A stretch of DNA of 63,251 nt, filler included, from Thraustochytrium aureum (taxonomy: Eukaryota): the NCBI GenBank assembly GCA_012862495.1. It is 5 parts of 4 records of this genome, joined end to end, with 100 filler letters (N's around TTAATTAATTAA, not from the genome) between each part and the next. Parts side by side here need not be neighbours in the genome. Positions count along the whole stretch, not along the records: positions 52,519 to 61,626 come from BLSG01000082.1; 4 more parts are not named here. One strand, given 5' to 3'. Made by a program: the position numbers and the translations under genes. Under the pieces are notes generated by a model. The model worked only from the letters and a program-made list of their open reading frames with translations. It had not been told where the DNA came from and made no database searches. Positions 1-63,251 of the stretch are shown here, in pieces. Positions within the stretch are counted from its first letter, which is position 1; the number at the start of each line of letters is the position of its first letter.

Positions 1-3000
1 GTAGCAGGTGTGCGGCGGGGTGGGTGGGAGGGCGGCGGGCAGGCGGCGGGCGGGCGAGGGATGTGGAACGAGTGTGGCGAGAGTGGGCAGTTTCGCCCAC
101 CCCTGGCGGAGAGAACGCAGTGAGTGCGGCGCGGAGTGACTCGGAGTGCAAGGGCAGCGATGCCCGGTGTGCGCTCCTCCTTCTGGCACCGCGGCTGGAG
201 GAGTAGGTGAGTGGAGTACCTTCCTACTCTACTCTACTACCTACCGGTACTGGTTTGCCGATTGAAAACCAGCCTGAGCGTTTTCCTTTATCCGATTTCA
301 GCTGCATCCGGCATCTACAGTAGCTAGCTAAGAGAGAGCTACGAGTAGGTAGAGGTGCTTCTCCTTCCGCGCCGCAGGCAGCCGTCAGCGAGTCAGTCAA
401 CTTGACGCCTGCGGTCGGCGGATGTTGAGAGGGCACGTGCCAGATTCAGCGCCGTGATCATCTCACTCTCCCTTCGCGTTCTCCATTCGCATTCGAATTC
501 AGAATTCAGAGCGCAGAATGCGCACACACTCGCCGTGTAGGTACTAGTATCCCGCACGCACAAACGACGGTGTTCAGCTCCTTGTTCGCCGTTGAAAGAA
601 CCACGAGAACCGCGGTGTACGAACGCACAACCCGGATCGTGTTTGTTTGCAAGTGCTTTGTCATGGCGGACCCCGAACGAGATGCGCTTGTGGCGATGAC
701 TCGCAAGGCTGCGTGCCGGTTTTGAGCTTGACATCTTGGGTCTGCCTGGCGCGCCAAGTTGTGGTCTGCGAGCCGCGAGCCGGTCGCTGTCGCGGAACAC
801 GTTGCAGAACATATGGTGACGCTCTTCAGAAGAAGAAAAGGGCATCAGGACGGAACCTAGCGGTGCACCTGCGTCGCATGAGTTACGTGCCGGAGGCCTT
901 CTGCGAGCCTCGCGCACGTGATTGGAACTCAACCGGGCGAACGCAACGCGCAGTTGAACGCGATGAAGAGAGCAGCGAAAATTTCCCGGGCAATGCCTTC
1001 CGATACCCAGCGCGCATGGCACGGTTTGCGTTCGTGCCCTCGTATTTTCTTGCCTTTAAACCAGCTGTTAAAGAGCTTGGAGGCGACCTCCTGACGTGTC
1101 AACCGACCTGCTTGGATGCGTGAGTGTTTTTGTTTTTTTTTGAGAACGCACAAGCTCGTTTTGTCCTGCAGTGCCTTGCGCTCCAGACCATCAACGACGC
1201 CATCAAAGACGCGGGAGCAGGTGGCTGAGCGCGGATCCGGCATGCGCGCGCAGGCAAGCAGGCAGGCAGGCAGGCAGGCCGACGGCGCCTCCACTGCCTG
1301 CGGGCATTGAAAGACATACACGAAATTCACACCAAGTCAACAATTGCGGTATCGTCTTTGTTTCTTGATGGTTCAATCCATGTTGTAGTACCCGGTTACC
1401 TGCGTGAAAGTCGAAGAGCAACCAAAAGTCTGTTCAAAGATGGCGCAATAGTTGCACCAAGCAACGTCTTCGTGGAGCAGCCGGCCCAATGCAACTGCAG
1501 CGTCGAGCTCTATCGCGAAGGGTAGGAATGCCTTGCCAGCGCGGACAATGTGTAAAGAACGTAGTAAATTCAGTTGGTTGAAGGCTGCGTGCGCCGCGCA
1601 AATCGATGGAGCGCGCCGCAGCGGGAATCACTAAAGACTCTACCACTGCGGAGCTCAACACCGCCTGCTCTGCACACCAGCCCTTGANNNNNNNNNNNNN
1701 NNNNNNNNNNNNNNNNNNNNNNNNNNNNNNNNNNNNNNNNNNNNNNNNNNNNNNNNNNNNNNNNNNNNNNNNNNNNNNNNNNNNNNNNNNNNNNNNNNNN
1801 NNNNNNNNNNNNNNNNNNNNNNNNNNNNNNNNNNNNNNNNNNNNNNNNNNNNNNNNNNNNNNNNNNNNNNNNNNNNNNNNNNNNNNNNNNNNNNNNNNNN
1901 NNNNNNNNNNNNNNNNNNNNNNNNNNNNNNNNNNNNNNNNNNNNNNNNNNNNNNNNNNNNNNNNNNNNNNNNNNNNNNNNNNNNNNNNNNNNNNNNNNNN
2001 NNNNNNNNNNNNNNNNNNNNNNNNNNNNNNNNNNNNNNNNNNNNNNNNNNNNNNNNNNNNNNNNNNNNNNNNNNNNNNNNNNNNNNNNNNNNNNNNNNNN
2101 NNNNNNNNNNNNNNNNNNNNNNNNNNNNNNNNNNNNNNNNNNNNNNNNNNNNNNNNNNNNNNNNNNNNNNNNNNNNNNNNNNNNNNNNNNNNNNNNNNNN
2201 NNNNNNNNNNNNNNNNNNNNNNNNNNNNNNNNNNNNNNNNNNNNNNNNNNNNNNNNNNNNNNNNNNNNNNNNNNNNNNNNNNNNNNNNNNNNNNNNNNNN
2301 NNNNNNNNNNNNNNNNNNNNNNNNNNNNNNNNNNNNNNNNNNNNNNNNNNNNNNNNNNNNNNNNNNNNNNNNNNNNNNNNNNNNNNNNNNNNNNNNNNNN
2401 NNNNNNNNNNNNNNNNNNNNNNNNNNNNNNNNNNNNNNNNNNNNNNNTGCTTCTGCTGCTGCGCTGCTGTTGCTGTTTTGGATGCTTGCTTGCGTTCGGG
2501 ATCTGCTGGATGCAGCAGTCTGGTCTGGCACGTCCTGCGTTTTCGTTGCTTGCATTGGCCAAGGTGGCGGAAGGCCATGGAGGTGGTCTGCAGCTCACCA
2601 GACGCGGTGCTGCGACCATTTCAAATCCCAAACATCGTTCTCCGAGTCTTTTCGTCGGCAATTGCACACGCCCAAGAGTTCACTCAATTCCAGTACAGTA
2701 CACTCGCTCGCTCGCTCACCCGGTGGTGCACAAATGGTATGCGGCACAGTGGGAGCGCAAGAGCCGCAGAGGACGTGCGTACCTATCCAATTGCTGCTCC
2801 TCCGCGCCGCTCTCACAAACCGGGGCAACAACGCACGTCACGGTGCTGAGAAAAGCGGTCGAGCGCTTCGCGGAGTTCAGCCCGGTCACGTTGCTGGCTG
2901 AACAGACGATGAGCGCAGGTATTTGGCCAACTCGCAACCAACGCACAAGCGCACACCGCCCACCCCCCACCCGCACACTCGCACGCTCGCTCGCTCGCAC

Positions 3001-3784
3001 ACTCGCGGTGCCGTCTCTCTTCACCAGCGTGCGCGGGATACAAAAATACCCTACCTTCTCTACCTTCTCTACCTTACTCACTCAATCTATCTATCTACCT
3101 ACTCACCATACCTACTCACCATGCACACGAGTCGCGCCAAAATCTGCGTTTCGCCCACGGAGGTAGGCGCATGTTTTCGATGCTCAGGAGGTGAAGTGGG
3201 AGTATGCTTTCTGAAGAGGTAAGATAGGCCTTTGTTTTGTTTTTCTTCCTCCTCTTGGGCAGGGCGTAGGGGGCACCGTGAGCCAATCCGACCGCGTGCT
3301 CCACCGTCTGATAAAACGCGAGTCAAAACGGAAGCTGACTTGGCCGTCAAGAACACGCGATGATACCCCGGAAAACATGAGCTAGTTGTATTTGCACCCG
3401 AGTCCTTGACGCGCGTCGCCGCACCGGCGAGTATCCGCCTCACCCAGGCGTATCTGTTGATGCAATTGCATGTGATTGACTTGGAGGCGTTGTTTTCCCG
3501 TTCTGCCGCGGCGGGCGAGGGCCACGCGTGCCCGCAGTTGGGGAAACTCGTCGCGTTTCGGTGTCTGGAGAGGGTCAGGTTAGGTCAGGTTAGGGTTGAT
3601 CCGCGTGAACGAGTGGTTGCTGGTCTTCGGAAGATCGATCGATCAGCGAGGCGCAAAGGGGACGCCGCGGGCAGTCGGAGAAGCGAAGCGCGCGCGCAAG
3701 GCAGCGCGGCAAGCGAGCGGAGCGAGCGGGAGCGAGCGAGCGAGGAAGGAAGGGGGGAGATAGCGGGAGAGAGAGCGCGGCAAG

Positions 3785-6063
3785 ATGGCCTACTTCGGGC
3801 CGTACTTCCAAAAGCCTGAGAATGTGCTCAAGCGCGCGGAAGACTTTATCAAGATCAACCGCAAGGACCAGGCGCTCGATCTGCTGTTCGAGCTGCTGTC
3901 GCAGCGCAAGTACCGCACGTGGCAGCCCGCGCACGAAGATGTGATGAGAAAGTTCCTCGAGCTGTGCGTGGACTCGCGCAACAACCGCACCGCCAAGGAG
4001 GGCTTGCACCAGTACAGGAAGCTATCGGAAAACCAGGCGCCAACCTCACTCGAGACCGTGATAGAGTACATGCTGGCCCTGGCGGAAGCGCGGTGCAAAA
4101 AGGCCGCTGCCGAGTGCGACAGCAAAGAGTCCGAGGACGTCGAGGACCTCGAAAACGACAAGACCCCCGAGTCGATCCTCCTCGCCTCCGTCACCAGCGA
4201 CAAGAGCAAGGAGCGCACCGAGCGCGAGCACCTCATCCCGTGGCTCAAGTTCATGTGGGAGTCGTACCGCTCGACGCTGGAGATTCTTCGCCACAACCCC
4301 AAGATGCAAAACGTGTACCACCGCACCGCCGCGCGCACCTTCGCCTTCTGCCTCGACTACAAGCGCAACACCGAGTTTCGCAAGCTGTGCGACACGCTGC
4401 GCGCGCACGTCACCAAGTCGCGCGAAACGGAGATGTCGGCCGAGAGCGCCGAGTTTCACCTTGCGACGCGCTTCGAGGCCCTCCGGGTCGCCTCGGTGCT
4501 GCGCCTCTGGAACGAGGGCTTTCGCACCATCGAGGACATCCACGCCATCTTCCAAAAGTCGGACAAGCGGCCTAGCTCGCAGCTCGAGGCGACCTACTAC
4601 CGCAAGCTGACCGAGCTGTTCCTCGTCAGCGAAAACTTCCTCTTCCACGCCTACGCGTACAAGGCCTACTACATGCTCTCTGTGGAGAAGAACAAGAGCC
4701 TCACTCCCGAGGAGAGCCGCATCATGGCCAGCTGCGTGCTCCTCTCGGCCAATGTCCATCCCGCGCAGAACGACAAGGTGGGCACCACCTACGCGCACCG
4801 CGACTCGCAGAAGAAGAAGAACCGCAAGATGGCCCACCTCCTCGGCTTCGACATCAACCCCAAGCGCAAGTCCATCCTGCAGGACCTCCTGGACCAGGAG
4901 ATCCTCGACGTTGTCCAGGGCGACGTCCGCGAGATCTACATGCTCCTCGAGTGCACCTTTGCCCCGCTCGACCTCGTCTCGCGCGTCGTGCCCCTCTTCG
5001 ACAAGCTCCGCGCCAGCAAAAAGCTCGCCAACTACATCTCCGCGCTCGAGAAGCTCCTCATCGTGCGCGTCGTCACCCAGCTCGCGCAGGTCTTCTACTC
5101 GGTGCGCCTCGACACGCTCGAGAGCCTCCTCGCGCCGCTCAAGACGCCCTTCCTCGAAATCGAAAACACCATCATCAGGGCCATCAAGGCGCGCCAAATC
5201 GACGCCCACTCGGTGCGCATCGACCACATGGCCGGCTGCGTTCNNNNNNNNNNNNNNNNNNNNNNNNNNNNNNNNNNNNNNNNNNNNNNNNNNNNNNNNN
5301 NNNNNNNNNNNNNNNNNNNNNNNNNNNNNNNNNNNNNNNNNNNNNNNNNNNNNNNNNNNNNNNNNNNNNNNNNNNNNNNNNNNNNNNNNNNNNNNNNNNN
5401 NNNNNNNNNNNNNNNNNNNNNNNNNNNNNNNNNNNNNNNNNNNNNNNNNNNNNNNNNNNNNNNNNNNNNNNNNNNNNNNNNNNNNNNNNNNNNNNNNNNN
5501 NNNNNNNNNNNNNNNNNNNNNNNNNNNNNNNNNNNNNNNNNNNNNNNNNNNNNNNNNNNNNNNNNNNNNNNNNNNNNNNNNNNNNNNNNNNNNNNNNNNN
5601 NNNNNNNNNNNNNNNNNNNNNNNNNNNNNNNNNNNNNNNNNNNNNNNNNNNNNNNNNNNNNNNNNNNNNNNNNNNNNNNNNNNNNNNNNNNNNNNNNNNN
5701 NNNNNNNNNNNNNNNNNNNNNNNNNNNNNNNNNNNNNNNNNNNNNNNNNNNNNNNNNNNNNNNNNNNNNNNNNNNNNNNNNNNNNNNNNNNNNNNNNNNN
5801 NNNNNNNNNNNNNNNNNNNNNNNNNNNNNNNNNNNNNNNNNNNNNNNNNNNNNNNNNNNGGTGAACGTGGTGGCTTTGGCGGCGGCCGCGGCGGCTTTGG
5901 TGGAGACCGCGGCGGCTTTGGCGGCGATCGCGGCGGCTACGGCGGAGATCGGGGTGGTCGCGGTGGCGATCGGTTTGCGGGCGCAGAGCGCGGCGGTCGC
6001 GAGTCGAGCCGCGGCACTTTTGGCCGGCCAGGGGCGAGCGACGCTGAAAGGTGGCGCCGTTAG
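3785..6063 (+). CDS. EIF3A: Eukaryotic translation initiation factor 3 subunit A (gap 5244-5859 inside)
   Basis: The N-terminus [42 protein letters not shown] and [16 protein letters not shown] are typical eIF3a motifs, and a PCI region ends at VRIDH. After the gap an RGG/DRGG-rich tail (frame of ORF 4951..6063) ends WRR-TAG at 6063. Confidence 0.95.
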
Positions 6064-6200
6064 AGAGGGTTACCCGTACCCGTGCGGGTACTCGAGCTAG
6101 CTAGAGGGCTGCCAACGAAGATTTTCTACGCAATCAACCTTCCCATTCAACAAAAACAAGCTTTTGATTGGGTGAGCTTACTCTGCACTCTTCATGCGTG

Positions 6201-7814
6201 CTAGTACTGCACCGCCTGCTCCACGGGCGGGGCGCCGCGAAGTCCGCGCAAGTTCTCCCTCGAGATGTAGATCGCGTTCTTCGGCGGGCGGCGCGACACA
6301 TACGGGTAGTCCACTTTGGTAAACATCTTGTCGTGGATCTTGAGCCGCCGCTTTAGCGCAAGCCGCAGGCACTCGCAATACTCGACACCGTCCACCAGGC
6401 AGTCATTCGCAAACTGGCTTTGCTTGGCGTAAAACTTGTTGAGCGACTTGTACTTGCCGTGCTCAAACTCCATGTCGTAGCACCGGCCATCCGGCCAGAA
6501 CAGCAGGCCGCGCCCGTGGGGGCTCCCATCGAGCCACTCGCCGTCGTACTTTGACCCGTTGTCAAACAGCTTAATGCCGTGCCCGCAGTGGAGCCCGTCG
6601 CGCCACAGGCCTTCGTACTTGGTGCCGTCGGGCCACGTCTTCGTACCGTATCCATCCGCTTTGCTGTTCGCCCAACCTCCCTCGTAGCACGTTCCTTCGT
6701 GCGTTTTCACCCCATAGTCTGCCATTCGCCCCTCGCTCCACATGCCAACGTATCTCGCGCCATTTTCCCACTTTTTCTTGCCGAGTCCGTCAGGCTTGCC
6801 GTGCACCCACTCACCAGAATATTTGGCCCCGTTTGACCAGCGAATACGCCCGCGCCCGTGACGGATACCGTTCACCCAGTCTCCGCAAAACTCGTCCCCG
6901 TTCGCCCAATGGAATGTGCCTTTGCCGTGCCTGATACCGTTCACCCACTCGCCGTCGTACCAATCCCCGCAGACCCAGTCGTACCTGCCGATCCCGTTGA
7001 AGTCACCATCCTGCCAAGACCCGCGGTATACGTTTCCATCTGTCCACGTGGTACGTGCCTTGGCCGTGCCTCAAGCCCTGGACCCACTCGCCGTCATACT
7101 GCTCTCCGTCCGGCGACGTCGCGACGCCCTGCCCGTGCGGCACGCCGCGCTCCCACGAACCGATATAAGTCCACACCTCGTCCCCAAACACGATCGAGTA
7201 CTTGCGGGCTTTGGGTGGTGGCCTCTGGAACAGGCTCTTCAGGTCTTGCCGCACGCGGGCTGCGATCGTCGTTGGGTCCTCGGTTTCGCTGCTGCTCGTG
7301 GATTGGTTTCCGTTTTTCGTTCTGCCGCCATCGCGCCTCTTCCGCTTGCTCTGCAAACTCTGCGCAGGGCCCTGATGCTTTGCAGCCCCGCATTTCGCCG
7401 TTGCCTTCTCCAGGCCGGGACTCTTATGCTTGCCCTTGCCTCGGCCGCCGTCCGCGCCTTTAGCGCCCGCACCCAGAAAAGGAAGGAGCCCGCCTTTAGC
7501 GCCCGCTGCGCCAAGCTGTATCATCTCCTCTCGTCCTGGCCCAACATCCAGTCTTGCGTCCTCCTCAAAGACTGGCCCGCGCCCGACCGAGTCTGCTCCG
7601 GCGCCCGCCCCATCGCGGCCATCGCCTCCAGCTTCGTCAACTTGGCCGTCAGCGACGCCCATGCCCACTTTGGGTCTATCCAGCCGCCGCACCGCATTTG
7701 CGGCGCGGTGGCCATCCTTAGACACCGCGGCTATTGCCGTCTTCATTGGCTTCATCTCGGTCGTTCGCACCATCGTCGCCGTGGCATCATCATCAGCCAC
7801 CGCCGCCGCCGCCT

Positions 7815-7854
<40 letters not shown>

Positions 7855-7902
7855 TGATGTTGGCGGCTCTCGGGCCGCAGGCCGTCGCAGAAGACGGCGC
7901 AT
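6201..7902 (-). CDS. MORN-repeat protein (one apparent frameshift near 7050)
   Basis: More than 10 repeats of Y.GEW..G..HG.G...W.DG. Removing one base near 7050 joins ORF 7003..8142 to ORF 6201..6944 (GQGTYTWTDGNVYRGSWQDGDFNGIGRYDWVCGDWYDGEWVNG). The start at ATG 7902 is tentative. Confidence 0.88.
7816..7853. repeat. (GTC)n trinucleotide microsatellite, poly-Thr in the MORN protein N-terminus
   Basis: About 12 consecutive GTC units are directly visible. Confidence 0.9.
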
Positions 7903-9196
7903 CGCTGACCTCCAGTGCGTCAACACGCTCGAACATCTGCTGCACGCTGGCTTGCTGAAGACATCCTGATGATTGATGATGAGAATGGGCGACCGAGTCA
8001 ATTCCGCCAACGCCACAAGGCCTCTCGTTGCATCGAAGCAAGCACAGAAAAACGACAACCAGAAGCGTTCCGCACGGCACGCGGCGGCGCTCTTATTACC
8101 TACTACGCCTGTAAAGCGAGGAGCGCGCTGCGAGTTGCACACGGCTTTGCTTGCAACAGCAGACGCCTGTGTCTTTGTAGCTCAAACCCTAATGTAGTGC
8201 GCCGCGTCCTGTAGGCGTGAAACCCCTACGAGAGATCCGTTAGGTGTGGAGGGAAACGGATCCCTGGAGTGCTGCTGTGCGAGCGCCTTTTCGAGGTGTG
8301 GTTTTGGCCAATGGCGAGCCCGTGTGGCGAGCGAGTCGGGCATCCTGGTGCTGTAGGCGATTCGCGAACAGCGCAGGGCTGGCCCGCTGTCTCCGTTTTT
8401 TAAAATTACCTTTAGCTGCTTTGCTGCGAAGGGTGTCGGTTGGCTTCGAGGCGGCTTTCGGCCTTTGCTGCGTCTTTGGCTTGTTGGCGGTCGACAACAT
8501 GCTTGGAAGCTGAAAGAAAGCAACTCGGACCCGCCTCACACGGCACGGCCGCAATGCACAGCGAACGCGAGCGAGCGAGGAGGCGTTTAGGTGTTTTTGA
8601 TGCCAGGGTTGACGGTCGAGGGCAACCTGTTGACGGGTTGAGAGGTCATCACGTTGGACGGCGCACCCTTGACCTCATGGCCGCTTCAAGAGCTCGATCT
8701 GCTGGTCGACGCGGCACGTCGGTACACCGAGAAACTTGTCCAAGTATCGGTTGAGCTGCTCGTTCCTCCTCTCGAGAAAAACGCGCTCCCCCTCGCAGCA
8801 AACCAACCACAAGCGCGGAAAGCCGCGCAGCATCCGAGCAGCTCAGCTCAGCACGCGTCTGACCATCAAAGCTACTTGAAGAATAGACGCAGCAGGTGCG
8901 GCAGCGGCAGCGGCGGCGATCGCGGCGGTTGCGGTGGTTGAGGTGCCGCCACGTGCAAACGACTGCGGTGTCGCGGGCCGTCCTACCGGGTCGTATTCGC
9001 GCTGCCGAATACCCCGAGCGGATCTCGCACTAGTGTGCCGAGCCGCTGGCGTGCATGCTTCGCTGGCCCGAGCGCGGCGTTGAAACTTAGCTATCCTTCA
9101 CGGCGCTGACCAAGCGAAAGACCGCTCGGGGCGGTCTCTCCCCGCCGCGGCGGGGAGAGCCACGTCAACCCATCCGATTCGATTGCCAAACCAGCG

Positions 9197-12100
9197 ATGA
9201 CTCCGCAGCAAGGTGAAGGTCAGTCTGGCGCCGACGGCGCTGTAGAACTGGCCACCGGCGGCGAGGCGCCCCATCCAAAGGCTGAGCCAGGGCCAGGGGA
9301 GGCGGCAAGTATTGTTGAGGAGCAGCCGGTGTCAAGCGCACCGCAGCCTTCAATCGCTGGCGGATTCAAGCGCAGCTCTCAGAATTCAGCAGCCGCTTTA
9401 AAGACGCTCAGCACGGTGCAATCGCCCGCTCGCGAGCCGGACAACAACACGCACGCCCCGCCAAGCTCCGCAGGGCACGCACTCGATCCGCCAACGTCCA
9501 GCCGTAGCGAGGTACACGCACCAGGACAAGCAGCCCCCGGCGCGACAGGAAGCGGATCCAACTTCAGGACCCGCCTAGAGCAGTTCTGCGTCCTGTTTGA
9601 CAACCATATTACGGGGATTGCCACGCTCAAAGCGTTTATGGCAGACCGAAAGCGCCATTCAGGCCATGACTCCCTTGCTCGGGACCCCGGCCAGATCGAG
9701 CTTGACACCGGGATCCCCGGCTATCTCGTCACTTACGAAGTTTGGTGCTACCTCCTCCGGGAGGCAATCATCGATCGCCACGCAGCATTTGCGGACGACC
9801 TCGTGCTGTGGCTCGACAGCTTCAGCCTTGCGCACCGCCTGGTCGGTGTCGAGTCCGTCGTGGAGCAAGTTCGCGTCTTTCTGACGCTTCGTAACGCATA
9901 TGGGAGCCGGCTGCTCAGCCGCATGCGCCAATACACAGCGCTTGATATCATAGCACGCCAGCCAATTGGAAGTCTGCTCCCGTTCATGCAGTGCGGAGTC
10001 GATGCGGACGAGTTTGACGAGTGCTCGAAAAAGGTCTTCAACGTTGCGCTATCCAACCTTTTCGATTTTGTCGTGGCTCAGCCAACTCAATCTGCGGCGA
10101 ACAACGCAACACCAACGGGGAAGAAATCAGCATCGTCGAAGAATTCCAATTCCGTCACGCAAGGCGTGGAGGAGGGGTCTCAGCTCTCGTATTCGACAAG
10201 TAGCTTCTCCTCGAACAGCATCGAGTCAGAATCCTCGGACGACGCGTACTCGTCGTCGAGTTCAGACAACGACGAGCAGCCACAAGCGCCCGAGGCGGGA
10301 AGCGACGCAGCGAGCGCATCTGCCACGCACAGCGGAGACACGAATCGACTGGAGCGGCGGCGCAGTGAGTCGAACCGGGTTGGGAACCGCAAAACATTCA
10401 GCTCCCAGTCACTGGTCAACGGCTCACGCAAGCAAGTGAGCGACTCGTACAGCACCATCGGATGCCTTGTGACGGCAGAGGCCCTGCGCCTCGCAGCGAG
10501 CGGGTTTCGCTTCGCAGCGATGGATGCCTTCGATAAAAGGGTGGTCATTACCGCCTTCAAAGATCGCCGGCGCAGGAGCGCCACATACGCTGCTTTTCTC
10601 GCGTATCTGCAAGAAGTCGAGTCGACCGCGAAAATCGTGGCCGACATGGAGGTGCGGTTCCCTGCAGTTGTGAAAACGCTCTTCCGGCACTGCAGGTCCT
10701 ATCCAGCCTCTCTGCCTGTGGCGGAGGCCCTCTACAGCGCAGCGGTGAAACTTGCTACGGTCGCCAACGAATTTGACTACTCGCCAAACATGCGAAACGC
10801 GTTTAGTGAACTTGTGGAGGAAGCAAAACAAGTCATGGACATCGCACAGGATGCTGCAAAGATTATGCTCATGCAGCGAGGAGCCACGTTCGGGAACGCC
10901 ATTGGGACCGAGCGCAACATCCGGCAGTCAAGCAGCGGGATCCCGCACTCCTCGAGTCTGGCCAGCGGGTTTGGACGCAGCAGCGCCGAGCTCGCCGCAT
11001 TGCACAGTGAGCTTCCAGGGCAACCTGCAGACTCTAGTGACTCGTTCGGGCCAACATCCCGGAGGTATGATAGCGACTACTTCAACTTGGCCCCGCCCAA
11101 CACCCCCGTCGCTGTTGTTCGCGAAATCTGGCTGCAGATCGATCCCAGCGCGGAATCGGCGCAGAGCAACAACCCAGACGTTGTCGGCGAAGACGAGTTG
11201 ACATCACAGTTCGCGGGCACCTTCCGTGTGTACAAAAACCGCATCACCTGGACAATGGTCAGTCCACCAAATTGGATGAACAACAGTCTCGAAGCAAGAC
11301 CGCCCCGGGGCGCCTACCAGATGCCCGGAGGTGACCTCGAGTCCTCAAGCGTCCCTGATCCTAAACCTGCTCCAAACGTCGCGCGCCGTGCGTTCGAGGT
11401 CATTTCGAGGTCGTCTTCGCGCACGTCGAAGAGGGGATCGGGGATGGTTCAGCCAGACGACAAGCAGAGCGCACACGATGACACCACGGTGGACGAGGAG
11501 AAGGGGGATGGCGAAGAAGATGAAGCAACGAAACCGTTCGCTGTCTACCATGCAATCTCGAAGCCCACGCCTGGCGACGAACAGGAGCACGATGAGATCG
11601 CACGGAACGCGACTGTTGGCGCAGGGTCTGCCGAAGGAGGCGTCGAGAGAATCACCACACCAATCTCAAAGCACCCGTTTCGCAACCTCGACGCAAAATC
11701 CGCTCAAAACGCTTCGTCGCTCGCCGTTCTCGATCCCGTCGGAGGTGCACTACGCAATTCGGTCTCGCTCATGACGGGCGAGGCCGCGCATGAAGTCTCG
11801 GACTCGCTCTTTTCCATCCCGATATCCCAGATCCGCAGGTACACATGGGGCCCGCTTGACAATGCAAACGCGTACTTGGCAGTCTACACCACGGAGGTGA
11901 TCAAGCTCTTCCCGTTCTCCTCCAAAGAGATGCAGGAGCTCATCAAGGCGATGCATGACTTGACAGGAATGAAGCCGACCACAGTGGGATCCCACTATGA
12001 GAACGGATTCAAGCAGAAACTGGAGGACGTCCGCCTGCGTATCCTCGACGAAAACATCCTCACCAAGAAGACCAAGTGGATCTCTCACACCGAGGAGCTG

Positions 12101-12689
12101 CTCCACGTGCTTCGCGACCTCACCAAGGACGACAGCCCCATTAAAATGGTGGAGATGGAGCGCTTGTACCACTCGTGCCGGAATAACAAGGCTGTTGTGT
12201 ATGAGTCGATGAGCATTCTCAAAGAGATCTGGTCGCACGCCAAGACGCAANNNNNNNNNNNNNNNNNNNNNNNNNNNNNNNNNNNNNNNNNNNNNNNNNN
12301 NNNNNNNNNNNNNNNNNNNNNNNNNNNNNNNNNNNNNNNNNNNNNNNNNNNNNNNNNNNNNNNNNNNNNNNAAAGAGATCTGGTCGCACGCCAAGACGCA
12401 AGACACGATGATGAAGATACTGGCCATCGTGGACAGGTTTCTGGACGGGGACATCCTGAACGGCGACGACGAGATCCTCTCCGACACCCTCAAGTGGCTT
12501 CACATGATTGAGACTACTTTGGACCCCTACTCGAACGCGACGCCGCTCAAGGTGCTGCTCAAGGTCTGCCACCGCGCAGAGAGCCTGCAAGGCCAGACAA
12601 TCGTGCCGCTCGTTGAGATATTTTACGATGAGACCGTATTTGACCACCGCGCCACGTTTGCCTCCTACATCGCGCGCCACGCCTCGTGA
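9197..12689 (+). CDS. Large hypothetical protein (~1110 aa), possible split PH/GRAM-like domain and helical C-terminus
   Basis: Long open frame from ATG 9197. The 30 nt before the 12251-12371 gap are repeated after it, so the frame continues ...KEIWSHAKTQDTMMKILAIVDRF... to TGA 12689. Confidence 0.75.
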
Positions 12690-12932
12690 GGGAGACCCGG
12701 CTGACAACGCCGCCTCCGCCAGACCGTGTTGTAGCTGGTTGATCATGGACAACCAGAAAGAGAGAAAGACAATGGGAACCAAATTCATTCTTGATTGAAA
12801 AAACGAAAAGCCTCTAGGTATCATTGCAACGCGGGGCGCAGCACAGCTCGTTTGTGCCGACGACGCACCAGCAAAAGCGCAACCGTCCGGGCGTGCGCAA
12901 CAATAACTGAGTTGCACAAACACATGCAAGCG

Positions 12933-15629
12933 TCAGTGATCGCGTTGCACGCTCGCCGCTGCAATGGCGTTGCCAAAGACACTCGCAGGAACGCTCTGCT
13001 GCTCGAGGTCGAGGCCCTCGACGGCCTCCGTCGGGCTGTGCTCCGCTTGCGCGACGTCACTTGGTTCGGTTTCCTCTGGAAGGCTGTCCCCGCCGACTGC
13101 TGCGGCGCCAACCCAAAGCGCGGCGCTGGCTCCTCCGTCGACCGGGTCCGCGCTAAAGTTTGTCTGCTTGAATCGGACGGAGACGCTCCGCTTGACGCGG
13201 AGCATCTCGCGGAACGTGTCTTCGTTCCCGTGCGCGATCTCAAAGTCGTTCCAGGCGCGCCAGTAGGAGAGGACAGTGCGCGGGTCTGCAAACTGGGCGC
13301 CATACCGGAGAATAGCGCGCGCGCGGTCCACCTCCCCGAGCTTGCGCTCCTTTTCCGCGTAACGAAGGCAGAGCGTTCGCAGCTGCACCGGGTCGGAGAG
13401 CTTTTCGATGGCCATTTCGTACACTTGGCGCGCGCGGGCAATCCCAAACAGCTCCTCGGCCTTGCCAATGTAAAGAAGGAACAAGTCCACCTTGTCGCTC
13501 TGGGGCGCAGCGTCGCAGAGTCGGTCGAGAGCGTTCACGGCTCGTCGGGGGTCCCCGAAGCGCTCCTCAAAGTCCGCGAGGAGGAGGTATATTGGCCTGC
13601 ACTGGTCTTGTGGCGCGCCTGCGAGCGCTTGTTCAAACAGCTCCCGCGTTCGAAAGTTCTTGTCGCCCCTGTACCGCGCGATAAAGCGCGACAGGTAGTT
13701 GATCCAGATGTCGCCAACGTGCGGCCAGTCAAATAGTGCGACGCCCCGTTCAAAGGCCTTGAACGCCTCCTCAAAAAAACGGTGCTCCTCAAGCATCCCT
13801 GCGTAGTTTAGCACTGTCTGCGGCGTTGCGACCTTGATCTCGAGCATTTTGTCGTACGCGGCTCGGGCCGTGGCGAGAGACCCAAGGCTCTCCTCGAGGT
13901 CGACGTGAAGCGACCACAGTCGAGTAGACCGATACACCCGCTTTTGCAGGCGAGTTTTCTCCTGCACAATATCGGCGACTGCGGCCTCCTCCTCCTCCTC
14001 CTCCTCCTCCACTCCTTCGTCCTCGCCGACGTCCGCCTCCGTGCCATCTTGCTCGCGTTTCCCCCGCTCCGTGGCTCCCTCGGCACGCGCCGACCCTTCG
14101 TGCGGCAGCGAGGGGATCCCCTTCGCCTTTCGCTGTCGCCGAATGTTGAGCATCTCTAGCACTTGACGCTCTGAGACTGGCGTAAGCGGGGCTTGAACCA
14201 AGCGGCGGGCGGCTTCGAATGCGCCCTGACGCAGCTCGAGCTCTGCCTGAGCGCAGTAGACGTTCACCAGGTCTTCGGCGGCCTTGAACGGGCTCCGCAC
14301 CGCTGTTGCAAGCACTGCACGCGCCTCGTCGACGTCGTCGTTGTCTTCATACACCCTCGACAGACGGATCCACAGCGACGACGGCTCGCCAAGCGCAACA
14401 GCAGGGTTGACTTTGTCAACAGCCTCCTTGTATGTCAGCACGACGGAAGCAAGGTCGTCCCTGGCGCGGAAGAGGGCCGCGCGCTTGTGCCACTCGTCGC
14501 AGTTGTGCGGGTTTTGGCGCAGCACGACTGCGCTTAGGAGGAACGGGCGTTCCTCCATCAGCCGCTCTAATTGCGCGAGGCGCAGGTCGACGTCGTTGAT
14601 CCTGTCCTCGGCGTCCACATTCACATCGTAGAAAAACTTGTCCAAAGCCACAGCACCAGGTTTGTCCCCAGGGTTCGTCTCCACGGCTGGGTCCTCGGCA
14701 TCGTCGAAGAGATCGATCTTGGCGTTCAGCATGCCTTCAAGGAACTGCATGTATGCATCAAAGACGGCGGTGAAGTCCCGTACGGTCGAGACGGCCTGCA
14801 TGGCCTCCTCGTAGATCTCTTGCGCCCTATCAAAGCGGCCAAGGCGCAGAAAGTGCTCTGCGAGAGCGCACCACAGTCGCCCTGTCTCGTCGCTAAACCT
14901 TCCAAGCCCAGTGCGGATCACTTGCTCTACGTCGAGCGTTGCCTTCCCAAGCGACCGCGCCTCCTCAGGGTGCTTGACCATCATAGTACATAATTGCATC
15001 CAAAGTGCATGTGACGTAGTGCCCCGCGAGGAGACAAAGTCTTGGTCGCGCACAATCAGGCTAAGCTGCTCCATGGCAAGGGCGTGGCGGCCAGCAGCGA
15101 TCAAGTACTCCAAGTACCGTTCTCGCTGCCGGGGCTGGAATTCGAGGTACCTTGGATAAACGTGAGCCCCAAGTTGCCACACTGCGGGGTGCTTGTCAAC
15201 AGCATCCAGGTAAAGCTCCCAGATCCGCGCGTGTTGCGTCACAGGAAGCGCTCTGAGCGCCCGATCCAGCACGAGCCTGAGCCTTGTAAGCATGCCTTGC
15301 TGCTCGAGAAACGCAGCATAATCCAGCCACACGCGCGGCATCTTGTGCATGTACAAGATAGCCCGCTCAAACGCGCGATTCGTCTCGGCCACGTCCGGGT
15401 CCTCCGCCGGCCTGCCCCGAGCAACCACCACGCGTTCCCGAAGATACGCCGCCCAAAGTTTATAGCTCCCCGGCAAGTGAAAAAGCGCCCGTTCAAACAC
15501 CGCTTCCCTCACCTCGAACGCGGCATCCCTCCTCAGCTCGAGGTACTTCCACCACGTCCTCACGTCCATGGGCTCGCGCACGACGCCCTCTTCCGCGGCC
15601 TCGACCTCCGCCGCACCCTGCTCGTCCAT
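12933..15629 (-). CDS. XAB2: Pre-mRNA splicing factor SYF1/XAB2 (HAT-repeat protein)
   Basis: Motifs ERAL..LPGSYKLW..YL, MHKMPRVW, DRALRALPVTQH.RIW, LRQNPHN..EW, FEEAFKAFERGV.LF.WP, E.KLGE.DRAR.I, W..FEI.HGNEDTFREMLR.KRSV. Likely start MDEQ at 15629. Confidence 0.95.
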   Translation of the reverse strand: MDEQGAAEVEAAEEGVVREPMDVRTWWKYLELRRDAAFEVREAVFERALFHLPGSYKLWAAYLRERVVVARGRPAEDPDVAETNRAFERAILYMHKMPRVWLDYAAFLEQQGMLTRLRLVLDRALRALPVTQHARIWELYLDAVDKHPAVWQLGAHVYPRYLEFQPRQRERYLEYLIAAGRHALAMEQLSLIVRDQDFVSSRGTTSHALWMQLCTMMVKHPEEARSLGKATLDVEQVIRTGLGRFSDETGRLWCALAEHFLRLGRFDRAQEIYEEAMQAVSTVRDFTAVFDAYMQFLEGMLNAKIDLFDDAEDPAVETNPGDKPGAVALDKFFYDVNVDAEDRINDVDLRLAQLERLMEERPFLLSAVVLRQNPHNCDEWHKRAALFRARDDLASVVLTYKEAVDKVNPAVALGEPSSLWIRLSRVYEDNDDVDEARAVLATAVRSPFKAAEDLVNVYCAQAELELRQGAFEAARRLVQAPLTPVSERQVLEMLNIRRQRKAKGIPSLPHEGSARAEGATERGKREQDGTEADVGEDEGVEEEEEEEEAAVADIVQEKTRLQKRVYRSTRLWSLHVDLEESLGSLATARAAYDKMLEIKVATPQTVLNYAGMLEEHRFFEEAFKAFERGVALFDWPHVGDIWINYLSRFIARYRGDKNFRTRELFEQALAGAPQDQCRPIYLLLADFEERFGDPRRAVNALDRLCDAAPQSDKVDLFLLYIGKAEELFGIARARQVYEMAIEKLSDPVQLRTLCLRYAEKERKLGEVDRARAILRYGAQFADPRTVLSYWRAWNDFEIAHGNEDTFREMLRVKRSVSVRFKQTNFSADPVDGGASAALWVGAAAVGGDSLPEETEPSDVAQAEHSPTEAVEGLDLEQQSVPASVFGNAIAAASVQRDH

Positions 15630-15874
15630 CTCGACGTCCACAAACCTAGCCACAACCCACTCCACAGCGCACGCCCCTCCACCTCCTCCTGCTGCTGCTG
15701 CTGCTGCTGGTCGCGCTCCTGTGCTCGGGGTCTGTTGCTGATGGTGGCGGTCCGCGACAGAGTTCTGCAGGTCGTGGTCGTGGACGGCGCTCGGAGCCCA
15801 AGGCTGCTCCTGCAGCTGGTTCGCGTACGTGTCTGCAGCTGGTNNNNNNNNNNNNNNNNNNNNNNNNNNNNNNN

Positions 15875-16348
15875 CGACGGGGTCGTACTCCTCCACAGAG
15901 CTCGAGTGGTTGTCCTCGAAAAACCGCTTGAGCCACTGCATGAACTCGAGGTTGTCCTGGTACCTGGCGCGGATCAGGCGGTCGACCTCGATGGCGCGGT
16001 CGATCTTGAGCTTGGCAAACACAGACTGAAGGACCTTGTAGTTGCTCACGAACTCGTAGTCGGTCTTGGCGCCCCAGTTGACCTTGCTCATTGGCACCTT
16101 GCCAGGGAACAGGGCGTCCATGACTTGGCAGGCAACAGCGCCGGAGGCGGTCTCCTCGATCCTGTCGCGGGCCTCGTGTCAGCACGACCGCCGCTCCACC
16201 GCCGCGCAAGGGCAGCCCCACCGCGCGCCCGCACTTACTTGGTAAGATTGAGCTGGCACAGCTCATTCAGCCAGTCGAGGATCAACTTGCGGCCCACGAA
16301 GTACGCGTCGTCCATCATGCCCACGGACCTGTTCACCACGGCGGCCAT
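15875..16348 (-). CDS. EB1: Microtubule plus-end binding protein EB1/MAPRE, N-terminal CH domain; two exons (16348-16239, 16161-15875), C-terminus lost in the gap
   Basis: MAAVVNRSVGMMDDAYFVGRKLILDWLNELCQLNLTK|IEETASGAVACQVMDALFPGKVPMSKVNW..NYKVLQ..F..IEVDRLIRARYQDNLEFMQW is a canonical EB1 CH domain. Confidence 0.93.
16162..16238 (-). other. Spliceosomal GT-AG intron (77 nt) in EB1
   Basis: Donor GTAAGT at 16238, branch-like GCTGAC near 16180 and acceptor CAG ending at 16162. Splicing restores AA|G (Lys) and the conserved TKIEE motif. Confidence 0.9.
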
Positions 16349-16409
16349 CCTGCCTGTCTGCCTGCCTGCGCCTCGCACAGCCGCAACAGCCCGCTCCCCT
16401 CGCGTCGGC

Positions 16410-16710
16410 CCTCCTGCTGCTGCTCCTGCTGCTCCTGCTGCTCCTGCTGCGGCTGCGGCGGCTGCGGCGGCTGCGAGACCGCGTTCTTTCGAAAGGGGCC
16501 TGTCTGTCTGCTGGCGCTGGTGTGCTGAAGGCGCTGCTGTTCGCTCGCTCGCTCCTCGGCGTCGTGGGGGTCTGGTGCACTCTGGCCCTGCAGACCACCA
16601 ACCGCAGCACGAGCAGCACGAGCAGCACGAGCAGCACGAGCAGCACGAGCAGCACGAGGAGCTCGAGCAGCAGCAGGAGGTCGAGGAGGAGGTCGAGGAG
16701 GAGGTCGAGG
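16410..16710. repeat. Low-complexity repeats (CTGCTGCTC, GCGGCT, GAGCAGCAC, GAGGAGGTC units) in the divergent EB1 / ankyrin-MTase intergenic region
   Basis: Short tandem units are directly visible. Confidence 0.8.
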
Positions 16711-16762
16711 TTGGTGTGGTTGTTGGGGCTGGTGGTTGTTGGGGTCCGAGGAGCGGCTGGGG

Positions 16763-18088
16763 ATGGCGGGCCTCGTGGGAAGCGACGCCGGAATCAATGT
16801 CGCGGAGGCGCAAGCCGAGTTTGGGCTGTGCGCAAGGTATGGAGAGCTGGATGAGATGGTCGAGATGTGGGATGGGTGCAAGGGGGTGCTCGATGTTGAC
16901 TTTGCGGATGCGCAAGGGTCCACGGCGCTGCACATGGCCGCCGCGAACGGGCATACGGAGGTAGTCGCTTGGCTCCTGAAGCGCGGCGCGAGATGCTGCG
17001 CCAACGCGAGCGGGAATAGCCCGCTCCTGTGGGCACTGCTGAATAAACAGAAAGAGGCGGCTGTTCTGCTGCTCAAGCGCGGGCTCGGCGTGGACGTCCT
17101 CGAGACCAACGCGACGGGCAAAAGCGCCGTCTCATTCGCCTACGACGCAAACGACACCGAGCTGCTGCAACTTGTTCTCGAGCACCCGAGCGCTGCTCGG
17201 CTAAACCGCGACGGAAGCGTTGCGCCGAAGGGGACGAAAAGCGACCTTGAGCGAGACGAAGAGGCGGACGCTGCCGGCGAGCCGAGCGACGCCGCAAGTC
17301 TCGCCCAGGAGCAGACGCACACAAGCACTCTCCGAATCGGCGAGACCGTTGTCAGGGTTCGTGAGATCGGTTTTGTCGACGCGTTGGGGGCAGGCCAGGT
17401 TCGCGCAGAGTTGGGCGAGGGCGATCTCGCCACAACCGGAGCCTTTCTTTGGGCAGCTTCGCTGATCTTGGCCCAGTGGATTGCCGGTGACCTGCGCGAA
17501 GCGCTTGATGGAAAGGCCGTTGTTGAACTTGGCGCCGGCTGCGGCTTGCCTGGGCTGGCCGCTTCGCTTTGCACAGCGGCTGCGTCAGTCACCGTGACCG
17601 ACATGGACTCTCGCACGTTTGCCAACACAGAACACAATGTGCAGCAGTGCAACAAAGACGAGGGGCGCGCATTGAGCGCGGCCACGCTAAACTGGTGCGA
17701 CCAGGCCACTTGGCCTGCGGATCTGGTCGGGTCAACGGACGCGGTGATCGGTTCGGACCTTGTTTACGACCTGGCACTTGTTGCCCCCCTCGTTTCTGTC
17801 ATCCGCGCTCTTTTGAAGCCAGGAGCTGGTTCTGCGTTCTACTACGTGTCGGCAGACACGGACCGCGCAGGGTGCAAAGAGTTTGTTCGCGCGCTGCAGG
17901 ACGCCGGGTTCTCGATGCAAGCTGCTGCTGTTCCCGACGAGCTCTGCGGCAACCCGATCGACGATTGCGACGAGCCCGCGTTTGCGCTCAGGTTTCCAGA
18001 GTTTGCGTCGACAACGTTCACGATGTACACGTTCAGGCCGCAAGTTGCTGAGCTCGAGGCCGAGTTAGCTCCAGGGGCAACTGCGTGA
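16763..18088 (+). CDS. Ankyrin-repeat (Yar1-like) protein fused to a family-16 (METTL21/EEF2KMT-type) seven-beta-strand methyltransferase
   Basis: Ankyrin motifs ARYGELDE, GSTALHMAAANGH, GNSPLLWA. MTase motifs TG.FLWAASLILAQWI, VVELGAGCGLPG, VTVTD, LNW, VIGSDLVY. Confidence 0.88.
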   Translation: MAGLVGSDAGINVAEAQAEFGLCARYGELDEMVEMWDGCKGVLDVDFADAQGSTALHMAAANGHTEVVAWLLKRGARCCANASGNSPLLWALLNKQKEAAVLLLKRGLGVDVLETNATGKSAVSFAYDANDTELLQLVLEHPSAARLNRDGSVAPKGTKSDLERDEEADAAGEPSDAASLAQEQTHTSTLRIGETVVRVREIGFVDALGAGQVRAELGEGDLATTGAFLWAASLILAQWIAGDLREALDGKAVVELGAGCGLPGLAASLCTAAASVTVTDMDSRTFANTEHNVQQCNKDEGRALSAATLNWCDQATWPADLVGSTDAVIGSDLVYDLALVAPLVSVIRALLKPGAGSAFYYVSADTDRAGCKEFVRALQDAGFSMQAAAVPDELCGNPIDDCDEPAFALRFPEFASTTFTMYTFRPQVAELEAELAPGATA

Positions 18089-18430
18089 CGCGAATCGCGC
18101 TTGCAGGCGCGCGTGGACACGTGCGGAGTGCGAGGCGCGCAGGAGGGGACGCGAGTCGCGCATGGCACGTTCTTTCTTTGAGGGCAAGGATCTCGTTTCT
18201 GCGGCTTGGCGTCAGAATCTGAAGCGAGCATTCCCACTTGAAGCGAGCGTTGTCGTTCTCAACAGCAACAGCAAAAACCAAAGGCAAATCTGTTTTTTTC
18301 ATCTCTTTTATGACGCGTCGCACGCGAGCCAGGCGCGCGCACAGGCGCTGTCTTGGGACCCGTGCGTGTTGTGTGTAGTGCAGTTCGATCCACCGGCAGA
18401 CGGGAAACGACGAGCGTGTTTCGTTTCGTG

Positions 18431-21278
18431 TTACGTGGCGTTCTGACTCGCCAAGGCGCCGCTCTGCACGAAGCATTCCGCGTGCGCCAGGTAGGTTGCC
18501 TCAAAGTCGGTTTCGCTAGCCACCTCCTCGAGGACCGAGACGACACGGGGGCAAACGTCCAAGACGGCCCGTGTCAGCCACGCGTAGTCCTCGTTGCCAA
18601 GCGCAAATGTATCGCTCGTGGGGGAGCCCGCCTCCTTGGCCCCGTCAAAGCCGGCAGAGAGGATGATCAGGTCTGGCGCGAACTTGCGCAAGTTGGCGAG
18701 CACACGCGCCCAGGCTGACCGCCACCTTTTCGGGGGGCAAGGGTCCAGCACCTCCACGCTGGCCCTCTCCTTCCAAAGCCCCAGGTGCTCCTTGCGTCGC
18801 TTGCCGCAGACCGCCGAGGAGAATGGGCGCGCATCGACGGAGCCGAAGAACAAGCACTCGGCCCGCGGGTCGCCCGCGCGCTCCAGTGTCTCGACGTACT
18901 TTTGCAAGACCGCTTCCGAGCCGAGCCCGCCGATACCACACATATCAAGCAGGGCTGTTCTTGCGCCAAAGTTCTCCACCGCGAAAGCGGCCCCGACGGC
19001 AGCGTTGTTAAATGCAGAGTGCCCCAGGTTGTCGAGGAGGGGGTTGTCCTGGCCAACGACGCCGCCGTAGCCCGTGCGGTGTCCGGGCGGGCGCACAACG
19101 CATAGCGCGTTTTTGGCGGCGCACGGCGTGCCAGAATTTACGGTCAGTCGGGCTGGGCGCCCCTGGGCCTCCATATACAACGCAGAGGTGGGCAGGATGC
19201 GCTCCACGGCGACGCAGACAGCTCCAGCCGCCTTGAGCGAGCCGCGCAAGAAGAGGTCTAGGTCGTCGCTCGCCTTGGCGCCCTCATAGTAGCGGAAGAC
19301 CATCGCCGGGTCGTGAATCTTGAGCAGAATGCCGAGCGGCGCTGGCGTCGGATCGGAGAGCCACACGAGCTCGCTCGAGCCGAACCGTCTAGAGAGCAAG
19401 GTCAGCACGGCTGCCATGTACGCCGAGCTCCGCTTGCTGTGCAGCGATACCAGGTAGCAGTCCATATCTGTGATGACGAGGGTCGCTCCGCAGGTCGCGC
19501 GCGGCGCAGCGCCGCCTCCAAAACGCCACTTTGTTGCGGAGTTGCTCGAGCTTGTGGCCGCGAGGCCTTTTTNNNNNNNNNNNNNNNNNNNNNNNNNNNN
19601 NNNNNNNNNNNNNNNNNNNNNNNNNNNNNNNNNNNNNNNNNNNNNNNNNNNNNNNNNNNNNNNNNNNNNNNNNNNNNNNNNNNNNNNNNNNNNNNNNNNN
19701 NNNNNNNNNNNNNNNNNNNNNNNNNNNNNNNNNNNNNNNNNNNNNNNNNNNNNNNNNNNNNNNNNNNNNNNNNNNNNNNNNNNNNNNNNNNNNNNNNNNN
19801 NNNNNNNNNNNNNNNNNNNNNNNNNNNNNNNNNNNNNNNNNNNNNNNNNNNNNNNNNNNNNNNNNNNNNNNNNNNNNNNNNNNNNNNNNNNNNNNNNNNN
19901 NNNNNNNNNNNNNNNNNNNNNNNNNNNNNNNNNNNNNNNNNNNNNNNNNNNNNNNNNNNNNNNNNNNNNNNNNNNNNNNNNNNNNNNNNNNNNNNNNNNN
20001 NNNNNNNNNNNNNNNNNNNNNNNNNNNNNNNNNNNNNNNNNNNNNNNNNNNNNNNNNNNNNNNNNNNNNNNNNNNNNNNNNNNNNNNNNNNNNNNNNNNN
20101 NNNNNNNNNNNNNNNNNNNNNNNNNNNNNNNNNNNNNNNNNNNNNNNNNNNNNNNNNNNNNNNNNNNNNNNNNNNNNNNNNNNNNNNNNNNNNNNNNNNN
20201 NNNNNNNNNNNNNNNNNNNNNNNNNNNNNNNNNNNNNNNNNNNNNNNNNNNNNNNNNNNNNNNNNNNNNNNNNNNNNNNNNNNNNNNNNNNNNNNNNNNN
20301 NNNNNNNNNNNNNNNNNNNNNNNNNNNNNNNNNNNNNNNNNNNNNNNNNNNNNNNNNNNNNNNNNNNNNNNNNNNNNNNNNNNNNNNNNNNNNNNNNNNN
20401 NNNNNNNNNNNNNNNNNNNNNNNNNNNNNNNNNNNNNNNNNNNNNNCTTGCTGTCGTCGTCGTCGTCTTCGTCTTCGTAGTCGTCGTCGCCGCCGCCGTC
20501 ACTCGCGTCGGCCGCCTCCTCCTCGTCGGCTGTCTGTTCCGCGTGGGACGCAGAGTCGGGGGAAATCGACTCCGCTTCGTGCTTGAACCCGTGCTTGAAC
20601 GAGCCGAACACCGCACTCGCTGGGGGTGGGCGTGCATGCCACCTGCGGCGGCTCCATTTTCTGCGCCTCTCTCACCTTGGCCGGGCGGGCGTGCAGGCCA
20701 GACTTGTCTCTGCTTTCCAAAGCGTCCTCGCGCGACTTGGTCCTCCGTTCTGCCACGGCTTCGACTCCGTCCCACTTTTTCTCGGGCCCTGCGCCTTGTA
20801 CAGGGCTATTCCCGACGGAGAGCAAGGCTTGGATAGCGTCTTCATTTCGCGTGGCAATGGCAGCGCTTTCATCTGTTGTCTCCGGAGCGGATTCCTTGCG
20901 CGGTTTGTGGCCATTGTCTGCGGCGAGCGTGCGCTGCCAGCGGCTGAGGTTGGCCTGGTCCGCCGACATCCTCCGGGGCAAGCTGCGCTGCTGGGGCTTG
21001 GTGTCGGTTTCGCGCTCGCTGCTTTGGCCAGGTTGCGCGGCGGCAGGCGCAGGCTTGCTGTGCGGCGCATTGCCAGGGGTTGGCGGCTTCGCCCCGGCTT
21101 GCGCCTCTTTGGTCCCAGCAGAGCTACGTTCTTGCTCTTCTGTGCGACCTAGCCGGAAGTCGCCCGCTCCGTCATCTTCGCGGGAGTTGCTGCCCAAGAG
21201 GCTGAAGTAGGCTGGCAGTTTTTCTCGGGCGGCGCCAAACACTTGCCTCGCGTCCGCATACTCGGCGTCACGGTCCAT
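18431..21278 (-). CDS. Protein with a low-complexity N-terminus and a C-terminal class II/HOS3-like HDAC-fold domain with degenerate catalytic residues (gap and frame change inside; 5' end uncertain)
   Basis: NALCVVRPPGH, FNNAAVGA, F.PDLIILSAGFDG, L..EDYAWLT..V, RVVSVLE follow the HDAC motif order. The N-terminal ORF 20499..21278 is in a different frame. Confidence 0.72.
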
Positions 21279-21444
21279 CGGCTCAACTCGCGATCAGACT
21301 AGCAGCGGTCGTTTGCCCGCAGCGAAGCAGCCCCAGCCCGTCGTCGCAGCCACTTTCTCGCCTGCGGGTGCGCCTTCGTCGTCGTAGTAGGTGACTTGCT
21401 NNNNNNNNNNNNNNNNNNNNNNNNNNNNNNNNNNNNNNNNNNNN

Positions 21445-21456
21445 TTAATTAATTAA
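21445..21456. other. Artificial scaffold linker TTAATTAATTAA flanked by Ns
   Basis: The identical 12-mer between N runs occurs four times and gives stops in all six frames. Confidence 0.97.
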
Positions 21457-21500
21457 NNNNNNNNNNNNNNNNNNNNNNNNNNNNNNNNNNNNNNNNNNNN

Positions 21501-21572
21501 CTCTCCGCGCACGACGTCGACGAGCACGCGCTGTGTCCGCTGGTCGACGTCGAGTATCCTTTCCAGGTGTGA
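21501..21572 (+). CDS. Possible 3' end of a gene truncated by the scaffold edge
   Basis: The frame LSAHDVDEHALCPLVDVEYPFQV-TGA has GC3-rich codons like neighbouring genes but is too short to identify. Confidence 0.35.
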   Translation, partial: LSAHDVDEHALCPLVDVEYPFQV

Positions 21573-21950
21573 CGCGCGTTTGGCCAACGTTCCGGCCACC
21601 GCAGCCACGGCGGAGGCGACTCAGCGCCGCGCGTGCAACCTACCTCTGCACTGCAGAGTCGGGCAGAAAACAAGATGATGGAAGGTGGACCCAGCCCTTA
21701 GGTCCCAACATTTGTAAAACCGCAATACTTGGCGGCCCATGTGGACCTGCAACTTTGGCCTTTTCTCGAACTCGTCCGCCGTACAGTGCGCCCAGCTGGC
21801 TGGGCTTGGACAAATAGGTGCCCCGCACAACGAGTTGCCAGGCGCGATGACAAACGCGCAAAATGCAAACATGTTCATTGCGCCGCCAGAAGGGGGGCGA
21901 GCGCGTTTCCCTAATACACGGCCGCGCGATCGCTCATAGATAGAGGCCAG

Positions 21951-22767
21951 TCAGACCTCGCCGAGATGGTGCCGGTACATCGCTGCGTCATCCATCGCGC
22001 CGCCTTTGGAAGCGCCCCCTTCTGCCGCCAAGGCGGCGGCCCCATGCTCGAGCCCCACGCGGAAGAGCGCATAATAGATCACCAGGTAGATCATGACGTA
22101 CTGCTCACAGGTGACAACCATCCCGGGCCGCTGATTTCGCAAGTTGGCAACGACCTGGGAGACGTCAAGCTTGAGCTTTTGAGCGGGCGCCTTGCCCTGC
22201 GCGCCGCGTCGGACGGCGTCCCGCACCTGGGCGAGCAACGTCTCAATTGCGATGTAGGTCCCCGTGCGGCCGATCCCTGCGCTGCAGTGCACGAGAAGCG
22301 GCCCCAGAGCCTCTCCGGGGGAGGCACGGCGCTGTTGGTCGAGCGCCTTGTTGATGCAAGCATGCACACCGAGGTAGAGGCCAAAGTTACTCACGCTCCC
22401 AAAGTCGGGCCAGTGCGTAAAATGAACATGCATAATGGTGCGCGGCTCCAGCGCGTTGTCGGGAGGCGGGACGACGTGAAGCTTGCGCACCACGAGGCCA
22501 CGGCCCTTGTCGCGCGCGTCCATGGCCTCGCACGTGACTTTAAAGTCGCCGTACTCGGCCGCCTCGCCTGGTTCGAGCGGGAAATACTGCTCCGCCTTGA
22601 CGCGTGTCCGTCCCCCGGCGCTTTCCTTCCAAGGCGTAAGCATGGCAATGACTGGGATGCGGTACTCGAGGCAGAGCCTCCAAAAGTCTGGGATGGTCGC
22701 TTCGAGCGGGGCTTGGGCTGCAATGTATTCTGGCTTGGCCCACCGCTCGAGTCCCTCGGCCGGGATT
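21951..22767 (-). CDS. Classical protein tyrosine phosphatase (5' part in gap 22768-23131)
   Basis: YIAAQAPL..TIPDFW, HFTHWPDFG (WPD loop), VHCSAGIGRTG (P-loop), LRNQRPGMV.T.EQY (Q-loop). Confidence 0.95.
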
Positions 22768-23220
22768 NNNNNNNNNNNNNNNNNNNNNNNNNNNNNNNNN
22801 NNNNNNNNNNNNNNNNNNNNNNNNNNNNNNNNNNNNNNNNNNNNNNNNNNNNNNNNNNNNNNNNNNNNNNNNNNNNNNNNNNNNNNNNNNNNNNNNNNNN
22901 NNNNNNNNNNNNNNNNNNNNNNNNNNNNNNNNNNNNNNNNNNNNNNNNNNNNNNNNNNNNNNNNNNNNNNNNNNNNNNNNNNNNNNNNNNNNNNNNNNNN
23001 NNNNNNNNNNNNNNNNNNNNNNNNNNNNNNNNNNNNNNNNNNNNNNNNNNNNNNNNNNNNNNNNNNNNNNNNNNNNNNNNNNNNNNNNNNNNNNNNNNNN
23101 NNNNNNNNNNNNNNNNNNNNNNNNNNNNNNNCGCCCCGCTCTGCCCGCCTCTGCGCTCCTCCTCCCCCTCCCGCGCATCTCGCCGCTCCAGACGATCAAC
23201 GAGCTGCTCGCCCGCACCTT

Positions 23221-23370
23221 AATCGATTACAATCGGCCTCACCTCACCGCCTTTGAGCTCTTCCTCACTCATTCAATCGGCTCGACTGGGAGAGTCAATC
23301 GACAATCAATCGGCATTCAATCGACTTTCCCTGCTCGGAGAAAAATCGATTTTCTAAGTTGAATCGATTG
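23221..23370. repeat. Cluster of eight AATCG motifs, several at 10-11 bp spacing
   Basis: AATCG starts at 23221, 23231, 23275, 23297, 23308, 23319, 23344 and 23362. Confidence 0.75.
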
Positions 23371-23938
23371 AACCGTGCCGATCACTCGGTTGCTCGCCAG
23401 AGGAGAAGCGGACTTCGCGAAAGGGCAGTGCCGGCAGCCAACTGTCTTCTCGGCCGCCAGGTCCTGAGCGCGCGTGAGCTGGCGGGCTGACTGGCTGGCT
23501 GGCTGGCTGGCGAGCGCTGCTGGCGGGCTTGCTGCTCAGGCGCCGCGCACGGGCTCCTGGCGCTGTGGCGAGCGTGGCAACCGCCAGGCGTGCGTTGCTC
23601 GTGAGCCGCCTGCCTTGCTGCTGCTCGGCGGAGAGGCTGTCGGGCCTGACGCAAGGACTACTGGAGCAGCGGACACCGCTGGATCTTGGCGGGCTGGCCC
23701 AGCAGCGAGCGCGCGGGACCGAGGCGACGCGACGCGCGGCCTGCGGGTGAGCAGGTCGCGGTAGTTCGTTCGCCTCAGACCCCCAAAAGGAAGGGCGCGA
23801 CCCTCTCCAAGGCCGGGCTCGATCTGCGCCCCCGCGGAATTGGCGCTGGGAGGCAGCGCCCTTGGGCGTTGCGCCTAGCAGAAACGCCGGACGCGGACAC
23901 CGAGGCGCGCCTGCACGACCGGCACCGGCGCTGGTAGA

Positions 23939-24755
23939 ATGGCCAAAAAGCCAAAGTTCGAGCCCTCCGCGGAGCTCGAGCGCATGCTGCTCGAGCTTGC
24001 CGGCGTGCAAGTGCCGAAAGTGGGGGCCAAGACGGGCGGAGAGGAGGCGAGATCAGCTAGTGACCCTGGCGACCTCTGCAAACAGGCTGCGCAGCTCAAG
24101 CGAGCCGCCGACAAGTCCGACGGACCGGTCAGGTTTCTGATCTACTTGAGGTCCGGGCTACGGTACTTGGAGTTTGCGGGCTGCTCGAACGACAAGTTGG
24201 AGACGAAAATCGCACTCCTCTGTGAAACAGCCAAGATGTTCGAGTATGCGGCCATGAAGTCGGCCTCCACCATGCGACCGGCCATTGAGAGCCGCAACAT
24301 CGAGCGGTTGAAAGACTACGCGCACCTGAGCTACCTCAGCTTTCGACTCGCCGCCGTGGCGCGCATGCAGCGGTTCTTCCTCAAAAACGGACAAGCTCAA
24401 GCGGTTTTGGGACACGTGCCGCGCGTTCAACAAGAAAAAGCGCTCCGCGGAGCGCGTGCGCCAGGCGAATGCCGCCTCAGGACTCGGGAACAGCGCTGGG
24501 CTCATGATCCGCGAGGACGAGCTGCGCCAAGACGAGCTGCACCGCGACTATGTTATTGAGGAGGGCGACGACGCTCTACTTGCAATGGAGAGCTGGAAGG
24601 AGGCGGACAAGCTGTGGGAGACTGTGCGCGGGATCATGGGCCCGCAACACAGCTCCCGGCTCGACTCTGTTCCAATTATACAGTTCTCAACCAACCTCAA
24701 GGACCTCGCCCCTCTCGCCACGCACGTGCGCAAGGCGCTTGATGGAATGTACTGA
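23939..24755 (+). CDS. ~270-aa helical protein resembling the AF4/FMR2 (AFF) C-terminal homology domain; frameshift at the A5 run 24383-24387
   Basis: Removing one A joins ORF 23939.. to ORF 24456..24755 (..RFFLKTDKLKRFW..). The pattern KQAAQLKRAAD / YL..GL.YLE / ETAKMFEY / L.FR..A...RFFLK / AMESWKEADKL / L..LA.HVRKAL matches the recalled AFF CHD helices. Confidence 0.6.
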
Positions 24756-26249
24756 AGCAGGCACTGCGGCAGCCGTGCTTTTGCGGCTTGGCTTGGTGGG
24801 GCTTTGAATCAACCGCGTTGACGTGAACTGACTGCCCGCCTCGCGGCGGGACGGACTCCGTGTTTCTTGGGGCTGGGCCTGTTCCCTTCGTTTTCTCTCC
24901 TTTGTTTGCAGCCCCGAAGGCTCCGGCCGCGTTTGATGGGAGAAAAGAATCACAAACCCACATGCTATATCCGATTGCTTTGACTCTTTTTAGCTCGGGA
25001 GAGCCTGTATGTTTTGCACGCGTTGTGTCGAGCTCGCGCTCGCCACGGCACACTTCCGCAGTCATGCCTTGGCGAGAGCCTCGAGTTCGCACACCACGCG
25101 CTTTTCTGCAGCCCGAATGAGTCCGAGCTGAGCGCCGGGGAGANNNNNNNNNNNNNNNNNNNNNNNNNNNNNNNNNNNNNNNNNNNNNNNNNNNNNNNNN
25201 NNNNNNNNNNNNNNNNNNNNNNNNNNNNNNNNNNNNNNNNNNNNNNNNNNNNNNNNNNNNNNNNNNNNNNNNNNNNNNNNNNNNNNNNNNNNNNNNNNNN
25301 NNNNNNNNNNNNNNNNNNNNNNNNNNNNNNNNNNNNNNNNNNNNNNNNNNNNNNNNNNNNNNNNNNNNNNNNNNNNNNNNNNNNNNNNNNNNNNNNNNNN
25401 NNNNNNNNNNNNNNNNNNNNNNNNNNNNNNNNNNNNNNNNNNNNNNNNNNNNNNNNNNNNNNNNNNNNNNNNNNNNNNNNNNNNNNNNNNNNNNNNNNNN
25501 NNNNNNNNNNNNNNNNNNNNNNNNNNNNNNNNNNNNNNNNNNNNNNNNNNNNNNNNNNNNNNNNNNNNNNNNNNNNNNNNNNNNNNNNNNNNNNNNNNNN
25601 NNNNNNNNNNNNNNNNNNNNNNNNNNNNNNNNNNNNNNNNNNNNNNNNNNNNNNNNNNNNNNNNNNNNNNNNNNNNNNNNNNNNNNNNNNNNNNNNNNNN
25701 NNNNNNNNNNNNNNNNNNNNNNNNNNNNNNNNNNNNNNNNNNNNNNNNNNNNNNNNNNNNNNNNNNNNNNNNNNNNNNNNNNNNNNNNNNNNNNNNNNNN
25801 NNNNNNNNNNNNNNNNNNNNNNNNNNNNNNNNNTTGCCTGCCTGCCTGCCTGCCTTCTGCGCGCGGCTTGTCCAGTCGTGGCACGGCGTGCTCGTGGCTC
25901 GGGTTGCTGTTGGGCGACTGTTGCCATCCGCATTCGCATCGAGGGCTGTCGCGTACGGCACACAACAAAGATGAGAGGCGCGAGCATTTCTCGCCAGATT
26001 TTTGTGCCCCGACCGCGAGCGCCTGTGAGCGCCGCCGCGCAGAACGACACTGATCGCTTTGCCGTGGTGCGCTTCAAGACACCGCGGATCGTCTCATATC
26101 CCGGCCAGAGGAAAGACCGAATTGCATGAGAAGAGCGACTTGCGATCGACTCTTTCCTCGCCGCTTCGCACTTTTGGCTGGCTGGCGAGCAAGAGCAGTG
26201 GGAAGGAAAAGTATCGCCGGGCCGCGTGCGAGCGCTTTGTCGTGATCGC

Positions 26250-26357
26250 CAGCTTTCGCCAGCTTTCGTCAGCTTTTTTCCTCAACTTTTTTGTAGAGCT
26301 AGAGAACGTATCTCGACTTCTTGTCGACTTTTGTCAGCTTTCGTCAGCTTTCGTCAG
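26250..26357. repeat. Imperfect 10-bp tandem repeat (CAGCTTTCGT)
   Basis: Two blocks of about three copies each are directly visible. Confidence 0.8.
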
Positions 26358-26943
26358 GAAGGCAAGTCCCACCGCTCTGATGGCTCCGTGAGGCTGGCTG
26401 GCTGGCTGGCTGGCTGGGAGCGACGTGAGACGAGCGTCGAGAGCGTCTACCAGCCGCCCTGGCGTCAGCAAACCCGGCGCCTGCGAGGCGGTCGTCAGCC
26501 AGGTCGGCGGCGTCGTCGTCGAGCGCCGAGGGGCCTGCGCCGCTAGGGCGCCGCTCCAGGTCGACCGCGCGAGCTGCGTCACGGAGCTGCCTTTTGACTG
26601 CAGGCAATGATTCGTTTTGCCTTGATTTTTCGTGTTTTCCGTGGCAACTTTTTTTTCTTTTTTTTCTTTTTTCTTTTTCTTCTTTACTCTACCCTATGAT
26701 TCGGACGTTTCATGCTTGGTCCCAGTTTGCACGAAACGAATCTTCGACATCCGACCAGCGCGGTTCTCGCATCGCGGTGGTCGTGACGTGGCAGCCTCGC
26801 GTTGATTGTCGACGGGCGCTCGCCGTGCATGGGCCGCGCGTGCTCGTGCGCTTTGGCGCACGAAGCGGCTGCACGAGACGCACCTTTCGCAGCGACTAGG
26901 CCGCGCTGGGCCTGCCCTGGCGACGCCCCCACCTGCGAGTTGG

Positions 26944-29139
26944 CTACTGGCGACGTCGGAGGGCGCGCTGCTTTGTGCGCATGAGCTCCACGAAGCCGCC
27001 CTGCGCGTCGTCGAGCTCGTCCAGGACTGCGACACAAGACAGCGTGTTGCTGTCTTCAAGCCAGCTGGTCCGCGTGAGGCGACGACGGCCCATTGTATGG
27101 ACCAAGCAAATCGCCGAGCCCTTGGCAAAGGCGCGCTGCGTCCACGAGCCGGAGAGCGCCGTGAGGATCGGCAAGTGCATCCCGAACGGCCGCTCGACAT
27201 TGTCGAGCTCGACGGCAACAACGCCGTTTGAGAGCAGTTTGCGACGCAAGCGCGTCAAGAGCACGCGCCCGCGCTGCTCGATCTCAAACTCACCCTCCAT
27301 AAACTCGAGCATCTTGCCCAGCACCCAAGGCACGCCGCAGAGCGCGCGCATCTCGAGCATCGCTTCAGCCCCGTCCAAGGTCTGCGACCATCGGCCAGAG
27401 TGGTCCGGCAACGCGCTGCTGCATTCTTGTGGGCGCATTCCAAACGGCAACCACGACGTCGCGTCAGATCTGGCACTCGGCGACGATCGCAGGCCCAGGA
27501 ACGCCGCCGATGAGGCCGCAGCAAGGTCCCAGGCAGTGCGCTTTGAACGCATTAGGCTCGAGAACGCGCCACAAACATCTTCGAAACAAAGCCTTGAACG
27601 CCACGACGCGCCGCCGCTCTGGGAGCGCTCGGCAACTGCCTTTGTGGGAGTCGGAGGTAGACCGCTCCCCAGAGCAGCGCATAGGTCGGGCACGTCAAAG
27701 CAGCCCCGATCGCTGATGGCGGCGTCGGTGGTGTCCGAGACAGGCGTCGGGCAGGTGTCGAAAACCGAGTCGAATTGGTCGAGCGTTAGCCCGTGCCTGT
27801 CCAAAAAGCCTTGCACGTTTCGCTCCAGCACGGCCACAAAGGTGCGGTACTCCTTCGACTTGCTCATGCGCGGCGAACTGCTCAGCTCTAGTGCCTGAAT
27901 GGACCGCGTAAACCCAGTTTCTCGCAGGAGGTACCCAGCCAGGTCCCGAACGATGTGATCCTTATTGAGCGCCTCCGGGCAAGCTCCGATGGCCCATGCC
28001 CCAGCAGCGTCGCGGCGAAAGGTCTCCGGCCACGAATGCGCATTGTGCGAGGCCTGGTCGGGCTCAGTGTCCAGCAAGCCCTCCAAGCCCAGATCCGCAA
28101 CAGAGTCCAGCATCAAGCCGGGATCGTCGGCGCCGTTAGAGGCAAACAGGTCGATGCACTCCGCGAGCGAGCTCGCGAAAAGGTCGACGTCGTCGGCTCC
28201 GCTCCTCGCAAGGCCACTCTCGCGACCGCCTGTGTACTCTTCCAACTCAAGGCCCGCCCCAGTGTCTCGCTCATGTGCCCGCCCGGGGAGGCTCAGCTCA
28301 AAGCTTTCGTCGGGGCCCAACTTGGCAAGCATGGCTGCCACGGCGCGCAGCATCGAGTTGAGGCGGCGGGCGTCGATTCGGGGCCGCGCAAAGCACTTGC
28401 GTTTCTTGTTCGCAAGGGCTTCCCGCTCCGCCGGTCGCTTGCTTGCGCTCGGCCTGGCTTGGTTTGGCGGGCAGATCGGCGCGGTGGGCTCGACCTTGAA
28501 CCGGCGGCGGCGACGGCAAAACAGCATGAACGCAGGAGATCGTTCCACTGCCCGACACACCAGCCTGTCGCGCGGGTTTCCCTCCCCGGTTTCGTGCGGG
28601 CTCTCGAAAATGTACACCTGGAGGCAATGAAACGAGTTGCACGTGTGCTTGTTTGAAGTCCAGCCGTAGTGCCATCCCTTGTGGTCCCGATTCAGCTCGA
28701 AGGTGAGCGCCTTGACAGTTTGCGCGGACTCCGAACGCTCGCAGGGCGGTTGCGCAGCCGAGACACGGTCGCCGCGAACAAAGGGTTTGGTCGGCTCCTG
28801 CTTGCTGCGGTCAAGCTTGCAAACTTGCGAGAAGCTCACGACGTCGCCAACGCTGAGCCCGGGGGCCGACTTGACAGGGACAAACTCGGCGCGGCACACG
28901 ATGCGGCTTGGGTTTACTTCGTCCGCGAGCTCGACGCTCACCAAGACCGGCCGTCCGCAATAGCCTCGCTCTCGATGCTTCTCCGCGCAAGCTGGAAAGC
29001 AGCGCAGGTTCTTCAGCCCGCCGAGCTTGTTGTTCCGCTGGTACCTGTCATTGAAGAGCGCTGTTTGGAGCTTGACGCGGACCACAGCGGCGCCCGGCTC
29101 AGTGGCGCCGGTTGCGAGCTTAGTAAGCTGGCTCGCCAT
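26944..29139 (-). CDS. 731-aa hypothetical protein: N-terminal Cys/His + beta-rich putative DNA-binding domain, acidic middle, C-terminal FABP/calycin-like domain
   Basis: Uninterrupted ORF from MASQ (ATG 29139). It contains YQRNNKLGGLKNLRCFPACAEKHRERGYCG, WHYGWTSNKH, SPAFMLFCRRRRR and KKRK, and ends with PDHSGRW..LCGVPWVLGKM..FEIEQRG..TRTSWLEDSNTL. The CDS is well supported; the domain calls are inference. Confidence 0.75.
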   Translation of the reverse strand: MASQLTKLATGATEPGAAVVRVKLQTALFNDRYQRNNKLGGLKNLRCFPACAEKHRERGYCGRPVLVSVELADEVNPSRIVCRAEFVPVKSAPGLSVGDVVSFSQVCKLDRSKQEPTKPFVRGDRVSAAQPPCERSESAQTVKALTFELNRDHKGWHYGWTSNKHTCNSFHCLQVYIFESPHETGEGNPRDRLVCRAVERSPAFMLFCRRRRRFKVEPTAPICPPNQARPSASKRPAEREALANKKRKCFARPRIDARRLNSMLRAVAAMLAKLGPDESFELSLPGRAHERDTGAGLELEEYTGGRESGLARSGADDVDLFASSLAECIDLFASNGADDPGLMLDSVADLGLEGLLDTEPDQASHNAHSWPETFRRDAAGAWAIGACPEALNKDHIVRDLAGYLLRETGFTRSIQALELSSSPRMSKSKEYRTFVAVLERNVQGFLDRHGLTLDQFDSVFDTCPTPVSDTTDAAISDRGCFDVPDLCAALGSGLPPTPTKAVAERSQSGGASWRSRLCFEDVCGAFSSLMRSKRTAWDLAAASSAAFLGLRSSPSARSDATSWLPFGMRPQECSSALPDHSGRWSQTLDGAEAMLEMRALCGVPWVLGKMLEFMEGEFEIEQRGRVLLTRLRRKLLSNGVVAVELDNVERPFGMHLPILTALSGSWTQRAFAKGSAICLVHTMGRRRLTRTSWLEDSNTLSCVAVLDELDDAQGGFVELMRTKQRALRRRQ

Positions 29140-29809
29140 CCGCCCGCCGCGTGCGGCACGCTGCGCACGTGGCCAGGTCGTCTGTCGCCAGCCGGCGGCC
29201 CGGCGGCGTGGGATCGCCGAGGCCGGATCGACCAAGTGCTGCTCGCGGACGCACCGAGCCACGCCGGTCTGGCCCGCTGGTAGCGCTCCTGCGCGCGTCG
29301 AGAGCAGCCCTCGCGTCCGGTCTGCCTCACGAGCGCGGATGGACCCCCGCGCTGTCAACCGGGTGCGTCAGGAGCGTAATTGGGCGTGGTGTTGCACGTG
29401 GTGGGCCAGAACAGAACAAAAATTCAGAAAGGGCGCCACCGTGACGAAAAGAAAGCGCGACGACTCGGGAGATCGACGACCAGAGCAATCAATCACAACG
29501 GATCGCCGCGCTCGACGCGGCGGGCGAAAACCGCCGGCGAGAGCGTCGCAAGCATGCTCGCCAGGAGCGCAGGCTTGATGTCTCGCTCTGGTATTTCCAT
29601 GCATGGCGGGAGAGCGGATGGGCGGCGGACTCTGGGGGACACACGGCGAGTGGGGCTTGCGGAAGGCGGTTGCGGGCCGCGCCTTTTAATTAAAAGAATG
29701 ATGAGCATCGCAATGCGTCGAGAATCGAGAACGCAACGTGAGCGAGCGCCGCCGGCAGGCGAGGTTTTTGAACGAGTGAACGGTGCCTTCTACATACATC
29801 CGCGATGAA

Positions 29810-31630
29810 CTACAAGTCGGTCACGTTGTGCGTCAAAAGCCACGAGGAACAGTACGACTCGCGCATCCCGGCGTCCCGCAGCTTGGTGCAGCTGCACAGA
29901 GGCCGATTCGCGCAGCCAGACAGGTCGTCCACGCCATCCCCTATACTAGCCACGATCATGCAAGCAAACCATGTGCACCACGAGGCGAGCATCAGCGCCT
30001 TGAAGATCGACCTCGGCCAAGGGATCTGAAGCTTCAAGCCCAAAATGCGCCGCTCGCAGATCAAGCACGCGCAGTCGACGATAAACTCTGCGACGAACTG
30101 AATCGCTGTGCTAATCATCACGAGCCCTGGATCAGGTACCCGCGGGCCGGCGTCGTCCACGAACAACCGGAGCGGGAGCAGGAACCGCGCGTTGCTGTAA
30201 AGCATAATGATGGCCGGCGCCATGAAGATGCCGATGTACTCGCTGAGGCTCTCCCCGCAGTACATAAATGCCCAAAACTCGCGCTCCTCGTAGCAGGGCT
30301 TGAGCTTCACGAGCCGGCTGGCGGCCTGAGCGATTTCAGAGACTCTACTCCCTCGTGAGGTGGGGCTACTGGGTCCTGCGCCGCGCTCCGTGCCTGCCAC
30401 GGCAGAAGGACGAGTTGGGGAGACCGGCAAACGCAACGGGGGCCCATCCACCGTTGGTTGCTTTGGCATTCGCTCCGCTGGTGCTTGCTCTGCGTTGTGG
30501 CCCTGCTGCTGCCGACGCGGCTCGTCCCCGCCAGCGTCAGTAGGAGCGGCGTTGTCACCTATCGTCGGCTGTTGGCTCGCAAGATCGGATGGGGCGGCTC
30601 CTGGCGCTGAAGGGGACACTGATGCGTCGCGAGCGAGCCCCATCCACGAGAGGCGGCGACTGCGCTCCTCCGGCGCAGGCTTGCAAACAAGCCAGAACTG
30701 GAGGTTGTGGAAGATTTCGGAGCGGATCGGTTGCGAGAGTCGCGTGGCAATCTCGATCACACTTTGGAGCCCCACCACCGCGCTGATCGACACGGACGTG
30801 TCGAAGCGCGTAAGGAGCAGGCGCAGGAGGAGGCTGCTCGTCACCTGCGCCCAAAACATGAACGCGACTGCCACACTTCGACGCAAGTCGCTGTTCAAGG
30901 GGCCGGCCACCACGCGCTTCGCGAGAAAAAGTTTTTGGGCTGCAGACCGACACACCGTGTACATGACCTCCCGGTAGACGGAAAAGCACGTTACCAGCAG
31001 TACAAACCCGCTGTCCGAGAAATCGATCGTCGTCATGACCACAAGGAACGCGAGGCCCAGGATGATTCCGAAGATCTGCAGCATCATCTGGACGACGACA
31101 ATGTTGCGATCAGGCAACTCGAGCTTCAACGCCAGCGTAAATGCAATCGACGGAAAGAGCCCGGCGATCACGTGAAGGCTGCTGTTGACGGCGAGCAGCC
31201 TCAATCCATATGCGCAACCGGTTATCGCTGAGATCTTGATTACCATTTTGAGCGGTGCTGCCAGGTAAGCAAACGTGCAAACCGGAAGAAACATGACGAG
31301 CGGCACATCCCAATGCACAGATCGCAACAGGGACTCTGGCGTGGGGTACACATTCACATACGCGGTGGCGTTCCCCGCCTCGAGCGGATCACGAGGCGAA
31401 ATGCGCGGCCATGGGCTGTATCTGTGCGGAATCCAAAACACCACAATGGCGGCGCATGATGGAATGAATGAAAGCGCAATCAGCCACAGCGTGTGCTTGA
31501 CCGCGCCAAGCGCATCGGCAAACACGGTGCGGGCAACCAGCGACGTGCCTTTGGCGATGTTTGTTGAAGTGGTCGCTATGGACTTGCGCCTTGCCGCAAG
31601 GTTCGCCCCCCCCTCGCCTGCGGCTCGCAT
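29810..31630 (-). CDS. Multi-pass membrane protein of unknown function
   Basis: Long ORF from MRAAG (31630) with many hydrophobic segments, a long Pro/Ser-rich loop and a Cys-rich C-terminus. Confidence 0.75.
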   Translation of the reverse strand: MRAAGEGGANLAARRKSIATTSTNIAKGTSLVARTVFADALGAVKHTLWLIALSFIPSCAAIVVFWIPHRYSPWPRISPRDPLEAGNATAYVNVYPTPESLLRSVHWDVPLVMFLPVCTFAYLAAPLKMVIKISAITGCAYGLRLLAVNSSLHVIAGLFPSIAFTLALKLELPDRNIVVVQMMLQIFGIILGLAFLVVMTTIDFSDSGFVLLVTCFSVYREVMYTVCRSAAQKLFLAKRVVAGPLNSDLRRSVAVAFMFWAQVTSSLLLRLLLTRFDTSVSISAVVGLQSVIEIATRLSQPIRSEIFHNLQFWLVCKPAPEERSRRLSWMGLARDASVSPSAPGAAPSDLASQQPTIGDNAAPTDAGGDEPRRQQQGHNAEQAPAERMPKQPTVDGPPLRLPVSPTRPSAVAGTERGAGPSSPTSRGSRVSEIAQAASRLVKLKPCYEEREFWAFMYCGESLSEYIGIFMAPAIIMLYSNARFLLPLRLFVDDAGPRVPDPGLVMISTAIQFVAEFIVDCACLICERRILGLKLQIPWPRSIFKALMLASWCTWFACMIVASIGDGVDDLSGCANRPLCSCTKLRDAGMRESYCSSWLLTHNVTDL

Positions 31631-32958
31631 TTTGACTGAACCCGGCCCGTCCTGCGCAGAGTTGAGACGTTCGCGCTGTGGGACGGAGCAACGCTTGCGA
31701 GCAACTTCTTTTCGAGCTTGCTGGTTGCGGCCAGGTCTTCCCCGCGTGAGCGAGCAGAGACGCTGCTCGCAGCTGACTCTCTGCGCTGGCCTCGGTTGGT
31801 TCGCGCCGGGCCTCGCACCGATCTGCTTTGTGGTTTCCGCTGTGTGGTTTTCGCAGTGAACACTCGGGAAACCCACAACGGACAAGTCAAGCAAGAGACG
31901 TTTTTGATTGATTGAGACGCATTTCGCGCCCGTCGCGAACGAGTACCAACCTCACCTGCGGCACAGAACGTGATGATGAGATTGGGGGTGGGGTGCTGGT
32001 AAGATTCGTTAGAGGTTGAGAGCGTTTCAAAATTCTATGCCTTGCTCTTCAGGGGCTTGGAGTTTACCGAGACAGCTGTGCTCGAACCGCCGCCCGACCT
32101 GGCCGTTTTCACTCACTCATCACTCGCTCACTGTGTTCTGGTTAGCGATAGCCCGCACATCCCGCGACCTGAAGGCAATACAAACAAAGCGCAACCAAGA
32201 ATCATGCATGTGCGTGAGGTGTATCAGTCTGGCACGCACTCGGTCGCCCGGACCCGGTTTCCTCACGCATACTCGCACTCTCGGCCTTGCGAAAGCCCGA
32301 GCGGCCTGGGGGAGGAGCGCTCGTGCCGATAAACAGGCCCAACCAGCAAGCAAAACCGCGTGTCGGCGCCGTCCTCGGTCTCGCGCTTGCGCGGGAGACG
32401 GCGAGGGCGAAGCGCGGCGACAGCTGCAATCAGGCGTCTGCAGGCGGTTTTGTGGTCGCCAGAATGACGGCCCACGCAAGCCGACACTAGATAGCCTCAC
32501 TGCGAGCGAAGTGCCGCCGCCGCGCCCCCGACCTCCACAGCATGTGCACCTCTTATTATCAGGCCCGCGTGTAGAATGCAAATAACGCGTGCCCTGCTTG
32601 CAAGAGTGATGCTCTCGTTCCCTCTTGGCCCGCATAAAGAGGCGCCGCTGGGTGACATGCCCAGCAGCGCCTGAGTTGGGAGCCGCCGCCGCCCCGCCGC
32701 TGGCCACCAGCCGCACCACTTCCTCCAGACAGGGACAACGCACCTTTTTTCAACATCTGCGGCCACACGGCGCAGCCATGCTGCTTCGGCGCAGGTCGCA
32801 CCAACGACCAAAACCTGCCTGCCGTCGCACGATGCAGGTCTGCGTCCAGGCCAAGCCCGGCGTCCATCCATCGTCACGCGATCGATCATCTCGCGCGAGT
32901 CCGCGAGAATGGATGGACGAGACCAGGGCGAACCCGTCGGCGTTCGCTCTGTTCGGCA

Positions 32959-33070
32959 TTGCATCGGATGCAGAGCAGTCTTGCATCGGACGCAGATCAA
33001 ACCGATGTCGGACGCAGATCAAACCGATGTCGGACGCAGATTAAACCTATGTCGGACGCAGATCGGACGC
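32959..33070. repeat. 22-bp minisatellite (TCGGACGCAGATCAAACCGATG), about 5 imperfect copies
   Basis: Head-to-tail copies with no unique spacers are directly visible. Confidence 0.9.
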
Positions 33071-33735
33071 GACTCTTTCCAGTGAAGCGGCTCTTCATGT
33101 GTGAAGAAGGAGCCTGAGGCCATTGCCTCTTGAAGCCCCAGGGCCGTGAGGCCGGCGCGTGAGCGGGCTACGATTGGAGAGCGCGCTGCATTCCGCGCCG
33201 TCCTCCGCACTGTGCCCCCGTCTCGCCAAAAGGAAAGGAAAGGAACGCCTGCACTGACTCGTGACTCGGGATAGCCGCACTCCGAGTTCTCACCGGCGGC
33301 CTGAATTGATTTTTTTCGGTTTTGGCCTTGTTTGCACGCGTCGTTTGAGTGCTGTCGCGGTTTTGTTTTTGGCTCTTGTCCAATTCTTTGTTCAATTCTA
33401 CTTGCAACTCTTCTGAGTTTTGGTTGCACAACTCAGTAGCGTTTTGAGGTGGGCGTGCTGTTTTGCGCACACCGATGGGCAAGCAAGCATGCACAACAGC
33501 GGGATGATCTCGCAGCGCGCAGTGAGGCGACGAACGCCAGGAGCCCAGGGCAGAACGCACTGGTGAAGGCGCGCCAGGCGCTCAGCCGCTGGCCCTGGCA
33601 GGAGCGCTGGCGCTCGAGCCTCGCCACGGGCAATAGATCCGTATCCCCCGCACTCGCTCGCCCCGCTGCCTGCCTGACGAACGGGGCGCGACTGGCCTGC
33701 TGACGCGTGGCGCGGGCCACGCGACGCCACGCGCG

Positions 33736-36700
33736 ATGGCGAAGGACGGCCAGAAATCGCGCTCGACGCGGAACGCGAAAGCGCTGCCCACCCTCGTGTC
33801 GTTCGACGTGTACCTGATCAACAGATACAGGCAAAAGAAGAAGAGGTTCTTGGTGATCGACACCGAGCAGGGCACGCTGTCGCGAAGCAACACGGACGAC
33901 AGCGAGAACGGGCTCGTGAGCAACCCCTCGAGCACCATGTCAAGCGGGGCCGCACCTCGGTTGTCGGGGAACAGCGGCGAAGAGTTGTTTGAGCTGCGCA
34001 AGACCATCGAGATCACGCCCGCGTTCATGCTGCTGCCGAGCGAGATGGACAAGCGCAAACTGCGACTCTTTGTCGACCCGCACACGCGGCCACTGGAGAT
34101 CCTCTTCGAGACGGCCGCTGCGCGCGAGCAGTTTAGCACGATCGTGCGCACCCTGCGCTCCGTATCCACTATGGGGACCTCTGCAGGATTCAGGGGCGCG
34201 TCCGAGCAAGTCGGCGGCGCGCGCGGGAAACGGTCCGGCAGCCTGGCGAGCACGTCCTCTGCTGCTGCGGCAGCCAGCAGCCGAAGGCAGAACGGTTCGA
34301 TGACTAGCTTGGCCTCGACTGCGCCGACGAGACTGAGCGTGTTTTGCTCCACGTTCAACGTCTCCAAACAAAGCGTGCCCGAGGTCGTCGCCGCGAGCGA
34401 TCTGAGCAAGGCGCCCGAGGCAGCGGGCGCCGCAGCGCCTGCCCAAGGCGCCGGCGACCAAGATGGCGGGGGCGCGCCGAGCGAGGGCGAGCCACCCACG
34501 GCCGAAGCCGAAGTGCGCCACGTGATGAGTTTGGACGACCTCTACGACTGGGTGCCCCCGGGCGAGTTTGACTTGTACTTTTTCGCTCTGCAGGAGTGCA
34601 AGTCCAAGCACTTTTCTGAGTGGCAGCAGCTGCTAGTCTCCCTGGCGAGCCGCAAGCTCGACGAGGCCGTGGGCGTCCCGTCGAGCGGCGCGGAGCCCGA
34701 GCCGTACAGGGTCCTCGGGGCCNNNNNNNNNNNNNNNNNNNNNNNNNNNNNNNNNNNNNNNNNNNNNNNNNNNNNNNNNNNNNNNNNNNNNNNNNNNNNN
34801 NNNNNNNNNNNNNNNNNNNNNNNNNNNNNNNNNNNNNNNNNNNNNNNNNNNNNNNNNNNNNNNNNNNNNNNNNNNNNNNNNNNNNNNNNNNNNNNNNNNN
34901 NNNNNNNNNNNNNNNNNNNNNNNNNNNNNNNNNNNNNNNNNNAGCACTTCTCGCGCGTGCGCACAGACTCGCGCGCGTGCGGGCTCGCCGGCATGATGGG
35001 GAACAAGGGCGCCGTGGGCATCTCGGTCAGGTACGGCGACGGCACGAGCTCGACGAGCACGTCATTCGCGTTTGTCAACTCGCACCTCGCCGCCCGCGCC
35101 GAGAGGCTCCCGCAGCGCGCGCAAAACTACGCCGAAATCTGCCACAGCCTGCTTTGCCGCAAGAAGAAAGGCCAGTTCCAAGGCGTGCAGCTCCTGCACG
35201 CGTTTGACCACGTGTTTTGGGCTGGCGACCTCAACTACCGAAACGACATGGGCGCGCACGGCTCCTTCGACGAGTTCATCAACGTTAGCGAGATCGTCGC
35301 TGAGCGCAAGCTCGACCTGCTGGCGCCGCACGACCAGCTGAGCCAGGAGCGCGCGCGGCACAATGTCTTTGTTGGTTTCCGGGAGGGTGAGCTGAGCTTT
35401 GCGCCGACGTACCGGCTTGAATTTGGCAAGGTGGGCGAGTACAACAACAAGCGCAACCAGAGCCCGAGCTGGACCGACCGCGTGCTCTGGCGCTCGCTCC
35501 CGGGCAGCATCGCGCCGTCGAGCTCACAGACTATTACTCTGTCGAGGCGATGATCTACTCGGATCACCGGCCGGTGTGCGCATGCTTCTCGGTCCTCACG
35601 TCCTCTGCAGTGTATGGGGGCGAGTTTGAGCTCGAGACCAAGCTAGAGACTGCGATAACAGCGAGGCGCCACGCCACGGCAAAGCGCTCCAACGCGCTCG
35701 CAAGTCGGCCAGCAAGCACGCGCGGGACGGGCTGGACAGCAGCCCGCACCGCGGAGACCGGCTCGGGTTCTGCGGTGCCCCGAAAAACAAGCGTGCACTT
35801 CGCCGATGTGAGCGCAACGGCGATGGCGAGCAAAACCCTCAGACGCGATTATGGGTCAGCCGCAAAGTCCCCCAACCCGCTCGACGACGACGACGACGAC
35901 GACGGCGACGGGGAGGGGGGATTTGCCGAGCCGCTTTTCCATTTCAAGCGGATAGAGCTCTTCTGCCGCCTCCTCGACGAAAAGCAGGAGGCGGCCGTCG
36001 AGCTCGTCGAAGCAGAAGACGCCGTGCTCGCTCACAACGCCGCTGCTTTGCCAATGCAAGGCTTTGACGATTCCGACGAGGAGGAAGAGGCCGCCAAGAG
36101 CTCTGGGGGTTTTCGCGGGGACGGCACGGAGCCACCGAAACCGCCAGGCGATGGCGGCGGAAACGCAAGTAGCAGCGGGCCGGACCCACCGCCGCCTCAA
36201 GGGGGGCCGTGCGAGACAAGGAGTTTAGGGTCGCCTCTCGAGGTCCCCGTAGGCTCGCCGGGGGCCAGGTCGGCGCACGGGCCGCGTCGCAACTCGTACC
36301 GGCGTCCGCTCAACACGGAGCAAATTGTTCAGTCGGGCGAGGCACAGGAAAGGGCTCGGGTCGATCTGGGGGCGCTGGACGGCGCCCCACACAGATTCAC
36401 AAAGGCTGGAGCAAGGCGACTCCAGCGTTCACGGGTCGCGGGTTTGCGCACGGCCCGGGCCACCTCGGTGTGGAAGGCAGCGAGTTCTGTGCTGAAAACT
36501 CGTCCGAGTTTGCGCGATACGTTCTTGGCGCCAATTGCGGCGTGCACGGAGCCAACGCCAAGGTGTGGCTTCGCTTCCACGCGACCTTCCTCGAGGGGGC
36601 GCCGCAGTGCGCGGCCGCAGCGCCTCACGCCAAGCAGCACAGTCGGTCGCCGTGTTGGTCCAAGTATAGCTGGTCCAAGTCCGCGCTCCCGACGATTCTG

Positions 36701-37116
36701 CCGTTCGTGCACGACGCGGCCTTCTTGAGAGAGCACCAGATTGTCGTCACCGTACATCGATCAACGCCGCACCTCAGCGGCGCCTTCAAGAGCGGCCAGG
36801 TCATCGGGCAGGCCCACATCCAACTCAAGGACATTGCAACCTCCCCTTCGGCCTGGTTCGCTGTCCCGGTACTCTTCAACGGGCTGCCAGCAGGTGTCCT
36901 CCGGGGCGAGCTCGAAAACCCCCTTGCCGCGCAGCTGGGGCGCAACACCATGGTGAAGAGCTTGCACCAGCGCGTGCGATCGAGGGCGCCGATGCCGAGC
37001 AGCCAGTCGCGCGCCGTGCACCGCCTCTCGTCGGTGGTGCCTTCGCCTCGGAGGGCGACGGCGAGGCCGAGGAGAGCGACGCTATCAGCGAGGCCAGCGA
37101 CGGGGAGCTTTCAGCG
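33736..37116 (+). CDS. Inositol polyphosphate 5-phosphatase with N-terminal PH-like and C-terminal C2-like domains; frameshifts near 35511 and ~36370; 3' end truncated
   Basis: FCSTFNV, DLYFFALQE, GNKGAV, FVNSHLAA, FWAGDLNYR, DQL, FAPTYR, PSWTDRVLW and, after the frameshift, SDHRPV. The C-terminal LREHQIVVTV..IGQAHIQL..F.VPV..NG..AG.L.G is C2-like. Confidence 0.92.
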
Positions 37117-37160
37117 NNNNNNNNNNNNNNNNNNNNNNNNNNNNNNNNNNNNNNNNNNNN

Positions 37161-37172
37161 TTAATTAATTAA
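37161..37172. other. Artificial scaffold linker TTAATTAATTAA
   Basis: Same 12-mer between N runs. Confidence 0.97.
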
Positions 37173-37216
37173 NNNNNNNNNNNNNNNNNNNNNNNNNNNN
37201 NNNNNNNNNNNNNNNN

Positions 37217-37811
37217 CTTCAGCGGGCTTGGCCTTGTCTTCGATAATTGCGGCAAGGCCTTGCATGGTCGTGTCGAAATTGGTCGTTAGCTCTTGGAAGA
37301 GCTCTTGGCACAGCCTAAGCCCGATCTTTCCTTTCCAATTCCTCTGGTTTTTGAGTGACTCTGAAGCCACGAGAGGAACGATGCGGCCATACTTTTGGGC
37401 GAACGCGTATTGAAACTCGCACTGGCAATTATCGTCCTCATCTCCATCATTAACCTTGCGGTGGTATTCATCCGTGAGCAGCACAATGACGACGCTTGCG
37501 CTTTCAATCGCATTGGCCATAGCAGCATCAATCTTGCCGCTTGCAAGACATTTGCGGTCATACCACACCTCCCAGCCCTTCTCGCGCTCCATCCAGGCCG
37601 AGGCCTCGTCCACGATCGTCTTGGTTGACTTTCCGTTGACGGTCGACTTCCACTCGTACGAGATCATGATCCTCAGCGGCCCTCCATCGCGCGCCGCGTC
37701 TTCCTCTTGCTTCGGTCCCACGACCACCTGATTCGCCTCCTCAACCTGCGGCGCTGCGCTCTGCTTGGCTTCCCCGCGCCCGCCTGTCTTTTTGCTCACC
37801 CAGCGCATCAT
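37217..37811 (-). CDS. N-terminal TIR (TIR_2-type) domain protein, C-terminus truncated by the scaffold edge
   Basis: IMISYEW, GWEVWYD, MANAIESASVVIVLLTDEY, NCQCEFQYA, IVPL, W.GKIGL.L are TIR_2 hallmarks. Confidence 0.88.
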
Positions 37812-39418
37812 GATCCTGACCCGCGTCGTAAGGTCGGCAGCGCCTTTCGTTCAGCCTTCCGACCTTGGGCTCGCCTGCTCGCTCCGTTGCCGCCGCCACA
37901 CAGACCGACCGTAGCGTTCGGTGTCTGCTGCGCCAGGAGTCTGTNNNNNNNNNNNNNNNNNNNNNNNNNNNNNNNNNNNNNNNNNNNNNNNNNNNNNNNN
38001 NNNNNNNNNNNNNNNNNNNNNNNNNNNNNNNNNNNNNNNNNNNNNNNNNNNNNNNNNNNNNNNNNNNNNNNNNNNNNNGCCTTCAGGGCCCCCCCAATCG
38101 CCCTCACGCCGTGCGGCCTTCGCTCAATTGTCCTCTCCCGCCAAGCGTGTTCGTGTGTACCGTGACCAGCGCGTTCTTCACAAACTTCACACGTCGTCAA
38201 GCAGCCTGAGGACGGGAGAAAAACATTCATACCAGTTTTTTCAAGATGAAGGTACTCTATGTGGTTGGTGGTGTTAGAATCTGCGCTAGTTTTTTGATTG
38301 AACTTCATCACTTTGTTGGAGGAAAATCAAGCAAATGAACATGTTCAGACTGCCAGTGTAAGAGCTGGACATCCGCGGACCTGCTAGGCCCACTGATGCC
38401 ATCAGTGGCTGCGTTGTGCGCAACGCGCGAAAGAAAACACCTCGCTTGCCATTCAGCTTGCCAGCTTCAAGTTGTTGCCAGTGACTCCATAGCGCGGAGG
38501 TGTGCAAAGCTCCGTTTCCTGTGGTGTTGACCTAGGTACACCACGGGTTGGGGGATTTCCTCTACAAGACCGGAGGTGCGACCTCGAAACGAAAGCTCAG
38601 AGTTGGCGCCAGCGGATCGAAGTTGCACATGGCGAACCGTGACCAAGCAACCTACCAGCTTGCCCGCGGCCTGCACTGCCTCAAACGCCGCCGGCGCAAC
38701 GCCAGAGCCGGTCGGTCGCACATGTCACATGCGCGTTCGGCAAAACTCGCGCTGGCGCATGTCCCACGCACTGAACCAGCGTCGCGAACTCCACGCGTGG
38801 ACATCCTCCCTCCACGTCGTCAAATCCAACGCGCAAGGCCGTCAACGGCACCGCAGTGCGACGTCCTGGCTGGAGCACCGCTGCGAGGGACGCGTCGCGT
38901 GCCCAGCGCGCCTCGAGAGCGCATGCATCGCGAGCAGGAGGACTCCACGAGGACATTGTCGCTCGCGTATTTTGTTGTTCATGCATTGGGGAGACGACAG
39001 CAGACCCCGAACCGAGGAGACGGCCAGTCTTTGCGCCAGCAGCAGCAGCAGTAGCGGAGCAGCGGCTGAGGAGAGTGCTCGCGTGCTTGCTTCCTGCGGC
39101 TGCGCTTCTGTTCTGTTCTGGCTGGCGGCGGTGTGACGTGCTTGCTTCTTGCGCCATTTGTTTGGGCCGCCCGTGACGACGACACCGGACTCCACGCGGA
39201 CTCCACGAGGCTTGCGCCAGCTGCTGCAGGAGTAGTAGTAGTAGCAGTGGCTGAGGCGCAGGAGGAGGCCCTGCGCTAGGTTTGCTGCGCTGACGGCCTG
39301 CGCGGCTGGCTCTGCGGAGTACAGGAGCCGCAGCTGCAGCTCAAGTCTCGCAGGCTTCGCATCCGACGGCCTGCTCAGGGCTCTCTGTTGATTGAGAAGA
39401 GCGTTGCGAGAACTGGCG

Positions 39419-42400
39419 ATGGACGAGTCTGTCGGCGACCTGACGGCGCTGCCCGAGGTGACCGAGGCGGGGATCGTGGATGCGCTCGAGCAGAGGTTTG
39501 GGAAAGCGAGGATATACACGGGACTTGGCCCCTCAGTTATCGTCAAGGTTAACCCCTTCGCGGACGTGGGCACCGCGGGCGAAGATGGGCCACACGTTGC
39601 GCGGCTGGCCCGCGCCGCGCGCGAGCAGGCAATTGCGACGGGACGCAGCCAGTCGTGCATGATGACGGGCGAGAGCGGCGCGGGCAAGACGGAGGCGACC
39701 AAGGTGTACTTGAACGAGCTCGCTGGGTCCAGGTCGTGCTCGAACGAGTCCCTCCACGTCCAGCTGGTCGACTCGTGCACGCTCCTCGAGTCGTTCGGCA
39801 ACGCCGGCACGGAGCACAACCACAACTCGAGCCGCTTCGCGCGCTGGTTTGAGCTCGAAGTGGACCGCCGGTCCGGGAAAATCGTTAGCGGCACTGTGCA
39901 CCAGTACCTCCTTGAAAAGGCCCGCGTCGTCGCGAGCTCATCCGCGTCGTCCAACTTTCACGTCCTCTACGACGTATGCGCCAGCTTCGAGGGCCCTGCC
40001 GCGCAAGGGGCCGCCGAGGCCACCCTGGAGCAGCCGCAGGGCAGCTTTCGCTACCTTTCGAGCAGACCGGGCAAGGGCCGCATGGACAGGTGGCTGCGGA
40101 TGCAGTCGCAGCTCGCACGGCTCGGCGTCGCCGAGCAAGAGATTGATGGCGTAGAGCGCCTCCTATGGTGCGTGCTCCACCTCGGCAACATCGACTTCTC
40201 GAACAATGACGAGTCCGGCGACGCCGGGTGCCGCGCCACACCAGAGTCTGAGGTGTCGCTGGGCTTCGTCAGCGAGCTGCTCGGCGTGCAAGACCCGCAA
40301 AAGGTGGCTCGCTTGTTCTGCACGCGCGAGCTGCGCACGGGGCGCGACACGGTGACCCAGCAGCGGTCTGCAGCGCAGGCGGCCGACGCGCGCGACGCCC
40401 TGGCCAAGGACCTGTACAGCAGGCTGTTCCGCTGGGTGGTCGCTCGAATCAACCACTCCATCGCGGGTGGGGCCGGCCGCCTTCGCACTGAAAATAGCGT
40501 CTCGGTCGGCTTGCTCGACATTTTCGGCTTCGAGTGCTTCGAGACCAACTCGTTCGAGCAGCTCTGCATCAACTACTGCAACGAAAAGCTCGTGCAGCAA
40601 TTCCACGGCGTGCTCGTGGAGGCGGAGATTAACGTGTGCCGCGCTGAAGGCGTCCCAGCAGGCGAGATCGGGGTCGAGGGCGAGTATCAGCTCGAGCTCG
40701 CCCGCAAACAGGGCCTCCTGGACGAGATCGACCGCGCGTTCTCGCTCATTCAGGACGAGACGCGCCTGCCAAAGGCGACAGACGCAACGCTCACGAGCAA
40801 GCTGCGCAAGCTTGAGCTCGGCGGCGCGGGCGGAGCAAAGCCGCGCGCCAGCGCCGGCGAGGCCTTCACCATCTTGCACTACGCAGGGCCGGTTAGCTAT
40901 TCGACAGCCGGCTTCCTGGAAAAGAACAAGGACGAGGGGCCCAAGGACATCGAGAGCGTCTTGCTCGCGGAATCGCAGAGCGACTTCCTTCGCTCGCTCT
41001 TCGAGGAAGCTGGGGAGCCTTCGCCCCCCGCAAGCCCCGCTGCGCGGAGCGGCGCGGCGAGGAAGAAAAAGACGCTCGGGATGCAGTTTCGCGACGAGTT
41101 TTCCGACCTCGCGCGAGCTCTGTCCGAGAGCGACCAGCAGTTTGTCATGTGCGTCAAGCCCAACCGCGAGTCGCGCCCGGCGGACTTTCAGCGCGACGTG
41201 GTCCTTCGCCAGCTCGAGTGCAACGGGCTCCTTGCAGTCTGCAAGGTGCGCAAGAGCGCGTTCGCTGCCCACATGCCCTTTGAGGACTTTGCGGCGCAGT
41301 ATGGGCTGATCAGCGCTGCGGGGGGCCAGGCTTGCCAGGATTTGCGCGCGCGCGTCGAGGCGATGGTCGCCGACTTTGTGGACTCGCTGCTCTTCGAGGA
41401 GGGCGAGGCCTTTGTGGGCAAGTCTCGCGTGCTTCTTCGGGAAGCAGCCAAGGTTTCGCTCAATATCCGAATGCGGTTGGTGCTGCGCCGCGTGTCGAAG
41501 ATCCAAGCGGCGGTTCGCGCGTTCCTGGCCCGGCGCCGCTTTGCACGCGTAATTCGGGACACGATTCGCATCCAGTCGGCGGTCCGCGTCATGCGCGCAC
41601 TGCGTGAGGCGCGTCGCTTGCGCGAGTCGAACGCTTGCGCGTGCGTCATCCAGAGCGCCGTGCGCCGCTACATGGCGCGCGCGGAGCTTGCCGCTCGCAA
41701 GCGCGCTGCCGCCGCGGTGCGGGTACAGACTGCAGCGCGCTGCATGCTGGCCCGCCGTGCGTTTNNNNNNNNNNNNNNNNNNNNNNNNNNNNNNNNNNNN
41801 NNNNNNNNNNNNNNNNNNNNNNNNNNNNNNNNNNNNNNNNNNNNNNNNNNNNNNNNNNNNNNNNNNNNNNNNNNNNNNNNNNNNNNNNNNNNNNNNNNNN
41901 NNNNNNNNNNNNNNNNNNNNNNNNNNNNNNNNNNNNNNNNNNNNNNNNNNNNNNNNNNNNNNNNNNNNNNNNNNNNNNNNNNNNNNNNNNNNNNNNNNNN
42001 NNNNNNNNNNNNNNNNNNNNNNNNNNNNNNNNNNNNNNNNNNNNNNNNNNNNNNNNNNNNNNNNNNNNNNNNNNNNNNNNNNNNNNNNNNNNNNNNNNNN
42101 NNNNNNNNNNNNNNNNNNNNNNNNNNNNNNNNNNNNNNNNNNNNNNNNNNNNNNNNNNNNNNNNNNNNNNNNNNNNNNNNNNNNNNNNNNNNNNNNNNNN
42201 NNNNNNNNNNNNNNNNNNNNNNNNNNNNNNNNNNNNNNNNNNNNNNNNNNNNNNNNNNNNNNNNNNNNNNNNNNNNNNNNNNNNNNNNNNNNNNNNNNNN
42301 NNNNNNNNNNNNNNNNNNNNNNNNNNAGGAGCTCGGCTCGGAGAGCCTTCGCCCTCTGACACCTGAGCCGTCCAGTGCGCAAGCAAACGTCGCCGGGCCG

Positions 42401-42961
42401 GAGATGGAGTCGGCACCCTTCGCTGCCGCCGTCACCGTCCAACGCATGATTCGCGGGGCGCTTGCTCGTCGAGCCTTCTCTGCGACAGAGACGCAGAGGC
42501 GCATTCAAGTCCGACTGGCGAGGATCCGCGCTGCGCGAACTGCCCAGGCGAAATTGTTCAGCCAGGCCATGTACGCCCAGCGCAGCGCGGCGTTCCTGCG
42601 GGGCTTTGGCAAGACGGAGGAAGCGTACTACGAGGAGGTGGCTCGGCGCCGGCCAGAGCTCCAGTTTCTGCTGGTCGAGAACCATGGCGCTGTGCCGGAC
42701 GAGGGACCGCGCAAGTCGCACGAAGCCCGAATCGGCATCGTGCGCAAAGAGCTGGCTGCGGCGCTGGTGCGCAGAGACCTCAGGAGCATCTCGGACGCGC
42801 TACGCAGTTCGTACGAGGCCCAGTACCACGGGCCAGAGGTCGCCGAAGCAGAGGCGGTGCTGGCGCACATCCGCAAGGTGCACATCAAGCAGATGGAGGC
42901 AGAGGCCAAGCTCGCCGAGCGGTTCCGCATCGCGCTGCAGCCGCGCCACCCTGAAGCGTGA
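39419..42961 (+). CDS. Myosin heavy chain: compact divergent motor, multiple IQ motifs, short tail (gap 41765-42326)
   Basis: GESGAGKTE (P-loop), LESFGNA.T..N.NSSRF, YLLEK.RV, LLDIFGFE, NSFEQLCINYCNEKL, F.I.HYAG.V.Y, CVKPN, and IQ...R motifs. Confidence 0.95.
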   Translation: MDESVGDLTALPEVTEAGIVDALEQRFGKARIYTGLGPSVIVKVNPFADVGTAGEDGPHVARLARAAREQAIATGRSQSCMMTGESGAGKTEATKVYLNELAGSRSCSNESLHVQLVDSCTLLESFGNAGTEHNHNSSRFARWFELEVDRRSGKIVSGTVHQYLLEKARVVASSSASSNFHVLYDVCASFEGPAAQGAAEATLEQPQGSFRYLSSRPGKGRMDRWLRMQSQLARLGVAEQEIDGVERLLWCVLHLGNIDFSNNDESGDAGCRATPESEVSLGFVSELLGVQDPQKVARLFCTRELRTGRDTVTQQRSAAQAADARDALAKDLYSRLFRWVVARINHSIAGGAGRLRTENSVSVGLLDIFGFECFETNSFEQLCINYCNEKLVQQFHGVLVEAEINVCRAEGVPAGEIGVEGEYQLELARKQGLLDEIDRAFSLIQDETRLPKATDATLTSKLRKLELGGAGGAKPRASAGEAFTILHYAGPVSYSTAGFLEKNKDEGPKDIESVLLAESQSDFLRSLFEEAGEPSPPASPAARSGAARKKKTLGMQFRDEFSDLARALSESDQQFVMCVKPNRESRPADFQRDVVLRQLECNGLLAVCKVRKSAFAAHMPFEDFAAQYGLISAAGGQACQDLRARVEAMVADFVDSLLFEEGEAFVGKSRVLLREAAKVSLNIRMRLVLRRVSKIQAAVRAFLARRRFARVIRDTIRIQSAVRVMRALREARRLRESNACACVIQSAVRRYMARAELAARKRAAAAVRVQTAARCMLARRAFXXXXXXXXXXXXXXXXXXXXXXXXXXXXXXXXXXXXXXXXXXXXXXXXXXXXXXXXXXXXXXXXXXXXXXXXXXXXXXXXXXXXXXXXXXXXXXXXXXXXXXXXXXXXXXXXXXXXXXXXXXXXXXXXXXXXXXXXXXXXXXXXXXXXXXXXXXXXXXXXXXXXXXXXXXXXXXXXXXXXXXXXXXXXELGSESLRPLTPEPSSAQANVAGPEMESAPFAAAVTVQRMIRGALARRAFSATETQRRIQVRLARIRAARTAQAKLFSQAMYAQRSAAFLRGFGKTEEAYYEEVARRRPELQFLLVENHGAVPDEGPRKSHEARIGIVRKELAAALVRRDLRSISDALRSSYEAQYHGPEVAEAEAVLAHIRKVHIKQMEAEAKLAERFRIALQPRHPEA

Positions 42962-43022
42962 AGGAGAGTGGAGAATTTGAAATCAAAACAACAAAAACGT
43001 GTTTATGACAATTTCCGCGGGC

Positions 43023-46000
43023 TCACGGCGTATCCACGGTGGCTTGTCGCACCGCCTTCCTGGGCCGGACGCGAATATGCCGCGCGCGCGTTCCGTCCTT
43101 GTTGGAAGCCGAATCTGACGTCGCAGGCGACTCTGCCGATTGCCTTGGCTGCAGCAAGGTTTCGGAGCGCCCGCCCAGGCCCGAGCTCTGCTGGGATTTG
43201 GCCGAGTGCGAAGGGGACGGGGACAGGGCAGGCGCATGCGGCCGCTGGTGTTGCCCAGGAGACAGCGGTGGCGCGACTGCCCGCCCGCCCAGGTCGCCCA
43301 AGGGCAGGGGTGGGCCGCTCCTGTCTTCGAACTGGTAGGTTTCCATGCTCGAGTCGACGGACGACTCGTGCCCGAGAATATCATCGACCCCCAACGCGCC
43401 ATCGCCGGCGGTCTCCAGGCCCCCGGGCTCGGCCTCGTCGCCAAAGACAGAATCGTCGCCGTCGTCGTCCTCGGCCAGAGCAGACGGCCACGAGAGCGCC
43501 TCATGGCACCCGCTGCAAACACGAACTGGCTTGTCAATGCCATACTTTGGAATCGGGACGCGGTTGGAGCTGCACGCGGCGCACACGAGCGAGGAGCAGT
43601 GGCGGCAGTGGTGGCGCCGTGTCGTGACCGAGAACCGCACGCCACAGGCCTGGCAATGGTCGACTTGCGCGTCCTCCACCCACGAGGGGGGGCGCCGGGA
43701 GCAGCTTGAGCATCGCATTGGCCAGGAGCGGGAGCGGCCAGTGCTCGCGCGCGAGCGAGAGCGGCGAGTCGCCCCGCATGTCGCGCGCATTCACGTCTGC
43801 GCCGCGGCGTACGAGGGCAGACACTGCGGCGATCTCGCCGTACCGCACGGCGCAGTGCAGCGGCGTGACGCCGTCCTTGGCGACAGCGCCCACTGTGCTT
43901 GCGCCTCCAGGGGCGCCAAGGAGAATCGCCAACACCTTGGAGGTGCTTCGCTGCCGCACGCGCTCGCGCGGGCCCGCGTCGCCTTGGAGACGCTGCGCGA
44001 GCAGGCCCATGTCAGCGGCGTGTTGCGCAGCGTCCACGGGCTTGCTCGCGCTGGGGAACACGTGGTCGCGCTGTCCGCCCAGCGCAAAGTGAAGCGGCAC
44101 GTAGCCGAGCTTGGTCGGGCTTGCCACCGAGGCGCCGGCGTCAAGCAGGGTCTCCATGACCTTGAAGGCGCGGCGCAGCGTGTCGAGGGGCTGCGAGTCG
44201 CGCGCGATTACCTCGCAAGCGATGGCGGCAGCCCGGTGCAGCGGGGTCCGCCNNNNNNNNNNNNNNNNNNNNNNNNNNNNNNNNNNNNNNNNNNNNNNNN
44301 NNNNNNNNNNNNNNNNNNNNNNNNNNNNNNNNNNNNNNNNNNNNNNNNNNNNNNNNNNNNNNNNNNNNNNNNNNNNNNNNNNNNNNNNNNNNNNNNNNNN
44401 NNNNNNNNNNNNNNNNNNNNNNNNNNNNNNNNNNNNNNNNNNNNNNNNNNNNNNNNNNNNNNNNNNNNNNNNNNNNNNNNNNNNNNNNNNNNNNNNNNNN
44501 NNNNNNNNNNNNNNNNNNNNNNNNNNNNNNNNNNNNNNNNNNNNNNNNNNNNNNNNNNNNNNNNNNNNNNNNNNNNNNNNNNNNNNNNNNNNNNNNNNNN
44601 NNNNNNNNNNNNNNNNNNNNNNNNNNNNNNNNNNNNNNNNNNNNNNNNNNNNNNNNNNNNNNNNNNNNNNNNNNNNNNNNNNNNNNNNNNNNNNNNNNNN
44701 NNNNNNNGTGCCTTGCGTTGCCGAGCTTTGCAGCCAGGTTGAGCATGGGGTGTTGGTGGCCAACCGCGTCGCCATAAGCGCTGTGCTGCGACGCCGTGCT
44801 CTCGTTGCTCAATCGCTTTGACTTTCTCCGGCTGGCCCTGTCGCGGCTGCCGCCCATGATGAGCGTCTCTACGATCTGGTCCAGCTCCTCTGGCGTGGCC
44901 CAGTCGACGGCGAAGGGTATCTTGACAGGGCGGTTCGCGCTTGCGCCCTTGCCCTGCTTGGTGGTCTGCCGCGGCGAGCCCGCGCGCTCGCCCTCCTCGT
45001 CGCTGGGCTCGTCGCCGTCTTCGGCGCCGCTGCGGCCGCCTCCTGCCGCGACCGAGTCTCTAGCAGGAACCACGTCCTGCTGGCTGTGCATCGTTTCGCT
45101 CGAGAAGGCGGCCGGGCGAAATCGGCCCGTGGCGGCGCGCCGTTGCTTGCCCGCCGCAAGGGCGACCTCCACCGGCAGTGCGCCAGAGGCTGCCGGCGCA
45201 TCCGGGTCCACCCCTCGCGCGAGCAGGTCGACCACAATGTCGGCCCTGCCAGACAGCACGGCAAGCTCCATGGAGTTGTCGTCTTCGACGGCAATGGCCA
45301 GCAAGACATCCGAGCACACCGACGCGAGGCAGGTCTCGGGTCGGTCCATGAAGCTGTCGTCTTCCTCCTCGTCGTCCGCGCCGAACGTATCGACAGGGTC
45401 GTGGAGAGCTTTGAGCAGGTACGGCATGGCCTTGCCGTCCTGCGCAAGCGCGCTCCGCTTGAGCAGGTCGATGCAGGACCTCGCGAGCTCTGGGTCGGCG
45501 CAGCCGTCGGTCGGGTGCATTCTCAGAGCAAACTGCAGCACGGCTAGCGTCATTGAAAACCATCGCGCGCTCGCGGCGCGTCCGCCGCTGCCGCTGCAGC
45601 TGGTCGCGGTCACGGTATCGCGCAGCGCGTGGCTCGCGACGCGTTCGAGCCGCGGGATCCGAAAGGTTTTGGCTGCTCGGTGCACGCTGGCGACGAATTG
45701 CAGCCGCCGCAGGTCGTCCACGGGGCCGAGCTCCACGCTGTCCGTGTATAGGAACCGCACCAGGGCCGCCATCACGGCAAAGTCGCTGACGAGGTCGGAG
45801 GTCACCTCGTGCCTCCCAGCCCACTGGCCGCCGGGGAGCAGCCTGGCCCGCAGCACCGGCGACCGCANNNNNNNNNNNNNNNNNNNNNNNNNNNNNNNNN
45901 NNNNNNNNNNNNNNNNNNNNNNNNNNNNNNNNNNNNNNNNNNNNNNNNNNNNNNNNNNNNNNNNNNNNNNNNNNNNNNNNNNNNNNNNNNNNNNNNNNNN

Positions 46001-46679
46001 NNNNNNNNNNNNNNNNNNNNNNNNNNNNNNNNNNNNNNNNNNNNNNNNNNNNNNNNNNNNNNNNNNNNNNNNNNNNNNNNNNNNNNNNNNNNNNNNNNNN
46101 NNNNNNNNNNNNNNNNNNNNNNNNNNNNNNNNNNNNNNNNNNNNNNNNNNNNNNNNNNNNNNNNNNNNNNNNNNNNNNNNNNNNNNNNNNNNNNNNNNNN
46201 NNNNNNNNNNNNNNNNNNNNNNNNNNNNNNNNNNNNNNNNNNNNNNNNNNNNNNNNNNNNNNNNNNNNNNNNNNNNNNNNNNNNNNNNNNNNNNNNNNNN
46301 NNNNNNNNNNNNNNNNNNNNNNNNNNNNNNNNNNNNNNNNNNNNNNNNNNNNNNNNNNNNNNNNNNNNNNNNNNNNNNNNNNNNNNNNNNNNNNNNNNNN
46401 NNNNNNNNNNNNNNNNNNNNNNNNNNNNNNNNNNNNNNNNNNNNNNNNNNNNNNNNNNNNNNNNNNNNNNNNNNNNNNNNNNNNNNNNNNNNNNNNNNNN
46501 NNNNNNNNNNNNNNNNNNNNNNNNNNNNNNNNNNNNNNNNNNNNNNNNNNNNNNNNNNNNNNNNNNNNNNNNNNNNNNNNNNNNNNNNNNNNNNNNNNNN
46601 NNNNNNNNNNNNNNNNNNNNNNNNNNNNNNNNNNNNNNNNNNNNNNNNNNTGGCCGCCGCCGATGCGAATCAAGTCCAT
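43023..46679 (-). CDS. BTB/POZ-like + ankyrin repeats + FYVE zinc finger (Rabankyrin-5/ANKFY1-like architecture); gaps and a frameshift at the G7 run 43686-43692; start uncertain
   Basis: BTB-like ALVRFLYTDSV..A..F.IPRLE. Ankyrin TPLHRAA, GYVPLHFA, GVTPLHCAVRYG, GADVNARD.RGDSPLSLA. FYVE WVED..C..C...FSVTTRRHHCRHC..VC..CS...PVRVC..C. Confidence 0.88.
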
Positions 46680-47618
46680 CTGCGGTGTGACCAGGTGTGC
46701 CAAGCCCTGCCATCGCCGCGCTCGACCGCTTCCGCTTTAGCCAAGCAGCGAGCCCACGCACCTGCCGCTTACCCCTCCGTTTGGCAGACCGGCGCCTCGC
46801 AGCGGAGAAGCGAGTGGGAGGCAGAGAGGGATGCTGCGGGTCGTTCTCTTTGCGGCCGGCGCGATGGCTCGTGTAGACAAACCCGTCGAGCCATCCCAAG
46901 GCATCCTGCGCCACCCGCGCAACGGGGCGCAACTAGGCGGTTCCTTTCTCCTTTGACATCGGCCTGGAAGACGCGCCAACGGCCCCGTCGTCCGGCGATG
47001 GGCTGCAGCCGTCGTTCATCTTCGGGCTCCTCCTCATCAGCCGTAGAGCCAGCCGCCCGAGCGGAATATGGTGTCTTGGTCCGATTTCCCTCGCCGAGCG
47101 TTGCTTCAGAGCGCCCGTGACGCGCACCATGCAGCAAGTGGCCCCGATTGGCTGTCCGGCCCTGTGCTTGCTCGCGCGCCCAGCGGGGACCGAATGCGGC
47201 AATTCCTCTTTTCGTCTCTGCACGCGATCCCTTTCGCCACCGCTCTGACGGGATGATCCTCGAGCACCGCCTGCAACGTGGAGCAGACCCTCCCACCTTT
47301 TGAGTCAATGTTGGCCCCGACCCCGCAAATCTTCAAGACAGCAGGGGTACAAGTACTGGTGGCCGCCGCAAGTCTCATTTCGGGCGCGGCCTGTTCCATC
47401 CCCGTTCAGCTCCACACCTCAACGGCGATTGAGGCGTCGGCAAACCGCTCTGCTCCAGAATCCTCAACAATAGCCCGTTCTTCATGGACATGGCGAATCC
47501 TGGAGGATGACAACCCATTCATCGTCGACAAGGCGAAGAAGCCCGATTCCTCGGGCCGAGCTCGGCCAGACTCCAGGAAGCGCTCTGGCTGTTCAGACGC
47601 GTCAAGCAGTACCTTGCG

Positions 47619-47670
47619 GGTCTCGAGCACGAGGGGTCTCGAGCACGAGGGGTCTCGAGCACGAGGGGTC
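47619..47670. repeat. 16-bp tandem repeat GGTCTCGAGCACGAGG x3
   Basis: Directly visible. Confidence 0.9.
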
Positions 47671-48219
47671 GCCGCACTCACCCCACCTCGGGACGTCGTA
47701 GACCCCAGGCTCCCATCTCGATTTTCTGCGGCCCTCCTGTCGCAATTCTGCCAGGGACATCTTGGACGCGGCGACCACCTCGATCATCCACCCACTCGCT
47801 CACTCCTCGCCAAACCACCGCGTCGACGTGAGCGAAAACGGACCAAACGGCTCTTCACACGAGCACGCCTTCGTTCTCTGCATACGAGTATTGAATTCCA
47901 ATCAATGTATTGAACATCAAGATATAGAGGTGTGTTCCGCGATTCCCTCTGCTCGTTCTTCGCCGTCAGGTGGCGTTCAGCGAGTTTGTGTGCAAAACGT
48001 CGCACAAGACCCCGCGCCCCCTAACCCGCCGCTCAGGTATTGGCTCCGGGTCGTGTATTGGTCGCTCCGTGGAGTGGACCGCCAAATCGGCGCCGATGCA
48101 AAAGTGGTCAAGGGCACCACGAGGCCGAAGGACTGCCTGCCTGCCTGCTGCGAAGCGATGCGACTCTGCTGCCGCGAGCGACCGTTCCCCCGCATCCCTC
48201 CAGCACCCGCCCGCTCTGC

Positions 48220-48332
48220 CTCGCGCGAGCCTCGCGCGAGCCTCGAGCAAGCCTCGAGCAAGCCTCGAGCCGTCTTCTCTTTTCTCGCGTCGGCTGCCCA
48301 AACGCAGGCAAAACGCAGGCGAAACGCAGGCT
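48220..48332. repeat. Two adjacent 11-bp tandem arrays (AGCCTCGAGCA-like x4; AAACGCAGGCN x3)
   Basis: Directly visible upstream of the second myosin. Confidence 0.8.
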
Positions 48333-49418
48333 CAGGCTGCTCCACTTGGGCGGCGGCGGCTCGCGCACAGTCAATGCCCTGATGAATGGACAAACGCACT
48401 GCCAGTGCGGCGACTCTCATCAGCAGCTGTGAGAGCAGGTGAGTACTTACTTGCTCGACTCGAGGCGCTCGGCGCGCCTCGGAGGCCGTGCGCGAATGAA
48501 TCTCCCTCCTTTCCGAGCGCCGCCAGCAGTGAACCACGACGACAACGNNNNNNNNNNNNNNNNNNNNNNNNNNNNNNNNNNNNNNNNNNNNNNNNNNNNN
48601 NNNNNNNNNNNNNNNNNNNNNNNNNNNNNNNNNNNNNNNNNNNNNNNNNNNNNNNNNNNNNNNNNNNNNNNNNNNNNNNNNNNNNNNNNNNNNNNNNNNN
48701 NNNNNNNNNNNNNNNNNNNNNNNNNNNNNNNNNNNNNNNNNNNNNNNNNNNNNNNNNNNNNNNNNNNNNNNNNNNNNNNNNNNNNNNNNNNNNNNNNNNN
48801 NNNNNNNNNNNNNNNNNNNNNNNNNNNNNNNNNNNNNNNNNNNNNNNNNNNNNNNNNNNNNNNNNNNNNNNNNNNNNNNNNNNNNNNNNNNNNNNNNNNN
48901 NNNNNNNNNNNNNNNNNNNNNNNNNNNNNNNNNNNNNNNNNNNNNNNNNNNNNNNNNNNNNNNNNNNNNNNNNNNNNNNNNNNNNNNNNNNNNNNNNNNN
49001 NNNNNNNNNNNNNNNNNNNNNNNNNNNNNNNNNNNNNNNNNNNNNNNNNNNNNNNNNNNNNNNNNNNNNNNNNNNNNNNNNNNNNNNNNNNNNNNNNNNN
49101 NNNNNNNNNNNNNNNNNNNNNNNNNNNNNNNNNNNNNNNNNNNNNNNNNNNNNNNNNNNNNNNNNNNNNNNNNNNNNNNNNNNNNNNNNNNNNNNNNNNN
49201 NNNNNNNNNNNNNNNNNNNNNNNNNNNNNNNNNNNNNNNNNNNNNNNNNNNNNNNNNNNNNNNNNNNNNNNNNNNNNNNNNNNNNNNNNNNNNNNNNNNN
49301 NNNNNNNNNNNNNNNNNNNNNNNNNNNNNNNNNNNNNNNNNNNNNNNNNNNNNNNNNNNNNNNNNNNNNNNNNNNNNNNNNNNNNNNNNNNNNNNNNNNN
49401 NNNNNNNNNNNNNNNNNN

Positions 49419-52299
49419 GACGCCGGCGAGCAGTCGAGCATCTTCTCGATGCTGGCCGGCGTGCTCTGCGCCGGCAACATCACCTTCAAGGACAAGGAGC
49501 AGTCCTCGGGCCTCACAGGGTCAGAGGTGGCTACCCCCAAATGGCTCGAACAGGCGGCCGCGCACTGGGGCCTCGACACCATGATGATGGGCGAGCTCAT
49601 CACCTCGCGCACCGTGTCGGCGGCTGGCGAGACGAGCGCTGTCGTCCTGGACGCGGCCAAGGCCAAGGACGCGGTCGACGCGCTCTGCAAGGCGGTCTAC
49701 GGCCGTTTGTTCCAGACGCTCGTCTCTGAGGTCAACGAGAGCATGGCGCCCCCCTCGAGCGACTACTTTATCGGGCTGCTCGACATTTTTGGCTTTGAGA
49801 TTCTCGAGAGCAACTCGTTCGAGCAGCTCTGCATCAACTACTGCAACGAGAAGCTCCAGCACTACCACAACCAGCACACCTTCGACGCGGAGGAGGCCTT
49901 TTACAAGTCCGAGGGAGTCGAGTACCACTTCCTCAAGCCGCGCGACAACCAGGCCGTGCTGGACCTGATCGAGGCCAAGCCCAAGGGCCTGCTGATCACG
50001 CTCGACGACGAGGGCGCCCTCCCCGGCGGCTCGGACAAGGGCTGGCTCGGCAAGGCGGAGAAGGACCACGGCGCCAACGCGCTGTTTGGGTCCGACTTTC
50101 GGGAAAAGTTCAACTCGACGCTCACCTTCCAAGTCGTGCACTACGCCGGCGAGGTCCGCTACAACGCGACCGGGTTCGTGGCCAAGAACAAGGACACCAT
50201 GTGGGCCTCGCTCTACGAGCTGCTCTCCAGCTCCACCGAGCCCACCATGCAGCGCATGTTCCCCGTGGGCAAGTACGTCAGCAAGACCAAGCCCGTGGCG
50301 GCTCAGTTCCGCACCAACGTGGGCGACCTGCTTGGCCTGATCAAGTCGACGCAGACGCGCTTCATCCGCTGCATCAAGCCCAATGCGCTCATGCGGCCCA
50401 AGGACTTTGACGCGCCGCTCATCGTGGACCAGCTCAACAACAGCGGCGTGTACGAGACGATTGAGATCCGCAAGACGGGCTTTCCCTTCCGCCTGACCCA
50501 CAAGCAGTTCGCGTTCCAGTTCTCCTGCATCAACATCCGCCACCGCTACCCGAGCGAGTACGCGGAGAAGGGCGACTGGCGCAACCTGTGCGCCGAGATC
50601 CTCAACGCAAACCCGCGTCTGCAGGAGCTCGCAGAGGACATCCGCATCGGAACCTCGATGGTGCTGTACCGCGTCTCGGTGCACAAGCCGCTCACGCTGC
50701 TGCGCAACCTCGCGATCGAGATCACGCTGCCGCGCGTGCAGGCCTTCATCCGCGGCGCCATCGGGCGCCACTACATGAACCAGCTGCGCACCGCCGAGGT
50801 GCGGCTGCGCACCGCGCTCGAGACCGCCAACGACATCGCCATGGTGCGCGAGGGCTTTGAGCTTGCAGAGAGCTGCAAGGCCTGGCTCGAGCCCAACCTT
50901 GCCTTTCTCCCCCGCGTACCCGATGGTCAACTACAACAAGGGCAAGCACTTGGAGGGCCGCCTCATGGCCTGGGAGGACCTCCAGGCCGAGATGGAGCGC
51001 CACGCCGACGGCAAGTCTCCCGAGGACGTTGACGTCACCCTCTACAAAGCCCTCATCGACATGTGCAAGCGCGCAGACACCGAGCTCAGCGACGTGACGC
51101 GCACCGCGGCGCAGCAAGAGCTGTACGAATTTTGCCAGGAGCTCATCTCCGACTCTCCGCCCGGCCGCCTGGACGCCGAGGCCGGCCCCGCGCTCCTCTC
51201 GCTCGACCGCGCGCGCATGCAGGCCGCCAAGGACAAGTCGGACGAGCTCGGCTACCCGACCGAGACGGTGGACAAGATTGCATTCATTCTCGAGCGGCTC
51301 GTTTTCGTGGACGAAGAGTCCAAGGCCAGCCTCGACGTGCTCGACGGTGCGCGCATGAAGGCCTGCCTCGACGAGGCCAACCTCTACAAGCACACCAACG
51401 CGAGCTTGGAGGAGATCCAGCGCATGTTTGCCATGCCAGAGAAGGAGTTTGTCAAGCTCGAGCTCGAGGCGGCCAAGCGCCTGGGCGACAAGCCCCGCGA
51501 GACGCACCGCCGCATCCGCCTCAAGGAGATCCATTACGACGAGGAGGGCCACAAGTACGAGGACACCTGGGGCTCGGGCCACGCTCGCGACCCGATGGAC
51601 TTTGCTCGCGCCGCGGGGCTCAAGCTCTGCGGCCGCTCCGCGATCGCGCAGGGGATGCAGTCCTGGACCGACAAGCCGCTCCCCGCCCCGCTCAGTCTCA
51701 TGCCAGGCGAGGTCAAGGGCCGCGAGGTCACCAAGGAGATGAAAAAGCAGATGGCGCTCTGCAAGAAGCAATTCAAGAACTTGCGTGTGTACATGAGCGA
51801 CATCAAGGCCTCGGAGAAGAACCGCGACAAGGCCGGCCAGGCCTTCGTCAAGTTTGGCTGGGACACGCCCGAGCTCCGCAACGAGCTTTTCCTGCAGTGC
51901 ATCAAGCAGGTGACCAACAACCCCGAGCCGGCATCTGTCGAGTCTGGTTACGAGATGCTCAGCCTCCTGATGGCCTCGTTTTTGCCGTCCGCGGGCTTCG
52001 AGGACTACCTCGTCATGTTCGTGCGCCGCAACCCGCCGCCTTCGGGCGACTACAAGCCGCTCACTGCGGCCTTGCACCAGCTTCAGTTCGACGCCGAGGC
52101 TTCCAAGAAGCCGAAGGCGCTCGCGCAGCTCCGCAAGGACATCAAGGCGCTCGCGGAGGATGGCTCGCGCTTTTCCATCGCGCCGGGCGCCTTTACTGGC
52201 CCGACGAACCGCGTTTTGCCCAAGGCGGTGCCGCCGAGCCCGCTTGACGGCGCGAAGGCCAAGGCTGGGTCGGACGCCCCCCAAGAGAGCGCCCACTGA
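49419..52299 (+). CDS. Myosin with motor, single IQ, helical tail and C-terminal MyTH4 domain (5' part in gap 48548-49418; frameshift near 50905)
   Basis: LLDIFGFE, NSFEQLCINYCNEKLQ, HYAGEV.Y, FIRCIKPN, VQAFIRG. The MyTH4 motif G...PELRNELFLQCIKQVTNNP...GYEMLSL...F.PS..FEDYL is in ORF 50857..52299; removing one T at GCCTTTCTCC joins the frames. Confidence 0.93.
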
Positions 52300-52462
52300 G
52301 CGGTCTCCGTCAATCAACCTGCGTCAAGATCGTGGCGCGCAATTCACGCGCGCCCCAACAACCCTTCCCTCGCCCCCTCCCCCCCCTTGTGTCTCGTTTC
52401 GTGTCAGCCGCGAGCTCGNNNNNNNNNNNNNNNNNNNNNNNNNNNNNNNNNNNNNNNNNNNN

Positions 52463-52474
52463 TTAATTAATTAA
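52463..52474. other. Artificial scaffold linker TTAATTAATTAA
   Basis: Same 12-mer between N runs. Confidence 0.97.
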
Positions 52475-52518
52475 NNNNNNNNNNNNNNNNNNNNNNNNNN
52501 NNNNNNNNNNNNNNNNNN

Positions 52519-54441
52519 GCCAAATCCGAGAAACCGGGCAAGGCTCGCCCGGCCCCGCCAGGCAGGTTGGTGGTCGAGGCAAGCCCTGAGAACAACCAAG
52601 AGGACGGCCAAGGCGAGCAAGACGGCCCTGAGAGCGAGCAAGCGGAGAGCGAGGGAGACGAGGACGTCATCGAGAGCGCCGGGGACGTCAGCCAAGACGG
52701 GCCGGACAGCTCGCAAGTCCAGGAGGGCGCTGAGGTTGCGCCGATCCACATCTCGCTCAAGGACGTAGAGCACGACTTTTCCGGCCTCGTGGAGCGCTCG
52801 CGCACAATCCTGGCAAAGCCGGGAGTCAACTTTTTCTATCTTCAGCTCCTCAATGGCGGGTTTCTGACCATGACCAAGGGCTGGATCTGCAATGTCCGTG
52901 ACATGGCCAACGTGCTCGAGCGCACGCTCTTTGTGTGCACCGACCAAGAAGCTTTCGACGGGCTCAGCGAGTTTGCCCGGACTGAGGGCTTGCAGCTCAA
53001 CCTGTACCTCCAAGTTTACGAGACCCCCAAGGTGCTCCGCTACGGCCAGCTGACCTACTACTTTTTCATGCTCTTCCGCGCCTCGATGCTTCACACGATG
53101 GTGGAGAACCGGCTCAGCTTGCTTCTGACCGAGGCGGACGCCACGTGGTTCCAGGACCTCACTGGCTACCTGGAGAAGACCATCGAGGCCTCGACGGACA
53201 TGGTCACCGTGAACGACGACCTCCGCAAAAAGACGTCGCTCAACGGCGGCTTCCTCTGGCTGCGGCCCACCGAGACAACGCGCAAGGTGGTCGGGAGCTT
53301 GTACAAGACGCTGAACGACCGGCTGAAGCAACTGGAGAGCACGGGGAAATCGTACGTGGGCCAGAGCGGCAACGAGCAGTTCATGTTTGAGGCCATCATC
53401 AAGCGCATGAACGAGGACCCGAACCAAAAGTCAGTCAACATCGTGTACCTCAACACCGAGCTCTTCGCGCCCGGCCAGTGGTACCGGTCCAAGTACGCGA
53501 AGCGCGGCCTCTCCCCGTACGTGGTGCTCAACAACTGGCTCCGCGGCCAGGCCGGCAAGATCAAGCGGGCCAAACAGTGGGGCCACTGGTTCCTCAACAA
53601 CGACGATGCCACGTGCAAGAAGAGGAACCTCCCCGCCGTCTTTTCGGCCGCGGACCTCGCGGTCGACTCTCTGCGCGACTGGAGCCCCCTGCTCGACGTT
53701 GCGCTGAGCTTTCCTAGCAAGGACCTTGTCCTCATGCTCGTCAGCGCAGAGAATGTGCAGGTTGCTCTGAGTTGGGCATGCAGCGTGAAGGGCCTTGGCA
53801 ACGTGCTGGACAAGACCCTCTTCGTGTGCACTGATGCGGAAGCCTGCGGTGCGATGAGCGGGTTTTCGGCGTTGCCGATCAAGCTCTTCCAGGACCCGGC
53901 ACCTCTCCCCGCCGACCCAGTTTACTACAAGCTCGCAATCGTGCAGCTCCTGCTCGCGCGCGGCAAGTCTGTGCTCGTTACCAAGCCGGCCGCGACCTGG
54001 TCTGCCGACCCGTTCGAGTACATTCTCTCGCACGCCATGGCCAGCGCCGACATTGTGACCCTGGAGAACAGCCAGAGCAACCCGCGCCTTGTGGACACCG
54101 CGTTTGCCCTGTTCCGCCCGACCGTGGATACGTTCAAGGTGACGAGTCGCGCTGTCCTCGTGGTGCAAAAGTCCATCGTTACGCTCAAGAAGGCGCCGGC
54201 TGAAGCTGCCGCGTTTGAGATTGGCATCCAGGACACCGACTTCGATGCCTCCGGCGAACCGGTTGAGCTTGCGCAACTCGCGCTCCCGACGCTGTCAGCG
54301 ACCAAGAGCCCAGACGGCGTGGGGGAGCCCGACCTGAAGGGCTTGCCGGTAGCGCTGTGGAACAAGATGAACGGCGAGGTCGGCGCCAAGGCGGTGGGGC
54401 TGTGGCGGCTCGGCGACGATCGCTCGTCTTGCGCTGCATAG
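52519..54441 (+). CDS. Nucleotide-diphospho-sugar transferase (GT77-like) with two tandem domains; 5' truncated
   Basis: Domain 1: MT..WICN, TLFVCTD, YG...Y, LLLTEADATWFQD, LNGGFLWLRPT, NEQ, F.PG.WY, NNWL.G..GKIKRAK.WGHWF. Domain 2 repeats WACSV..VLDKTLFVCTD and FALFRPT. Confidence 0.85.
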   Translation, partial: AKSEKPGKARPAPPGRLVVEASPENNQEDGQGEQDGPESEQAESEGDEDVIESAGDVSQDGPDSSQVQEGAEVAPIHISLKDVEHDFSGLVERSRTILAKPGVNFFYLQLLNGGFLTMTKGWICNVRDMANVLERTLFVCTDQEAFDGLSEFARTEGLQLNLYLQVYETPKVLRYGQLTYYFFMLFRASMLHTMVENRLSLLLTEADATWFQDLTGYLEKTIEASTDMVTVNDDLRKKTSLNGGFLWLRPTETTRKVVGSLYKTLNDRLKQLESTGKSYVGQSGNEQFMFEAIIKRMNEDPNQKSVNIVYLNTELFAPGQWYRSKYAKRGLSPYVVLNNWLRGQAGKIKRAKQWGHWFLNNDDATCKKRNLPAVFSAADLAVDSLRDWSPLLDVALSFPSKDLVLMLVSAENVQVALSWACSVKGLGNVLDKTLFVCTDAEACGAMSGFSALPIKLFQDPAPLPADPVYYKLAIVQLLLARGKSVLVTKPAATWSADPFEYILSHAMASADIVTLENSQSNPRLVDTAFALFRPTVDTFKVTSRAVLVVQKSIVTLKKAPAEAAAFEIGIQDTDFDASGEPVELAQLALPTLSATKSPDGVGEPDLKGLPVALWNKMNGEVGAKAVGLWRLGDDRSSCAA

Positions 54442-54580
54442 CCTTGCGGCGCTCGCCTTGCCCAAGTGCAGAACCGGCACGCCAGCCAGCCGTCCTGCGG
54501 CGGCGCAATGCAGAAAACAAAACGAACCAACGTTGACACTTTAGTTGAACTAGCTAGTTGCGCAGAGCCCTCTGGCGGCC

Positions 54581-57500
54581 CTAAGAGGGAAGGGCAGCGG
54601 GTCCGCGGCCTTGGCGGCGTTGGTCCGTGTACATCGGGTTGGAGCACTCGAGAAACTCCTCCTCTTGGCCCTCACCCGCCCCGCCGAGGCTCTTCGAAAA
54701 GCAGATCAAGTCGACACCTGGCCTTGCGAAGCTGTCCTCCTCAAAGCCAAGCGCGCGGTGGAACTCGACGGGGACGGCGTACCCGCGCGGAATCATAACG
54801 CGTACGAACTGGCACTCCCTGCCTCGCGCAAGCGCAAAAACTTGCCGTACAGACGGCGGCCGATGCCCTGGCGCCGCGCCTGCGGCAACACTGCGCAGGC
54901 CGCAACGAGCCCGATCGAGCATGGGCGCGGGCCGCCGTTCTGCAGCTTGCCACAGAGATAGCCGTCGATTTCGCCGTCCGAGTTGCGCGACACAATCGCA
55001 AACTCGCAGGTGTCGTCCCAGAGTTTGCGCGTGTGCTCCGGGATCCAGTGCGGGGTCGCGTTCGGGTCTGGCTTGCCCTGCGNNNNNNNNNNNNNNNNNN
55101 NNNNNNNNNNNNNNNNNNNNNNNNNNNNNNNNNNNNNNNNNNNNNNNNNNNNNNNNNNNNNNNNNNNNNNNNNNNNNNNNNNNNNNNNNNNNNNNNNNNN
55201 NNNNNNNNNNNNNNNNNNNNNNNNNNNNNNNNNNNNNNNNNNNNNNNNNNNNNNNNNNNNNNNNNNNNNNNNNNNNNNNNNNNNNNNNNNNNNNNNNNNN
55301 NNNNNNNAGGCTTACGCCGAAGTGGACGCGGTTGACAGACTTGCGCCGCTTGGAAAAGACCGACTTGAGGATTCCCTTCTTCGCGTGCGACCCCGACGAC
55401 TCGTTGCTGGCCACCGTGGACACGGAGGGGCGCGCGGAGATGGAGGGGCGGAAATGATTGGCGTGGCCAGCGGCGTGCCCGCTTCCATTCGAGCCGTAGC
55501 GGCCGCGCGAGTTCGCTGGCTCTCTCAAGTCTGAACCCGGGGCGGTCGAGGCGCTGGCCGTTCTTTGGCTGGGGCCCGGCTCGTGGGCGTGGCTGGTGTC
55601 GGCCTCGCCGTGTTTGCCTTGCAGCTCGTCGATCTTGTACTGGACGCGATAAATCCACTGCATGCGCAACTCATCGCTGAAGGTCGCAAAGGTGAATTCG
55701 CGAGGGTCGGCTCGCGAGCGGCCCTTTTTCTCCCAGGCCGTCGTGTAGATGGTGAAGCAGAACAACGTGTCGGAGACCTGGTGCACGCTCTCGATAGAGA
55801 GAGTCCCCGCCGGCTCTTTGCGGATCTGGGACTTGCTGTTTAGCTTGACCACTTCCAAGCGCTTCTCGTTGCCCTCCTCGTACGTCTGGACGATCTCGCT
55901 CGCCCTGATGTCTAGCGTGCACCAGCGCGGTTTCCAGGGCTTTTGCGGGTTGCGCGAGTTTTCCTTCTTTACGAATAGATGACCCGAGTGGTTGAGCATG
56001 AGCGCCTCCCCGGCCCGGCTCAGGTACTCGTTCATCGTCTCCGCGTCTTGCTTGGCAATCTCCTCGTTCTTGCGCTTGTTGAGCTTGAGCTTTTGCTTGT
56101 TGGTCATCCGCTTGCGAAGCACCTCCACCATCCACCCGCTCTCAAAGGTATACTCTACTCTGTCCGCAGGGCGCTTGCGCAACTCGCTGCCGTGGGACTT
56201 GCACTTGATAATAAAGTTGGACTTGACCAGCTCGTCGAAATCGGTGTCCACGCTCTCGGTGGGAATTGCGAGCGGGAAAATGGCCTTGATCGTGCGCAGG
56301 GTGAACACCTCGCCGATGATGGCAGCCACCTTGATGATGAGCTGCTGGGTAAGCGACATTTTGTCGATGATGGAGCCCACCATGCTCTCCATGGAAAGCG
56401 GAATGGGCAGGTCGTGCCGTTTTCGGCGTTCCTCAAACTCGTTCGAGGGGAAGAAGAGCTCCGGCCCGGGCGAAGTGCGCTTGGCGATCAAGCCCGCGTC
56501 CAGAAACGTCCGAACGGCGTCCGAGACGTAGAGGGGGTTGCCCTTTGTCTTGCGCCGCAGGAAGGCGACGAGCTCGTCGGGGACGCGGTCGACGTTTGCA
56601 AAATTGCAAATGATATCCTTCGTGTCGGCTGTCGACGGGTGGAGCTCAAGGTAGGTGACGACTGAGCTCGCCTTCATCGCCTCGTGCACCAGAATGCTGG
56701 TCTCGACATCGTCGAACTGCGAGACGCCGCCCTTGAGCTGCGACTTGAGAAGCGAGGTGGACTTGTGCGCGGGGCGGAAGACCGAGACGCGGTTGCTTCC
56801 CCCGCTCGCAGCCCCTCCCACGTTGTCGATGACGCGGCGCTCGATGCGGATCAGGCGGTGGAGGAGAATGATGAGAATGCTAGACCTGGTCCAGTTCTCG
56901 GCGAGCTCCTGGAACACGAGCCAGGAGAAGGTGTCCATGTAGTGGCTCTCGTCCACGACGAGCACGACNNNNNNNNNNNNNNNNNNNNNNNNNNNNNNNN
57001 NNNNNNNNNNNNNNNNNNNNNNNNNNNNNNNNNNNNNNNNNNNNNNNNNNNNNNNNNNNNNNNNNNNNNNNNNNNNNNNNNNNNNNNNNNNNNNNNNNNN
57101 NNNNNNNNNNNNNNNNNNNNNNNNNNNNNNNNNNNNNNNNNNNNNNNNNNNNNNNNNNNNNNNNNNNNNNNNNNNNNNNNNNNNNNNNNNNNNNCCCTCG
57201 GCATACCATCAAACAGGTTCTCGCTGCTTACTCCGAACATGGAGGTCAGGTTCTTCACGCGGCTCACTTTGCTGCCCGCAGCAGGGGTCTGGCCGAGGCT
57301 CGTCGCAGGGGTCGCAGACCGCAAACCGTCTGCGGAGGCGCCCACCACATTCTTCGACTTTGCGATCTTGCGTGTCTTCTTCGTGGCCTTTTTGGCGACG
57401 TCCGGGCCTGGGGGCTGCGGCGGGGCGGCGTCGGCCCCGCCGAGGCCGTCGCTCGGCTCTTCGAACTGCGTCATCAGGATCTTGTTGAGCTTGTAGAGGT

Positions 57501-60111
57501 CGTCAACGGAGAGGTTTCTGTCTGCCCGCGCCCCGTGCGCGCTCGCTGCGGCGAGGGGTGCGGCGGCGGCGACGGCCTCGCGCAGCTGCTCCTCTTTCGA
57601 AGCGCTTGACTCGGGCGTCGATCCCTGGGTTTCCAGGTCGGATTCTGGCGAGATGCTGAGAAGGGAATTGATCGGGTGCTCCCAGATCGCAAAGGGGCGC
57701 GCGTTGCGCCCAGTCTCGAAGGGGTTTCCCCGCCCGTAGCCAAGGAGCACCTCTTCGTCGAGGCTCTCGGTCTCGCTGAGCAGAAAGGACTCGACGAGGC
57801 GCGACTTGCCTACGCCGTGGTCGCCGTCCAAGAGGACGGTTTTGCCCCCCTTCCCTGACGCGACCTCGTCATACGCTCGAGCCAGGCAGTCGCGCACGTA
57901 CGCAGCCGAGCGGAGCTCTTGGTCGGCTTGGTCGGCGGCGTCAGGCGCGTAGCCTCGCGGTGTGCTGTACTGCACGAGAAGCAGGTTTATCCGGCCGAGG
58001 CTCCAATCGTGCGCGATCGTGTTGAGGAGCTGCGAGGGCCGGAGAGTGACGCGCTCCGCGCCGCGCATCCACACGAGCTCGAAGAGGGAGTAGTCCTCTC
58101 CGGCCTCTTTGGTGACCAAGCCCTTGCTGACGGCCTTGGCGAGGACGACTTTGAGCATGTCGTGCACTTCCTGACTGACTCCTCGAGAGACGCGGTGACG
58201 CTGGTCTTTTGCTCGTCGACAGAGGGCCCGTGGCGGCCGCTCTGCGTCACCGCGCGAGGAAAGAAGGTGAAGACCACCAGTTTGCTGGCCTCCCGCGAGG
58301 CAGACCTCCGCGAGGCCGACTTGCGCGAGGCCGACTTGCGCGATCCGTTGGCGAGGAAGCTGGACGTGGCGGCTACAAGCTTGAGATCGTGGCTTTCCGC
58401 CACAGCCGCGCCGCTGCTCTCGCTGCTCGTGCTCGCCACCGGGGTGCGCCCCCGTCGAGCATCAGCGCGGCGGCCCAAGAAGCCGACGCTGTTCATCGCC
58501 TGGACCTGGCGCTCCTCAATGCGCTTCATGTCGTTGGGGTTGGAGACGACAAGCTTTGTGCCGCGGCGGCGCGTCTTCTGGCGGTACTTTGGCGACTGCG
58601 AGTTGAGAATCCGGCCGTTCTTCTTGGAGATGCTCGTCAAGTGCGACTGGTGCATGCTGTGTGGGTCGGAGCTGGTGCCTATTGCCGCGATTTGGTAGCA
58701 CTGCACGGGCTCGCGCTTGCCCTTGACGGCGATTGTGATGGGAATGAACTCGAACACGGTGTTTTCCGCGCCGGTCTTGGTGGAGCGGTCCATGAGGAAA
58801 TTGGACGACAGTGTCTTCGCGGTGCCCATGAGGCGCGCGGCGAGGTTGACGGTGTCCCCAATGACAGAGTACTCGCGGCGGTTGCCCGCGGCGTGGCCGA
58901 TGATCCCGCAGAAGGCGAGGCCCGTCGAGATGCCTACCGAGCCTTTCAGCCGGTACTTGCCAAGCATCCAGAGGATCTTGAGCGCTGAGAGGATGCCGCG
59001 CAGCGGGTCGTCCTCGTGCGCGATGGGTGGGAGCCCGAAGACGGCGATCAGGGTCGAGCCCTTGCGTCGAGAGGCACTTGTTGATCGTGCCCTCGTAGCC
59101 CAGGAGGATGCCCTGGATCTCGTAGAACACCTGCTCTAACTTTTGCGAGTTTTGGCCCGTGCCGAGCTCCTCCGCGTCGAGGCCAAGGTCGACGAAGAGG
59201 GTCGACACGATACGCAGCTCGGGGGCCCAAAACTCGTCGTTGGTCTGCACAAGGTACGGCATGACCGCGTTGGGGACGTACTTCCAGAGCTTGCGCTCCG
59301 TTTCGTTGTTGCTGGGCACGGTGCGGTCGAAGGTCCGCCATGGCACGCGGTCCGAGGCCTTGAAGGACCTCACCGTGACCGTCTTGGCGTTAGATTTGAC
59401 CGGAGCGAAGGGAACAAAGTGCTCGCCGACCATGTCCCAGATTGCGCGGCTCACGACCACCTCGCCCTTTTTGGCCATTTTTTCGCTTTCGATGGCCTCC
59501 ATGAGCGCGGGCCCAAGCGCGACGTACTCGAACCTCTCGCGCTGGATTTGGTCTGCGTTGCCCCCGAGGTACATGATGTGGAGCAGGCCAATGCCAAGTC
59601 CTAGTTTGGCCTCCAGCTCGCCCGAAGCGATCCCGCCAGATTCCTTCTTGGGGTTTGACGGAACAGTGACGATGTCCTCGTACTCGCTGTCCTTGGCGTA
59701 GACGGAAAATTTGAAGCCTTTGAGCTGCTCCTGGATGTCTACCGCGCACTGCACTGCGCGCTGCACGCGCAGCTCGTAGTCGCGCGGGTCGTTCGGGTCT
59801 ACCTCGGGCCACAGCGCGAGCATGGCGTCGCCGGCGAACTTGAGCACGTCTCCGCCGGCCCGCGTCGTCAGCTTGACCAGCTGGGTCACGAACTTGTTCA
59901 AGTTGGTTGAGAGGTCCTCTAGCCCGTTGGGGCCCAGCTCGCAGAGCGTCTCTGTCAAGCTAGTAAACCCTGCCACGTCTGCGAACAGGCACACGGTCTG
60001 CAAGGTGCTTGCATCCGGCTTGGAGGTCCCGTTCGGCTGTCGTTTGCTCTCTGCGACGGCCTTGGCCACCACGGCCGGCAAGTACAGCTGGAGGCTCTGA
60101 AAGTCTCTCAT
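54581..60111 (-). CDS. Soluble adenylyl cyclase (ADCY10/sAC-type, two class III cyclase domains) + RA-like + STAND P-loop ATPase + PH + probable C-terminal GNAT; several frameshifts and two gaps
   Basis: C1: FADVAGFT, VLKFAGDA. C2: FVDL, GTINK..(V)DDKG..FGLPP.AHEDDP.R, GISTG.AFCG, RREYSVIGDTVNLAARLM. Walker A GDHGVGKS, Walker B VVDESHYMD, GNPLY. PH: GHLFVK..WKPRW..F.F...ELRMQWI. Frameshifts near 59065, 58175 and 54838. Confidence 0.88.
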
Positions 60112-60442
60112 CGCTCACAGCGGCAGGGCGGCGTCCACGCCGTCGTATCGCCACTCGCAGCGCGCACGGCCCGCGCGGTGGAGGTCGCGCCGCAGTGCAC
60201 GGACCGCCCCGCAGGCGAGCCAGCCGAAGGGCCGGCCAGTCAGCGCGCAAGCCCGCAATCACGCAAGCAAGCAGGGCGCGATCGAGAGCTCAACGTGCCC
60301 GCCCGCGCGCCCGCCCGCCCGCCTGCCAGCCCGTGCCAGCCGCTGCTCGGGTCTGCCCGCTTCCAGCGCGAGCCCGCGAAGCTCGCAAATGCAGCCCTGC
60401 TCCTTCTGGTCGCCCGCGAAAGCAGGCCCAAACGCCACTTCA

Positions 60443-60536
60443 AATCGCGCAATAATCGCGCAATAATCGCCCATAATCGCCCATAATCGCTCAATAATCG
60501 TCCAATAATCGACCGATAATCGACCAATAATCGACC
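60443..60536. repeat. Nine-copy 10-11 bp tandem array (CAATAATCGNN) upstream of the cyclase gene
   Basis: AATCG starts at 60443, 60454, 60465, 60475, 60485, 60496, 60507, 60518 and 60529. Confidence 0.92.
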
Positions 60537-61070
60537 GCGACGTCCCTCTGAGTGCCCGGCCGCCCTCCAGTATGGATTGTGAGGAGAACCACCTCCCCCT
60601 CCTGCAAAGCGCGTGCCTTTGCGCGCCGTGCACAACTGCGAAGAGAGGCAAAAACGCGGCGCGCTCTCGCACTCGCGCCCTCGCGCTGTCCCCTCACACC
60701 CTCTCCCTCTCCCAGTTCGTTCCCCTCCCTATGTCCAGCGTCAAGTTCTCGCCTTCGAGTTCTCCCTCTCTTGAAAGCGTGTGTGTGAGTGCGTGAGCGC
60801 CTGCCTCTTTTCCAGTTCAGAAAGGCTTTCTTCGTTTCCTTCCTGCCTCCTCAATTCGAGTGGCCGCCGCCATTTTGTGGCGTGAGGAGCTGACCGAGTG
60901 GAGGACTGCGGGCGCTCAGCGCGGGACCAAGCGGTGTCTGCTGCCGCGGAGAATGCGCCGCACATGCGCGAAGGGGCTATCCAGCGGCAGCGCAGCCCGG
61001 CGAAACAGGCTCCAGTTCGCGCCTCTGGGGCGCCGCGCATGTTGCGCCGGCGCGGCTCGCGAGCCCGTGA

Positions 61071-61108
61071 CGGACGGACGGATGGACGGACGGACGGACG
61101 GACGGACG
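61071..61108. repeat. (GGAC)n tetranucleotide microsatellite; related (GGCA)/(GGCT)/(GCCT)n runs at ~1251-1279, 23486-23510, 25836-25855, 26392-26416
   Basis: Directly visible tetranucleotide runs in intergenic DNA. Confidence 0.9.
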
Positions 61109-61670
61109 CCAGCCCGATCGCGCGTGCCGGAGAAGCCGATGCCGCGCGTGAGGGCCGCCAGCCTGCGACGAGGCGCCTTGCGCTTGTGCCCGTGCAAGTT
61201 GCCGCTTGCACGGGTACGCCGTCCACCGGCACGAACACATTTGGATGATTGCTTGGAGCGATCTTGATCAAGAGCGACACGTTCAGCGCGCGGGCGCTGA
61301 CTGGTCGAGTCTGAGGGAGTCGCTGCCAGTGGGCGACGCTTCCTCCTGCAACTTGCTCGTTCAGGTGAAAGAGGCGGAGCGAGCTCCTCGCTGGCTGGCG
61401 CATCGGAAATAGGCATCGGCTGTCCCAACTCGACGCTCTGCAGTGCGAGCTGATCGCCTGGCAAAACTGCGACTGCCCCGACAAACAAGTCAGCACAGCT
61501 CCGGCCACACGCCTGCCCCACCATCACCCACCTGCAGAGCAGGCACGCGGGCAAGGAACGCGCTAGCAGTCCCCGAACGCAAGCGCGAGCGCAAGGCAAC
61601 GAGTCACCGAGCTCAAGGAAAGCTGCNNNNNNNNNNNNNNNNNNNNNNNNNNNNNNNNNNNNNNNNNNNN

Positions 61671-61682
61671 TTAATTAATTAA
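61671..61682. other. Artificial scaffold linker TTAATTAATTAA
   Basis: Same 12-mer between N runs. Confidence 0.97.
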
Positions 61683-61727
61683 NNNNNNNNNNNNNNNNNN
61701 NNNNNNNNNNNNNNNNNNNNNNNNNNT

Positions 61728-62648
61728 GTTGACACTGAGCGCGAGGCTCATCGGGCCGCACGCAAGGCCCATTTGGACAGGGTCCTTCCCTGGCCAACTG
61801 CGCAAGGCATTCGGTATAGTGCAGTGGACGGAGACATCTGGAGCAGGCCCTTTGAGGACAGCAAGTACCAGTGGCTTCCCACGGATGTCCAGGTCGCGAG
61901 CGATGGCTGGCGCTGCGAATGGCTCGGGTACCTGAACAACCTGGACGATCGTCGGCTCGAAAGCGCTCTCCGCGACCTGCTCGCCGCGGCGCTTCCGGCG
62001 GTTGACGTTGTATATCGCGCGGCCGTGGAGCGCGAAAACATGCACGTCAACGTCACCTCGCTGCGCGGCGCGCGGCTGCAAGTGTACCCCAAAGTGGTGG
62101 ACTACGAGCTCGCGCCTGGGCAAACCTACGAGGGCGTGTGGCACGTGGAGGGCATGAGCCACGAGAGCATCTTCGCGACCGTCCTCTTTATCGCAGACCG
62201 CGACGAGACCATCGAGGGCGGCGACATCCTCTTCAAGCGCAGCATGACGACTCGCGAGAAATATCACTGGGCAGAAGACGTGTTGGAGAACTACATGGAG
62301 CAACTGCCCAATCCCACCAGCGTTTGGTTCAACAACGCAGTCCAGCCGCTCGGCTGCGTGGGCACGCCCGCGGGGCGCCTGGTCGTGTTCCCCAACTCGC
62401 ACATCCACAAAGTCACCAAGATGGTCAACACGAGCGCCACAGAAGCCGCGCTCCGGCGCATCTTTGTTTTCTTCTTGGTTGACCCGAACGAGCGGGTGCT
62501 GTCGACGAGCGACGTTCCGCGTCAGCAGGGCGTGATGCCGCTCGAAAAGGCCAAGGAACACCGCTTGGCGCTCATGGCGGAGCGCAAACTGCACAAGGAC
62601 AACTTCAACGAGGGTCTCGAGCGCCAGCTCAGCCTCTGTGAGCACTAA
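61728..62648 (+). CDS. DUF4246-like putative Fe(II)/2-oxoglutarate dioxygenase-fold protein; 5' truncated
   Basis: SKYQWLPTDV, YLNNL, LQVYPKVVDYEL.P, WHVEGM..E.I.AT, T..GRLVVFPN..IHKV, RRIFVFFLVDP..RVLST..VP.QQ, A.EHR..LM.ER match the recalled DUF4246 pattern. Confidence 0.8.
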   Translation, partial: VDTEREAHRAARKAHLDRVLPWPTAQGIRYSAVDGDIWSRPFEDSKYQWLPTDVQVASDGWRCEWLGYLNNLDDRRLESALRDLLAAALPAVDVVYRAAVERENMHVNVTSLRGARLQVYPKVVDYELAPGQTYEGVWHVEGMSHESIFATVLFIADRDETIEGGDILFKRSMTTREKYHWAEDVLENYMEQLPNPTSVWFNNAVQPLGCVGTPAGRLVVFPNSHIHKVTKMVNTSATEAALRRIFVFFLVDPNERVLSTSDVPRQQGVMPLEKAKEHRLALMAERKLHKDNFNEGLERQLSLCEH

Positions 62649-63251
62649 TAGAGGTGAGAAGCGTCGAAGAGGCGCGGCTCAGCTGCCCGTCGCCTTCTCG
62701 TCGCCATTTCAACCGACCTCACAAGTGGCGCCAACATCCCATCGAGATTTCTTCCCCATCGAGATTGCTTCCCAGCCCTCGCCAGGCGTTGCTCTCTTGG
62801 TCCTCTTCAGCACGCTGCTTGTACGTCATTGCGCGGACGACCTTGCAGCAGACAACGGTGGAAGGTCCGCGCGACTAGTCGTTCTGGGCGAGGTGGAACA
62901 CGAGGCGGCGGCCTTCGAACGCACCAGCCGCTAGCGCCTCGGCGAGACTCGCGCGGCCTTGCTCGACTTGGACCGCGAAAGGCTCCTCGTCGTACCTACT
63001 CGGTTCCGCCAGCCTTAATCCCGCCCGCGCGGTCCTCGTCGAGCACAAAGTCGCTCAATGATAGGTGGTAGGCCTACACGACTGGATACTTCACAGCTGC
63101 CTTGGTCAACCGACTGCGCATCGACTTGTACTCGTTCGTCGTTGGCTGCGCCGCCATTTCCACCCTTGCCGCAGCCACGGTGTACCCCAGCCGGGCTGCC
63201 TCGTGCTCGTTGCTCTGCCGCGTTCGTTCGGTGCCTGCTGCTGACCGGACG

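Follow-up and report, generated by a model that had tools for sequence, protein, structure and literature searches.

Nuclear receptors, HD-Zip START proteins and the fungal regulators Upc2 and Oaf1 are one-component systems, in which a DNA-binding domain is combined with a lipid pocket. The FABP-type barrel fold is mostly animal, and FABP5, FABP4, CRABP2 and C. elegans LBP-8 act on nuclear receptors in trans. We know of no member of velvet, Rel/NF-kB/NFAT and their kin that carries a lipid-binding barrel. A loose precedent for such a fusion is human THAP4, in which an N-terminal THAP zinc domain is followed by a C-terminal all-beta nitrobindin barrel, according to the available parts of two papers (PMC6275384, PMC13631171); DNA binding by THAP4 is without direct demonstration in the available part of the latter (PMC13631171).

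The window analysed here is a 63,251-nucleotide stretch of joined parts from the Thraustochytrium aureum assembly GCA_012862495.1. The part taken from BLSG01000080.1 contains the gene described below, which has the following features (window positions, strand):

26944..29139 (-): whole ORF, 731 aa, apparently intronless; stop-free frame
28465..29091 (-): N-terminal domain, aa 17-225; modelled as an Ig-fold beta-sandwich (p53/Rel/velvet class)
28993..29046 (-): near-invariant loop of basic and polar residues joining core strands 1 and 2, aa 32-49
28957..29001 (-): Cys3His knuckle C47-x3-C51-x3-H55-x5-C61, conserved in relatives
28627..28677 (-): GWHYGW...KH...H segment, aa 155-171
28501..28539 (-): last strand S-P-x-F and basic tail, SPAFMLFCRRRRR, aa 201-213
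28396..28407 (-): KKRK, candidate monopartite NLS, aa 245-248
28312..28377 (-): H1, conserved amphipathic segment, aa 255-276; putative helix, judged from its pattern
27967..28311 (-): acidic region, candidate activation region, aa 277-391; 22% D/E, net charge -19
28144..28185 (-): conserved hydrophobic-acidic amphipathic motif, aa 319-332; kept in many alignment rows
27754..27966 (-): middle domain M, ~70 aa, aa 392-462; conserved, helical by pattern
26947..27414 (-): predicted FABP/iLBP-type barrel with helix-turn-helix lid, aa 576-731

The GC content at codon positions 1, 2 and 3 of the ORF is 0.64, 0.51 and 0.76. Four related sequencing runs, two of which are RNA by guess only and come from one study, show 28 single-base differences; 20 of these leave the amino acid of this frame unchanged, against an expected synonymous fraction of 0.25 (p = 2e-7). 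The ORF is therefore more than a chance occurrence. A gapless contig of 2,168 bases, from a run presumed to be RNA by guess only, spans 26954-29121, so the N- and C-terminal domains lie on one colinear piece. Opposite-strand and shifted ORFs that overlap the gene were discounted, since it is the 731-aa frame that homology and synonymous bias follow. The uninterrupted ORF of the preliminary description was thus borne out, and all motifs quoted there were located: YQRNNK (aa 33-38), KNLRCFP (aa 43-49), the Cys3His knuckle, WHYGWTSNKH (aa 156-165), the last strand with its tail, KKRK, and the C-terminal segments including G582-x-W584. Single-sequence searches of PDB and Pfam with the 731-aa protein gave no match. 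In particular, Pfam revealed no C4 finger, homeodomain, Zn2Cys6 cluster, helical LBD or START domain; where a nuclear receptor has a C4 zinc-finger DBD and an all-helical LBD, this protein has a predicted Ig sandwich and a beta-barrel.

The N-terminal domain and Ig-fold transcription factors

The N-terminal domain has a net charge of +14, and its AF2 model has a pLDDT of 89.7. In a fold search of 48,161 chains, the top eight matches were all Ig-fold TF domains (Z 6.0-7.2), headed by NF-kB p52 (Z 7.2, rmsd 4.0, 139 residues aligned); further matches were VosA (Z 6.7), RelA (6.5), TonEBP (6.2) and RBPJ (6.0). The first 28 rows of a second fold search were velvet, NFAT, STAT, T-box or MYRF. Foldseek gave velvet (E 0.0015) and p53 as best matches and none at E <= 0.001, and the Atlas, searched with the N domain of homologue P0002, returned velvet and STAT in its structural comparison and LAG1 in its feature comparison. 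All Z scores of the N domain are below 8, a range in which, as the search tool warns, a score may mean merely a common arrangement; a beta-galactosidase Ig domain equals the lowest of the eight TF matches at Z 6.0, and non-TF Ig domains reach 5.5-6.0. By sequence, the Pfam families RHD, velvet, CSL, STAT, T-box, Runt, NDT80 and p53 were absent from 45 domain sequences at E <= 1, and a PDB search with the N domain gave no match at E <= 10; no sequence link to a known DNA-binding family emerged from these searches.

On these models, the N domain appears to resemble p53-like Ig-fold DNA-binding domains most, in particular those of NF-kB/NFAT and velvet. Velvet (VosA/VeA/VelB) and Rel/NF-kB/NFAT share the predicted Ig-fold sandwich at Z 5-7.2, with CSL, STAT, T-box, MYRF/Ndt80, Runt and p53 as more distant kin. 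However, the N domain has no detectable sequence similarity to velvet or Rel and possesses its own Cys3His knuckle in loop A. The p53-like Ig fold proposed earlier for this domain holds in prediction, though at Z < 8, and neither the model nor the fold searches assigned the domain to a known non-DNA-binding fold.

The loop at aa 32-49 is nearly invariant among 125 aligned relatives (R35 in 124, N36 in 122, K43 and R46 in all 125). By analogy, it is likely a DNA-recognition loop, as its position equals that of loop A in velvet/NF-kB in the available part of PMC3876986. The four residues of the knuckle (C47, C51, H55 and C61) are all kept in 123 of the 125 relatives, a pattern suggesting that the knuckle is likely a zinc site. 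Histidines are also conserved in the aa 155-171 segment (H157 117/125, H165 106/125, H171 125/125), where further metal or DNA contacts are possible. In the last strand F204 is kept in 122/125, and at least two K/R fall within aa 209-213 in 110/125; this strand and its basic tail are likely a second DNA-contact element. In VosA, strands 1 and 2 are joined by a basic loop and a basic tail follows the last strand, as far as the available part of PMC3876986 describes it. Judged by sequence position and predicted secondary structure against that partial description, the N domain matches the p53-like TF layout of a basic loop after strand 1 and a basic tail after the last strand.

The middle region and the predicted C-terminal barrel

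Of 53 relatives, 41 have a K[KR]x[KR] motif between the N domain and H1, whereas 10 have one in the linker further downstream, which served as a control. The middle had been described as acidic low-complexity sequence resembling an activation region. This agrees with aa 277-391, which are a candidate activation region, but H1, the aa 319-332 motif and domain M are conserved and had been missed. Domain M was detected in 50 of 161 family proteins from the best 150 of 1,396 clusters. It matched the BART family (PF11527) faintly, with one protein at 23.3 bits (cut-off 23) and one of 12 segments, and solved BART chains were absent among 39 PDB matches to the middle domain. Its matches to TAL repeats, TFIIF, SUMO, Fas and ELMO1 were dismissed as due to chance likeness of helices or to scores summed over repeats. 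A docking run that paired aa 250-470 with the barrel, made without the alignment, scored 0.01, which weighs neither way.

The AF2 model of the barrel (pLDDT 90.3) has nine strands of at least three residues plus a two-residue strand E, with two helices after strand A; this is the predicted calycin layout of a 10-stranded antiparallel barrel with a helix-turn-helix lid after strand A. The model matched UnaG, CRBP, LBP-8 and FABP5 at Z 14.4-15.2 over ~133 residues (FABP5: Z 15.2, rmsd 2.7, 133 aligned), and FABP4 and CRABP2 likewise share the predicted fold at Z 14-15. The top 10 rows of a wide fold search were FABP-family chains plus a luciferase barrel. The fold alone shows no function, as a barrel of this kind can be a luciferase or can bind bilirubin. 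In two PDB searches with the barrel profile, FABP/CRABP made up 12 of 16 and 13 of 18 matches, and the iFABP match (E 0.0077 in the first search, E 0.018 in the second) was confined to the first ~50 residues. No FABP was among the five matches of the first, smaller full-length profile, and Pfam lipocalin did not match the barrel at E <= 1.

Conservation was assessed in 65 barrels, obtained from 79 matches by de-replication at 70% identity. G582, W584, D646, P657, H681 and R690 are conserved; P604, W605, K609, M614, K634, L635 and P657, which belong to the lid helix and portal loops, are among the most conserved residues. The G-x-W of strand A is well kept (G 63/65, W 56/65), and a basic residue ends the last strand (of the 50 rows with a residue at 728, 35 have R or K). 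The Arg-x-Tyr (P2) head-group motif of the last strand occurs in one of 65 barrels, most having Gln-x-Ala instead. R690, another arginine and not that of Arg-x-Tyr, is kept in 52/65 in register with hydrophobic inward positions and probably faces inward; H681 is conserved in 32/65. Several true FABPs also lack the Tyr of Arg-x-Tyr, and LBP-8 binds fatty acids without the full head-group motif, according to the available part of PMC6620326. Compared with iLBPs, the barrel is ~25 aa longer, with ~12 residues inserted between strands E and F, and unlike a stand-alone FABP of ~130 aa it is the C-terminal domain of a 731-aa protein that also carries a DNA-binding-type domain. A shared-word search of shorter proteins for stand-alone relatives yielded only a 118-aa partial barrel. 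The RK pair of FABP5 helix II, which the available part of PMC6620326 describes as part of a ligand-activated structural NLS, is kept in the family consensus and is G608-K609 in the T. aureum protein. The FABP-like barrel suggested earlier stands in prediction, by its model and Z scores of 14-15, and model and fold search found the 10-stranded calycin barrel; its sequence support is weak (E 0.008) and Arg-x-Tyr is absent.

THAP4 shares the layout of an N-terminal DNA-binding-type zinc domain and a C-terminal all-beta barrel. However, its DNA-binding fold is the C2CH THAP, and Pfam THAP has no match in the 731-aa protein; its heme/NO-binding nitrobindin barrel reaches only Z 7.0 (rmsd 4.4) against the present one. 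An Atlas cluster of 667 bacterial GerE/LuxR-HTH proteins includes a part that aligns with the oomycete barrel (TM 0.57, 130 residues). These proteins have an HTH and not an Ig fold, and the likeness comes from predicted models only, which suggest that the same DNA-binding-plus-barrel design is possibly present there.

Family spread and competing readings

The N-domain family comprises 1,396 clusters without a match in the Pfam version scanned, and its named members belong to thraustochytrids and saprolegnialean oomycetes. The four-part layout is conserved and spread family-wide. Architecture counts rest on the best 150 of the 1,396 clusters and are thus biased to close relatives. In that set an HMM found the barrel in 67 of 161 family proteins. 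These occur in most of the deep clades of a FastTree phylogeny of the N domain, which was rooted at the midpoint, is weakly supported at depth and omits P0032, P0142, P0006 and cluster-member duplicates. The other 94, some of them fragments or divergent, gave no barrel match, so either many paralogues can do without the barrel or incomplete sequences have lost it. In oomycete members the barrel is divergent: it scores 30 with the profile, where shuffled sequences reach at most 15, and in the Atlas it has a TM of 0.57/0.79 to lipocalin/FABP models; the Aphanomyces barrel alone gave no convincing alignment to the labyrinthulid profile (probability 3%). One relative, P0053, joins the N domain to AP2 and Myb domains, and another, P0030, joins it to a CW zinc finger. 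No relative was among 30 pattern matches in viral contigs.

PF28397 (DG1062_N) of Pfam 38, absent from the Pfam version used for our scans, was the third feature match for the homologue's N domain (score 0.89, bar 0.9; 181 of 256 features shared), its label lying on 50% of a mostly haptophyte cluster. The two families may overlap; a literature search for DG1062_N found no paper. Literature searches of open-access papers gave no description of the present family or architecture. The preliminary description knew of no factor with this architecture, which agrees with these searches save for the loose precedent of THAP4; the feature, which it held to be of special interest in an oleaginous protist, is not peculiar to one such species but forms a multigene family reaching oomycetes.

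We favour, with a probability of about 0.45, a nuclear sequence-specific TF of an undescribed stramenopile family, whose predicted FABP barrel would bind a fatty acid or similar anionic lipid that tunes its activity. The protein is probably a DNA-binding factor and, slightly less surely, its barrel probably takes a hydrophobic ligand; that the ligand regulates output, all steps considered, has somewhat under an even chance. The Ig-fold domain, stiffened by the Cys3His zinc knuckle, would read DNA through the strand 1-2 loop and the basic tail, as modelled on velvet and NF-kB, and KKRK would give nuclear entry. A lipid would enter through the helical lid, with R690 (and H681) gripping its head group in place of Arg-x-Tyr. 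Occupancy would reset the lid and portal loops, so that the H1/M modules and the acidic region are released or recruited, and this may switch activation or partner binding. DNA binding by the N domain is probably autonomous, and what the barrel tunes is likely activation or activity in the nucleus. The first proposal, that the lipid controls DNA binding, is a weaker one than that it controls activation or localisation. The barrel lies ~350 residues from the DNA-binding domain, and 94 of the 161 proteins surveyed gave no barrel match.

The barrel of such a TF could also be a ligand-free scaffold for dimerisation or co-factor docking, or its bound lipid could be purely structural. The lid helix and portal loops are highly conserved and might form a contact surface for another protein; this points to a scaffold, as do the absence of Arg-x-Tyr and the many paralogues without a barrel match in the best 150 of 1,396 clusters. 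We consider this unlikely, since a conserved arginine and histidine in inward register are hard to explain without an anionic ligand and the full lid-plus-barrel geometry is kept (rmsd ~2.7 A). Quite unlikely is a ligand other than a fatty acid, such as a sterol, carotenoid/retinoid fragment, bilin, heme (cf. THAP4 nitrobindin) or signalling molecule: against the mostly Gln-x-Ala replacement, the strand E-F insertion, the conservation of H681 and CRBP and UnaG fold scores equal to those of FABPs stand the nitrobindin Z of only 7.0 versus 14-15 for FABPs, the sequence matches pointing to iFABP and FABP5, and the fatty-acid binding of LBP-8 without the full motif in the available part of PMC6620326.

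More improbable again is that the N-terminal domain is an RNA- or protein-binding zinc-stabilised beta-sandwich in a cytoplasmic lipid-handling adaptor. This would accord with N-domain Z scores below 8, close to the 5.5-6.0 of non-TF Ig domains, with the lack of a sequence link to TF families and with the faint match of domain M to the ARL2-binding BART family. However, the leading matches of three structure searches are strongly enriched in TF domains, invariant basic loops occupy both DNA-contact positions, and the NLS enrichment and the AP2/Myb fusion in a relative also speak against it.

Implications for a possible lipid sensor in thraustochytrids and oomycetes

To our knowledge, the mechanism of transcription-level lipid sensing in thraustochytrids and oomycetes is open. 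The family offers a testable candidate lipid sensor, with R690 as a putative pocket residue together with putative DNA-contact residues. Were the ligand idea to fail, the p53/Rel/velvet superfamily would still gain a large, profile-invisible family. Annotation-based TF censuses would overlook it, among them a P. infestans census of 22 families, which started from GO-annotated genes according to the available part of PMC11267843. It is possible, though doubtful, that these proteins are ancient, expanded, lipid-gated stramenopile TFs, with a new Ig-fold zinc-knuckle DNA-binding domain and an FABP barrel in one chain, that predate the labyrinthulomycete/oomycete split, follow an independent nuclear-receptor logic and control lipid metabolism or development. 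The family also puts a predicted FABP-type barrel inside a protist regulator, likely a fat-sensing gene switch built of parts that differ from those of animal nuclear receptors.

Domains of the protein and its surroundings

The reading frame under study is free of stop codons, and its translation of 731 aa contains every motif quoted in the preliminary description. The parts of the protein and the other features of the window are as follows.

26944-29139 (-): ORF under study
aa 17-225: N domain
aa 245-248: KKRK, candidate NLS
aa 255-276: H1, conserved segment
aa 319-332: conserved hydrophobic-acidic motif, in the acidic stretch
aa 392-462: M, conserved middle domain
aa 576-731: C-terminal barrel
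29810-31630 (-): 606-aa ORF lying upstream, with numerous hydrophobic segments, a Cys-rich C-terminus and no Pfam match
37161-37811 (-): ORF with a TIR_2 domain
56851-58967 (-): adjoining guanylate/adenylate cyclase-like and AAA_16 ORFs (weak matches, protist window)

The window has eukaryotic gene content (eIF3a, SYF1, myosins and others). It holds 23 N runs (e.g. 25144-25833), none of them inside the ORF, and its ORF list is inflated by assembly gaps. Among 28 single-base differences found within the ORF in four public runs, 20 are synonymous, against 25% expected. One contig of 2,168 bases, from what was guessed to be an RNA run, covers 26954-29121 without gaps, and the gene flanks are covered by a DNA run and absent from the guessed-RNA run; together these give a weak hint, with one study behind the contig, that the transcript is intronless. 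Diverged contigs whose matches are confined to the two motif blocks suggest paralogues within the same organism.

The N domain, modelled from 125 sequences, is predicted to be a beta-sandwich (pLDDT 89.7). In a comparison with 48,161 representative chains, the top eight matches were NF-kB (four entries), VosA, VeA, TonEBP and RBPJ, all Ig-fold transcription factors with middling Z of 7.2 to 6.0, in line with the p53-like Ig fold proposed earlier. Foldseek placed velvet first (E 0.0015) and p53 next, with no match at E <= 0.001, and the first 28 rows of a second structure comparison were velvet, NFAT, STAT, T-box or MYRF. Since the scores are middling, the predicted fold class is better supported than assignment to any single family.

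The barrel model, from 22 sequences (pLDDT 90.3), runs from strand A through two helices into a strand meander, in which strand E is followed by a short helical insertion. It aligns end-to-end with FABP-family chains in a wide search (Z 14.4 for UnaG, 14.1 for CRBP4 and 13.9 for LBP-8) and with FABP5 at Z up to 15.2 (rmsd 2.7, 133 aligned); Z for the THAP4 nitrobindin was 7.0. Foldseek gave 78 matches at E <= 0.001, those listed being FABP, CRBP or CRABP, and the FABP-like barrel proposed earlier is borne out by the predicted model. By sequence, family-member profiles reached intestinal FABP at E 0.0077 (FABPs among the hits: 12 of 16) and E 0.018 (13 of 18), with alignments covering only the first ~50 barrel residues, and a smaller family profile did not reach it.

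The middle had been read as acidic and of low complexity. An acidic stretch of net charge -19 is indeed present, but the region also contains H1, the hydrophobic-acidic motif and M, all conserved. In one relative M gives a borderline BART match, but a profile search of the PDB brought no confirmation, and M is assigned to no family here. In one subfamily (P0060, P0064, P0073, P0076, P0081, P0087, P0095, P0100 and P0154) M is replaced or extended by a longer conserved pre-barrel region without a Pfam match, and the barrel is longer.

Distribution of the family

With aa 1-230 as query, 30 relatives were found among 1,198 candidates, and a scan of metagenomes confirmed 87 matches, from which 80 loci were retained. 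Searching with a profile of 45 N-domain sequences brought up 1,396 clusters at E <= 0.001 (298 at E <= 1e-30), of which the best 150 were inspected. Members with a named source are from Mucochytrium, Hondaea, Aphanomyces, Achlya and Thraustotheca. The closest relative is P0002 of Mucochytrium (53% identity across the N domain), which makes a labyrinthulomycete origin of the window probable. No family in the Pfam copy scanned covers this domain. Atlas, which compares clusters by predicted structure and features, returned unnamed oomycete clusters, then PF28397 DG1062_N (0.89) and LAG1 (0.79), the latter two as leads only. P0016 bears the label Batrachochytrium salamandrivorans BASA81 but falls among sequences of labyrinthulomycete type, and is more likely a mislabelled or contaminated assembly than a fungal member.

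The barrel was detected by HMM in 67 of 161 family proteins (48 of them with M) and not in 94, many of which are short and possibly fragments. Because barrel-bearing proteins sit in most deep clades of the N-domain tree (midpoint-rooted, its deep nodes weakly supported), an ancestral fusion that was lost repeatedly fits better than recent fusion. Oomycete proteins negative by this HMM carry a C-terminal G-x-W domain. Five Achlya/Thraustotheca segments aligned with 125 columns of the barrel profile (probability 51%; score 30.1 against a maximum of 15.1 in 30 column shuffles); an Aphanomyces segment alone gave 3% and no convincing alignment, and its Atlas model is lipocalin/FABP-like (TM 0.57 by query, 0.79 by target). 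The profile alignment and the Atlas likeness make it likely that the layout spans two major stramenopile branches.

Two oomycete proteins repeat the entire N-helical-barrel unit (P0033, three copies; P0034, two); these may be genuine tandem proteins, or adjacent paralogues that were merged in the gene models. In the barrel-less P0111 and P0155 the last ~50 residues are, by eye, hydrophobic and transmembrane-like, and by analogy with MYRF or SREBP these could be membrane-tethered factors. Two apparent fusions, each resembling a chimeric transcript or a merged model, were not scored as genuine: P0006, a kinase fusion that has its first ~600 residues in common with P0005, and P0036, which continues into NAD-binding and Ku80 domains.

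A candidate ligand-modulated regulator

We tentatively favour, at roughly 45%, a one-component, ligand-modulated transcription factor. DNA would be read by the Ig domain, nuclear import would use KKRK, lipid would enter the barrel by way of the lid, and a portal signal would pass to the helical and acidic modules. An N domain that does not bind DNA is the least probable alternative. A beta-galactosidase Ig domain ties with the lowest of the top eight N-domain matches at Z 6.0, and transcription factor domains are 13 of the 29 rows listed at Z >= 5.0. VosA has its DNA-binding residues in the strand 1-2 loop and another basic loop close to the C-terminus (PMC3876986). The N domain is similar: strand 1 is followed by the near-invariant R35, N36, N37, K38, K43 and R46, and 110 of 125 rows have a basic run past the last strand. 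C47, C51, H55 and C61 (all kept in 123 of 125) are putative zinc ligands judging from sequence, and H171 is present in all 125. Of 53 full-length relatives, 41 have K[KR]x[KR] after the N domain, whereas 10 have it in a control linker of about the same length. Elsewhere the domain is joined to AP2 and Myb (P0053) or to a CW finger (P0030).

A barrel serving as a scaffold without ligand is a more serious rival, though well short of an even chance, and a ligand other than a fatty acid is rather unlikely. Of 65 non-redundant barrels, 63 retain G582, 56 retain W584 and 52 retain R690, and one has the Arg-x-Tyr motif of FABPs. R690 and H681 share the alternation of the hydrophobic positions, and their side chains therefore probably face the cavity. 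For the favoured ligand-modulated factor, the separation of the two domains and the many paralogues that lack a barrel and keep the DNA-contact residues suggest that DNA binding is autonomous and that ligand governs activation, partner binding or localisation, contrary to the preliminary description, in which ligand controlled DNA binding itself.

The joining of a DNA-binding-type domain to a C-terminal barrel has a precedent in THAP4, although its parts differ. In Atlas, the GerE/LuxR-HTH proteins of one bacterial cluster (667 members) have a part that resembles the barrel (TM 0.57), possibly a parallel regulator of this kind judging from models. Within its limits, the literature searched held no account of this family or architecture, and the terms 'velvet' and 'immunoglobulin' are absent from the text of the P. 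infestans transcription factor census (PMC11267843). The family and its architecture are real and, as far as this literature goes, undescribed. The protein would work like a nuclear receptor, or like FABP5 or LBP-8 and their receptors fused as one chain, without belonging to any of these families.

Follow-up and report, generated by a model that had tools for sequence, protein, structure and literature searches.

A cyclase gene with ATPase, PH and C-terminal GNAT domains, read across assembly defects in Thraustochytrium aureum

Cyclases of the soluble (sAC) type are metabolic sensors, and we know of no PH or GNAT domain in sAC itself. One account describes the function of the additional domains in full-length sAC as uncharacterised so far, and the role of the long C-terminal regions, mammals included, as still open (PMC12802110). 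GNAT proteins have been connected with cAMP and with acetyl-CoA sensing in other settings: the accessible part of a GNAT review names the Rv0998-type mycobacterial cAMP-regulated protein lysine acetyltransferase (PMC4964394), and PanZ, according to the available portion of a preprint, has been used as an acetyl-CoA biosensor (bioRxiv 10.1101/2023.12.31.573774). Here we describe a locus in which a GNAT domain is joined to a cyclase of the sAC type. It lies in a window of 63,251 nucleotides (the whole stretch of DNA analysed) from a draft assembly of Thraustochytrium aureum.

A multidomain gene in a mis-assembled locus

A single gene without introns can be read on the minus strand between 60111 and 54581, and its apparent breaks are assembly errors. 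Its ATG lies at 60111 and its stop at 54581-54583, and after all observed corrections the coding part (60111-54584) comes to 5382 nt, which is 3 x 1794, or 1794 codons. The corrections set gap 1 to 65 nt instead of 225 and gap 2 to 236 nt instead of 226, and add four single bases. They derive from the contigs of four runs (X1-X4), of which X2-X4 are presumed, as a guess, to come from RNA and X1 is possibly the same sample that underlies the window's assembly. Each frame change in the window corresponds to an indel or a wrong gap length in these independent contigs. Of the gap 1 fill, 30 of 65 letters were read; the 236-letter fill of gap 2 is known by length alone. The six true-frame pieces of the gene (1687 aa in total) are stop-free and run colinear with the orthologs; the gene showed no intron joints, and contig joints fall at the two N gaps only. 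Among 36 listed substitutions relative to related contigs, 31 occupy codon position 3 and 29 are synonymous. With six assembly defects in one gene, the locus is mis-assembled in this draft, so gene models built on it will have the protein split or truncated; protein searches recovered no protein of the window's own species that spans the gap. We regard the gene structure and the identities of the cyclase, ATPase, PH and GNAT domains as close to certain. At the upstream end, contigs X2-X4 cover 52519-60158 and nothing of 60159-61626, where the DNA run continues; the coverage end at 60158 is a weak hint, from one study, of a transcript end.

Two tandem class III cyclase homology domains occupy the N-terminus, as in enzymes of the sAC type. 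The first (C1; minus strand, 59392-60000, approximate borders from alignment) carries the motifs LFADVAGFT and KFAGDA, invariant in seven of seven aligned sequences; its long ORF, translated through the frameshift, gave no Pfam match at E up to 0.1. The second (C2; minus strand, 58689-58940), which includes GNRREYSVIGDTVNLAARLM, was placed by alignment and by Pfam PF00211 (E 1e-5, 25.7 bits against a cut-off of 21.9), and two orthologs, P0003 and P0277, each show two stretches of Pfam Guanylate_cyc. Between C1 and C2 the cyclase ORF is disrupted by two single-base assembly deletions at 59064-59069 (minus strand), where all four contig runs have a T after 59064 and an A after 59069. Another single-base deletion lies at 58167 on the same strand: X2, X3 and X4 have a G after this base, at which X1 ends.

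The cyclase domains are followed, as in sAC-type cyclases with a STAND module, by a P-loop NTPase with both Walker motifs. This STAND-type ATPase (AAA_16; minus strand, 57544-57885, from Pfam PF13191 and the motifs read) has the Walker A sequence GDHGVGKS, and its Walker B, VLVVDES, comes directly after gap 2 at ~56945-56965. Against PF13191 the window piece scores 30.0 bits (E 8.7e-7), slightly below the cut-off of 32.6; seven of eight scanned ortholog rows score above it at 33.2-43.7 bits, and P0277 falls slightly short at 32.0. Gap 2 itself (226 N, 56969-57194) is spanned by contigs of X1, X3 and X4 whose shorter side has 170-255 letters, and its true 236-letter fill restores the frame. Further along lies a PH domain (minus strand, 55637-55990), which matches Pfam PF00169 at E 2e-5 and 25.5 bits in the window (cut-off 25.1) and at 33-44 bits in the orthologs. 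It has a basic K..K-P-R motif at beta1-beta2 that we take to be lipid-binding.

STAND proteins of the sAC type had been said in the first-pass annotation to end usually in TPR-like repeats, and TPR families do appear in many bacterial cyclase-AAA_16 rows. Here, PH and GNAT stand where a C-terminal TPR or helical-repeat sensor would be expected, and Pfam scans that covered the window pieces and eight ortholog rows detected no TPR family. The cNMP_binding family was absent from every Pfam scan of window pieces and orthologs.

The C-terminal GNAT domain and its conservation

The GNAT domain (minus strand, 54686-55327) was delimited by PF00583, alignments, a PDB profile search, and an ortholog model with fold search, and runs from beta1, VHFGVS (55310-55327), across gap 1 to the last strand, ICFSKSL. 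Because it begins upstream of gap 1, the interval 54690-55082 given by the first-pass annotation captures only the C-terminal three quarters of the domain. As assembled, the domain is split between two frames. Frame A (54796-55080) reads QGKPDPNATPHWIPEHTRKLWDDTCEFAIVSRNSDGEIDGYLCGKLQNGGPRPCSIGLVAACAVLPQARRQGIGRRLYGKF and then passes out of frame into a stop, and frame B, one base over (54584-54850), contains FALARGRECQFVRVMIPRGYAVPVEFHRALGFEEDS and continues to the stop at 54581-54583. The GNAT motifs noticed earlier at this C-terminus are borne out by frame A alone, which exceeds the Pfam Acetyltransf_1 (PF00583) cut-off of 20.7 with 27.7 bits (E 3.6e-6); the orthologs, at 29-42 bits, also exceed it. 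Frame B alone has no Pfam match. BLASTP against the orthologs reached 3e-22 with frame A and 7e-19 with frame B, and the GNAT match of frame A is evidently not due to chance.

The two frames are separated by a homopolymer run that lacks one base (54836-54840; A5 on the plus strand, T5 on the minus strand), as contigs and orthologs agree. The base that the first-pass annotation had added here is present in both runs with contig cover, as an A after 54835 in X1 and a G after 54838 in X2 (X3 begins at 54839, and X4 has zero depth at the run). Both versions translate to KF-FALARG, and five ortholog GNAT tails have K/R-F/Y-F-A/G at the same junction. Within the frame-B part of the domain, four of six listed substitutions are synonymous. 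A 23-nt GT..AG mini-intron at the frameshift was also considered, because its removal would likewise join the frames, and was rejected: orthologs retain the residues that it would remove (KFFALCRGKGC), and the contigs have a one-base insertion with no joint at that place.

On the other side of frame A lies gap 1 (225 N, 55083-55307), whose true fill of 65 letters encodes GNAT helices alpha1-alpha2. X2, X3 and X4 bridge it with 62-255 letters on the shorter side, and X1 also bridges it, with 27 letters on one side. A 65-nt fill shifts the frame by one base and so joins the PH frame to GNAT frame A. The 30 gap letters adjoining 55308 carry the ORF onward as GVS-LQQMSADDFQA, with neither a stop nor a separate start among them, and LQQMSADDFQA fits the M-T-P-E-A-F-x-A-I helix of the orthologs, the conserved first GNAT helix (alpha1). 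If the frameshift and gap were real, the GNAT domain could be a separate neighbouring gene, a decayed pseudogene or the product of a scaffold mis-join, and the sequence as assembled, with its broken frames and parts 225 N apart, looks that way. However, both defects are gone in the independent contigs, the first GNAT strand lies upstream of the gap within the PH-linker ORF, which stays open over the 10 codons that follow, the substitutions are mainly synonymous, and seven orthologs are fused. This reading is already contradicted by the observations, and we assign it next to no probability.

The fusion to a cyclase-ATPase-PH protein, as first proposed, thus agrees with both the gap fill and the related genomes. 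The order cyclase, AAA_16, PH, GNAT recurs in seven proteins of other organisms, 1576-1731 aa long (P0003, P0004, P0005, P0274, P0277, P0278 and P0129, from Pfam and protein searches); one of them is a Hondaea fermentalgiana protein that its source calls 'Adenylate cyclase type 10'. The 1687 aa of window pieces are 43-51% identical to P0003, P0004, P0005 and P0274; a protein search with a 95-aa window piece returned a single match among longer proteins. In a quick tree, the fused GNATs form one group (SH-aLRT 99, 10 of 71 rows), and PF00583 occurs in four of 120 listed cyclase-AAA_16 matches, all four of them protist orthologs. Judged from these sequences, the fusion is common to thraustochytrid relatives and the arrangement is conserved in at least eight lineages. 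As far as our searches reach, the architecture is already deposited, since the Hondaea protein is public with these Pfam domains, and discussion of it was not found in the literature searched; full-text searches likewise found no description of a cyclase-GNAT fusion.

Fold similarity, which the first-pass annotation had made a condition of its proposal, is strong in both profile and fold searches. Because alpha1-alpha2 of the window lies in the gap, we modelled the tail of an ortholog, P0123, which is 59% identical to the frame-A piece. The model (pLDDT 90.5) has the complete GNAT fold (beta1, alpha1-alpha2, beta2-4, alpha3, beta5, alpha4, beta6-7), and a fold search with it gave Z of at least 8 in 970 of 999 aligned chains, with a top value of 18.6. 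An initial AlphaFold model from a 6-row alignment had pLDDT 56, and its Foldseek matches agree with those of the later model. Structural matches include Naa10 (Z 18.6) and hNAA20 (6vp9_A, Z 17.1), and the tightest is Bacillus YqjY (PDB 1mk4; Z 18.5, rmsd 2.2 over 150 residues, 24% identity). The PDB profile search ranked Naa20 (6zmp_A, 7e-11) ahead of hNAA20 (3-4e-9) and YqjY (1.3e-8).

These matches bear on whether the domain might be an enzyme whose acetyl acceptor is a small molecule (for example an amine, a polyamine or an amino acid) and not a protein. PA2271 and YqjY (Z ~18.5) are bacterial GNATs with unknown or small-molecule substrates, and in NCBIfam, where no family reached its cut-off, the weak matches are to small-molecule acetyltransferases. 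Among solved structures, though, the sequence matches best N-terminal protein acetyltransferases (Naa20 first, followed by Naa10 and Ard1), most top structural matches of the GNAT models are NATs, and a signalling scaffold with a PH domain would suggest a protein target. We consider a small-molecule substrate very unlikely.

Candidate functions of the GNAT domain

The acetyl-CoA pyrophosphate-binding loop reads R-R-Q-G-I-G (minus strand, 54859-54876) and fits the consensus Gln/Arg-x-x-Gly-x-Gly/Ala given in the accessible part of the GNAT review (PMC4964394). Across the 11 subfamily rows, the first R is present in 11, the first G in nine and the last G/A in 10. The Eis central domain, cited in the same part of that review as an inactive GNAT, is without the P-loop Gln/Arg (PMC4964394); the retention of the P-loop Arg and Gly here speaks for catalysis.

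The active site differs from that of Naa20. In the available text on human NatB (PMC7494357), hNAA20 His73 and Thr75 read substrate residue 2, N116A lowers hNatB activity by ~90%, and Tyr123 is the catalytic residue. The profile-search alignment places Leu at His73, Ala at Thr75, Tyr at Asn116 and His at Tyr123 in the window. The His73 column, in beta4, holds L, V, I or S in all 11 subfamily rows, and this position is Tyr or His in 38 of the 61 nearest GNATs. At the alpha4 cap, 55 of those 61 have Asn, versus one of 11 subfamily rows, the window having Tyr. In the Tyr123 column, the His of AFHRxLGF (minus strand, 54758-54760 by alignment) is shared by nine of 11 subfamily rows, with Tyr in one, and is also the commonest residue among the nearest other GNATs (34 of 61), so it is not a mark of decay. 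Conservation among the orthologs is strong in alpha1-alpha2, the region from which GNATs form their acceptor site. Downstream, alignment places N-P-M-Y (minus strand, 54629-54640) at the end of an acidic tail, and an acidic stretch followed by NP(L/M) recurs in all six members of the thraustochytrid-like clade.

The explanation that we favour, at about even confidence for the whole of it, is a soluble-type class III cyclase of ~1794 residues that ends in an active GNAT. After its two cyclase domains come a P-loop ATPase of the STAND type, then the PH domain and, at the C-terminus, an entire GNAT domain, which is predicted to bind acetyl-CoA via the intact R-R-Q-G-I-G loop. We infer that this domain is an active, NAT-like, acetyl-CoA-dependent protein N-acetyltransferase, which the PH domain likely keeps at a membrane site of cAMP synthesis. 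One polypeptide would then have two outputs: cAMP, and the acetylation either of itself or of a neighbouring protein, this second output depending on acetyl-CoA supply.

The residue analysis appears compatible with either an enzyme or an acyl-CoA sensor, the catalytic role being the one we infer. As a non-catalytic acyl-CoA sensor, the GNAT domain, with PH, would replace the TPR sensor arm of related STAND cyclases. Once acetyl-CoA or a different acyl-CoA had bound, the ATPase module would be switched, and cAMP synthesis would be gated in this way. In STAND proteins the C-terminal position is normally that of the sensor, and the place of the GNAT domain therefore favours this role; the layout of effector (cyclase), NOD (AAA_16) and C-terminal module is that of STAND proteins, with bacterial relatives carrying TPR there. 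The P-loop is retained, yet the alpha4-cap Asn and the beta4 Tyr/His are lost, hNAA20 His73, Asn116 and Tyr123 are all replaced in the window, and PanZ offers a precedent for an acetyl-CoA-binding GNAT fold (bioRxiv 10.1101/2023.12.31.573774, available portion). Against this stand the well-conserved acceptor-side helices and the His found in the Tyr123 column of so many of the nearest GNATs. Contact between GNAT and cyclase is moreover a presumption; a complex prediction with the Hondaea cyclase (residues 1-480) and GNAT (1535-1725), at a score of 0.00, speaks neither for nor against it. Finally, an intact P-loop in a GNAT domain mostly goes with enzyme activity, a base rate that weighs against a sensor. 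We judge a sensor possible but doubtful, and its most specific form, a PH-GNAT STAND ligand sensor in which a silent or slow GNAT with bound acyl-CoA directly gates the sAC-type cyclase, rather unlikely.

The fusion would likely tie cAMP signalling to acetyl-CoA, and a PH domain with an acetyl-CoA-binding fold in place of a repeat sensor offers a concrete, testable link between the two. The group with the fusion includes Hondaea, a thraustochytrid genus, and thraustochytrids are known as fatty-acid producers (PMC11951076, in the part available). If the sensor reading were true, cAMP would signal the state of central carbon and of lipid precursors in oil-accumulating thraustochytrids, and this would be the first adenylyl cyclase under direct acetyl-CoA control.

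Comparison with described systems

The protein resembles full-length mammalian sAC (ADCY10) in its two N-terminal tandem class III cyclase domains, its lack of membrane spans and its long regulatory C-terminus, which contains a P-loop module. It also shares a core with bacterial cyclase-AAA_16-TPR STAND proteins: their cyclase plus AAA_16 part aligns to 25-28% of the Hondaea protein, with E values as low as 7e-71. The bacterial proteins differ in their length of ~1250-1400 aa and in the TPR repeats at their end.

Its GNAT domain has the beta3-beta4-P-loop-alpha3-beta5-alpha4 core of Naa20, Naa10/Ard1, Naa50 and RimI, although the ortholog model has an extra helix ahead of the last strand, unlike the NATs. 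Naa20 is a free subunit of ~180 aa that works with Naa25, whereas here the domain closes proteins of 1576-1794 aa; Bacillus subtilis YqjY, a probable acetyltransferase, is a stand-alone bacterial protein. The Rv0998 type also links cAMP and GNAT within one polypeptide, but there a cAMP-binding domain controls the GNAT, whereas here the GNAT is fused to the cAMP-making enzyme. PanZ, as far as the available portion of its source describes it, is a GNAT fold that reads acetyl-CoA instead of transferring acetyl; it is a small bacterial protein, and the likeness is drawn by function, not by sequence.

One conserved reading frame encodes four domains

The cyclase–GNAT gene lies on the minus strand of a 9.1-kb scaffold (52519–61626) that carries two internal N runs, gap 1 (225 N at 55083–55307) and gap 2 (226 N at 56969–57194). 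The 63,251-base window (62.6% G+C) is a pseudomolecule. Its N44-TTAATTAATTAA-N44 linkers between scaffolds (21401–21500, 37117–37216, 52419–52518 and 61627–61726), with stops in every frame, mark it as a string of unordered scaffolds, and genes flanking a linker are therefore not genomic neighbours. Elsewhere, a 121-N gap at 12251–12371 is flanked on either side by an identical 30 bases (AAAGAGATCTGGTCGCACGCCAAGACGCAA), and is probably an artefact of overlapping contig ends.

The first-pass annotation had read a hidden, frame-broken acetyltransferase domain at the 3′ end of the gene, and that reading was borne out: frame A (54796–55080) gives ..LWDDTCEFAIVSRNSDGEIDGYLCGKLQNGGPRPCSIGLVAACAVLPQARRQGIGRRLYGKF and then a stop, and the frame shifted by one base (frame B) gives FALARGRECQFVRVMIPRGYAVPVEFHRALGFEEDS.. 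as far as the stop at 54581–54583. The proposed Acetyltransf_1 match was recovered with frame A by itself (27.7 bits against a cut-off of 20.7, E 3.6e-6); frame B by itself had no match in the Pfam scan. Upstream pieces matched PH (E 2e-5), Guanylate_cyc (E 1e-5) and AAA_16 (E 8.7e-7, slightly below the cut-off).

We compared the scaffold with independently assembled contigs from four sequencing runs, one DNA-type run from organism A (X1) and three small runs from a single study of organism B (X2–X4, RNA by guess), which contain 69–87% of the locus's sampled words. The base proposed as missing from the A5 run at 54836–54840 is present in both covering runs, as an A in X1 and as a G two bases further along in X2. 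Either base yields Phe-Phe, reading KFFALARG, and in alignment the two GNAT halves of the window meet exactly at the orthologs' K/R-F/Y-F. Gap 1 is spanned by 65 letters in X2, X3 and X4, compared with 225 N in the scaffold, and X1 likewise spans it, one side having only 27 letters. The gap is thus 160 bases too long, which moves the frame by one, precisely the shift that connects the PH frame (codon low ends at 2 mod 3) with GNAT frame A (at 1 mod 3). Of the two gap fills, the part that was read is the 30 gap-1 letters adjoining 55308, in all four runs, which vary solely, and synonymously, at the base nearest 55308. Past ..VHFGVS on the minus strand these 30 letters encode L-Q-Q-M-S-A-D-D-F-Q-A, the region agrees in alignment with the orthologs' M-T-P-E-A-F-x-A-I helix, and the in-frame stop that could have separated two genes is absent from this part of the 65. 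The first GNAT strand, VHFGVS (55310–55327), precedes gap 1 and shares its open frame with the linker and the PH domain, so the case for a fusion rests on more than the unread part of the gap.

Gap 2 is filled by 236 letters in X1, X3 and X4, compared with 226 N, restoring the frame, and single bases absent from the assembly after 58167, 59064 and 59069 account for three broken cyclase ORFs. Within the gene, the contigs show joints at the two N runs and nowhere else, and hence no intron was seen. The corrected 60111–54584 comes to 5528 - 160 + 10 + 4 = 5382 nt, or 1794 codons, and the six true-frame pieces, 1687 aa in all, are free of stops. Among 36 listed substitutions inside the corrected ORF, a partial sample beside 39 further unlisted differences, 31 fall at the third position of the codon and 29 leave the amino acid unchanged; in the frame-B section of the GNAT domain four of six are synonymous, and the remaining two replace V with I and Y with F. 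Collectively, these results show one open reading frame with four domains, conserved under purifying selection.

Around the gene, the convergent plus-strand neighbour (52567–54441) encodes a 624-aa protein with an internal sequence repeat and a glycosyltransferase-type Nucleotid_trans domain (PF03407, E 1.9e-25). Its contigs stop at 54527–54537 and that of the cyclase gene begins at 54508, so the 3′ ends may overlap by ~20–30 nt. An X1 joint that skips 53083–53241 and a loose end at 53038 in all four runs, with another at 53082 in X3 and X4, suggest a variant or paralogous copy at this place. On the 5′ side, X1 has further small indels relative to the window, namely +C at both 60168 and 60721, -4 at 60831 and +CTTGCG at 61176; X2–X4 give no cover past 60158. 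The next scaffold bears a plus-strand DUF4246 ORF (61773–62648, E 7.3e-37), its 5′ side cut by the linker.

Catalytic motifs, linkers and tail

The C1 motifs LFADVAGFT and KFAGDA and the C2 motif GNRREYSVIGDTVNLAARLM are kept in all seven aligned sequences, and presumably hold the metal-binding Asp pair and the transition-state Asn and Arg. Both Walker motifs are intact, A as GDHGVGKS and B as VLVVDES, and the PH domain carries at beta1-beta2, again in seven of seven sequences, a basic K...K-P-R pattern that we assume to be a phosphoinositide-binding signature. Pfam scans of the window pieces and orthologs found no TPR or cyclic-nucleotide-binding families.

The cyclase–ATPase linker contains a 15-nt tandem repeat (3.4 copies, 58293–58343) coding SRKSA-SRKSA-SRRSA; its R-K/R-S-A-S units resemble protein kinase A sites, and the stretch is not conserved in orthologs. 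Directly before the first GNAT strand lies a basic R-R-K-S site (55337–55348), with comparable Ser/Thr sites in orthologs (RRRS in P0123, RKLS in P0003, RKVT in P0005), a speculative candidate kinase site tying cAMP signalling to the GNAT domain. An acidic tail (54629–54700) ending N-P-(L/M)-x, present in six of six Hondaea-like clade members, absent from more distant ones and disordered in the model (pLDDT ~50), could act as a short linear motif for binding.

Distribution of the fusion

With the 95-aa frame-A query, one longer protein was found, the 1725-aa 'Adenylate cyclase type 10' (P0003) of Hondaea fermentalgiana, a thraustochytrid (Labyrinthulomycetes, Stramenopiles); the PF00211, PF13191, PF00169 and PF00583 domains listed for this protein were confirmed by our own Pfam scan. 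Used in turn as query, it returned three further full-architecture proteins (P0004, P0005, P0006) and, below them among the matches listed, solely bacterial cyclase–AAA_16 proteins, which cover 25–28% of the query and in many cases carry TPR families; PF00583 occurred in 4 of the 120 listed rows. A GNAT-tail profile, with 1.84 billion representatives as its target, brought in the PH+GNAT fragment P0123 as well as P0124, P0125, P0126, P0127, P0128 and P0129 (1593 aa). A cluster look-up with a third search contributed three more proteins, of 1731 aa (P0274), 1680 aa (P0277) and 1576 aa (P0278; domains from a precomputed list). The first-pass annotation had suggested looking for the architecture in related genomes, and all four domains are Pfam-confirmed in P0003, P0004, P0005, P0006/P0274, P0277 and P0129. 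All relatives found belong to species other than the window's own, with window identities of 43–51% to the Hondaea-like clade and ~31% to P0277 and P0129.

In a quick maximum-likelihood tree built from 71 GNAT rows, without the two window fragments, the family's 10 rows fell on one side of a branch (SH-aLRT 99). One family member, P0128, is a separate GNAT protein of 178 aa whose acetyl-CoA loop is degenerate and which has Tyr where the family has His. Its contig matches in length (315,039) the one coding for the four-domain P0129, with which it groups in the tree; it may be a split-off paralogue or a relic of the gene that was fused. A full-text literature search found no paper on a cyclase–GNAT fusion or on the protein itself; the domains of the Hondaea entry are already listed in public databases. 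We rate the protein as a variant within sAC/STAND cyclases rather than a separate kind.

The GNAT domain and its possible role

Searched against PDB sequences, the family profile best matched Naa20 (Chaetomium 6zmp_A, 7e-11; human NAA20, 3-4e-9), followed by B. subtilis YqjY (1.3e-8) and Naa10/Ard1; an NCBIfam scan gave no family at or above cut-off. A model of the P0123 tail (73-row alignment; mean pLDDT 90.5, pTM 0.85) has the strand and helix order of a GNAT. Its best structural matches are Naa10, at Z 18.6 with an rmsd of 3.0 across 152 residues, and PA2271 and YqjY, both at Z 18.5, YqjY with an rmsd of 2.2 across 150; N-terminal acetyltransferases form the majority of its top 50 matches. 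The pyrophosphate loop, RRQGIG in the window, is kept in 9–11 of 11 subfamily rows per column and is predicted to bind acetyl-CoA; it agrees with the GNAT consensus given in PMC4964394.

Our favoured reading of the role is that the domain would be a catalytically active N-acetyltransferase of proteins, dependent on acetyl-CoA and positioned beside the cyclase by the PH domain, so that a single scaffold would serve two outputs. For this proposal as a whole, the four-domain single gene included, we judge the chances evenly balanced. By STAND logic, the C-terminal PH and GNAT domains might instead form a sensor of lipid and acyl-CoA that gates the cyclase, the main rival reading, which we hold as possible but doubtful. 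It is favoured by the loss of the alpha4-cap Asn (present in 55 of the 61 other GNATs closest to the family in alignment A4, and in 1 of 11 subfamily rows) and of the beta4 residue (Tyr/His in 38 of those 61, but Ser or an aliphatic residue in all 11 subfamily rows). However, the intact loop, the conserved acceptor-side helices and a His that is common at the Tyr123 column (34 His and 19 Tyr among the 61) favour catalysis.

The human NAA20 residues reported as important in PMC7494357, His73, Asn116 and Tyr123, are replaced in the window by Leu, Tyr and His, as counted on the PDB-profile alignment. We conclude that the GNAT domain is NAT-like and not a Naa20, with an active-site make-up of its own.

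Follow-up and report, generated by a model that had tools for sequence, protein, structure and literature searches.

The usual input sensor of a cyclase-STAND protein is a set of C-terminal repeats. Among sACs, most non-mammalian members lack K95 or R176, and two tested members answer to pH and not to bicarbonate (PMC12867704). The fungal cyclase Cyr1 binds Ras through an RA domain that derives from the LRR-PP2C/PHLPP lineage and was gained in opisthokonts; vertebrate PHLPP does not bind Ras (PMC12002173).

Here we describe a cyclase gene of Thraustochytrium aureum, contained in a 63,251-nt stretch of DNA from assembly GCA_012862495.1 (the window), that joins a tandem sAC-type cyclase (C1-C2), an insert, a STAND ATPase, a PH domain and a GNAT domain, in this order and in one gene. 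Structure models point to the insert as a real beta-grasp domain, invisible to Pfam, in a lineage-restricted cyclase. A literature search, with subscription journals mostly outside its coverage, returned no title or abstract opening describing this architecture, and neither adenylate cyclase nor Ras is mentioned in the main text and four supplement files of PMC12221091.

Gene model and domain order

Contigs of four public runs were placed on positions 54400-61600. Runs X1, X2, and X4, possibly RNA, belong to one study, and X3 is a DNA-type run. With the missing bases and the two N gaps filled, the corrected ORF comprises 5,385 nt and encodes 1,794 aa ahead of its stop codon (Table 1), and the six native gene pieces are colinear with the intact orthologs P0125, P0005, and P0003. 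All four run contigs carry extra bases behind 59064 and 59069. A third frame break, near 54835, is one missing base that two of the four runs supply. Each of the four missing bases restores the frame, and the N gaps are bridged in the contigs by 236 and 65 nt (lengths only) with the frame kept; in run X1, a single 3,320-nt contig extends from C1 past the first N gap. The breaks at 59064-59070 and near 54835 do not appear in the first-pass annotation.

Because the contigs add bases in frame and the pieces are colinear with intact orthologs, the frame breaks are very likely assembly errors. A real frameshift that splits cyclase and ATPase into separate genes had been named as the outcome that would undo the domain assignment; the restored frame and the intact orthologs show that this is not what happened here. 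It is most improbable that the sequenced strain truly carries these frameshifts and so has a pseudogene, or one gene for the cyclase and another for the ATPase. The X3 contig stops at base 58167 and does not bridge the break within the insert, and the runs differ from the window by scattered substitutions (22 over ~2,900 nt in X1), so perhaps represent other strains or alleles; a strain-specific null allele stays a slim possibility for this reason. Set against this are the in-frame supply of all four bases, unanimous among the runs at 59064 and 59069, the intact state of every catalytic residue tested, and a neighbouring myosin that also seems to be split between frames.

Table 1. Features of the cyclase gene in the window.
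Feature	Position	Strand	Remarks
Whole gene	54581..60111	-	One ORF of ~1,794 aa after filling four missing bases and two N gaps according to public contigs
Cyclase domain C1	59437..59997	-	Equivalents of D47, K95 and D99; Ile at the R176 position; closest solved structure human sAC (E 5e-14)
Cyclase domain C2	58683..59220	-	Equivalents of K334, N412 and R416; Ser at the human T405 position; closest solved structure human sAC (E 1e-8)
Frame break 1, two single missing bases	59064..59070	.	Bases supplied by 4/4 runs from 2 studies; likely assembly errors
Linker C2-insert, ~130 aa	58284..58682	-	Second half of low complexity; 39% identity among 4 close orthologs
Beta-grasp (ubiquitin-like) insert, ~105 aa	57967..58283	-	Fold predicted from orthologs
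Frame break 2, one missing base inside the insert	58167..58168	.	Base supplied by 3/4 runs (one study); likely assembly error
STAND-type ATPase (AAA_16)	56100..57912	-	E 8.8e-7; spans the N gap at 56969-57194
PH domain, basic beta1-beta2 loop	55619..55987	-	E 2e-5, above the Pfam cut-off
GNAT acetyltransferase domain	54690..55040	-	E 7.6e-6; in frame over the second N gap; missing base near 54835

The two peptide halves from which the insert was first assembled were read correctly: they map to the minus strand at 58283-58170 and 58167-57967, each in a frame of its own. Their placement between C2 (NLAAR at 58847) and the Walker A motif (57825-57802) also stands, with the insert ~20 residues before the ATPase. 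Walker B lies at 56956, and the ATPase tail is likely helical, with a putative winged helix. The C-terminal GNAT domain had been overlooked previously.

Distribution of the insert among relatives

The C1 query gave 172 matches, of which the best 120 are listed. The closest relatives hold cyclase, AAA_16, PH, and GNAT in one chain of ~1,580-1,730 aa, among them Hondaea fermentalgiana GBG33991.1, whose insert spans residues 581-679; shorter ones, which bear the names Aplanochytrium minuta and A. stocchinoi, stop after the ATPase region. Labyrinthulomycete orthologs (Hondaea, Aplanochytrium) retain the insert. The N-x-x-A-R motif of C2, found in 114 of the 120 listed homologs, and Walker A lie 341 aa apart in the window and 241-371 aa apart in 11 homologs with the insert. 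The interval is 136-175 aa in 29/29 oomycete-type relatives and 87-213 aa in 64 others; judged by their short linker, the insert is absent from all 29 oomycete-type relatives.

A maximum-likelihood tree of the cyclase region, built from 43 homologs and the C1 piece only of the window, places the window and the 11 insert-bearing homologs in one clade (96/89). Within it, the window belongs to a five-row group with Hondaea (100/100); a larger eukaryotic clade of 31 rows (100/100) also contains the oomycete proteins. Every one of the 11 homologs keeps the insert, even those that lack PH and GNAT. P0042 sits outside the insert clade, beside the oomycetes, and one segment of it shows weak similarity to the insert (HHalign score 20.7, where 30 windows drawn at random from this protein reached 14.0 at most); therefore, either a gain in one clade or a loss in oomycetes is possible. 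A partnership of insert and PH domain like that of Ste11 and Ste5 was considered and rejected, as P0033, P0129, and P0134 carry the insert without a PH domain and oomycetes a PH domain without the insert.

Cyclase residues and bicarbonate site

Equivalents of the human catalytic residues D47, K95, D99, K334, N412, and R416 are all present, in agreement with the Asp pair, the Lys and the N..AR residues noticed earlier. The tandem C1-C2 thus has the metal-binding Asp pair, the substrate Lys and the catalytic Asn and Arg of the sAC-type cyclase-STAND kind, and a STAND P-loop ATPase follows in the same polypeptide. From the K95 and R176 pair of mammal-type bicarbonate-activated sAC, K95 is kept and R176 is replaced by Ile. 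This Ile had been noticed by eye and taken as a hint of different regulation. The residue itself is confirmed; the substitution is family-wide and the hint is not tied to the insert, Arg occupying the position in only 8 of the 120 homologs listed from the 172 matches, next to Phe (41), Thr (37), and Ile (4). Ile176 as a mark of insert-linked regulation was rejected, as the named insert-less oomycete proteins have Phe there wherever the column is filled. An Ile at this position makes activation by bicarbonate of the mammalian type unlikely; control of the cyclase by pH itself would be a plausible alternative.

Sequence support and conservation of the insert

When 996 six-frame pieces were searched with a profile of 10 ortholog inserts, the window's own frame came out at E 6e-6 and the runner-up at E 2.6; the insert segment is beyond chance. 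The profile of the four closest inserts matched the C-terminal half of the window's insert at E 3.5e-14 and the N-terminal half (beta-1/beta-2) only at E 0.31. Comparisons of insert profiles with their own members are circular. Two results speak against treating all inserts as homologous. Profiles built with one group left out recovered the inserts of P0006/P0034 and of the thraustochytrid type (E 2e-12 to 7e-3) and missed those of P0008/P0009, P0042, and P0036 (E 0.35-4.8), and HHalign between insert groups gave 96% and 82% for two groups and 0.25-8% for the others. For the poorly linked inserts, homology is suggested by their position and residue pattern, by an independent match to P0134 (E 6e-5) and by a second predicted fold.

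Searches beyond the family returned little. PDB sequence searches with the insert gave chance-level matches only, and an Atlas search with the Hondaea insert gave no usable match. Against 1.84 billion representatives, the insert profile found seven matches, none annotated as RA: five belong to the family, as whole proteins or fragments, and the other two are rich in repeats. A query of the C-terminal half of the insert plus the ATPase start found none in 3,196 candidates, a weak test, as the intact orthologs came via the C1 query.

Among four close orthologs the insert is the least conserved folded domain, with 37% identity compared to 69-73% for the cyclase, 59% for PH, 56% for GNAT, and 39% for the linker. 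Core positions are nevertheless kept across 14 inserts: Thr30 in 13, an acidic residue at 33 in 13, and Ala6 in 12. A helix start of Thr-x-x-Asp-hydrophobic-Lys/Arg, which may be of ubiquitin type, occurs in 9 of the 14, and beta-3 position 62 is aromatic in 12 (Trp in 7). Beta-2 is the least conserved element (0.16-0.28); in close orthologs, the helix and beta-3/beta-4 region reaches 0.42-0.55 compared to 0.28 for beta-2.

Predicted fold and structural neighbours

Orthologs P0005 and P0134 served as the modelled sequences in place of the window's own, which is broken by the frameshift. With 10 ortholog inserts aligned, AlphaFold2 returned a beta-grasp of two strands, a helix, and three strands (pLDDT 84.6, pTM 0.78). 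The topology was the same (pLDDT 67) when three Aplanochytrium-type inserts, aligned separately, were modelled. These two groups are barely joined by sequence profiles, yet their predicted topology agrees. The insert is accordingly modelled as a ubiquitin-like beta-grasp, the fold on which the first-pass annotation had staked its RA-like label.

That two divergent subgroups are predicted to fold alike bears on a very improbable reading, in which the insert is a decaying passenger domain without function. Its identity no higher than that of the flanking linker would suit decay, as would oomycete-type relatives that manage without it, but core positions are kept and the insert persists through the entire clade, including members that have dispensed with PH and GNAT.

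Searched with Foldseek, the Hondaea model matched the Get5 UBL first and then the RA domains of NORE1A, RalGDS, and RGL1 (E 5e-4 to 1e-3 overall, 6e-4 to 1e-3 for the three RA domains), and RA domains made up five of the top seven rows. VIA-align, over 48,161 chains, placed the plexin D1 RBD on top (Z 10.7, rmsd 2.3, 89 residues aligned), with talin F0F1 at 10.2, a bacterial Ubl at 10.1, the PI3K ABD at 10.0, RalGDS RA at 10.0 (rmsd 2.8, 87 aligned), and the Dsk2 UBL at 9.8. A second VIA-align look again had plexin D1 RBD on top, with RGL1 RA at Z 10.6 (rmsd 2.6, 84 aligned), and other plexin RBDs recur at Z 9.1-10.0. For the Aplanochytrium-type model, SUMO (Z 10.3), kindlin (10.2), and ISG15 lead, RalGDS RA follows at 8.9, ~1.4 Z below the top, and a PB1 domain is second in one structure ranking.

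These rankings bear on the view of the first-pass annotation that the insert is a divergent RA/RBD, in which Ras-GTP or Rap-GTP would pair with beta-2 and, aided by the PH domain that the protein also carries, recruit the cyclase to the membrane and activate it there, making the protein a convergent counterpart of Cyr1. We consider this unlikely. The high Foldseek rows and the score of RGL1 RA argue for it, as does the longer aligned stretch of RA/RBD-type domains (84-91 residues vs 74-79 for ubiquitin-type modifiers), but RA domains tie at Z ~10 with plexin RBD, talin F0/F1, ISG15, SUMO, and Get5. The Pfam check proposed in the first-pass annotation also went against it: RA (PF00788) and RBD (PF02196) matched 0/1, 0/10, and 0/14 inserts at E up to 10, a range in which HMMER filters drop most matches above ~0.1. 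The lack of any RA-annotated profile match among the 1.84 billion representatives points the same way.

The Ras-facing surface

In solved RA/RB complexes, strand beta-2 of the effector lines up with switch I of Ras, chiefly by contacts of the main chain; the only conserved residues of RA/RB domains are R/K59 and K/R84 in CRAF numbering (PMC8163975). Insert positions were mapped onto CRAF and ubiquitin by eye. On this mapping, helix position 41 or 45 holds a Lys or Arg in all 14 inserts, and both positions do so in the window; 7 of the 14 have a basic residue at beta-1 position 7 or 9. These residues may be the two conserved RA/RB hotspots. A beta-2 Lys of the window also sits where the Raf RBD has a key Arg. 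Such features favour the RA/RBD reading, but the rest of the surface does not follow: beta-2 is net acidic in 10 of the 14 inserts, the four closest orthologs among them, none of the 14 has a basic residue in column 18 and just two have one in column 19, and the window's beta-1 has, by eye, Val and Thr at two positions that are basic in close orthologs.

The sequence motif fares no better, as two of its elements picked by eye fail. The proposed '(V/Q)EV' does not exist, because with the base restored behind 58167 the junction reads S-V-R-N-V-H-D-M, and 'EV' arose from joining two frames. The 'DY.L.E' match is out of register, because 'DYSL' falls in the loop before beta-3 and the strand itself is F-E-L-V-W. 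The Trp assigned to the motif in 'AHDWSL' is not retained in orthologs.

A suitable partner would be available among stramenopiles, where Ras with a canonical effector loop exists in oomycetes, Platysulcus, and Triparma; the loop was canonical in 40/40 aligned rows, which were chosen by likeness to a query itself found by motif. However, with 12 Ras clusters looked up, no labyrinthulomycete-named Ras was among the 120 matches listed, whose names are truncated. The earlier step from fold to Ras control lacks support, since RA domains tie with non-RA folds, Pfam RA does not match, and beta-2 is acidic. We regard small-GTPase binding of any kind as possible but doubtful.

Proposed role of the insert

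Our first choice, held tentatively, is that the insert is a built-in regulatory docking domain at the cyclase-ATPase hinge and not a Ras effector. C1-C2 would make cAMP, the STAND ATPase would switch the cyclase as in other cyclase-STAND proteins, and the PH domain would bring the protein to phosphoinositide membranes. The insert might then tune this switch by packing against the ATPase or the cyclase, either within one chain or within an oligomer. We rank an intramolecular role first on the precedent of PHLPP, whose RA domain is proposed to have been kept for within-chain contacts after Ras binding was lost and has its most divergent surface facing Ras (PMC12002173). Low conservation is easier to square with a partner that co-evolves with the insert than with one that hardly varies. 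This argument is weakened because beta-2 residues also vary among true RA/RB domains, in which many contacts are main-chain (PMC8163975).

A partner in trans is, in our estimate, slightly less likely than a Ras/Rap effector role, be it a Rho/Rac-type GTPase bound in the manner of a plexin RBD, a PB1 partner, or the ubiquitin-system machinery. The plexin D1 RBD topped both VIA-align looks and other plexin RBDs recurred, and PB1 came second for the Aplanochytrium-type model. The better conservation of the helix and beta-3/beta-4 region than of beta-2, along with Trp at position 62 in half of the inserts, would fit as well, this region perhaps resembling the plexin GTPase-binding surface. Yet the structural rows are all tied within 1 Z unit, and Pfam PB1, UBX, and plexin RBD gave no match in the 14 inserts at E up to 10.

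Compared with the docking domain that we prefer, a bolder version of Ras control would be that labyrinthulomycetes separately invented Ras-controlled cAMP synthesis, with a cryptic RA domain and PH-bound phosphoinositide acting as a coincidence switch on a GNAT-fused cyclase, a functional twin of Cyr1 on an unrelated chassis. We think this unlikely. Should the domain bind Ras, Ras would be linked to cAMP outside fungi too, by a second and independent route; otherwise the domain would be a further RA-like fold that does not bind Ras. In this clade, the usual repeats have been replaced by eukaryotic modules, namely PH, to which one branch added GNAT and another FYVE, and a predicted beta-grasp domain missed by sequence profiles was added too. 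As a short foldable domain in harmless, culturable thraustochytrids, the insert offers a probe of how the poorly understood non-catalytic region of sAC controls the cyclase.

Comparison with known systems

The insert shares its predicted fold, its ~95-aa length, and a basic helix end with the RA/RBD domains of RalGDS, RGL1, NORE1A, and PLC-epsilon, with plexin RBD, and with talin F0/F1 (Z 9-10.7). It differs from them in its 9-24% identity without a profile match, its mostly acidic beta-2, and its aromatic position 62 (12/14).

With fungal Cyr1 the protein shares a beta-grasp domain in a class III cyclase, and with PHLPP a beta-grasp beside a PH domain. The Cyr1 architecture is otherwise unrelated, with a single cyclase domain, LRR, and PP2C. 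Neither LRR nor PP2C was found in the window pieces or the orthologs, which have two cyclase domains, so the protein is not of the Cyr1 type. The separate origin from Cyr1 put forward in the first-pass annotation is sound, given that the RA domain of Cyr1 comes from the LRR-PP2C/PHLPP lineage (PMC12002173).

The oomycete cyclase-AAA_16-FYVE-PH proteins (Phytophthora, Pythium, Albugo, Thraustotheca) have the same C1-C2-ATPase-PH frame and a hydrophobic residue at the R176 position. Unlike the window's protein, they have FYVE inside the ATPase region and lack both GNAT and the insert. Human ADCY10 and the bacterial class III cyclase-STAND-TPR proteins have the same tandem C1-C2 catalytic residues followed by an AAA_16 STAND ATPase; compared to these, the window adds the beta-grasp insert before the ATPase and has Ile in place of R176, and its PH and GNAT domains occupy the place of the bacterial TPR repeats. 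Judged by its residues and domain order, the protein belongs to the sAC-type cyclase-STAND kind and not with Cyr1.

Architecture of the cyclase and its homologs

The acetyltransferase (GNAT) domain that forms the C-terminal end of the cyclase was retained in 7 of the 120 homologs among the matches listed, and its nearest solved structures were N-terminal acetyltransferases and Bacillus subtilis YqjY. The resulting cyclase-acetyltransferase fusion may be of as much interest as the insert. In the Aplanochytrium-type homologs P0033, P0129, and P0134, the insert was kept and the chain stops after the ATPase region. As the Walker A Lys is replaced by Arg in all three, their ATPase may be inactive. 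Two Ras-like GTPases were also located in giant-virus bins (see table).

Features located in the window and in two giant-virus bins (L002 and L003)
Feature	Location	Strand	Remarks
GNAT domain, C-terminal end of cyclase	window 54581-55080	-	motif A intact
Ras-like GTPase	L002:392-925	-	effector loop canonical
Ras-like GTPase	L003:335-943	-	effector loop canonical
Myosin head and MyTH4 tail	window 49422-52299	+	separate frames overlapping near 50780-51030
Second myosin	window 39392-42958	+	IQ motifs
FYVE-finger ORF	window 43026-43790	-	strand opposite to second myosin
eIF3a	within window 3764-37117
MORN repeat	within window 3764-37117
SYF1-like HAT repeat	within window 3764-37117
Histone deacetylase	within window 3764-37117
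Tyrosine phosphatase	within window 3764-37117
Exonuclease/endonuclease/phosphatase-family ORF	within window 3764-37117		SHIP-type C2 match close by

Surrounding genes and scaffold joins

Ordinary eukaryotic genes occupy window positions 3764-37117, and an 807-aa ORF at 26947-29367 (minus strand) was without any Pfam match. The frame split between the myosin head and its MyTH4 tail is likely another missing-base error. A 12-base spacer, TTAATTAATTAA, flanked by two 44-N runs, was found at 52463-52474 and 61671-61682, and N's are arranged in this way near positions 21450 and 37166 as well. This is a scaffold-join mark, and genes on either side of such joins need not be true neighbors.

Related cyclase-STAND architectures

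A separate clade (P0048, P0060, P0063, P0065, and P0098) has RCC1-like repeats fused to the cyclase-STAND core, with PAS also present in P0098. Gln and Ala occupy the positions of human sAC K334 and T405, respectively, in this clade, hinting at a different substrate specificity. Unlike the cyclase of the window, the oomycete-type homologs P0010-P0041, together with P0052, lack both insert and GNAT; these sister proteins instead carry a FYVE finger within the ATPase region, plus PH, which is a second putative solution to membrane targeting on the same cyclase-ATPase chassis.
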